A stretch of DNA of 32,000 nucleotides from Kineococcus radiotolerans SRS30216 = ATCC BAA-149 (GCF_000017305.1 NC_009664.2:1920001-1952000), one strand, 5' to 3'. Positions 1 to 32,000 are shown, counted from the stretch's first letter. Notes: generated by a model from the sequence alone, not told the origin. Made by a program: numbers and translations.

Positions 1-1274
1 CCAGACCCGCTCGTCCCGTCGCCGTCTCCCTCGCGCTGCTCGCCCTGGTCCTGGGGCCCGGCTCCGCGGCCCGCGCCGTGGAGGCCCCTCCCGCGGACGG
101 GACCGGTGTCGTCGTCGACGCCCTGCGCTGGGTGGACGGGGAACCGCAACTGGAGACCCGCACGGCCACCGACGCCCGCTCCGCCGGGCGGGTGGTGCGG
201 GAGCTGGAGGCCGACCCCGACGTGACCTCCGCCCAGGTGCGCACGACCTACCGCCTGGACCCCGTCGGCGCCGGGACGCTGCCCGAGCGCACCCTGCTGG
301 CCAGCGACCCGTACCTGTCGTACGCGTACCACCTGGACTCCGTCCACGCCTACCCGGCGTGGACGACGACGAGGGGTGCCGGCCTCACCGTCGCCGTCCT
401 CGACTCCGGCGTCGACGCGACCCAGCCCGACCTCACCGACCGCGTCCGCGACGGCGGGAACTTCGCCGAGGGCACCGACATCGGCGAGCACGGCACCGAG
501 GTCGCCACCGTCGTCGCCGGGGCGTACCGCAACGCCCACGGCGCAGCCGGAGTCGCCCCCGAGGTGGAGATCCTCGCCGTGCGGGTCTGCACCCCGCTCG
601 GCTGCCCCAGCAACGCCGTCGTCGAGGGCATCGCCGCCGCCGTCGACGCCGGCGCCGACGTGCTGAACCTGTCCCTGGGCGGGGAGACCTACAACCGCAC
701 GACCGCCGCAGCGGTCGCCTACGCCATCGGGAAGGGCGTGGTCGTGGTGGCCTCGGCCGGGAACTCCGGGGACCAGGGCAACCCGCTGGAGTACCCCGCC
801 TCCTACCCCGGCGTCGTCTCCGTCTCGGCCTCCGCCCGCGACGGGAGCGCCGCGCCCTGGGCCCAGCACAACGACCTCGTCGACCTCAGCGCCCCCGGGG
901 AGGCCATCCCCGCCGGCGAGCCCGGCAGCGCCGGCCGGTACCCCTACGTCCCGGTCTCCGGCACGTCGTTCTCGGCGCCGCAGGTCGCCGCCGCGGCGGC
1001 CCTGGTGCGCGCGGTGGCCCCGCGGGCCACCGTCGCCGAGGTCGAGGCCGTGCTGCGCTCCACCACCACCCCGCAGTCCTGGGGCCCCGGCTACGGCACG
1101 GGCATGCTCGACGTCGCCGCCGCCGTCGCGAAGGCCCGGACCACCGCCGCGGCGACGGCACCCGCGCCGACCACGACGCCCGCACCCGCACCCACCACGA
1201 CCACGCCCGCCCCGGCCGTCACCGTCACCCGCGGCGCGCGCAGCGCCCGCCCGGTCCCCGTCGTCCGGCCCTGA
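1..1274 (+). CDS. Secreted subtilisin-like serine peptidase (MEROPS S8); 5-prime end lies outside the window
   Basis: ORF track 78..1274. The same frame stays open back to base 3, and the upstream residues (..VAVSLALLALVLGPGSAARA) read as a signal peptide, so the true start is left of the window. Catalytic motifs are VAVLDSGVD (Asp), HGTEVATVVAG (His) and SGTSFSAPQVAAAAALV (Ser). The C-terminal tail is Pro/Thr-rich. Confidence 0.9.
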   Translation, partial: RPARPVAVSLALLALVLGPGSAARAVEAPPADGTGVVVDALRWVDGEPQLETRTATDARSAGRVVRELEADPDVTSAQVRTTYRLDPVGAGTLPERTLLASDPYLSYAYHLDSVHAYPAWTTTRGAGLTVAVLDSGVDATQPDLTDRVRDGGNFAEGTDIGEHGTEVATVVAGAYRNAHGAAGVAPEVEILAVRVCTPLGCPSNAVVEGIAAAVDAGADVLNLSLGGETYNRTTAAAVAYAIGKGVVVVASAGNSGDQGNPLEYPASYPGVVSVSASARDGSAAPWAQHNDLVDLSAPGEAIPAGEPGSAGRYPYVPVSGTSFSAPQVAAAAALVRAVAPRATVAEVEAVLRSTTTPQSWGPGYGTGMLDVAAAVAKARTTAAATAPAPTTTPAPAPTTTTPAPAVTVTRGARSARPVPVVRP

Positions 1275-1278
1275 CCCG

Positions 1279-1297
1279 CGCCGCCTTGAAGGCGGCG
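1279..1297. terminator. GC-rich hairpin between convergent genes (possible bidirectional terminator)
   Basis: CGCCGCC-ttgaa-GGCGGCG sits in the 25-bp gap between the stop at 1274 (+) and the stop at 1300 (-). There is no U-tract. Confidence 0.45.
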
Positions 1298-1299
1298 TC

Positions 1300-2199
1300 T
1301 CAGACGGCGATGTCGACGCAGAACAGCGGGCGGGGGTCCTGCAGCAGCGCCGGCGGCCTGACGTCGGCGCGGGCGGCCCGCCCGCCCCAGCGCACCCGGC
1401 GCCGGTGGCGGGCCGAGACGCCCTTGCGGGCGTCGAACTCGTACTCGCCGACGACCTCGCCCAGCAGCAGCGCCTGCTCGCCCTCGATGGGCAGCGCCAC
1501 CTCCGTCCCGGGCGCCAGCTCGTGGACGAAGGTGTCCAGCACCCGCAGCGCCTTGCCGGGCCGCTTGCCGGGCGAGACCTCCTTCAGCAGCTCCCGCAGC
1601 GACGTGCCCTCCGCCGCGCCGCGGACGTCGACGTCGATGCCGGAGTCCACCCCGAGCCCGACGACCCCGTCGGCGAGGAACTCCCCCGCGGTCGCCGGCC
1701 CGGCCGGGCGCACCACCCACACCAGCCGCCCCGCCGAGCGCACCGGCGGCTCCAGCGACGGCGGGTCGGGCCACACGTAGTCCAGGTCGTCGGGTTCGGC
1801 GTCCCCGAACAGCGGCCGGTAGGTGGCGGGGTCCTTGCGCAGCAGCGCCGAGCGGTGGCTGCGGTGCACCGCCTCGTCGCCCAGCCACGGCGGCATCAGG
1901 TCCGCGAGCTCGGCCTGCGCGCGCCCCACCACCTCGGGCGCGAACTCCGCGATGAGGCGCCGGGTCGAGTCCGCCCGCCCCGTCGTCGTCCAGGCGTCGA
2001 CGACGGCGAGGCCGTAGGCCACCAGCGCCGGGGTGCACCCGCGCCACATCCGGACCGCGGGGTGGTTCACCCAGCCGTAGTCGGGCAGCTCCAGCGCCCG
2101 CAGCACCTGCAGGGTCTCCACCCGCTGCTTGCCCAGCCGCGGCCCGTCGAGGACGGCTGCGGAGCGGGCGAAGTCGGGGTACGGGAGGAACGTCTGCAC
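1300..2199 (-). CDS. Endonuclease V / pyrimidine-dimer-glycosylase-like protein (MSMEG_6728-type N-terminal module) fused to an uncharacterised C-terminal module
   Basis: This is the C-terminal 300 codons of track ORF 1300..3279. I place the start at the in-frame GTG at 2199-2197 (VQTFLPYPDF...), because further upstream the frame is Arg/Gly-rich noise that overlaps the dehydrogenase gene. The N-terminal pattern FLPYPDF..S...LD..RLGKQRVE..Q.L..L....GW.NHPA..MW.G matches the bacterial T4-endoV-like family as I remember it. The C-terminal ~135 aa has no assignment. Confidence 0.7.
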   Translation of the reverse strand: MQTFLPYPDFARSAAVLDGPRLGKQRVETLQVLRALELPDYGWVNHPAVRMWRGCTPALVAYGLAVVDAWTTTGRADSTRRLIAEFAPEVVGRAQAELADLMPPWLGDEAVHRSHRSALLRKDPATYRPLFGDAEPDDLDYVWPDPPSLEPPVRSAGRLVWVVRPAGPATAGEFLADGVVGLGVDSGIDVDVRGAAEGTSLRELLKEVSPGKRPGKALRVLDTFVHELAPGTEVALPIEGEQALLLGEVVGEYEFDARKGVSARHRRRVRWGGRAARADVRPPALLQDPRPLFCVDIAV

Positions 2200-2240
2200 G
2201 GACCCACCGTGGCGCGGGGGGCACGCCCCCGCACCTCGGG

Positions 2241-3158
2241 TCAGTACCCGCGCTCGGGGTCGACCAGCCCCAGCAGCTCCTCGCCCGCGGCGAAGCGGCG
2301 GACGTTCTCGGCGACCCGCTCGGCCAGCGCGGCCACCTGCAGCGGGGTCGGGTTGGTGGAGTGCGGGGTGATGATGCAGCGCGGCTCGCTCCACAGCGGG
2401 TGCCCGTCGGGCAGCGGCTCGGGGTCGGTCACGTCGAGGGCGGCCCCGGCGATGGTGCCCTCGGCGAGGGCGCTCACGAGGGCGTCGGTGTCGACGAGGG
2501 AGCCGCGGGCGATGTTGACCAGCCAGCCCTGCGGGCCGATCGCCGCGAGCTGCTCGGCCCCGACCAGCGCCTTCGTCTGCGCGGTGGCGGGCGCGGCGAG
2601 CACGACGTGGTCGGCGGCGGCGAAGACCTCCCCGACGCGGTCGGCGGGCAGGGTGCGCGCGGCCCCCTCCACGGGCAGGCCGCGGCGGGTGACGGCGAGG
2701 ACCTCCGCGCCCAGGGCGACGAAGGCGGGGATCATCGCCGAGCCGATCCCGCCGGCGCCCACGACCGCGATCGTGGAGCCCCGCAGGCTCGTCTGCGCCG
2801 CGTCGAGGATGGCGTGGTCCCAGGTCGTGAGGCGCGCGGCGCGCCCGATGCCGCGGACCCCGGCCAGCAGCAGCGCCACGGCCCCCTCGGCGACGGCGTG
2901 CGAGTAGGCCCCCGTCGCCGAGGTCCAGGTGCGCGAGGAGTCCACGACCCCGGACTCGACCCAGGCCTCGATGCCGGCGGAGGGCAGCTGCACCCAGCGC
3001 ACGGCCGCGGGCAGCTCGGGCAGGTCGCCGTGCCCGCCGCTGACCACCACGGCCTCGGCCTCGGCCAGCGCGACGACCCGCCCCCCGCCGCGCTCCACGG
3101 CCTCGACCAGCTGCGGGTTCTCCTGCGGTCCGACGAAGACGGCGGGGGTGGTGGGCAT
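2241..3158 (-). CDS. D-isomer-specific 2-hydroxyacid dehydrogenase family, NAD-binding
   Basis: Track ORF 2241..3158. Rossmann motif VVGAGGIGSAMIP; catalytic region LVNIARGSLVD...ALDVTDPEPLP..HPLW....IITPH. AGGAG lies 6 nt upstream of the ATG at 3158. Confidence 0.9.
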   Translation of the reverse strand: MPTTPAVFVGPQENPQLVEAVERGGGRVVALAEAEAVVVSGGHGDLPELPAAVRWVQLPSAGIEAWVESGVVDSSRTWTSATGAYSHAVAEGAVALLLAGVRGIGRAARLTTWDHAILDAAQTSLRGSTIAVVGAGGIGSAMIPAFVALGAEVLAVTRRGLPVEGAARTLPADRVGEVFAAADHVVLAAPATAQTKALVGAEQLAAIGPQGWLVNIARGSLVDTDALVSALAEGTIAGAALDVTDPEPLPDGHPLWSEPRCIITPHSTNPTPLQVAALAERVAENVRRFAAGEELLGLVDPERGY

Positions 3159-3211
3159 CGGGCTGCTCCTGGCGGGTCGGCGCGGGCGGTCGCGCCAACC
3201 CTAGGGTCCGG

Positions 3212-3580
3212 CTAGCGGCCCAGCAGCTTGGCCCACAGCCGGGCGAGGAAGCCCTTCGCGGGCGGCGCGACCGGTGCATCCTCGACGGGCGCGGGGGCGG
3301 CGACCGGCGCGGGGGCCGCGACGGGCGCCGCGACGGGGGCGGGGACCGGCGCCGGGACGGGGGCGGGGACCGGGGCGGGGGCCGGTGCCGCGACGGGTGC
3401 CGCGACGGGCTCCTCGTGCCCGCGGCCGGGGGCGGTCAGGGTGCCCCGCAGCTCCTGGTCGGGGGTGTAGCCGCTCTCCCCGAGGATGGAGGCGGCGTAG
3501 AGCAGGGCGGACGCCTGCACGGGCGCGACGGTCTGCGCGCCGCGGACCGCGGTGTCCGGGTTCTCGTCGATCGTGGACAT
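3212..3580 (-). CDS. Hypothetical protein with a Pro/Ala/Val repeat linker and a C-terminal amphipathic helix
   Basis: Track ORF 3212..3640. I prefer the internal ATG at 3580 (MSTIDENP), which is preceded by GGGGAGA. GC3 is high in this frame. The C-terminus is KGFLARLWAKLLGR. Confidence 0.6.
   Translation of the reverse strand: MSTIDENPDTAVRGAQTVAPVQASALLYAASILGESGYTPDQELRGTLTAPGRGHEEPVAAPVAAPAPAPVPAPVPAPVPAPVAAPVAAPAPVAAPAPVEDAPVAPPAKGFLARLWAKLLGR
3284..3409 (-). repeat. In-frame tandem (P-A/V) short repeats inside CDS 3212..3580
   Basis: This stretch encodes PVAAPVAAPAPAPVPAPVPAPVPAPVAAPVAAPAPVAAPAPV. The DNA reads as reiterated ggggc(g/c)gg(g/c)ac(c/g)gg units. Confidence 0.8.
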
Positions 3581-3722
3581 GCGGGTGTCTCCCCGGGGTG
3601 GCGGGCGGTCGCCCCGACGGTGACCGCGTGCTCGGGGCATCGACCCGCGGGCCGCGGCGCTGGAGCCGGGGGACCGGGGACCACCCGGACGGACGCGCCG
3701 CGGCCCCCGTCATCCTTCCCCG

Positions 3723-4328
3723 ATGGACACCTCGGCGCTCAGCCACGCCTTCACCATCGCCCTGCCCGCCTGGGTCGACGACGAGCTCGCCGACGTGCCG
3801 GCCGTGCTGCGGACCCGGGAGGAGCGGATGGCCCTGGTCCACCGCCTCGCCGGCCGCAACTTCCGCGAGGGCAACGGCGGCCCCTTCGCCGCCGTCGTCG
3901 CCGACAGCGGTTCCGGCGAGATCGTCTCGGTGGGCGTGAACGTCGTCCTCTCCACCGGCATCTCCTCCGGCCACGCCGAGGTCGCGGCCCTCGGCCTGGC
4001 CCAGGTCCGCACCGGCTCCTGGGACCTCGGCGCCGACGGCGCCCGCCGCGAGCTCGTCGTGAACTGGCGCCCGTGCGCCCAGTGCTACGGCGCGACGCTG
4101 TGGTCGGGGGTGCGCACCCTGGTCGTCGCCGGGTCCGGTCCCGAGCTGGAGGAGATCACCGGTTTCGACGAGGGTCCCGTCCGCGAGGACTGGGCCGCGC
4201 AGTTCGAGGCCCGCGGCATCGCCGTGGTCTCCGACGTCCTGCGCGAGGAGGCCCTGGCGGTCTACCGCGACTACGCCGCCCACGTCGCCGCCACCGGCGC
4301 GACCGTCTACAACGCCCGCACCGACTGA
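3723..4328 (+). CDS. Nucleoside / CMP-dCMP-type zinc deaminase family protein
   Basis: Track ORF 3723..4328. Zinc-binding signature HAEVAAL ... PCAQC is spaced as in the cytidine/guanine deaminase superfamily. Confidence 0.85.
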   Translation: MDTSALSHAFTIALPAWVDDELADVPAVLRTREERMALVHRLAGRNFREGNGGPFAAVVADSGSGEIVSVGVNVVLSTGISSGHAEVAALGLAQVRTGSWDLGADGARRELVVNWRPCAQCYGATLWSGVRTLVVAGSGPELEEITGFDEGPVREDWAAQFEARGIAVVSDVLREEALAVYRDYAAHVAATGATVYNARTD

Positions 4329-4382
4329 CCGCGCCCCGCCGGGCGGTCCTCAGGCCCCGGGGCCGGTGGCCGATGGGGGGAG

Positions 4383-5219
4383 GTGCGCGCACCCGAGTCG
4401 GAGGAGCTGCGCCCCGGCGACTTCGTGAAGGTGCGGGGCACGGCGAACCCCGCCCACCACGGCGGGAAGGCCGTCGTCGTGGCCGTGCACCGCTCGGCGG
4501 GACCGCCGTGGCGGGTCGTGGCCGTCGACGTCCGCTACTCCGCGCGCGGGCACGCCCTGCGCGTGGACCTGGCCGAGGCGGGCGAGCTCGCCCGGTGGGA
4601 CACCCCCTGGCAGGCCGAGCACACCGTCGAGGACGCCCCGCACGAGTTCCTCAGCCCCGGGGTGGCCGACGCCGCCCGGCCGCTGCCGCGCCGGGGGGTC
4701 GCCGCCGCCGTCCTCGCCGTCGTGGCCGTCGTCGCGGTCCTGGGCGTGTGGGAGGCCCGGCGCCCCGTCGCGCCGAACCCGGTGCTCGTGCAGCGCGCCC
4801 TGCAGGAGGGCGTCCGCGGCACCGGCACCCCCGGCGCGGGGACGCCGACGCCGTCGGCCACGGCGACGACCCGCCGGGCCGCCTCGGCCACCGTCGTCGC
4901 CTGGGCCGCGGGCCCGGTGCCCGTCGTCTCGGGCGTCGACGGCGAGGTCCGGACGCCGCTGGCGGGGATCGTGCCCGCCGAGGGCTGCCGCGACGCCTAC
5001 GTGCGGGACCTGCTGTCGCACCTGCCGATCGGGCAGGGCGTCGACGTCTCCGGGGCCGGCTGGTACCGCACCGACGACGGGCTGGACGTCAACGCGGAAC
5101 TGGTCCGGACCGGGGTCGCGGTCCCCGACCCGGCCACGGCCGGGACCGGCGCGAGCGACGCGGAGAACCTCAGGACGGTCCAGGACCTCGCCGCGGACGC
5201 GCCGTCCGGCTGCCGCTGA
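4383..5219 (+). CDS. Single-pass membrane protein with a possible SNase/thermonuclease-like C-terminal domain
   Basis: Track ORF 4383..5219, with very high GC3. Central TM segment GVAAAVLAVVAVVAVLGVW. The C-terminal pattern V.DGE.......IV.AE........L......G..V........D.....DVNAELVRTG.A loosely resembles the staphylococcal-nuclease fold. The start is uncertain because the RBS-like GGGGGGAG directly abuts the GTG. Confidence 0.55.
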   Translation: MRAPESEELRPGDFVKVRGTANPAHHGGKAVVVAVHRSAGPPWRVVAVDVRYSARGHALRVDLAEAGELARWDTPWQAEHTVEDAPHEFLSPGVADAARPLPRRGVAAAVLAVVAVVAVLGVWEARRPVAPNPVLVQRALQEGVRGTGTPGAGTPTPSATATTRRAASATVVAWAAGPVPVVSGVDGEVRTPLAGIVPAEGCRDAYVRDLLSHLPIGQGVDVSGAGWYRTDDGLDVNAELVRTGVAVPDPATAGTGASDAENLRTVQDLAADAPSGCR

Positions 5220-6396
5220 CCTCCACCAGCGCCGCCTCGACGAGGTCGCCGACGACGGCGGGCGAGTAGTGCCGCTCGACGTGGGCCCGGGCCCGCGCGG
5301 CGAGCTCCCCGCGCAGGTCCAGACCGCGCAGCACCGCGGCGGCGAGGTCGCCGGGCGCGGTGGACGCCGCGACGGTGCGGGGGTCCAGGGAACCGGCGAC
5401 CTCGGGGTTCGCCCCGACGGGGGTCGCGACGACGGGGACGCCGCTGGCGAACGCCTCGACGGTGACGATGCCGAAGCCCTCCATCTCCAGGGTGGGCAGC
5501 ACGAACAGGTCCGCCGCCCGGTACAGCTCCGGCAGGTCCTCCTCGGCGACGAAGCCGGGGAACACGACGGCGTCGGCGACGCCGAGCTCCGCGGCGCGCC
5601 GGCGCAGGTCGTCGGCGAGGTAGCCGGTGCCGCCGACGACGAGCTGGAGCCCGGGGTGCGCGGCCCGCAGCGCGGGCACGGCGGCGAGGAGGTTCTCCAG
5701 GCCCATGCGCCGGACGAGGCGGCGCACGGTGAGCAGCACCGGGGACCCGGTCAGCCCGAACCTCTCCCGGGCCGGGCCGGCGGGGCCGGGGGCGAACCGG
5801 GGCAGGTCCACGGCGAGGGGGACGACGTCGACCCGGCCCCGGGCGCCGGGGTGCACCTGCTGCAGCAGCCCCCGGACGTACCCGCTGGTGGCGAGGGTCC
5901 GCGCGCAGCCGTCGACGGCGGCGAGCTCGGCGCGGCGGGTCAGGTCGGCGACGACCCCGGACGCGGCGCGCGCGAACGGGTACTTCCCGCCCGCGGCGTC
6001 CAGGCGCACCTCCAGCGAGGACGGGGCGTGGAAGCGGAACACGGCGCGCTCCCCCAGCCCGGCCCGGACGGCGGCCAGGGCGTGGAAGGTGGAGTGGACG
6101 TAGACGGCGTCGAAGCCCTCGCGCGCGTCGAGGGCGCGCAGCCAGGCCGGGACCTGGAGGGTCGTCGTCAGGGGGTGGGCGTAGTAGGCGCGGCTGCCGC
6201 GCGCGGGGGCGGGGTGGCGCAGCAGCCGGTAGTGCCCGCGGTCCTCCGCGAGGGGCTGCGCGCGGTCGTGGCGGCGGACGAGGACGGTGACGCGGTGACC
6301 GCGGCGGGCGAGCTCGTCGACCTCGACGAGGACGGAGGAGGCCACGCCGCCCCGGTGCTCCGGCGGCACCCCGTCGGTGATCACGAGCAGGCGCAC
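5170..6396 (-). CDS. Glycosyltransferase family 4 (GT-B, retaining type)
   Basis: This is the C-terminal 409 codons of track ORF 5170..8022, starting at the GTG at 6396 (VRLLVITDG...). GT4 hallmarks: an N-terminal GG..... motif (PEHRGGVASSV), and EMEGFGIVTVEAFASGVPVVAT containing the E-x7-E motif. Confidence 0.9.
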   Translation of the reverse strand: MRLLVITDGVPPEHRGGVASSVLVEVDELARRGHRVTVLVRRHDRAQPLAEDRGHYRLLRHPAPARGSRAYYAHPLTTTLQVPAWLRALDAREGFDAVYVHSTFHALAAVRAGLGERAVFRFHAPSSLEVRLDAAGGKYPFARAASGVVADLTRRAELAAVDGCARTLATSGYVRGLLQQVHPGARGRVDVVPLAVDLPRFAPGPAGPARERFGLTGSPVLLTVRRLVRRMGLENLLAAVPALRAAHPGLQLVVGGTGYLADDLRRRAAELGVADAVVFPGFVAEEDLPELYRAADLFVLPTLEMEGFGIVTVEAFASGVPVVATPVGANPEVAGSLDPRTVAASTAPGDLAAAVLRGLDLRGELAARARAHVERHYSPAVVGDLVEAALVEVSGSRTARPRRGPGPS

Positions 6397-6459
6397 GGGG
6401 GCAGCCTGCCAGACGCGGCCCGCCGCGCCGCGTCCGCCGGCCCCGGGGACAATGGTCCG

Positions 6460-7686
6460 ATGACTTGGGTCCCGCCGTCGCCGGTCGTCGCGGACGGGGT
6501 GTCGATCACGGGGACGGGGGCGGGGTCCGGGGTGGTGCTGGACGAGGTCCTGCTGCGGGCCCTGCGGGCGGTGCAGCAGGCCGTGTGCATCTCGGACGTG
6601 TCCCTGCCGGACGAGCCGGTGGTGTGGGTGAACGACGCGTTCACCCTCACCACCGGCTACCTGGCCGCGGAGGCCGTGGGCCGCAACTGCCGGTTCCTGC
6701 AGGACGGCCTGAGCGAGCGGGGTCACGACACCACCCGCCCGGCGGCGCGGATCCGGGCGCTGCTGCGCGAGCGCCGCTCGGGCACGGTCGTCATCCCGAA
6801 CCGGCGCCGCGACGGCTCGGTCTTCCTCAACGAGCTGTCGCTGTCGCCGCTGACCGAGCCGGACGGCAGCGTGCGCTACTACGTGGCGGTGCAGCGCGAC
6901 GTCACCGCGCGCGTCGAGGCCCAGAACGCGCGCGACAACGCGCACGCCGAGGCCCGGGCGCTGGCCGACGAGCTGCAGCGCCACCTCGTGCCGCACCGGC
7001 TGCCCGAGGTGCCGTGGCTGGACGTCGCCGTCCGCTACCAGCCCGCGACCCGCCCGGACGGGACCCGGGGCGAGGTGAGCGGGGACTTCTACGACCTGCG
7101 GACGCTGCCCGACGGGGAGGTCGTGGCCGTCATCGGCGACGTCTCCGGCCGCGGGCCGCGGGCGGCGGCGGCGACGGCGGCGCTGCGCTGGGCGGTGCGG
7201 GGGGCGGCCGGTGCGACGAGCGAGCCGGCGGCGCTGCTGAGCCTGGTCTCCGATGCGGTGCAGGACGCCCTCGACGAACGCTTCGCCACCGTCGCGGCGC
7301 TGCGGCTGCGGCGGGCCGCGACGGAGGCGACGGTCGCCCTGGCGGGTCACCCCCAGCTCCTGCTGCTGCCCGCCGACGGCGAGCCGCGGTTCGTGGGGAC
7401 CCCGGGCACGCTGCTGGGTCCCTTCCCCGAGGTCGAGCTGCACGACGCGGTGGTGGACCTGCCCCCGGGGAGCTCGCTGCTGCTCTACACCGACGGGGTG
7501 ACCGAGGCCGCCGACGCCTCGCACCGGTTGCTGGGCGAGGACGGGCTGCTGGCCGCGGTGGCGGGGCTGACGTCGCGGCGCTCCGACGACGTGGCCGACG
7601 CGGTGCTCGCGGCGGTGGCCCGCCACGTGGGCGAGGGCCCCACCGACGACCTGACGCTCATGGTCGTGAGCCGGCGCCCGGGCTGA
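6460..7686 (+). CDS. LOV-domain (flavin blue-light sensor) fused to a PP2C/SpoIIE-type serine phosphatase
   Basis: Internal ATG at 6460 of track ORF 5269..7686 (MTWVPPSP). LOV core: CISDVSLPDEPVVWVNDAFTLTTGY...GRNCRFLQ...NRRRDGSVFLNELSLSPL...YYVAVQRDVT. The adduct-forming Cys codon is at 6688..6690. PP2C/SpoIIE part: SGDFYDL, VIGDVSGRG, LLLYTDGVTEA, DDLTLMVV. Confidence 0.9.
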   Translation: MTWVPPSPVVADGVSITGTGAGSGVVLDEVLLRALRAVQQAVCISDVSLPDEPVVWVNDAFTLTTGYLAAEAVGRNCRFLQDGLSERGHDTTRPAARIRALLRERRSGTVVIPNRRRDGSVFLNELSLSPLTEPDGSVRYYVAVQRDVTARVEAQNARDNAHAEARALADELQRHLVPHRLPEVPWLDVAVRYQPATRPDGTRGEVSGDFYDLRTLPDGEVVAVIGDVSGRGPRAAAATAALRWAVRGAAGATSEPAALLSLVSDAVQDALDERFATVAALRLRRAATEATVALAGHPQLLLLPADGEPRFVGTPGTLLGPFPEVELHDAVVDLPPGSSLLLYTDGVTEAADASHRLLGEDGLLAAVAGLTSRRSDDVADAVLAAVARHVGEGPTDDLTLMVVSRRPG

Positions 7687-8266
7687 GCCGGGCGCGCAGC
7701 AGCGCGAGGGCGGCGTCGACGGTGCGCGCGGCCTCGGCGGGGTCGACGCGGGCGAGGACCATCGCGCTGAGGACGCTCGCGGTGCACAGGGTGGCGAGCT
7801 GCCCGGCCTCCTCGGCCGGCAGCCCGGGGAGGTGGGCCGCGACACCGCGCGCGAGGGCGGTGTGCAGCTCGGCGCGGTAGCCGAGGACGGCCCCGGCGAC
7901 GGCCTCGTCACGGCCGATGGGTGAGGTCGCGGCGTTGAGCAGCAGGCACCCGCTGCGCAGGGCCGGGGCCCGGCCCTCGGCCAGCACCGTCCGCACCCCG
8001 TGCAGGTAGGCGGGCAGCGCACCCGGGTCGACGGGGTCGAGGGTGAGCGGGCGCAGCCGGGGCCGGACGACCTCCTCGAGGTAGCTGCGCACGGCGGCGT
8101 CGAACAGCCCGCGCTTGCTGCCGAAGGCGTGGTAGAGGCTGGAGCGCCCGACGCCGGTGGCGGTCTCGAGGTCGGGGACGGACACCCCCTCGAAGCCGCG
8201 CTCCCAGAAGAGGGCGCGCACCGCGCGCACGACCTCGTCGGTGTCGAACGTCTGCACTCGTCCCAC
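7658..8266 (-). CDS. TetR/AcrR-family transcriptional regulator
   Basis: C-terminal part of track ORF 7658..8554. Start at the GTG at 8266, preceded by GAGGAG. HTH region FWERGFEGVSVPDLETATGVGRSSLYHAFGSKRGLF. The 3-prime end overlaps the LOV gene by 29 bp in convergent orientation. Confidence 0.85.
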   Translation of the reverse strand: MGRVQTFDTDEVVRAVRALFWERGFEGVSVPDLETATGVGRSSLYHAFGSKRGLFDAAVRSYLEEVVRPRLRPLTLDPVDPGALPAYLHGVRTVLAEGRAPALRSGCLLLNAATSPIGRDEAVAGAVLGYRAELHTALARGVAAHLPGLPAEEAGQLATLCTASVLSAMVLARVDPAEAARTVDAALALLRARLSPGAGSRP

Positions 8267-8297
8267 GTCGCTCCTCGCTCCCGGGGAGAAGCCTATA

Positions 8298-8315
8298 GTG
8301 GAACGACCGTCCCAC
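8298..8315. promoter_or_regulatory. Imperfect palindrome in the TetR / DUF1304 divergent intergenic region (candidate TetR operator)
   Basis: GTGGAACGACCGTCCCAC matches its own reverse complement at 14 of 18 positions. It lies in the 63-bp gap between the divergent starts at 8266 and 8330. Confidence 0.4.
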
Positions 8316-8329
8316 AGAACGGAGCGCCC

Positions 8330-8719
8330 GTGACCACCGCCGCCCTGGTCGTGACCGGCCTCGCCGCCCTGGTCCACGTCTACGTCTTCGTCCTGGAGTC
8401 CCTGCTGTGGACGGGGCCGCGCGCGGCCCGGGTCTTCGGACTCGACGCGGCGACCGCGCGGGCCACCGCCCCCCTGGCCTTCAACCAGGGCTTCTACAAC
8501 CTGTTCCTGGCGCTGGAGATCGCCGCCGGGACGGTCGTGATCGCCACCGGCCACCGCGCCGTCGGGGCGACCCTCGTCCTGGTCGGTGCGCTCTCCATGG
8601 TCGGGGCGGGGCTCGTGCTGGTCCTCTCCGACCGCACGAAGGCCCGCGCCGCCCTCGTCCAGCTCGTCCCCGCCCTGCTCGGCAGCCTGCTGCTGATCGC
8701 GGCCCTCACCACCGACTGA
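8330..8719 (+). CDS. DUF1304-type small integral membrane protein
   Basis: Internal GTG at 8330 of track ORF 8000..8719, with ACGGAG upstream. Four hydrophobic segments. Motif HVYVFVLESLLW ... FNQGFYNLFLA is as I recall for DUF1304. Confidence 0.8.
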   Translation: MTTAALVVTGLAALVHVYVFVLESLLWTGPRAARVFGLDAATARATAPLAFNQGFYNLFLALEIAAGTVVIATGHRAVGATLVLVGALSMVGAGLVLVLSDRTKARAALVQLVPALLGSLLLIAALTTD

Positions 8720-8730
8720 AGGAGCACCCC

Positions 8731-9735
8731 GTGACGTCCAGCACCCAGGTCCAGCTCGTCAGCCGCCCCCGCGGGTGGCCCACGCCGGAGGACTTCCGCA
8801 CCGTCTCCGTCGAACTGCCCGCCCTGGCCCCCGGCCAGGTCCGGATCCGCAACGAGTTCCTCTCCGTCGACCCCTACATGCGGGGCCGGATGAGCGCCGC
8901 CCGCAGCTACGTCGCGCCGTACGCGGTGGGCGAGACGATGACCGGCGGCGCCGTCGGGCGGGTGGAGGAGTCCACCAGCGACGACCTGCCCGTGGGGACC
9001 CTGGTCGTCCACGACCTGGGCTGGCGCGACGTCGCCCAGGGCGACGCGGCCGCCTTCCGCGCCGTCGCCGAGGTCCCCGGCGCCCCCAGCTCCCTGCACC
9101 TGGGGATCCTGGGGATGACCGGCCTCACCGCCTACGTCGGCCTCACGGCGATCGCCGGGCTGCGCGAGGGCGAGACCGTCTTCGTCTCCGGCGCCGCGGG
9201 GGCCGTCGGCACCGCCGTCGGGCAGATCGCCCGCCTCCTCGGCGCGAGCACCGTCATCGGCTCGGCGGGCTCGGCCGAGAAGGTGGCGCTGCTGGAGGGC
9301 AAGTACGGCTACGACCGCGCCCTGAACTACCGGGACGCCCCGATCCGCGAGCAGCTCGCGCAGGCCGCGCCCGACGGCATCGACGTGTTCTTCGACAACG
9401 TCGGCGGGGACCACCTCGAAGCCGCGCTCGCCGCCTTCAACGACCACGGCCGCGCCGCGATCTGCGGGGCGATCTCGCAGTACAACGCGACCGGTCCCGT
9501 GGCCGGCCCGGACAACCTCGGCAACCTCGTCACCCGCAAGCTGACGCTGCGGGGCTTCATCGTCGGTGACCACCGCGAGCTCGCCGGGGAGTTCCGCGAG
9601 CGGATGACCGGCTGGTTCGCCGACGGGCGGATCGCCTACGACGAGACGGTCTTCGAGGGCATCGGGAACGCCGTGGACGCGTTCCTGGCCATGATGCGCG
9701 GCGCCAACACGGGGAAGATGGTCGTCAGGCTCTGA
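8731..9735 (+). CDS. NADP-dependent oxidoreductase, medium-chain dehydrogenase/reductase (YncB/CurA/alkenal reductase-like)
   Basis: Internal GTG at 8731 of track ORF 8407..9735, with GAAGGAG upstream, 12 bp after the DUF1304 stop. Motifs: FLSVDPYMRGRM, GMTGLTAY, VSGAAGAVGTAVGQIA, FDNVGG. Confidence 0.9.
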   Translation: MTSSTQVQLVSRPRGWPTPEDFRTVSVELPALAPGQVRIRNEFLSVDPYMRGRMSAARSYVAPYAVGETMTGGAVGRVEESTSDDLPVGTLVVHDLGWRDVAQGDAAAFRAVAEVPGAPSSLHLGILGMTGLTAYVGLTAIAGLREGETVFVSGAAGAVGTAVGQIARLLGASTVIGSAGSAEKVALLEGKYGYDRALNYRDAPIREQLAQAAPDGIDVFFDNVGGDHLEAALAAFNDHGRAAICGAISQYNATGPVAGPDNLGNLVTRKLTLRGFIVGDHRELAGEFRERMTGWFADGRIAYDETVFEGIGNAVDAFLAMMRGANTGKMVVRL

Positions 9736-9736
9736 C

Positions 9737-9788
9737 GCGCCCCGGCGCGGGGCGCGGCGGAGCGTCCCCCGGCCGGGCCGGGGGACGC
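9737..9788. terminator. Two consecutive GC hairpins between convergent genes
   Basis: GCGCCCCG-gcg-CGGGGCGC at 9737..9755 and GCGTCCCCCGG-ccggg-CCGGGGGACGC at 9762..9788. Both lie in the gap between the stops at 9735 (+) and 9802 (-). Confidence 0.45.
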
Positions 9789-9801
9789 CGTCGCGGGCCG
9801 G

Positions 9802-10110
9802 TCAGTCCGGGGAGCCGACGGTCGCGTCGTCCTCCAGCAGCTCCACCGCGGCGTGGGCCCGGTTGAAGAAGTCCACGGACACGACGACCGCGGCCTCCGC
9901 GCCCTGCCGGGTGATGACCAGCGGCTTCTCGACGATCCCGTCCAGCAGCCGCGGCAGCTCGACGTCGGCGACGTCGGCGTGCGGGTAGATCGCGGCGGCC
10001 GGGTCCTCCCGGGCGTCGCGGTGGAACTCCGCGACCCGCTCGCGGGCCTCGGCGTACTCCGCGGCCCAGTCGGTGTCGCGGTCCTTGACGTCGCTCTGCT
10101 GCTCGCTCAC
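9802..10110 (-). CDS. Phd/YefM-like antitoxin-fold protein with an acidic N-terminal extension; no adjacent toxin gene
   Basis: C-terminal 103 codons of track ORF 9802..10506. GTG at 10110 with GGAGG 7 nt upstream. The segment LPRLLDGIVEKPLVITRQGAEAAVVVSVDFF resembles the Phd/YefM N-terminal beta-alpha core. Confidence 0.55.
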   Translation of the reverse strand: MSEQQSDVKDRDTDWAAEYAEARERVAEFHRDAREDPAAAIYPHADVADVELPRLLDGIVEKPLVITRQGAEAAVVVSVDFFNRAHAAVELLEDDATVGSPD

Positions 10111-10156
10111 GCGGCGGCCTCCGCTCGCGCGTCCCCATGGGTCCAGGTGGTGTGGA

Positions 10157-10168
10157 GATCCATGGATC
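10157..10168. promoter_or_regulatory. Perfect 12-bp palindrome GATCCATGGATC upstream of the Phd-like gene
   Basis: Read directly from the sequence. It lies 47-58 bp upstream of the GTG at 10110, in a locally less GC-rich patch. Confidence 0.4.
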
Positions 10169-10236
10169 CACGATAGTCGCCCCGCCCGTGCGCGCGCGGC
10201 TGACCGGGTCGGGAACCCCCGCCGGGCCCACCCGAC

Positions 10237-10289
10237 GCCCGCCCGGGGCCCGCCCGGGGCCCGTCCGGTGCCCGCCACGACGGGCGGGC
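10237..10289. repeat. About 3.7 tandem copies of an 11-mer (GCCCGCCCGGG) running into a hairpin
   Basis: GCCCGCCCGGG GCCCGCCCGGG GCCCGTCCGGT GCCCGCC-acgacg-GGCGGGC, located 70-125 bp upstream of the DUF2079 start at 10361. Confidence 0.6.
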
Positions 10290-10360
10290 GGGGCCCGGCG
10301 TCCGTACCGTGACCCGCGGTCGAACCCCCGGACGTGCCGGGACGTCCGGGAGGAGCACCG

Positions 10361-11791
10361 ATGGGCACGCGCACGGGCGGCGACGCGCCCGCCGTCGTCG
10401 TCGACCGGCGGGACGCCCCCGCGGACCCGCCGGGCGCGCACCGCGCGCGCGGCCCGGCCGCCGCGGCCGGGCTGGTGTCCACCGCGCTGTGCGCGGCCGT
10501 GGGCACCGGGCAGTTCCAGCGCGGCGACGCGCACGCCTACGACCTCGGCATCTTCAGCCAGTCCGCGGCGTCGTGGGCCGCGGGGCACCTGCCGACGTCG
10601 GGGGTGCTCGGTGGCAAGGCGCTGCTGGGAGACCACTTCTCCCCGCTGACCGCGGTGTTCGGCGCGGCCTGGGCCCTGTGGCCCGACCCGCGCGTCCTGA
10701 TCTGGCTGCAGGCGGTGCTGCTGGGCCTGGGCACCGCCCTGGTCACCCGCGCCGCCGTCCGCCACCTGCCCCCGGCGGGCGCCGCGGGGGTCGCCGCGGG
10801 GGCCCTGCTCGCCCACGGCACCCTGGCCGCGGCCCGCTTCGACGTGCACGAGGTGGCGCTGGCCGTCCCGTTCCTGGCCCTCACCGCGACGGCGCTGCTG
10901 GAGCACCGCCACCGCGCGGCGGCGCTGTGGGCGCTGCCGCTGCTGCTGGTGAAGGAGGACCTCAGCGCCACCGTGCTGGTGGTGGCCGCGGTCGTGTTCG
11001 CGCGCGGACGGCGCCGGCTGGGTCTGCTGCTGGCCGCCGCGGCCCTGGCCGGGCTGCTGCTGGCGGTGACGACGATGGCCCTGGTCTCCCCCGGGCACGG
11101 CCTGGCCCGGCTGGACAGCTTCGGCGGCGCCGCGGTGGCCGGGACGAGCGCCACCCGGCGCGTCCTGCTCGTCGTCGCCGTGGTCGTCGGCGGCGGGGTG
11201 CTGTGGGTGCGCTCGCCGGTGGCGCTGCTGGCGGTGCCGACGCTGGCGTGGCGGCTGGCCTCCGAGACACCCACCTACACCTCCAGCTCCCTGCACTACG
11301 GGGCCGTGCTCGCCCCCGTCGCCGGGGTCGCCCTGGTGGACGTGCTGCGGCGCCTGCCCCGCGGGCGCCCCGCGGCCCGCCTGGCGCCGTGGTGGTGCGC
11401 CCTGTGCTGCGCGGGCACGACGCTGGTGGTGCTGCCCCCGTCGTCGCTGCCGCCGGTGCTGTCCGCCGCGGGCTGGCGGACGGGCCCGCGGGTGGCGGAC
11501 CTGCGCTCGGCGGCCTCCGTCGTGCCGGCGGGCGCCGCCGTCGCCGCGGACAACTCCTCCGCCGCCTACCTGCTGGGGCCGGCCGGCGGGGACCACGACG
11601 TGCGCGGCTGGTCCGCGGACCAGCCGCTGCGGGACCTGCCGGAGTGGGTGGTGCTCAGCACCGACCGCAGCTCGCCGGGGACGCCGCTGGCGCGGTCGCG
11701 GGCCTGGCTGGCGCAGGTCCGGCAGGTGCCGGGGGTCTCCGTGCGCGAGGTCGGGGCGACGGCCGTGGTCCACCTGCCGCCGGTGCGCTGA
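10361..11791 (+). CDS. DUF2079-family polytopic membrane protein (putative GT-C-like glycosyltransferase), copy 1
   Basis: Track ORF 10334..11791. I prefer the ATG at 10361, which is preceded by GGGAGGAG. Motifs shared with copy 2: AYDLG(I/V)F.QS..SWA.G.LP, LG(D/E)HFSP(L/V)TA, WPDPR.L, DVHEVA.AVP, LPLLLVKED. There are many TM segments. Confidence 0.85.
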   Translation: MGTRTGGDAPAVVVDRRDAPADPPGAHRARGPAAAAGLVSTALCAAVGTGQFQRGDAHAYDLGIFSQSAASWAAGHLPTSGVLGGKALLGDHFSPLTAVFGAAWALWPDPRVLIWLQAVLLGLGTALVTRAAVRHLPPAGAAGVAAGALLAHGTLAAARFDVHEVALAVPFLALTATALLEHRHRAAALWALPLLLVKEDLSATVLVVAAVVFARGRRRLGLLLAAAALAGLLLAVTTMALVSPGHGLARLDSFGGAAVAGTSATRRVLLVVAVVVGGGVLWVRSPVALLAVPTLAWRLASETPTYTSSSLHYGAVLAPVAGVALVDVLRRLPRGRPAARLAPWWCALCCAGTTLVVLPPSSLPPVLSAAGWRTGPRVADLRSAASVVPAGAAVAADNSSAAYLLGPAGGDHDVRGWSADQPLRDLPEWVVLSTDRSSPGTPLARSRAWLAQVRQVPGVSVREVGATAVVHLPPVR

Positions 11792-11795
11792 GCCG

Positions 11796-11826
11796 CGCCC
11801 GCCCCGCGGTGCGCGCGGGGCGGGCG
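11796..11826. terminator. 13-bp-stem GC hairpin between convergent genes
   Basis: CGCCCGCCCCGCG-gtgcg-CGCGGGGCGGGCG lies between the stops at 11791 (+) and 11834 (-). Confidence 0.5.
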
Positions 11827-11833
11827 GCGGCCC

Positions 11834-14359
11834 TCAGTCCTGGGCGATGTAGGACCCGAACGCGGTGCCCGCCCTGGCCGGCACCGACGGTTCCCCGCCG
11901 AACACCACGCCCGTCGCCAGCGGCTTGGCCGCGTTCAGCGTCGTCAGCGCGGACCGCGCCGAGTTCGACAGGTCCGGCCCGGAGGTCAGCAGGAGGGGCC
12001 CGCCGAGCAGCCCCATCGCGGCGGACCCCACGAGCGCGTCCGGCCAGTTGTCCCCGGTGGCGACCCCGGCGGCCCGGGTGGCGGTGCCGGCGGCGAACCG
12101 GTCCGAGACCCGCCTGGCGGTGTCGAAGCGGTCCACGCCCACGACGGCGCGCGCGGCGCTGCCCCCGGCGGCGGGCAGCGCGGCCGCCGCCGCGGCGGCG
12201 GGACCGCCGACGGGCACGACCCGCGACCCGGTCGCGTCGTGGGCGGCGAGGTAGGCCTTCGTCGCCTCGGGCAGGACCGGCCCGTCGGTCAGCAGGAGGA
12301 CCCCGCCGGTGCGCGCGGCCAGCGCCGACACCGCGAGCCCGTCGGGGAAGTTCACCCCGCTGGCCAGGTAGATCGGCGCGGTGGCGGTACCGGGCGCCTG
12401 GACGGCCACCTCGGCGGCGATGCGGGCCGCGGTCTCGAACCGGTCGTCGCCGGCGAGGCGCTGCACGGTGAAGTTCGGGGACAGCGCCGCGAGGGCGGTC
12501 TGCACCCCGGCGGAGACCGTCCCGCTGCCGCCCAGGACGTAGACGGTGCCGCCGGGGGCCAGGACGCGGAGGATCTCCTTGCCCACGGCGTCGGTCAGCT
12601 TGTCCGACGCGGTCAGCAGCAGGGGCGCCGACGTCGCCGACGCCAGCCGCGCCCCGGCGAGGGCGTCGGCGTACTTGTAGCCCGCCGAGACTACGACCGC
12701 GCCCGCGGAACCGCTCGTGGGGAACAGCGCCTTGGAGGAGTTCACCGCCGTCTGCAGCCGGTCGGTGCCCGAGAGCCGGCTGACGGCGGTGTCCAGGACG
12801 GGCCGCTTGGAGGTCGCGTACGGCGTGACCGCCGCCGACGCCGCGGACGCGGTCCCGGTGCCGAAGGAGTTCGTCGCGGCGACGGTGAACGTGTACTTGG
12901 CGCCGTTCACCAGCCCGGCCACGACCTGGGAGGTGGCCTGTGCGGTGGTGAACGTGACGGGGGTCTGCGCCACGCCGTCCTTGTGGGGGGTGACCACGTA
13001 CCCGGTGACCGGCGGGGCCGCCGGGGTGCTCGTGGCGGCGGTCCAGGTGACGACGGCGCGGCCGTCGCCGGCGACGGCGGTCGGCGCGGTGGGGGCGGCG
13101 GGCAAGGCGCCGACGGTGAGGGTGACGACCTGGTCGTCGTGGCCGGTGGCGTTGGTGGCCCGCAACGTGAAGGTGATGGGTCCGACGGCGTCGGGGGTGC
13201 CGGAGAAGACTCCCGTGCCGGAGGACACCTTCAGCCACGCCGGCGCGTCGCTCAGCAGCGACCAGGTCGGCGTCGGCGTCCCGGAGGCCGTCGCCCGGTA
13301 CGTCCAGGGGACCTTGACCGCGGCGGTGGTGACGGGCGTGGAGGTGACGCGCGGGGCGCCGGGGTCGGCGGTGGAGGTGAGGGCCCACACCTGCGGGGAA
13401 CTGCCGCCGTCGGCGAGCCAGATCGTCCCGGAGGGGTTGGTCGTCACCCCGTTGGGGCGGCCGTAGGTGCCGTCGGTGGACAGCGTGGACACGCTGCCGG
13501 CGCTGGTGATCCGCTTGACCGTGCCGGCGGCGGGGTCGGTGGCGTAGACGGTCCCGGCGAGGTCCACGGCCAGCGAGGTGGGGGTCCTGCCGGTGCTGCC
13601 GGTGCTGCCGGTGCTGGCGAGGACGGAGAGCGTCCCGGTGGGCGTGATCTTCTCGACAACGTGGTTGTCGGCGTCGGCGACGTGGAGGTTCCCCGCCGCG
13701 TCCAGCGCGACTCCCGTGGGGCTCGCCAGCGGGGACTTGTTCGCGTCACCGGCCTGGGGGGAGCCGGCGAACCCGGTGCCGGCGAAGATGGTCAGCGCCC
13801 CCGACGCGGTGACCTTCTCCACCTGGTTGTTCTCGGAGTCGGCGACGTAGAGGGTGCCGTCGGGGGCGACGACCACGCCGGTCGGGTCGTGCAGCGGGGA
13901 GTCCTTCGCGGGCCCGATCTTCGCGGGGCCCTGGGCGCCGGAACCGACCACGGGCGTCAGCGTGCCCGGCAGGACGAGCTTGAAGACGACGTCCGCGCCG
14001 GGGTCGGCGATGTAGAGACCCCCGTCGGGCCCGAACGCGAGGCCCGCGGGCGCGGACAGCCCGCCGGCCGCCCCGGCGACGACGGAGACGCTGCCGCCGG
14101 CCCCGATCCGCTTGACGGTGTGGTCGCCCGGGTCGGAGAAGTACACGGTGCCGTCGGCGGCGACGGCGACACCGGCGGGAGCCCCGTACGTCTCGCCCGC
14201 CGTGACGAGGGGGGTCGCGTGGTAGTCCGCCACCGGGGCGGCCGCCCCGGCGCTGGCCCCTCCCGCCACGGCCGCCGCGGGCAGGGACATCGCGAGCAGC
14301 CAGGTGGCGGTGCGGCGGAGGCGGCGCGCGGCGGTGGTGGGCCTGGTGTCAGGGGTCAC
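11834..14359 (-). CDS. Secreted, wall-bound multidomain protein: signal peptide, 6-bladed NHL-repeat propeller, Ig-like domain, fibronectin type III domain, three CWB2 (cell-wall-binding repeat 2) modules
   Basis: Track ORF 11834..14359 (841 aa). The N-terminus RRLRRTATWLLAMSLPAAAVAGGASAGA is a signal peptide, possibly Tat-type. Six repeats of the form G(V/L)A...(D/A)G.(L/V)Y(V/I/F)(A/S)D...(N/H).V.K(I/V). Ig-like segment TPTWSLLSDAPAWLKVSSGTGVFSGTP. FN3 segment AVVTWTAA...GYVV...YTFTVAATNSFG. Three repeats contain R(L/F)(S/A)G.DR(F/L).TA ... (Y/N)(F/W/Y)(A/P)D(A/G)L ... PLLL(T). GC3 is high. Confidence 0.9.
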   Translation of the reverse strand: MTPDTRPTTAARRLRRTATWLLAMSLPAAAVAGGASAGAAAPVADYHATPLVTAGETYGAPAGVAVAADGTVYFSDPGDHTVKRIGAGGSVSVVAGAAGGLSAPAGLAFGPDGGLYIADPGADVVFKLVLPGTLTPVVGSGAQGPAKIGPAKDSPLHDPTGVVVAPDGTLYVADSENNQVEKVTASGALTIFAGTGFAGSPQAGDANKSPLASPTGVALDAAGNLHVADADNHVVEKITPTGTLSVLASTGSTGSTGRTPTSLAVDLAGTVYATDPAAGTVKRITSAGSVSTLSTDGTYGRPNGVTTNPSGTIWLADGGSSPQVWALTSTADPGAPRVTSTPVTTAAVKVPWTYRATASGTPTPTWSLLSDAPAWLKVSSGTGVFSGTPDAVGPITFTLRATNATGHDDQVVTLTVGALPAAPTAPTAVAGDGRAVVTWTAATSTPAAPPVTGYVVTPHKDGVAQTPVTFTTAQATSQVVAGLVNGAKYTFTVAATNSFGTGTASAASAAVTPYATSKRPVLDTAVSRLSGTDRLQTAVNSSKALFPTSGSAGAVVVSAGYKYADALAGARLASATSAPLLLTASDKLTDAVGKEILRVLAPGGTVYVLGGSGTVSAGVQTALAALSPNFTVQRLAGDDRFETAARIAAEVAVQAPGTATAPIYLASGVNFPDGLAVSALAARTGGVLLLTDGPVLPEATKAYLAAHDATGSRVVPVGGPAAAAAAALPAAGGSAARAVVGVDRFDTARRVSDRFAAGTATRAAGVATGDNWPDALVGSAAMGLLGGPLLLTSGPDLSNSARSALTTLNAAKPLATGVVFGGEPSVPARAGTAFGSYIAQD

Positions 14360-14386
14360 GCCGTTCCATCGGACGGTGGGCCGCGC

Positions 14387-14424
14387 GCTGAAGGCGCCCC
14401 GCCGACCCGGAGCCGACCTTCAGC
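14387..14424. promoter_or_regulatory. 8-bp perfect inverted repeat in the divergent promoter region between the CWB2 protein and GGDEF-EAL genes
   Basis: GCTGAAGG (14387..14394) and CCTTCAGC (14417..14424) are separated by 22 nt, inside the 83-bp gap between the starts at 14359 (-) and 14443 (+). Confidence 0.35.
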
Positions 14425-14442
14425 CCGCACCGGTCCGCGCCG

Positions 14443-16245
14443 ATGTCTCCGGGTGTGACGACCACGCTCCGAGGTGCCCCCGAGGTCGCGACACCGCGCC
14501 TCGTGGCCTTCACGACGGGCTCGTTCTACGTCGCCGGCGGGACCGCCGCCGCCCTGACCACGATCCGCAGCTGGCCCCACCCGGGAGTGCGCGGGAGCGC
14601 GATCCTGGTGCTGGCGGCGCTGGCCGTCGCCGCGGGTTCGCTGCTGCTGGTGCGGGGCCGCCGGTTCCCGCGCTGGGCCTTCCACGTCGTGGTGGGGCAG
14701 GCGACGTTCATGCTCGGGGCCGGGGTGGTGCTCAGCGCCGACGACGCGGCCGCCCTGGGGGTGGCGGGGGTCTTCGCGTTCTGCGCGGTGGACAACCTGT
14801 ACTTCTTCGCCCGCCGCGAGGCGGTGCTGCACACCGCGCTGCTGCTGGCGGTGGTGGCGGGCAGCCTGGCCTGGCGCGGCATCGACCCCGGGGTGGTGGC
14901 GGCGCTGATGCTCGTGCAGGTGGCGCTGGTCGTGGTCATCGGGCGGCTGGTGCAGCGCGCCGCGCACGGCACCCGCGACAGCCTCACCGAGCTGCTGAAC
15001 CGCCGGGGTTTCGACGAGCGCTTCGAGGAGGCCGTCGCGGCGGCGCACCGGGGCGGGAGCGACCTGTCGGTGGCGCTGCTGGACCTGGACCACTTCAAGG
15101 ACGTCAACGACTCCGGCGGGCACGCCGCGGGCGACGCCCTGCTGGTCTCCCTGGCCGAGACCCTGAACCGGACCCTGGCCGGGTGCGCGCCCTCGAGCAC
15201 CGTCCTGGCCCGTCAGGGCGGTGACGAGTTCGCCGTGGTGACCCCGGGCCTGGACCTGGACGCCGCGGTCGCGGTGGCGGAGGCGTTGCGCCGCGCCGCG
15301 GCCCCCACGGGGTTGTCCGTGGGGGTGGCGCAGCTGGCGCCCCGCGAGGACGCCGGGGCGCTGCTGCGGCGCGCCGACACCGCCCTGTACGAGGCCAAGG
15401 CCGCCGGCCGCAGCCGGGTCGCGACCGCCGCGACGTGCGACGCGGGGCTGCTGGAGGACTTCCGGGCGGCGCTGGACCACGGCGGGCTGCAGGTGGCGCT
15501 GCAGCCGATCGTGGTCCCCGGCACGGGCGAGACGATCGGGGTGGAGGCGCTGGCGCGCTGGAACCACCCCGAGCGGGGGCCGGTGTCCCCGGCGGAGTTC
15601 ATCCCGCTGGCGGAGGCGAACGGCCTGGTGAAGGAGCTGGACCTGGCGGTCGCGCGGCTGGCGTGCGCGGACAGCGTCCGGTTGCGCCGCGCGCTGGGCC
15701 GGGACGTGCTGCTCACCGTGAACGCCTCGGGGCGGCACCTGGTCGACCCCGACTTCGTGCAGGACCTCCTGCAGGTCCTCGCCGACACGGGCTGGGCGGC
15801 GCGCGACCTGGTCGTGGAGGTCACCGAGAGCACCCTGGAGGCGGCCTCGGCCGCCGCCCGCGACACCCTCGAGGAGCTGCGCGCGATCGGCGTGCGGGTC
15901 GCCATCGACGACTTCGGCACCGGGTACTCCGCGTTCAGCCAGCTCGACGCGATCCCCGCGGACTTCCTCAAGCTGGACAAGGACTTCACCTCCCAGCTCA
16001 CCGCGAGCGGGCGCCGCCGGGCGGTGCTGGGCGGTCTGCTGCGGATGTCGGAGGAGCTGGGGCTGGCCGTCATCGCCGAGGGCGTGGAGACGCCCGAGCA
16101 GCGGCAGGCGCTGGTCGCCCTCGGCTGCCCCCTCGCGCAGGGGTACTTCTTCCACCGGCCGCTGCCGGTGGAGGACCTGCTGCGGGCGCTGTCGGCGGAG
16201 ACCCCGCCCGCGGGGGCCCCGGCGGGGGCGCTGTCGGGGACCTGA
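14443..16245 (+). CDS. Membrane-bound GGDEF-EAL protein (diguanylate cyclase / c-di-GMP phosphodiesterase) with a 6-TM N-terminal domain
   Basis: Track ORF 14443..16245. GGDEF motif at 15217..15231 (RQGGDEFAV), preceded by LLNRRGF and LDLDHFKDVND. EAL motif at 15544..15552 (EALARW), with DDFGTGYS, LKLDK, EGVET and QGYFF all present. No RxxD I-site lies five residues upstream of GGDEF. Confidence 0.9.
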   Translation: MSPGVTTTLRGAPEVATPRLVAFTTGSFYVAGGTAAALTTIRSWPHPGVRGSAILVLAALAVAAGSLLLVRGRRFPRWAFHVVVGQATFMLGAGVVLSADDAAALGVAGVFAFCAVDNLYFFARREAVLHTALLLAVVAGSLAWRGIDPGVVAALMLVQVALVVVIGRLVQRAAHGTRDSLTELLNRRGFDERFEEAVAAAHRGGSDLSVALLDLDHFKDVNDSGGHAAGDALLVSLAETLNRTLAGCAPSSTVLARQGGDEFAVVTPGLDLDAAVAVAEALRRAAAPTGLSVGVAQLAPREDAGALLRRADTALYEAKAAGRSRVATAATCDAGLLEDFRAALDHGGLQVALQPIVVPGTGETIGVEALARWNHPERGPVSPAEFIPLAEANGLVKELDLAVARLACADSVRLRRALGRDVLLTVNASGRHLVDPDFVQDLLQVLADTGWAARDLVVEVTESTLEAASAAARDTLEELRAIGVRVAIDDFGTGYSAFSQLDAIPADFLKLDKDFTSQLTASGRRRAVLGGLLRMSEELGLAVIAEGVETPEQRQALVALGCPLAQGYFFHRPLPVEDLLRALSAETPPAGAPAGALSGT

Positions 16246-16258
16246 GCGGCCCCGGCCG

Positions 16259-16282
16259 GTCCGCACCCCGCGGGGTGCGGAC
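16259..16282. terminator. Near-perfect palindromic GC hairpin between convergent genes
   Basis: GTCCGCACCCCGCGGGGTGCGGAC lies between the stops at 16245 (+) and 16290 (-). Confidence 0.5.
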
Positions 16283-16289
16283 ACGGCGG

Positions 16290-17489
16290 TCAGGAGCAGA
16301 GGGCGGTGTCCACGGCGGCGTCGACGCGCCCGATCGCCTCCAGCGTCCGGGGCAGCGCGGTGACGGCGACGACGGCCGCGCGCCCGTCGGTGGTGACGAG
16401 GTTGCGGGTCTCGAAGCCCTGGATGTCCCCGCCGTGGCCCCAGGCCTCCAGCCCGCAGCTGAGGGTGGTCCGGGCCAGGCCCAGGCCGTAGGCCCACTCC
16501 CCCTGGGGTTCGAAACCGGGTGCGGGGACGGTGGTCCGCATCTGCTCGAGTTCCGCGGGGGCGAGCAGTTCCCCGCCGACGAGGGCGTCGAGGAACCGCG
16601 CGAGGTCGGAGGGGGTGGAGATCAGCTGCCCCGCCGCCCAGCCCAGCGAGGGGTCGGTGTCGGTGACGTCGACGGGTGTCGCGGCGGTGTCCAGGTCGTA
16701 GCCCTGCGGGTGCCGGCCGCGGATGTCCTGGTCCCCGGTGGTCGGCCAGTAGGTGTCGCGCAGGTGCAGCGGCTCGATGATCCGCTCGGTGATCTGCTCA
16801 CCGATGGGGCGCCCCGTGACCCGCTGCACCAGCAGCCCGGCGACGACGTAGTTCGTGTTGGAGTACTCGAACCTCGTGCCGGGGGCGAAGGAGGCGGGCT
16901 GATCCAGCGCCGCCTGCAGCAGCTGCGACGGTTCGAAGTAGGTGTGCCGCACCGACACCAGGTCGGTGCCCAGGACGAGGGTGTCGTAGTCGGGCAGGCC
17001 GCTGGTCTGCTGCAGCAGCTGGCGGACGGTGATGGAACGCCCGTCCCCGCCCGGGCCGCGCACGACCCCCGGCAGGTAGGTCTCGACGGGTTCGTCCAGG
17101 ACGACCTCCCCCTCCCCCACCAGCTGCAGCACGACGGTGGCGGTGAAGGTCTTCGTGTTGCTCGCGATGCGGATCCGGCTGTCGGGCTGGATCGGCTTCC
17201 CGCTGACGACGTCGCGGACCCCGGCGGTGTAGTCGGTGACGCGGCCGCTGCGCTCGCGGACCGCGGCCAGCGCCCCGGGCAGGCCGTCGTCGCGGACGAG
17301 GGCGTCGAGGCTGTGCTGCACGGCGGGCGAGCGGTGGTGGGTGCCCGCGGCCGCGCTCGTCGTGGTGGCCGCACCGGTCGCGGCGGGGGGAGCGGCGCCG
17401 GCGGAGGCGGCGGTGCCGATGAGCGCGGTGCTCAGCAGCGCGGCGGCCAGGGCGGCGGTGCGGCGGGCGGGGCGGTGGGTGGTCGGCAT
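16290..17489 (-). CDS. Secreted serine hydrolase of the beta-lactamase / R61-type DD-peptidase family (S12)
   Basis: Internal ATG at 17489 of track ORF 16290..17705 (MPTTHRPARR), with GAGGAG upstream. Signal peptide AALAAALLSTALIGTAASAGA. Motifs: SxxK = ASNTKTF, YxN = EYSNTNY, HxG = GHGGD. Confidence 0.9.
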   Translation of the reverse strand: MPTTHRPARRTAALAAALLSTALIGTAASAGAAPPAATGAATTTSAAAGTHHRSPAVQHSLDALVRDDGLPGALAAVRERSGRVTDYTAGVRDVVSGKPIQPDSRIRIASNTKTFTATVVLQLVGEGEVVLDEPVETYLPGVVRGPGGDGRSITVRQLLQQTSGLPDYDTLVLGTDLVSVRHTYFEPSQLLQAALDQPASFAPGTRFEYSNTNYVVAGLLVQRVTGRPIGEQITERIIEPLHLRDTYWPTTGDQDIRGRHPQGYDLDTAATPVDVTDTDPSLGWAAGQLISTPSDLARFLDALVGGELLAPAELEQMRTTVPAPGFEPQGEWAYGLGLARTTLSCGLEAWGHGGDIQGFETRNLVTTDGRAAVVAVTALPRTLEAIGRVDAAVDTALCS

Positions 17490-17676
17490 CGGGGCTCCTC
17501 GGCAGGGCGGTCGGTTCCCCACCACCCTGGGCGCGCGGGGCGTCCCGTCCCATCCCGTGGGCTGCCCTCCCGGGGTAGGGCCTGCACCACCACCGCCCCT
17601 GTCCCCGGCCCGGCGCGGCGGGGTAGCGTCCGGGCGGCCGCGGCGCGCGGCGACCGGGCCGGACGGAGGAGCGAGG

Positions 17677-18024
17677 GTGAGCGTCGAGGACCTGATGCGG
17701 GCCAACCTGCTGGACGTCTTCGGGGAGCGGGACCCCGGGCGGCGGCGCGCGGCCGCGGAGCGGACCTACACCGCCGACGTGAGGTTCTCCGACCCCGACG
17801 AGACCGTCCTGGGGCAGCGGGCCCTGCTGGACAAGGCCCAGCGCCTGCTCGACGACGCCCCGGGGTTCGTCTTCTCCCCCGACGGCCCGGTGCGGGTCGC
17901 GCAGGACCTGGGGTACCTGGCGTGGGGTTTCGGGCCCGAGGGCGGGGAGCCGGTGGTGCGCGGGATCGACGTCGCGCTCGTCGTCGACGGCCGGATCAGC
18001 CGCGTCTACACCCTGCTGACGTGA
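17677..18024 (+). CDS. NTF2/SnoaL-like small protein
   Basis: Internal GTG at 17677 of track ORF 17236..18024, with GGAGGAG upstream. 115 aa. The pattern ...YTADVRFSDPD......G..AL........L...PGF.F.P.G.V......G.L.W.......G.....G.DV..V.DGRI.R.Y is typical of the NTF2-like fold. An alternative start is the ATG at 17695. Confidence 0.65.
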   Translation: MSVEDLMRANLLDVFGERDPGRRRAAAERTYTADVRFSDPDETVLGQRALLDKAQRLLDDAPGFVFSPDGPVRVAQDLGYLAWGFGPEGGEPVVRGIDVALVVDGRISRVYTLLT

Positions 18025-18098
18025 GCGCGTTCGTGCGGCACCACCCGGGTACCGCGGGGTGACGGTGCCCGCGCGACCCGGGCGCCTGGACGCCGTGA

Positions 18099-18119
18099 CC
18101 CGCCGGTGAGACCGGCGGG
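18099..18119. terminator. 9-bp-stem hairpin between convergent genes
   Basis: CCCGCCGGT-gag-ACCGGCGGG lies between the stops at 18024 (+) and 18132 (-). Confidence 0.5.
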
Positions 18120-18131
18120 CCACGGGTCTCG

Positions 18132-19160
18132 TCAGACGGGCCGGTGCCCCGCGGGGACGACCTCGGCCTCGACGGGCGGGGGCGGCGGGGTCCCGTCCCC
18201 GAACGGCCGCCCGCCCAGCGCCTCGCGCCCGTGCGGTTCCAGCCAGCCGGAGAGGTCCGGGCCGGCGGGGACGACCCCGGTGGGGTTGATGTCGCGGTGG
18301 ACGCCGTAGTAGTGCTGCTTGATGTGCAGCACGTCGGTCGTGTCGCCGAACCCGGGGGTCTGGTAGAGGTCGCGGAAGTACGCCGACAGCACCGGCATCT
18401 CGGACAGCTTCTGCCGGTTGCACTTGAAGTGGCCGTGGTAGACGGGGTCGAAGCGGGCCAGCGTCGTGAACAGCCGCACGTCGGCCTCGGTGATGGTGTC
18501 CCCGACCAGGTACCGCTGGTGCTCCAGGCGTTCCGACAGCGCGTCCAGGCGGGCGAACAGGCGGTCGTGGGCGCGCTGGTACGCCTCCTGGGTGCCGGCG
18601 AAACCGGCCCGGTACACGCCGTTGTTGACGTCGCGGAACACGTCGCGGTTCACGGCGTCGATCTCCGCGCGCAGGTGCTCCGGGTACAGCTGCGGGGCGC
18701 CCTCGCGGTGGAACTGCGTCCACTCCAGGGACAGGTCGACGGTGATCTGCGGGAAGTCGTTGGTGACGACCTTCCCGGTCGGGACGTCGACGATCGCGGG
18801 GACGGTGATGCCGCGGTCGTAGCCGGGGTAGCGGGCGAAGAACGCCTCCTGCAACCGCTCGATGCCGAGCACCGGGTCGCGCCCGTCGGGGTCGAGGTCG
18901 AAGGTCCAGCTGCGCTCGTCGTGGGTGGGGCCGGCGATCCCCATCGACAGCACCGGCTCCAGGCCCAGCAGCCGCCGCACGATGATCGCGCGGTTCGCCC
19001 ACGGGCAGGCCCGGGAGACGATCAGGCGGTAGCGGTCCGCTTCGACGGGGTAGCCGTCGCGGCCGTCGGCGGTGATCCGGGTCTCGATGTAGCGCTGGTC
19101 GCGACGGAAGTCGCCGGTCGGGTTGACGTAGCCCGTGCTGCCGGTGGTGGCGGTGCTCAT
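18132..19160 (-). CDS. yqjG: Xi-class glutathione S-transferase / glutathionyl-hydroquinone reductase (YqjG/ECM4 family)
   Basis: Internal ATG at 19160 of track ORF 18132..19226 (MSTATTG), with GAGGAA upstream. Hallmarks: CPWANR active-site motif, RITADG..G...E..RY.L.VS, TVP..VD, FKCN, HIK.HYY. The symbol is given by family resemblance only. Confidence 0.88.
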   Translation of the reverse strand: MSTATTGSTGYVNPTGDFRRDQRYIETRITADGRDGYPVEADRYRLIVSRACPWANRAIIVRRLLGLEPVLSMGIAGPTHDERSWTFDLDPDGRDPVLGIERLQEAFFARYPGYDRGITVPAIVDVPTGKVVTNDFPQITVDLSLEWTQFHREGAPQLYPEHLRAEIDAVNRDVFRDVNNGVYRAGFAGTQEAYQRAHDRLFARLDALSERLEHQRYLVGDTITEADVRLFTTLARFDPVYHGHFKCNRQKLSEMPVLSAYFRDLYQTPGFGDTTDVLHIKQHYYGVHRDINPTGVVPAGPDLSGWLEPHGREALGGRPFGDGTPPPPPVEAEVVPAGHRPV

Positions 19161-19297
19161 GGCGTTCCTCGTCTGGTCGGCGGAGGCGGCGCCGCGGACG
19201 GCGCACCCCAGTAGTACAACATTCAACCAGAAGGGGGGTGATCCCGCGCGCCGGGGTCACCCGTCCCGCCCCGTCCGGGAACCCGCCCGTCAGGGGT

Positions 19298-20302
19298 TCA
19301 GCGCAGGTCCACCCGCACCACCTGGTACTCGGCGGTGGCGGGCTCGGCCACCGCGAAGCGGCCGTTGACCAGCCACAGCGCACCCGCCGCGAGGATCCCG
19401 GTCGTGGGCCGGTCGAGGTCGGGGTCGCCGACCTCCCCCACGACCTCGCCGCTGCGCCCGTCGGGCGAGAGGCGCACCACCGCGGCGGAGTCGGTGGAGA
19501 ACCCGTACACGACGTGCAGGGTCCGCCCGCGCAGCACGAGGCCGTCGCCGCCGGTGAGGTCGCGCCCGCTCACCTCGATGCGGTCGCTGACCCCGGTGCG
19601 GGGGTCCACCCGGAACAGGTCGCCGGTGCTGCTCTGCGTCACGACGAGGGCGTCGCGGTAGGCGCGGATCCCGTTGGCGTTGAAACCCGCCCCGTAGACC
19701 AGGTCCCCGGTGATCGGCAGCGTCGTCGCCCCGTCGGGACCCGGCAGCGCCCCCCGCCGGCCCAGCGGCAGCACGACGAGGCGCTGGACGGCGGAGTCCG
19801 TGACGTACACGCCGTCGCGGGTGACCTCCACGTCGTTGAGGAACCCGCTGCCGGGCACCACCCAGCGGCCCAGTTCCGCCCCTGTGGTGCCGTCGTAGGC
19901 GGTGACGGCGCCGGTCGCGCCGCCGGCCACCCACAGCCGGTCCGCGCGCGCCTCGTAGGTCATCCCCACCGCGACGCGCCCCTCGACCCCGGCGACGAGC
20001 GGGCGGCTCTCGCCGGTGCGCAGGTCACCGACGACGACGCTGCCGTCGGCGCGGGAACCGGCGTAGAACGTCGTGCCCCGCCCACCGGCGATGCCCTCCG
20101 GCAGCGACCCGGTGGGCAGCGGCACCGTCTCGGGCAGGCGGCACCACGGGGCGCCCCAGGAACCCGTGGCCGGGAGGGCGGTGGTCGCCGCGGACGGGGC
20201 AGTGGTCGGGGCGGCGACGGCGGGGGCCGGCACGGCCAGCAGGCCGGCGGCGAGGGCGAGGACGGCGGGGGCGAGCGCTGCGCTGCGCGGGCTGGGGGTC
20301 AC
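19298..20302 (-). CDS. Secreted beta-propeller protein (SMP-30/gluconolactonase/strictosidine-synthase-like fold)
   Basis: Track ORF 19298..20302. Signal peptide AALAPAVLALAAGLLAVPAPAVAAP. It contains repeated blade-like segments (LPEGIA, VGMTYE..ADRLWVA, FLNDVEVT.DGVYVTDS, ANGI, GDGLVL). The family call is pattern-based. Confidence 0.75.
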   Translation of the reverse strand: MTPSPRSAALAPAVLALAAGLLAVPAPAVAAPTTAPSAATTALPATGSWGAPWCRLPETVPLPTGSLPEGIAGGRGTTFYAGSRADGSVVVGDLRTGESRPLVAGVEGRVAVGMTYEARADRLWVAGGATGAVTAYDGTTGAELGRWVVPGSGFLNDVEVTRDGVYVTDSAVQRLVVLPLGRRGALPGPDGATTLPITGDLVYGAGFNANGIRAYRDALVVTQSSTGDLFRVDPRTGVSDRIEVSGRDLTGGDGLVLRGRTLHVVYGFSTDSAAVVRLSPDGRSGEVVGEVGDPDLDRPTTGILAAGALWLVNGRFAVAEPATAEYQVVRVDLR

Positions 20303-20392
20303 GCTCCGACCCTAGGCGCCTCCCCCGCCGGGGGCCCGCGGAAAGCGGCCCGGCACCGCGGGGCTTCGGGACCTGCCCCCGTCAGGCGGTCC

Positions 20393-20638
20393 TCACCGCA
20401 GGTGGACGAGCACCCGGCCGGGGTTGCGCGCGTCCACCTCGGCCGAGCGGTACAGCTTCCGCACGTGCGGCTGGGCGAGGAACGTCAGCACCCGCTGCCG
20501 CAGCGCCGCGCTGCCCTTGCCGGGGACGATCTCGACGGTCTGCTCGCCGCTGGCCGCCGCGCGGACCAGGAACGTGCGCAGCGCGGTGTCGAGGTCGCGG
20601 TTGCTGCGGAAGATCGGGTGCAGGTCCAGCGAGAGCAT
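20393..20638 (-). CDS. Small stand-alone Smr-domain protein
   Basis: Internal ATG at 20638 of track ORF 20393..20947 (MLSLDLHP), with GGGAGG upstream. 81 aa. The pattern LDLHP........A...L..FL..A...G...V.I..GKGS..LR..V..FL is typical of the Smr fold (DLHG is replaced here by DLHP). Confidence 0.75.
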   Translation of the reverse strand: MLSLDLHPIFRSNRDLDTALRTFLVRAAASGEQTVEIVPGKGSAALRQRVLTFLAQPHVRKLYRSAEVDARNPGRVLVHLR

Positions 20639-20781
20639 CCGGGGCCTCCCCGACGTCGGGCGCCGCCGTGCGCGCCGCCGCGGTCCGGGCAGCGTAGTTC
20701 CCGCAGTTCCGGCCTCGGGCGCGGCGGACCGGGGAGCGCCGGGGCCGGTCGACCACGCAGGCGAACCCCACCGGCGTTGAG

Positions 20782-20834
20782 TGTTCAGTTCGAGCCGGTG
20801 TTCATTTTCTCTGAACGACCGCGGAGGATGAACG
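20782..20834. promoter_or_regulatory. 53-bp dyad-symmetric element with four GTTCA/TGAAC half-sites
   Basis: Half-sites: TGTTCAG (20782), TGTTCAT (20799), CTGAACG (20811), ATGAACG (20828). Same-orientation sites are 17 bp apart, and the whole array is symmetric about ~20808. It sits in the only AT-richer patch of the Smr / small-ORF divergent intergenic region. Confidence 0.45.
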
Positions 20835-20841
20835 GACCCGG

Positions 20842-21054
20842 GTGACACCTCCCGCTGCCGACGACCCCGCCCCCGCGGTCCTCGACGCCCTGCGCGCTCT
20901 GGGCCTGGACGTGGCCGTGGCCCGACGGCGCCCCCTGGCCCCCGCACCGCTGGTGTACGCCGACCTCGTCGCGGCCGGGTACCCCCGCTGCCTCGACGCC
21001 GCCGCCCGACTCAGGAGCGCCGATGATCTCCTTCGCCACCTCGACGGCTCCTGA
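20842..21054 (+). CDS. Small hypothetical protein (70 aa)
   Basis: Track ORF 20842..21054. By my count roughly 85 percent of third codon positions are G/C, which fits real coding in this genome. I recognise no domain, and the GTG start has only a distant GGAGG. Confidence 0.4.
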   Translation: MTPPAADDPAPAVLDALRALGLDVAVARRRPLAPAPLVYADLVAAGYPRCLDAAARLRSADDLLRHLDGS

Positions 21055-21102
21055 TCTGCACGTCGTGTCGGGTGAGGGTCCGCGGATCACCGGGCCGGGC
21101 GT

Positions 21103-22563
21103 TCAGCAGCCCGTCACCCACACCGGCGCCGGCAGCGGCGGGTTCCCCGCCGCCTCCGGCAGCCACACCGGTCCCCGGCACGGCATCCGCAGCGCCACGG
21201 CCTGCCCGCGCCGCACCACCTCCACGTCGGGGCGCGCGCCGAGCTCCGCGACCAGCGCGAGCTTGCCCTCGCGGGTGGCGCTGGTCCCGTCGATGCGGAG
21301 GTCGACGACGACCCAGTCCGCGTCGACGGCCCCGACGTTGCTGAACACCCGCACGGTGTGGCGGGTCACGAAGTAGGGGCCGGCGCCGTTGTCGGCGGCG
21401 ACGAGCGCGCCGGCGGGCAGGTCCCGCGACACCGCGAGCAGGTCGCGGGTGGCGGCGGAGGGGCGCCAGGTGTCGAGGCTGAACGGGTTCGCGACGTAGT
21501 TCGCAGTCAGGTAGGTGACGGTGCTCGCGGCCAGGCTCAGCACCGCCACCACGGCCGTGGCCGCCGCCCGCGCTCGGCGCAGGCGGCGCAGGACGTCGAC
21601 GAGGGCGACGAACACGACGGGCATCAGGACCCCGTCGTAGTGGAAGCGCGGGGACCAGTAGCTGTCGTAGGGCGAGATGAGCCGCCACGCCAGCGTCGGC
21701 ACGACCACGAACGCCACCGGTGAGCGCACCCACACCAGCCCGCCGGTGACGAGCAGCAGCACGACGAGCTCCAGGCGCGGTGCCCCGTCGGCGGACCAGG
21801 TGAGGGGCGCGGCCGCGGCGGCCTCCCCGCTGAAGCGGATCGCGAACAGCGGGACCTCGTGGTCGGGGTTGCGCCAGGCGATGACGGCGAACGCGGCGAC
21901 GGTCCCGGCGGCGGCGAGCAGCACGGTGGCCACGGCGACGAGCCGTTCGCGGCCCCGGCCGAGGAGGAACGCGACGAGGGCGACCGCGCAGATCGTCGGG
22001 CCCTGGTCCTCCTTCACCAGCAGCAGCGGCAGCGACCACGCGCAGGCCGCGGTGAGGCGCCGCTCCACCAGGGCCGCGCAGGCCAGGGCGATGAGGGGGA
22101 CGGCAAAGGCGACCTCGTGGACGTCGAGGCGCGCGACGTTCACCACCCCGTAGGACCCCGCGGCGAGGACGGCGACGACAGCGGCCGAGGGGGGACCGAG
22201 GTGGCGGCGGGCCAGGGCGTGGACGACGGCGACCCCCAGCGCCAGCGGCACCGCCTGCACGACGATGAGCGCGCGCGGGTCCGGCCACACCCACCACGCC
22301 GCGCCCCACAGGGCGGTGACGGGGCTGAAGTGCTCCCCCAGCAGCGGCAGCCCGCGGATCGCGCTGTACGGCAGCCGTCCCGACGCCCACGACTGCGCCG
22401 ACTGCGCGAACACCCCGAGGTCGTAGGCCCCCGAGCGCCCCACGTTCCACCGGGCCAGGCCGAGCCACGCGAACCAGGCGAACGACAGCAGCCCGGCGAC
22501 GGCGCTCCCGGTCCGGGGCCGGTGGGTGGCGGGGGCGGCGCGGTCCAGGACGTGCGTGCTCAT
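21103..22563 (-). CDS. DUF2079-family polytopic membrane protein (putative GT-C-like glycosyltransferase), copy 2
   Basis: Track ORF 21103..22563. It has the same motif set as copy 1 (AYDLGVFAQSAQSWASGRLP, LGEHFSPVTA, WPDPRALI, DVHEVAFAVP, LPLLLVKED) and is in inverted orientation relative to it. Confidence 0.85.
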   Translation of the reverse strand: MSTHVLDRAAPATHRPRTGSAVAGLLSFAWFAWLGLARWNVGRSGAYDLGVFAQSAQSWASGRLPYSAIRGLPLLGEHFSPVTALWGAAWWVWPDPRALIVVQAVPLALGVAVVHALARRHLGPPSAAVVAVLAAGSYGVVNVARLDVHEVAFAVPLIALACAALVERRLTAACAWSLPLLLVKEDQGPTICAVALVAFLLGRGRERLVAVATVLLAAAGTVAAFAVIAWRNPDHEVPLFAIRFSGEAAAAAPLTWSADGAPRLELVVLLLVTGGLVWVRSPVAFVVVPTLAWRLISPYDSYWSPRFHYDGVLMPVVFVALVDVLRRLRRARAAATAVVAVLSLAASTVTYLTANYVANPFSLDTWRPSAATRDLLAVSRDLPAGALVAADNGAGPYFVTRHTVRVFSNVGAVDADWVVVDLRIDGTSATREGKLALVAELGARPDVEVVRRGQAVALRMPCRGPVWLPEAAGNPPLPAPVWVTGC

Positions 22564-22639
22564 GGTGGGCCGAACCTACCCGCGGCGGGCGTGGCGCTCC
22601 CCCGGCCCGCGCCCGGCCCGCCGTTACCGTGACGGCATC

Positions 22640-24067
22640 GTGTTCACGACCCGACGGCCGCAGCGGCCGACCACCGCCCCCGTCCGGCCGCTCCCCCGGG
22701 CGCTCACCGCGGTCACCGCCCTGGTGGTCCTCGCGGTGGGCGTGTTCGTCTTCACCTGGCGCCTGGGGGTGGAGAGCTCCGTCGGGGACGAGCTCGTCTA
22801 CCGCGACGCGGGCGCCCAGTACGTCGACGGGGTGTTCACCTACAACCTGGAGCACCCGCCGCTGGCGAAGTACCTCGTCGGCCTGGGTCACCTCGCCTTC
22901 GGCGGCACCCTCGTCGCCGACCGCCTGCCCTCCGCGCTCCTCGGGATCCTCACCGGCGGGGTCCTGTTCGCGATCACCCGCCGGATCGCCGGCCCGCGGG
23001 CCGGGCTGCTCGCGGCGCTGCTCTGGTACGTCCTGCCCCTGCACCCCGGCGTCGTCGAGGCCCACGTCGGGCGGCAGGCGACCCTGGAGATGCCGCTGCT
23101 GTTCTTCGTCGCCTGCGCGCTGTGGGCGGCGCAGGCCCTGCTGGACCGCGCCACGTGGTGGCGGTGGGCGTGGCTGGGGGTCGCGGTGGGGGCGGCGACC
23201 GCAACGAAGCTGACCGGTGCGAGCGTCGCCGTCGTCACCCTGGCCCTGCTGTGGCGGCACCGCGCGACACCCGGGCGGGCGCTGGGCGGGGCGGTGCTCG
23301 CGGGGTCCGTCGCCGTCGCGGTGTTCCTGGCCACCTACCTGCCGTTCGGCGCTGAAGGGCCCGACGCGGTGCGGACGGTCGTGCAGTGGCAGCTCGACCA
23401 CGCCGGGCGCGGCGCCGTGCAGCACGTCGCCGGCGTCAACCACGCGTTCCCGCCGTGGTGGTCGGCGTGGTGGTTCCAGGCGCAGTACCTGACGTGGGCG
23501 GGGGTCGTGGCGCTGTGGGGGCTGGCCCTGCTGGGCGTCGTCGCGGCCCGGCGGGCCGGGCTCGTGGTGGCGACCGCCCTGGCCGGGTTCACCCTCGCCC
23601 TCGTCGCCTCCCCGCTGAAGCTGCCGCAGTACCACGACGTGTGGATGCCGCCGCTGGTCGTGGGGGCCGCCGTCGCCCTGCACCGCCTCGTCACCGGATC
23701 GTCCGGATCCCGTGTCGTGGCCACTGCGGCGGGCCTGGTGCTCCTGGCCCTCGCCGGACAGCAGGGACTGAACGTCGCCACCACCGCTCCCGCGGACTAC
23801 CGGCTGGTGGGAGCCGAGCTGCGGCGACTGCCGGCGGGGTCGGTCGTGGTGTCGTGGGCGGACACCGGGGCGCTGCAGCGCTACGCCCCCGATCTCGTCT
23901 ACATCGGGGGGACGGTTCCGGACTGCACGGCCGCGGCGCTGGTCGTGGACACCACGATCGCGGACCGCATCCCGGGGGCGGACGCGGCGGAGTGGGCGGC
24001 GCAGTGCGGGGCGTCCCCGAGGGGGTTCCAGCGGATGCAGGTCCTGATCCCGTCAAGGGCGTCCTGA
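22640..24067 (+). CDS. GT-C glycosyltransferase of the PMT_2 / GT39-GT83 (dolichyl-phosphate-mannose / ArnT-like) type
   Basis: Track ORF 22526..24067. The first-loop acidic motif GDELVYRDAG...NLEHPPLAKYL follows TM1, and there are more than 10 TM segments. The start is uncertain. I list the GTG at 22640 because it leaves a 76-bp divergent promoter gap. The in-frame ATG at 22562 would abut the start of the divergent gene. Confidence 0.85.
   Translation: MFTTRRPQRPTTAPVRPLPRALTAVTALVVLAVGVFVFTWRLGVESSVGDELVYRDAGAQYVDGVFTYNLEHPPLAKYLVGLGHLAFGGTLVADRLPSALLGILTGGVLFAITRRIAGPRAGLLAALLWYVLPLHPGVVEAHVGRQATLEMPLLFFVACALWAAQALLDRATWWRWAWLGVAVGAATATKLTGASVAVVTLALLWRHRATPGRALGGAVLAGSVAVAVFLATYLPFGAEGPDAVRTVVQWQLDHAGRGAVQHVAGVNHAFPPWWSAWWFQAQYLTWAGVVALWGLALLGVVAARRAGLVVATALAGFTLALVASPLKLPQYHDVWMPPLVVGAAVALHRLVTGSSGSRVVATAAGLVLLALAGQQGLNVATTAPADYRLVGAELRRLPAGSVVVSWADTGALQRYAPDLVYIGGTVPDCTAAALVVDTTIADRIPGADAAEWAAQCGASPRGFQRMQVLIPSRAS
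23219..23955 (+). repeat. Intact copy of the segment that recurs in degraded form at 29980..30497
   Basis: Manual alignment. The blocks 23221..23289, 23354..23410 and 23547..23955 align to 29982..30497. About nine in ten positions are identical by eye in the longest block. Confidence 0.8.
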
Positions 24068-24091
24068 CCCGCTGGACCGTGCAACCGGCCG

Positions 24092-25291
24092 GTGTCGGTC
24101 CGGGCTGACAGGGTGCGGATCATGCACCTCCTCGACGCTCTCAGCGCGGTCGGTCGTGTCCTGCTGGTGACGTCCGTGCTCGTGAGCGCGCAGGCCGTCC
24201 TGCTCGTGTCCGTCGAGCGGTGGTTGATCGGCTCCGGTCCCCGGGCGGCGGCGAAGGGACCGGGGGACGGTCGTGCGTCCGGGCGGCCAACGCGCGGGTT
24301 CCGCGCGAGGGGATCGCGTTGCCTCGTCATCGCCGGCGTGGTGCTGTTCCAGGCGATGGTGGTGGGCTCGGCCCTCGACGCCGCTTCCACGACGCGAACC
24401 CCGGGACGGATCACCTTGGTGATCACTGCAGTGGTGCTGACCGCGGTTCCCACGACTCACGCGGCCCTGACCTGGAGGGCGCTGATCAACGCCGATCGTT
24501 GGTGGGACCGCACGGTGCCCGTGACCGCGACCCCCCACGACCGGCGGGCCCGACGCCACCTGATGGAGGCGACCATCCCCCACCTCAACCACGGTGTCTT
24601 CGTGTGCGGCGCGGTCCTGCCGGGCGTGGCACAGTGCTTCGTGTCGTACCTGCCGTCGATCACGGCAACAGTGCCGGACACGGATCCCGTGCTCGAGATC
24701 ATGGTCCTCCTCATCGCGGTGATCTCAGTGAGTGGCGTCGCGTGGAAGGTCGTCCACGTCCTCAACCCACTGGCCCCGTTCACCGGCCTGGTGCTGCGGG
24801 ACTGTGGGAAGCCGTGGAGCGACTGGCAGGGCGCGCGCCTGCGTCCTCTCGACCTGCGCAGTTCCGCCGCGGCGTTGTGGCGGTGGGAACGCCGGGAACT
24901 CCGCCGGGTTCCCCCGTCGCTGCGGGATGGGCACGCAGAAGCCTTCCACCAAGCGTGCGAGGCACTGCGCCTGCTGGACGACAGGCGTCACACCGACGCG
25001 GGAGCCGCCGTGACCGCACGCACCCTGTGCGGGCAGGTGGTCATCGCCACCCTCGCCACCGACCACCGGTTGGCCACTCGCGTCGCGGCGAGGGCCGTCC
25101 CGTCCCGGCTGCGCACCACGCCGCCCCACCCACCGGTTCGTTCTCGCTGGGCGGGTGCCGTCGACGTGGTGTTGACCCGAGCCGTCACCGTGCTGACGTT
25201 CGTCTCCTGCCTCATCACCGTGCTCGCCCTCGTCCTGGCCCTCGTGGGCGGGGCGGGTTTCGCCGACGCGTGGAAGGACTTCCGGCTGTGA
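24092..25291 (+). CDS. Hypothetical polytopic membrane protein (about 6 TM) with a ~130-aa soluble insert; no recognisable domain
   Basis: Track ORF 24092..25291. GC3 is clearly elevated in this frame and not in the overlapping ORFs. TM candidates: VGRVLLVTSVLVSAQAVLLVSV, CLVIAGVVLFQAMVVGSAL, ITLVITAVVLTAV, GVFVCGAVLPGVAQCFVSYL, VLEIMVLLIAVISVSGVAW, VTVLTFVSCLITVLALVLALVGGAGF. The start is uncertain (GTG 24092, GTG 24113 or ATG 24122). Confidence 0.65.
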   Translation: MSVRADRVRIMHLLDALSAVGRVLLVTSVLVSAQAVLLVSVERWLIGSGPRAAAKGPGDGRASGRPTRGFRARGSRCLVIAGVVLFQAMVVGSALDAASTTRTPGRITLVITAVVLTAVPTTHAALTWRALINADRWWDRTVPVTATPHDRRARRHLMEATIPHLNHGVFVCGAVLPGVAQCFVSYLPSITATVPDTDPVLEIMVLLIAVISVSGVAWKVVHVLNPLAPFTGLVLRDCGKPWSDWQGARLRPLDLRSSAAALWRWERRELRRVPPSLRDGHAEAFHQACEALRLLDDRRHTDAGAAVTARTLCGQVVIATLATDHRLATRVAARAVPSRLRTTPPHPPVRSRWAGAVDVVLTRAVTVLTFVSCLITVLALVLALVGGAGFADAWKDFRL

Positions 25292-25296
25292 GTTCG

Positions 25297-27066
25297 TCAG
25301 GTGGTGCGGCGGGGGCCGCCGGTGGGGACGTAGAAGAACCCGGCCCCCCGCCGGACCTCGCGTCCGGGGGCCAGCACGCCTTCCGCTTCCAGGTCCTTCA
25401 GCACCCGCTGCAGGTTGGTGGGGTGAGCGCCCACGATGCCGGCCAGTTCACTGGAACTGATGCGACCGCGGTGCTCGGCCCACGACCGGGCGATGGCTGA
25501 GCGGCTGGGACGACGGCGCTGCGGGGCGCCGAGACGCTCGTCGCGGTCGGCGAGGACGGCGAGCGCGGCGGGGGTGATGGTCCAGGCGGGAGGCTCGTTC
25601 GCCGGCGACCCCGCGACACCGGCGGTGAGGGGGACTCCCGCGACTTGGACGTCCTCCAGCCGGTGCAGGACGTCCTCCGCTTCCGCGCTGGACCGCTGGA
25701 TGAGCGGAGCGGCGACCCGTGCGTCGATCCACCAGTGGCTGACGAGGTGCTGGACGACGAGCAGCGCGTCGAGGTCGTTCGCGGTCCGCGCGGGGTCCAG
25801 TTCGTGGAGGAACGCCATCCACCCCTCGTCCAGGCGGGTGCCGATGAGGACGGCGCGGACGAGCGGCCCGGGGACTTCCTCGATGGAGGGCGCGGGGTGG
25901 CCGAGGCGGATCATGTCGCCGACCATCCGGTCGACGCCGATGCCTTCGAGCTCGGCCACCCGGAGCCGGGCCAGCAGGTCCGCCAGCGCCCGGTTCCGTG
26001 GCTGGGAGGGGTGGGTGATGATGTTTCTGCTGGTGATCCCGCCGATGAACCCCCCGGGTGAGGTGACGACGAGCCGGGAACCGATGTGCTCGACGTGCAC
26101 CGGGTCGACGGTCGACCAGTCGCGGTGGGCGACGCCGTTGACGAGCGCCTCACGGGCAGCGCGGGGCGGCAGGGAGCGGACCTGCCGGTTGACGAGCCCC
26201 CGGGGAAGGTGGCGGACCGGGTTGGACGCCTCGATGGCGCGGTCCACCTCGTAGAGCTCCTCGAGGAGTCCTCGTCCCGCTTCCCGGATGCGTTGCAGGC
26301 TGTCCCCACCGGCGACCTCGCGCCGGACGTAGTCGATGCCGGGGACGTCCCGGCCGACGAAGGCGATGACACCGGCGTTGGTGAGGGTGCCCGCCGGCGT
26401 GACCACGTTCAGTCGCCGCAGCAGGTCGCTGTCGGACGCGGCCGCGAGGTCCAGGTTCTTCTCCTCCCCCGCCGCGGTCAGGAAGTCCCGCGCCCGTTGC
26501 AGCGCCGTGCTGCGGGCGGCGTCGAGCGCGAGCCCGGAGTCCTGCGCGGACCAGTCCCAGCCGCTGCGACGACGGCGCTGCTCCTCCCAGGTCGTCGCGT
26601 CGACCTCGACGCAACTGTCGGCGACGCGGTGGTGGTACTTGTGGTCGTACATGACCGGGTGGACCGCTTCGGGGCTGCGGACGAGGAGCAGCCGGACACC
26701 CCGGCACAGCACGGGCGTGACGTCCGCGGTGAGACGGCGGTCGGTCAGGTCGTAGATCTTCCGACGCAGCCACTGGGCGTCGAGCTCGGTGCCGATGAGC
26801 GTCCCGTCGTCGGCGACCCCGACGACGAGGACGCCACCTCCCGGGGTGTTGGCCATGCAGGCCGCTTCCCCGGCCAGGACGCGGGCCGCCCGGTCGTTCT
26901 CGGTGGCACCGGGGAGGATGGTCGGGCCCTTGCGCCGGCCGGCCTCCTCCTTGAGGTCGACGTGGAGGGACTCCAGACCACGGACGGGGCCGGTGGCGGA
27001 GTCCAGGACCATCAGGACGCGGCGCACCTCCTCGCCGACGGGGTCCGGACCGAAGGAAAGTGTCAC
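25297..27066 (-). CDS. COG2865-type protein: AlbA_2/Schlafen-like (divergent AAA) N-domain, HATPase_c_4-like middle domain, C-terminal winged-helix HTH
   Basis: Part of track ORF 25297..27246. The stretch upstream of ~27066 contains an AT-rich palindrome and is not coding-like. Candidate starts are the GTG at 27066 or the ATG at 27012. N-domain: ESLHVDLKEE ... GGVLVVGVADDGTLIG. Middle: REALVNGVAHRDW ... HIGSRLVVTSPGG ... SQPRNRALADLLARL...E..G.G..RM. C-terminus: ELAGIVGAHPTNLQRVLKDLEAEGVL. Confidence 0.8.
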   Translation of the reverse strand: MTLSFGPDPVGEEVRRVLMVLDSATGPVRGLESLHVDLKEEAGRRKGPTILPGATENDRAARVLAGEAACMANTPGGGVLVVGVADDGTLIGTELDAQWLRRKIYDLTDRRLTADVTPVLCRGVRLLLVRSPEAVHPVMYDHKYHHRVADSCVEVDATTWEEQRRRRSGWDWSAQDSGLALDAARSTALQRARDFLTAAGEEKNLDLAAASDSDLLRRLNVVTPAGTLTNAGVIAFVGRDVPGIDYVRREVAGGDSLQRIREAGRGLLEELYEVDRAIEASNPVRHLPRGLVNRQVRSLPPRAAREALVNGVAHRDWSTVDPVHVEHIGSRLVVTSPGGFIGGITSRNIITHPSQPRNRALADLLARLRVAELEGIGVDRMVGDMIRLGHPAPSIEEVPGPLVRAVLIGTRLDEGWMAFLHELDPARTANDLDALLVVQHLVSHWWIDARVAAPLIQRSSAEAEDVLHRLEDVQVAGVPLTAGVAGSPANEPPAWTITPAALAVLADRDERLGAPQRRRPSRSAIARSWAEHRGRISSSELAGIVGAHPTNLQRVLKDLEAEGVLAPGREVRRGAGFFYVPTGGPRRTT

Positions 27067-27089
27067 GGGTGACCCCCAAGGCCAGTCGC

Positions 27090-27115
27090 CATACTTTATC
27101 GAAGAAAAAAGTATG
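27090..27115. promoter_or_regulatory. AT-rich perfect inverted repeat CATACTTT-N10-AAAGTATG in the COG2865 / S8-protease divergent region
   Basis: Read directly from the sequence. On the minus strand it overlaps a TAAAGT -10-like hexamer about 30 nt upstream of the GTG at 27066. It is the most AT-rich 30 bp in this part of the window. Confidence 0.45.
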
Positions 27116-27362
27116 ACAGGGGCCGCGGCGGGCCACCACCCCGCACTTTCGCCGCCCCGCCCGCACCCCGCACCGGGGGCTGACCAAGCGCCCGGGGCGC
27201 CTTCGCCTGCGCCTGCTGCCCGGGACGCGGCTGGGTGAGCGATCACCCGATCGGGTCATCAACGGCGAACCGGCGCCTCCCGACACCTCGGGCGGAGGAG
27301 GTCCGCGCCAGCAGCCCGGGTCGATCCCACCGCCCTGGGCCGCCGAACGAGGAGATGACCCC

Positions 27363-29903
27363 ATGAGCGCCTTCCGGGCCACCGGCGACGTCCGCGGAAC
27401 CGCGAGCCGCCCCCGCCGCGCAGCGTTGCGCATCGCGCTCGCCACCACGATCACCGCCGCCACCCTGGGCGGGGTGACGGTCCCCGCCCAGGCGACCGGG
27501 ACGACGGGTGACCTGGCGGAACTGCCCTCCGCGGTGCGTTCGGACCTGTCCCCGCGCGAGGTCTCCGCGTTCGGCAGCGCCACCGCCGGCTCGGGGCACG
27601 ACGTGATCGTCGTGGTCCCCGCCGGCGGCTCGTACCGCACCACCACCGTCTCCAGCGGCTCGGAGTCCGACGCGGTCCGTGCCGCGTCGATCCTCGTGAA
27701 CCAGCCCTCCGTGGTAGCCGCCGGTCCCGACGTGGAGGTCTTCCCCGCCGTCCTGCCCCCGTCCGCGGGCGCCGACCGCCGCGGCGAGCAGTGGGACTAC
27801 CGGCGCACGGGCGCCGGCGTCCACGACGCCTGGCTGGCCGACAAGATCGGCGACGTCACCGTCGGCGTGATCGACACCGGCCTCGCCCCGCACGCCGACT
27901 TCGCCCCCGGCACCGTCGTGGGCGGCTACGACTTCACCGCGGAGAAGGACTACACCTCCGACGGCAACGGCCACGGCACCCACGTCGCCGGGACGATCGC
28001 CGCCACCACCGGCAACACCGGCGTGGACGGGTTCGCGCCGGGCGTGAAGCTGCGGATCTACCGCGTCTTCCCCGACTCCGGGGCCGGTTCGACCCAGGAC
28101 ATCATCGACGCGATCAAGCGCGCCGCCGACGAGGGCGTGGACGTCGTCAACCTGAGCCTCGTCATGGGCCCGGCCTCCAACACCCTCACCGCCGGCGTGG
28201 TCCAGACCGCGGTCGACTACGCGCGCGCCAAGGGGGTCGTGGTCGTCGCGGCCGCCGGCAACTACGGGGCGCCCTGCGGCATCGGCCAGAACCCCGACAC
28301 CTGCGGGAACCCCGTCATGCTCCCGGCGTCCCTGCCGGGCGTGATCGGCGTCAGTTCCATCGACCCCGCCGCCGCCCTCTCCCCGTTCTCCGAGCACGGC
28401 AACCAGATCGACGTCGCGGCCCCCGGGTCGCAGATCGTCTCCACCTACATCGGTTCCACCACCGCCTACGCCACGATGCAGGGCACCTCCATGGCCGCCC
28501 CGCACGTCGCGGCCGTGGCCGCCACCGTCAAGGCCGTCAGCAAGGGCTTCACCCCCGACCAGGTCGAGGCGATCCTGGAGTCCTCGGCCGAGGACCTCGG
28601 GACCGCCGGCCGCGACGACCGGTTCGGCGCGGGCCTGGTGCGTTCCGACACCGCCGTCACCGCGGCGCGCGCCGCCCTCCCCCGGGTGAACGCCGCGCCC
28701 ACCGCGTCGGCCGTCACGCAGGACGTGCTCAACGACCGGTCCGTCACCGTCGACGTCCTGGCCCACGCCACCGACCCCGACGGGAACCCGCTGACGCTCG
28801 CAGGCGTGAGCGCCCCTGCGCACGGCACCGCGACCGTCGTGGACGGGAAGGTCCAGTACCGGGCCATGGCGGGCTACACGGGCTCCGACGCGTTCACCTA
28901 CACGGTGACCGACGGTTCCCTCACCGCCACGGGCACCGTGACCCTCACCGTCGCCGCCCCGCCGGTCGTGGTCCAGCCGCTCCCGGCCCCGCCGGTGGTC
29001 GTCGCCCCGCCCGCGGCGCCGCCCGTGGCGGCACCGCCCGCCCCGGCTCCCCTGGCGCCGGCTCCTCCCGTCGTGACGCCCCCCGTCGCGGTCCCGCCGG
29101 CCCCGACCCCGCCGGTGGTCGTTCCCACCCCGGCCCCGAGCCCGGTGAAGCCGGCCACCCCGAGTCCGGGCCGGCCCGTCGACCTCGGCGGCGGCGCCAA
29201 GCAGTACGCCGGCGCCGACGGGCGGCCCACCACCGTCCACGGCGCGATCGGGGTGACCTACTCCGCCAAGGGCGGTGACACCGGCGTCCTCGGCGCCCCC
29301 CGCGGGAAGGAGTTCGCCGTGAAGGCGTCCTCCGGGACCGACGGGCGCGTCCAGCGGTTCGCCGCCAACGACGGCCTCGTCTACTGGTCCAGCAGCACCG
29401 GCGCCCACGAGGTGCACGGCGCGATCTCGCGCCGCTTCGGCCAGCTCGGCTGGGAGGGTTCCGGGCTGGGCTTCCCCACCACCGACGAGTTCCCGATCCG
29501 CGGCGGCGCCGCCAGCCACTTCCAGGGCGGCTCCATCTACTGGAGCGCCGCCACCGGCGCGCAGGTCGTGAAGGGCGCCATCCGCGACCGCTGGGCCGCC
29601 ATGGGCTGGGAGACCTCCCACCTCGGTCTCCCCACCAGGGAGGAGTTCCCCATCCGCAGCGCCGACGGCACCGTCGGGCGCGTCCAGGCCTTCACCGGCG
29701 GCCTCGTCTACTGGAGCCCCGCCACCGGCGCGCAGCCCGTCTCCGGCTCGTTCCAGGGGTACTACGCCGGCCAAGGCTGGGAACGCGGGAACCTCGGCTA
29801 CCCCGTCTCCGCGGAACTGCCCACGGCCACCGGGGTGGTGCAGCGGTTCCAGGGCGGGACGCTGACGTGGGACCGGGCGAGCGGGCGGGTGATACGCCAT
29901 TGA
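27363..29903 (+). CDS. Secreted, wall-anchored subtilisin-like S8 peptidase: signal peptide, propeptide, S8 catalytic domain, cadherin/Ig-like domain, Pro-rich linker, four LGFP-type repeats
   Basis: Track ORF 27363..29903, with GAGGAG 8 nt upstream. Signal SRPRRAALRIALATTITAATLGGVTVPAQA. Triad motifs VGVIDTGL, HGTHVAGTIAA, GTSMAAPHVAAVAA. Ig-like segment ATDPDGNPLTL...DAFTYTVTDG. The linker (~28940..29165) is (P-A/P-V)n. Four repeats have the form (H/K/S)GAI...(Y/F/W)...G...G.LG(F/L/Y/A)P...E......G..Q.F.GG.(I/V/L)YWS..TGA..V. Confidence 0.9.
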   Translation: MSAFRATGDVRGTASRPRRAALRIALATTITAATLGGVTVPAQATGTTGDLAELPSAVRSDLSPREVSAFGSATAGSGHDVIVVVPAGGSYRTTTVSSGSESDAVRAASILVNQPSVVAAGPDVEVFPAVLPPSAGADRRGEQWDYRRTGAGVHDAWLADKIGDVTVGVIDTGLAPHADFAPGTVVGGYDFTAEKDYTSDGNGHGTHVAGTIAATTGNTGVDGFAPGVKLRIYRVFPDSGAGSTQDIIDAIKRAADEGVDVVNLSLVMGPASNTLTAGVVQTAVDYARAKGVVVVAAAGNYGAPCGIGQNPDTCGNPVMLPASLPGVIGVSSIDPAAALSPFSEHGNQIDVAAPGSQIVSTYIGSTTAYATMQGTSMAAPHVAAVAATVKAVSKGFTPDQVEAILESSAEDLGTAGRDDRFGAGLVRSDTAVTAARAALPRVNAAPTASAVTQDVLNDRSVTVDVLAHATDPDGNPLTLAGVSAPAHGTATVVDGKVQYRAMAGYTGSDAFTYTVTDGSLTATGTVTLTVAAPPVVVQPLPAPPVVVAPPAAPPVAAPPAPAPLAPAPPVVTPPVAVPPAPTPPVVVPTPAPSPVKPATPSPGRPVDLGGGAKQYAGADGRPTTVHGAIGVTYSAKGGDTGVLGAPRGKEFAVKASSGTDGRVQRFAANDGLVYWSSSTGAHEVHGAISRRFGQLGWEGSGLGFPTTDEFPIRGGAASHFQGGSIYWSAATGAQVVKGAIRDRWAAMGWETSHLGLPTREEFPIRSADGTVGRVQAFTGGLVYWSPATGAQPVSGSFQGYYAGQGWERGNLGYPVSAELPTATGVVQRFQGGTLTWDRASGRVIRH

Positions 29904-29979
29904 GTCAATGGACCACAAAACCCTCGTCGGACACGCTCTGGACCCTCTGTTCGCGTATGGCCAGCGATGCCTTGAGAGA

Positions 29980-30497
29980 GTGAGCGTCGCCGTCATTGCA
30001 TTGACCCTGCTTTGGCGGCACCGCGCTACGGCTGGGCGGAAGGCCCGCTGAGGTGCGGATGGTCGTGCAGTAGCAGCTCGAACACGCCGGGCCCAGCGGG
30101 CCGGGCTCGTGGTGGCAACCGCCCTAGCCGGGTTCACCCTCGCCCTCGTCGCCTCCCCGCTGAAGCTGCCTCACTACCACGACGTATGGGTGCCGCCGCT
30201 AATTATGGGGGCCGCCGCCGTCGCCCTGCACCGCCTCGTCACCGGATCGCGCGGGTCCCGCGTCGTCGCTGTCACGGCGGGCCTGGTGCTCCTGGCCCTC
30301 GCCGGGCAGCAGGGGCTGAACGTCGCCACCACCGCTCCCGCGGATTGCCGGCTGGTGGGAGTCGAGCTGCGGCGGCTGCCGGTGGGGTCTCGTGGTGTCG
30401 TGGGCGGACACTGAGCGCCGCAGCGCTACGCCCCCGGCCTTGTCTACGTCGGGGGGCGGTTCCAGACTGCACGGCCGCGGCGCTGGTGGTGGACACT
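29980..30497 (+). pseudogene. Decayed fragment of a GT39/PMT_2 glycosyltransferase gene, homologous to 23219..23955
   Basis: It aligns to the intact gene with two internal gaps of roughly 65 and 135 bp, a 3-bp insertion, and 2-bp and 1-bp deletions near 30388 and 30411. There is a premature TGA at 30049..30051, and a TGG-to-TAG change at 30071..30073. It lacks the 5-prime two-thirds of the gene. Its tail after 30497 (..TRHCHPWCNSKVKRFH*) is unrelated to the intact gene's tail. Confidence 0.8.
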
Positions 30498-30710
30498 CGG
30501 CACTGCCACCCATGGTGCAATAGCAAGGTGAAGCGCTTCCACTGAGCCTTAGCGACAGAATTGGCCTACGCCGACCCCTGATTTTGAAAGCCGCCGCCGT
30601 CACGTCTTAGCAATATGGCTGTATATTTACATACCATCATTATCAGCACACTGCCCACGGCGGACTGCCGCCCCTCGTATTTCACCGCCTACACCGATCA
30701 ATACGCCAGA

Positions 30711-30771
30711 GGCCCCGACCCTCCAAGGAGAGCCGGGGCCTCGAACTCACGTCACCCGGTCAATAGACCGG
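30711..30771 (-). terminator. Two hairpins immediately downstream of the surface-protein gene
   Basis: On the minus strand after the stop at 30785: CCGGTC-tatt-GACCGG (30756..30771), then GGCCCCG-N16-CGGGGCC (30711..30740). Confidence 0.45.
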
Positions 30772-30784
30772 CCCTGACGATTGC

Positions 30785-32000
30785 TCAGCTAGCAGCAGGA
30801 GGCGTGATCGCCGCAACCTGGCCGCTACCATCGACATCCGTCACGGTGCTGTTGGCAGTGCCGGGCAGGGCGGTCGCCGCCGCAAGGGCCCCCGTGCCAG
30901 CAGCCGTCGCCGTCGTGAAGACGATGGTGTTGCCATTCACCGCGGCCGTGAATGCACCGGTGTCACCCGTAAAGGTGTTGGGACCGGTAATGGCTTCGAT
31001 CTCCGCTTCGCTGACCGCGCCTGCTCCCGTGATACCGGCCGCCAGGGTCGGAGCCGAGGAGAAGGTAAGCGTCAACTGGTCGCCGACATTGTTCCCGAAG
31101 CCCGCGGTTCCACCAGCAGTGATGGCGCCGGCAGTGATGAACGGAGCCACCGCGTAGCTCAAGGTCGCACTCGGCACGAATTCTGCGCTGGCGTCCCGGT
31201 AGGTGATGTACAGCGTGTCACCCGGGTTGAAGCCCGTCGTAGTGATCGTCAGCCCACCAGTGGCATCTTCGGTACCGGTACCGATGGCAACGCCGGCGGC
31301 GTTGTAGACGGTCACGATGTCACCATCCGCCTGCCCTGCGCCCGAACCGAGAGCCACAACTTCGGTGCTCGCATTGGCGTTAACCGCCGCGGTGGTCAGT
31401 ACAGTCGGGAGGGTTGTACCGACAACGGTGCGGTCCGTGCTGCGGGCCACGTTCCAGTCGCCGACCGCGTTACCAACGGTGGACTCGACGACGGCAACAA
31501 CAGCAGCGTCGGTGTTAATGACGCCGTTACCGCGCACGACCTCGGCCACCGGCGCGCCAGTGATGTCGACCGTGAGCACCGTGCTCTGAGCACCGCTGAC
31601 CGTGAACGTGGCGTTGGCGCCATTGGTCAGGGTCGCTTCGTCCCCATCCGTCTCGATGAGCCGGATAGTGTCCCCAGCCGCGACCGTGATCGCGCTGTTG
31701 AAGTTGAACACGAGGTTTTCGTCCGCGTCGAGAACGTTGTCAGACGTGGTCTCGTTGCTGCTGAGGCTGGCCGCGGTGCTGTAGGGGCTCGCCGGGGCAG
31801 CCACGGCCGTGGTGCTGGTGTCGATGCGGCCGCTGACCGCGGATTCTTCGCCATTCACAGTCTGGGTGACGAAGAGGTCATAGGCGGTGGAAGCCGTCAG
31901 ACCGCTGGCCGTGATCTGGAAGCCGGCCGTAGTGGCATCCTGGTCGGCCACCGTCTGACCGCGCTGCAGGTCGGTCGCGCGATCAAAGGCGTTGTTGTTG
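30785..32000 (-). CDS. C-terminal 400+ residues of a large Thr/Ala/Gly/Val-rich, Cys-free surface protein (adhesin or S-layer-like, bacterial Ig-like modules); N-terminus outside the window
   Basis: Track ORF 30785..31951, but the frame stays open to base 32000 (..NNNAFDRATDLQRGQTVADQDATT..). It has repeated beta-strand-rich modules, e.g. GDTIRLIETDGDEATLTNGANATFTVSG, GDIVTVYNAAGVAIGTGTEDATGGLTITTTGFNPGDTLYITY and GDQLTLTFSS. The composition is acidic. It uses many A/T-ending codons, unlike the rest of the window. No LPXTG, CWB2 or LGFP anchor is visible in this part. Confidence 0.75.
   Translation of the reverse strand, partial: NNNAFDRATDLQRGQTVADQDATTAGFQITASGLTASTAYDLFVTQTVNGEESAVSGRIDTSTTAVAAPASPYSTAASLSSNETTSDNVLDADENLVFNFNSAITVAAGDTIRLIETDGDEATLTNGANATFTVSGAQSTVLTVDITGAPVAEVVRGNGVINTDAAVVAVVESTVGNAVGDWNVARSTDRTVVGTTLPTVLTTAAVNANASTEVVALGSGAGQADGDIVTVYNAAGVAIGTGTEDATGGLTITTTGFNPGDTLYITYRDASAEFVPSATLSYAVAPFITAGAITAGGTAGFGNNVGDQLTLTFSSAPTLAAGITGAGAVSEAEIEAITGPNTFTGDTGAFTAAVNGNTIVFTTATAAGTGALAAATALPGTANSTVTDVDGSGQVAAITPPAAS

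Follow-up and report, generated by a model that had tools for sequence, protein, structure and literature searches.

Phages and ICEs that integrate at the 3′ end of a gene and bring along a substitute for that end leave the target gene whole, its original end being pushed beyond the insert. C-terminal displacement that leaves "orphan" 3′ fragments is also described for Rhs, CDI and T6SS effector loci (Jackson et al. 2009; Poole et al. 2011; Kirchberger et al. 2017, PMC5361080), in which, by the account in PMC5361080, polymorphic toxin domains paired with immunity genes make up the 3′ ends and displacement serves to diversify function. When one-sided recombination was assayed by conjugation in E. 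coli, most recombinants had 109–950 bp of the homologous segment duplicated beside the insert, and the duplications arose by single crossover of a circularised molecule (PMC3240628). Homology-facilitated illegitimate recombination (de Vries & Wackernagel 2002; Prudhomme et al. 2002; Meier & Wackernagel 2003, as cited in PMC5361080 and PMC3240628) in its classical form usually deletes recipient DNA and shows 3–10 bp of microhomology at the junction (PMC3240628).

The locus compared here with these systems lies in a 32-kb stretch of the Kineococcus radiotolerans SRS30216 chromosome (hereafter the window). A damaged second copy of part of a GT-C glycosyltransferase (GT) gene is found there, separated from the intact gene by three inserted genes (Table 1). 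The original prediction had read this layout as an insertion scar, and offered three origins for it: an element with its own replacement 3′ end, one-sided homology-facilitated recombination, or decay of a tandem paralog.

Table 1. Features of the SRS30216 window around the intact glycosyltransferase gene and its damaged copy
Feature	Coordinates	Strand	Evidence and remarks
DUF2079 membrane protein gene	21103..22563	-	Pfam DUF2079, E 9e-41; head-to-head with intact GT; ancestral left neighbour
Intact GT-C glycosyltransferase gene, PMT_2 domain	22526..24067	+	ABS01852.1; Pfam PMT_2; GC3 0.96; identical to P0018
Copy A, intact-gene segment repeated downstream	23221..23952	+	Pairwise alignment
Conserved C-terminal tail of intact GT	23953..24067	+	TIADRIPGAD..W..CG..R; no counterpart in remnant
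Inserted gene 1, orphan hypothetical, 389 aa, probably membrane-bound	24122..25291	+	GC3 0.87
Inserted gene 2, SLFN_AlbA_2 + HATPase_c_4 (+HTH)	25297..27066	-	Pfam; gene calls in L003, L019; GC3 0.88
Inserted gene 3, secreted S8 peptidase, ABS01849.1	27363..29903	+	Pfam; GC3 0.95
Spacer, 78 bp, 58% GC, unique sequence	29904..29981	.	S8 stop codon to left junction 29981/29982
Copy B, GT pseudogene fragment (remnant)	29982..30496	+	Alignment; both junctions in independent assemblies
Unique AT-richer DNA, 48-66% GC	30497..30784	.	Remnant to stop codon of convergent surface-protein gene; holds the "20-codon tail"
CW_binding_2 surface protein gene, 3′ part, ABS01847.1	30785..32000	-	P0022 100% identical over 404 aa; Pfam CW_binding_2 x3

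Copy B is a shortened repeat of copy A (515 bp vs 732 bp). Pairwise BLASTN, a repeat search and local alignment gave three blocks that are colinear between the copies: 23221–23278 with 29982–30039 (81% identity, E 4e-11), 23358–23414 with 30042–30098 (86%, E 6.5e-15), and the main block, 23545–23952 with 30090–30496 (89.3% over 411 columns, E 2e-154). Copy B has suffered two internal deletions of ~77 bp and ~139 bp, the boundary of the second being ambiguous by 9 bp, and five small indels (+3, +3/−3, −2, −1 and −1 in the local alignment). A TGA stands at 30049 in the frame of the first block, and a TGG has become an in-frame TAG at 30071–30073. The GT reading frame is never open across the whole of copy B, which also lacks ~695 bp of the gene's 5′ end and 115 bp of its 3′ end. 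Thirty GC-to-AT substitutions against 14 AT-to-GC ones, counted in the alignment to copy A, mark it as degenerate and AT-drifting. The description of an obvious but damaged copy thus holds, with significant, colinear similarity and with the gaps, small indels and both stops found. Homology ends at 23952/30496 rather than at 23955/30497, and the remainder of the intact gene past the breakpoint is 115 bp including the stop codon, not 112 bp. Copy B combines colinear similarity and disabling lesions with absence from a close relative that has a functional copy (the K. radiotolerans strain L019), and 29982–30496 is now largely established as a non-functional relic of the neighbouring GT-C (PMT_2) glycosyltransferase gene.

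An assembly artefact as the origin of copy B was ruled out, as both junctions are reproduced exactly in independent SRS30216 assemblies. Logan unitigs from other SRS30216 read sets (L003–L007) match window positions 23728–30156 at 100%, a span in which the left junction, the two deletions and the two stops all lie, and further unitigs (L021, L023) match 30276–32000 at 100%, including the right junction. The unitigs are interrupted only within exact repeats common to copies A and B.

The product of the intact gene, for which GenBank places the start at 22640 (vs 22526 for the ORF as mapped here), scores 64.1 bits against PF13231 (PMT_2; gathering cut-off 26.1) and is 52–68% identical to its Kineococcus orthologues. 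D88 and E89, within GDELVYRD, are invariant in a 10-sequence alignment and constitute the acidic DE motif that GT-C enzymes have in the first extracytoplasmic loop; a catalytic role may be assigned to them by sequence. A bona fide protein O-mannosyltransferase (Pmt, GT39 sensu stricto) is not supported by the NCBIfam equivalog NF058602, against which the product scores 25.4 bits (cut-off 800). The earlier label "GT39" was looser than these tests, which support a PMT_2 domain and not that equivalog. Past the breakpoint, the tail of the intact protein aligns in all Kineococcus orthologues, with T477, A479, R481, A485, D486, W490, C494 and R503 invariant, and DNA similarity of the gene to L002, L010 and L012 extends over the tail. 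This C-terminal tail is the ancestral one, and the remnant's own tail would have been lost in a later deletion. The two copies had been said to have unrelated tails; the remnant indeed lacks the native one, and the AT-richer stretch behind it is no more than the DNA downstream of the surface-protein gene, left there by a deletion. A single weak terminator-like hairpin (30659–30672) lies in this flank.

In other Kineococcus species the gene order is DUF2079(−), GT(+), one or more CW_binding_2 (CWB2) surface genes(−), GGDEF-EAL(+). The divergent DUF2079/GT pair is kept, with similar spacing, in L012–L017; convergent CW_binding_2 genes follow GT in L008, L009, L012, L013 and L014, and in L002 and L010 a toxin-antitoxin pair lies between GT and CW_binding_2. 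To the right of the remnant in SRS30216 stand a CWB2 gene (1059 aa, running past the window to about 33964), which ancestrally adjoins GT on the right, and behind it a GGDEF-EAL gene, both orthologous to genes downstream of GT in the other species. The former is 70.5%, 58% and 54% identical to the GGDEF-proximal CWB2 orthologues of L011, L008 and L002, respectively; the latter is 65–66% identical to its counterparts in L002, L008 and L011 and 54% to those in L012 and L014. The remnant therefore sits exactly in the expected place of the GT 3′ end, while the intact gene retains its head-to-head DUF2079 partner. What breaks the genus-wide order is a 6,761-bp block, 23221–29981, composed of a replacement GT 3′ portion with the conserved tail, the orphan gene, the SLFN_AlbA_2 gene, the S8-LGFP gene and the 78-bp spacer. 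Genus-level synteny accordingly fits the proposed scar of an insertion that kept its target functional and stranded an old 3′ part. An "empty-site" genome was not found in the K. radiotolerans lineage; the GT genes of the nearest cargo-free loci are just 54–68% identical, and these loci are rearranged.

One GT match within ±10 kb was counted in each of nine other species' loci (Kineococcus or related), and likewise in L019, the collection being scanned by peptide patterns, which may overlook a decayed copy; these counts speak against the decay of a tandem paralog as the origin. A more elaborate version is that K. radiotolerans and Kineococcus sp. SYSU DK002 (L011) had an ancestor with one GT beside DUF2079 and another downstream of S8, homogenised by gene conversion, the second having decayed and lost its 5′ end. 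Its attraction is that in SYSU DK002, the closest species locus, a full-length GT directly follows an S8-LGFP gene in the same orientation, mirroring the order from S8 to the remnant. We regard this history as very unlikely, given that two GT copies occur in no genome examined, that conversion would be needed to hold the copies at 89% identity while the species differ by 32% at the protein level, and that SYSU DK002 itself has a single GT and a rearranged DUF2079. The resemblance of its gene order to the S8-to-remnant arrangement is left unexplained by the mechanism favoured below.

Of the three inserted genes, the orphan gene has no match in Pfam, NCBIfam or PADLOC and has homologues in K. 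radiotolerans only. The SLFN_AlbA_2 gene is called as 589 aa, its longest ORF extending to 27246. The S8 peptidase contains Ig/cadherin-like domains, a Pro-rich linker and four LGFP repeats, and has homologues near the GT locus in L011–L014. Against a GC3 of 0.95–0.99 in the backbone genes, the "visibly lower G+C" claimed for the cargo is true of the orphan and SLFN genes and not of the S8 gene, and the steepest drops in GC fall in the spacer and in the DNA past 30497. The cargo is thus not all foreign-looking, as far as composition and neighbourhood indicate: S8-LGFP genes belong to the GT neighbourhood in other species as well.

Could the block be a mobile element? Pfam scans of the main predicted genes detected no integrase or transposase across the window, which also has no tRNA, and the 4.4 kb beyond it, surveyed in part, showed nothing resembling a recombinase, only the CWB2 and GGDEF-EAL genes lying to the right; nor was a relaxase found in the window or seen in those 4.4 kb. 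The insert boundaries have no terminal inverted repeats or short target duplication, and the inverted repeats that were found are weak (70–88% complementary), none of them at the boundaries. The window scans thus had the same outcome as the earlier remark that no integrase, transposase or short terminal repeats were visible. An insertion sequence or composite transposon was rejected, with neither transposase nor boundary inverted repeats, and the first of the proposed origins, an element with its own replacement 3′ end, is not supported in a form that carries a recombinase, integrase, transposase and tRNA all being missing. The layout alone would suit a site-specific integrative element or transposon that targets GT, with an intact gene whose 3′ part was replaced, cargo, and a displaced old fragment, and in this the locus resembles phage or ICE integration. 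It differs in that the repeat is long and internal (732 bp at 81–89% identity, with no identical att core at its ends) and that the displaced copy lacks the native gene end. Moreover, three strains share the cargo as a fixed, colinear set, and the orphan gene is found nowhere else. Such an element is largely refuted and, as an explanation, extremely improbable.

We consider it modestly probable that the locus arose by single-crossover, one-sided homologous integration of a 5′-truncated GT fragment with the three genes, followed by decay. Among the three origins first put forward, one-sided homologous recombination is the best fit, and a circularised fragment that integrates by single crossover yields an identical product. 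Donor DNA from the same species lineage would have carried a 5′-truncated GT fragment and then the three genes (a donor with GT already followed by them is postulated), and would have recombined with the resident GT via homology at one side only. This could have occurred by a single (Campbell-type) crossover of a circularised fragment or, equivalently, by one-ended homologous invasion completed by an illegitimate join at 29981/29982. Either route would have rebuilt one complete gene beside DUF2079 and left a promoterless, 5′-truncated duplicate downstream of the insert, and neither would require a recombinase of its own. The duplicate would later have decayed through GC-to-AT substitutions, stop codons and deletions, one of which would have taken its last 115 bp and perhaps a GT-proximal CWB2 gene too; in another strain, the remnant would have gone with the replacement of the surface-protein cassette that follows S8.

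As expected of a single crossover, a direct duplication brackets the insert, with a complete first copy and a second copy cut short where the fragment ended. The E. coli products share this arrangement around a non-homologous insert, formed without a dedicated recombinase, with a duplication of 109–950 bp there and 732 to about 850 bp here (PMC3240628). The SRS30216 event differs in being natural, old and actinobacterial, with a 5.9-kb insert of three genes, and in that its second copy is decayed and does not continue into the native 3′ end, its last 115 bp being missing although the neighbouring CWB2 and GGDEF-EAL genes are ancestral. Since a simple single-crossover product is expected to keep the native tail, an extra deletion must be assumed. 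With homology-facilitated illegitimate recombination, as outlined in the citing papers, the locus has in common the import of DNA without homology to the recipient through one homologous anchor and one illegitimate junction; unlike in the classical process, recipient DNA was duplicated rather than deleted, and no clear microhomology is present at 29981/29982, where at most a few bases could be shared. An original microhomology may have been erased, the remnant having diverged by about 6.5%. As in the displacement described for Rhs, CDI and T6SS loci, an incoming module gives a conserved gene a new 3′ end and the old 3′ part persists downstream without a promoter; here, however, the old and new parts represent a single allele type, still 89% identical despite the decay, the conserved tail has been retained, and there is no toxin/immunity logic.

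The same topology would follow exactly from a tandem duplication of 23221–29981 in an ancestor that had GT, the three genes and CWB2, the second copy beginning at the same point of a direct repeat and then being mostly deleted, from the GT tail through S8, so that its first ~735 bp are left as the remnant. Copies nearly identical at their origin, and the several deletions that the remnant has clearly suffered, agree with this. Nevertheless we judge it unlikely, because it calls for three events (a clean earlier cargo insertion, the duplication itself, and loss of ~6 kb up to a point within the second GT fragment) where one event plus a small deletion would do, and because no strain has a longer second copy; the position of the remnant at the ancestral GT–CWB2 junction, though compatible with it, is put to no use.

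How old is the remnant, and whose copy is it? By outgroup comparison it branches just outside the three K. radiotolerans alleles, with 23 fixed changes on its own branch, two on the stem of the intact alleles and 11 ambiguous (A or T in the remnant in most), so at the time of their separation the copies were nearly identical, differing by no more than species-level divergence. Of an "old or foreign copy", then, old agrees with the synteny and foreign is not right. Changes of ~5% at codon positions 1 and 2, together with the two large deletions, suggest that the remnant is about as old as the divergence of SRS30216 and L019, or older. The codon-position counts of the remnant branch (6/10/7) and the intact alleles (9/3/16) are weakly different, so they fix the date of its loss of function poorly.

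Strain L019 bears on the later history of the locus. Its three cargo genes are 97.3% identical to those of SRS30216 and its GT is intact, and no remnant occurs in the 4.2 kb downstream of S8. Similarity between the strains stops at the S8 stop codon; everything to the right differs, and the remnant falls in this strain-specific part. The CWB2 products are just 48% identical while the flanking genes are 97–99% identical, so that cassette exchange at the locus is real. All this would suit a history in which the cargo was cleanly inserted in the species ancestor and SRS30216 later imported its CWB2 cassette from a close cargo-free relative, on a fragment that started within the donor's GT and became attached directly behind S8 by an illegitimate join; the pattern of substitutions along the remnant branch also permits an initial phase under selection. 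We hold this to be decidedly unlikely. It takes one event more than the favoured model, the age suggested for the remnant runs against it, and the SRS30216 CWB2 gene, by its identity to that of SYSU DK002, looks vertically inherited, so that L019, whose cassette is the outlier, appears to be the replaced state. Under the single-crossover reading, we infer that L019 lost the remnant when its surface-gene cassette was replaced from the S8 stop codon onwards.

Cassettes are also switched by recombination at other S-layer/CWB2 cell-wall protein loci, for example the slpA/cwp cassette of Clostridioides difficile. The K. radiotolerans locus is alike in having a CW_binding_2 gene that differs strongly between strains, beside glycosylation genes and between conserved flanks. 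Unlike slpA/cwp it belongs to an actinobacterium, and the likeness, seen in sequence comparison, concerns the neighbourhood and not the origin of the remnant. The GT locus of K. radiotolerans SRS30216 is most likely an ordinary recombination scar, a known outcome and not a new kind of element.

The reading frames of the window, whose G+C content is about 77%, were called from GC3 and Pfam matches. Three products correspond to GenBank proteins of Kineococcus radiotolerans SRS30216: the PMT_2 glycosyltransferase (GT), identical to ABS01852.1, the S8 peptidase (ABS01849.1) and the CW_binding_2 (CWB2) surface protein (ABS01847.1). The C-terminus of the surface protein was matched by an exhaustive protein search, a word-indexed search having given none.

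Features around the GT gene and its decayed copy (window coordinates)
Feature	Coordinates	Strand	Basis
DUF2079	21103–22563	−	GC3 + Pfam
PMT_2 GT-C glycosyltransferase	22526–24067	+	GC3 + Pfam
Orphan hypothetical gene	24122–25291	+	GC3
SLFN_AlbA_2 + HATPase_c_4	25297–27066	−	GC3 + Pfam
S8 peptidase with LGFP repeats	27363–29903	+	GC3 + Pfam
GT remnant (copy B)	29982–30496	+	
CW_binding_2 surface protein	30785 to beyond window end	−	GC3 + Pfam

The segment 23221–23952 inside the intact GT gene (copy A) matches the remnant in three colinear blocks with 81%, 86% and 89.3% identity, the main block with an E value of 2e-154, which bears out the original prediction of a damaged second copy. Copy B has two deletions (~77 and ~139 bp), five small indels, a TGA at 30049 that is in frame with the first block and a TGG-to-TAG change at 30071–30073; the predicted gaps, indels and stop codons are thus all found. 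The homology does end abruptly, although at 23952/30496 rather than at 23955/30497. The differences between the copies comprise 30 GC-to-AT against 14 AT-to-GC changes, the excess that a lack of constraint would produce in a very GC-rich genome. Unitigs from many other read sets of SRS30216 are 100% identical to 23728–30156 and 30276–32000, and break only within exact repeats common to both copies. The two junctions and the lesions are therefore all genuine, which rules out an assembly artefact or a strain-mixture chimera. The longest open reading frame over the remnant (30012–30545, 177 aa) lies mostly outside the GT frame, and an exact look-up of its product in the protein index found no entry; an exact look-up of P0018, a protein identical to the intact GT, likewise gave no match. 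From the GenBank numbering of the S8 (ABS01849) and CWB2 (ABS01847) genes, a single annotated CDS, ABS01848, is implied for 29982–30603. Any CDS annotated over the remnant interval is probably a spurious call on pseudogene DNA, and 29982–30545 should be handled in annotation as a pseudogene fragment, not as coding sequence.

Which of the two 3′ ends is the ancestral one? The stretch of the intact gene beyond 23952 codes for TIADRIPGADAAEWAAQCG...R, a tail which can be aligned in all Kineococcus orthologues with several residues invariant, and which is still detectable in the DNA of three loci of other species (L002, L010 and L012). Since the tail is conserved in the orthologues, the ancestral end is that of copy A, and the last 115 bp are gone from copy B, so that the question left by the original prediction is settled in favour of the intact copy. 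The AT-richer 20-codon tail of the remnant, previously read as an unrelated gene end, consists of 3′ flanking DNA of the convergent surface-protein gene. The GT gene of a third K. radiotolerans-like strain (L020, ENA metagenome ERZ933222, PRJEB13142) is 96.6% identical until 58 bp before its stop and there passes into AT-rich DNA (L020 1570–2090, equivalent to window 24009/24010), in which the apparent start of an IS-type transposase with a helix-turn-helix N-terminus was read by eye. Here the 3′ end of GT has a second, independent breakpoint, a hint that breaks may recur at this end.

A second K. radiotolerans strain (L019, GCA_014191015.1), identical to Logan contig L001, is colinear with window 21061–29898 at 97.3%, covering DUF2079, GT, the orphan gene, SLFN and S8, with gene-by-gene identities of 97–99.4%. 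SLFN-S8 is also present in a third, metagenomic strain (L022); the three genes between the copies therefore belong to the species backbone. The similarity between SRS30216 and L019 stops at the S8 stop codon, beyond which the two carry unrelated DNA (29899–32000+ of the window and the unitigs L021/L023 that extend it, versus 17251–21428 of L019). SRS30216 has here the GT remnant and a 1059-aa CWB2 protein; the corresponding L019 DNA encodes an EcsC-like protein and another CWB2 protein, which has IPT-type repeats and is only 48% identical to that of SRS30216. No GT remnant is found downstream of S8 in L019. The remnant sits within a strain-variable segment, and the difference between the strains suggests that cassettes of a surface (S-layer-like) protein gene have been switched. 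The S8 peptidase varies in length between strains (846 versus 842 aa), and its Pro/Ala/Val-rich linker (28918–29147) consists of degenerate 15/30-nt repeats; Logan contig L001 of the close relative stops ~280 bp upstream of the linker, equivalent to window 28635. Between the two strains, an 861-aa surface protein (11834–14419, minus strand; domains NHL, He_PIG, fn3 and three CW_binding_2) shows only 71% identity, against 98–99% for its neighbours, and its gene is the second hypervariable surface gene of the window. A second DUF2079 paralog (10313–11791, plus strand) adjoins this NHL/CWB2 gene, with 67% nucleotide similarity to the GT-side DUF2079, so GT-C-like membrane proteins and cell-wall-anchored proteins are clustered in the window. 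Between the Smr gene and DUF2079, L019 lacks a 356-bp segment (20705–21060) that holds a 70-codon open reading frame (20842–21054, plus strand) and is unique among the sequences compared.

In other species, DUF2079(−) and GT(+) stand head-to-head with a spacing similar to that in the window (L012–L017), and within 40–260 bp GT is followed by convergent CW_binding_2 genes, with a GGDEF-EAL gene beyond them (L008, L009, L012, L013 and L014). The order GT, CW_binding_2, GGDEF-EAL also occurs with a RES-type toxin pair interposed (L002 and L010). Rightward through the unitigs L021 and L023, the remnant of SRS30216 itself is followed by the 1059-aa CWB2 gene and a membrane GGDEF-EAL gene, in that order. 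When these genes are compared with those downstream of GT in other species, GGDEF-EAL is 65–66% identical over its full length to L002 and L008–L011 and 54% to L012 and L014, and CWB2 is 70.5% identical to L011 (N-terminal 624 residues), 58% to L008 and 54% to L002. From this synteny we conclude that the ancestral order was DUF2079, GT, CWB2, GGDEF-EAL. Copy A retains the left partner, copy B lies exactly at the right-hand junction, and the 6,761 bp of 23221–29981 are an insertion relative to that order. The strain with the replaced cassette then looks like L019, not SRS30216, and this replacement would be why L019 has no remnant. There are two CWB2 genes per locus in other species versus one in SRS30216; the deletion that took the remnant's tail may also have taken the GT-proximal CWB2 gene. 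A remnant imported along with the CWB2 cassette would agree with its strain-specific location, but it requires one additional event and is at odds with the CWB2 orthology pattern.

CWB2 genes across Kineococcus have a G+C content of 65–70% against 73–77% for the genomes, with a GC3 of 0.77 in SRS30216 and 0.84–0.90 in other species. The low G+C here is therefore partly a trait of the gene family and no proof of recent transfer. A horizontally acquired island past 30497 that truncated the remnant is weakened accordingly: this DNA comprises the 3′ flank of CWB2 and the part encoding its C-terminus, the CWB2 orthologues in other Kineococcus share the reduced G+C (68–70%, GC3 0.84–0.90), and the N-terminal 624 residues are 70.5% identical to L011. 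The lower G+C ascribed to the genes between the copies is seen in two of them, orphan (GC3 0.87) and SLFN (GC3 0.88). S8, with a GC3 of 0.95, does not share it, and S8-LGFP homologues are usual neighbours of the GT locus in other species; the insert is thus a mosaic and not a uniform foreign island. The orphan gene is restricted to K. radiotolerans, and PADLOC and NCBIfam gave no informative name for it or for the SLFN gene. As originally noted, neither integrase nor transposase is visible in the 32-kb window (Pfam scans), and the tRNA scan found no tRNA there. An integrase- or transposase-borne element is excluded as far as the data reach, and the suggestion of an integrative element is unsupported.

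For the origin of the remnant, three intact alleles (SRS30216, L019, L020) and the remnant were compared with two outgroup species over 509 aligned sites. While 445 sites are invariant and 28 are polymorphic among the intact alleles, 23 are fixed on the remnant branch and only two on the stem of the intact alleles; the remaining 11 are ambiguous, 10 of them at third positions, with the remnant having A or T in most. Given 23 versus two fixed changes, the remnant and the intact lineage parted shortly before the sampled K. radiotolerans strains diverged from one another, which rules out a remote source and leaves the idea of a foreign copy unsupported. Changes at the three codon positions number 6/10/7 on the remnant branch versus 9/3/16 among the intact alleles, suggesting that constraint was relaxed over most of that branch; with such small numbers, we do not claim that the remnant was dead from birth. 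There is no signal of gene conversion between the copies, the sites unique to each intact allele being balanced (10 versus 11); this count used only the remnant's 3′ block, as the MAFFT alignment misplaced the 5′ blocks. The closest locus of another species (L011 1–4024, Kineococcus sp. SYSU DK002) has S8-LGFP(+) directly before a full-length GT(+), which parallels the S8–remnant order of the window, and its DUF2079(−) is convergent with GT rather than divergent. Ancient GT paralogs kept similar by gene conversion are suggested by this locus only, but none of the genomes examined has two GT copies, and decay of a tandem paralog is accordingly unsupported.

We propose that the incoming DNA would have carried GT from some position x to the gene end, followed by non-homologous genes, and would have recombined through the GT homology alone, either in a single crossover of a circularised molecule or by an invasion from one end, with copying and a final illegitimate join. 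One event would then yield a complete gene, the insert and a 5′-truncated duplicate. The model has three weak points: the missing tail of the remnant demands an additional deletion, a donor with GT already upstream of the three inserted genes has to be postulated, and no insert-free genome of the K. radiotolerans lineage was found. The JGI metagenome scan turned up no close GT relatives, 30497–32000 had no match in the plasmid collection, and the two spacers had none by BLAST against all loci. Tandem duplication of 23221–29981 followed by a ~6 kb deletion agrees with the topology, but requires more events. K. radiotolerans is an extremely radiation-resistant bacterium, and on a very improbable break-repair reading a double-strand break in GT would have been mended when one end invaded a diverged template, copied 6.8 kb and was sealed by end joining. 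It is very improbable, in our estimation, that the locus reflects recombinase-free capture of gene blocks by break repair, or recurrent C-terminal displacement remodelling a glycosyltransferase/surface-protein locus as in Rhs/T6SS loci. The layout does resemble Rhs/T6SS C-terminal displacement (PMC5361080), but the old and new ends in the window belong to the same allele type. In conjugation assays of one-sided recombination in E. coli, a duplicated homologous segment of 109–950 bp beside the insert was the predominant outcome, whereas strict homology-facilitated illegitimate recombination usually involves loss of recipient DNA and 3–10 bp microhomology (PMC3240628), neither of which is observed here.

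The remnant is a real, well-delimited pseudogene fragment marking an old insertion with duplication, and the core of the original prediction, an insertion scar with the target gene kept and an old copy stranded, is right. It adds one more case to a known type of recombination scar, is unsurprising to a specialist and reveals no new mobile element, enzyme or mechanism; its value lies in annotation and in studies of locus evolution. It provides a clean natural case of how a gene block can enter a bacterial chromosome via one-sided homology, leaving the target intact and a datable fragment stranded, within a plastic cell-envelope locus of GT-C enzymes, CWB2 surface proteins and an S8-LGFP peptidase in which strains differ sharply.
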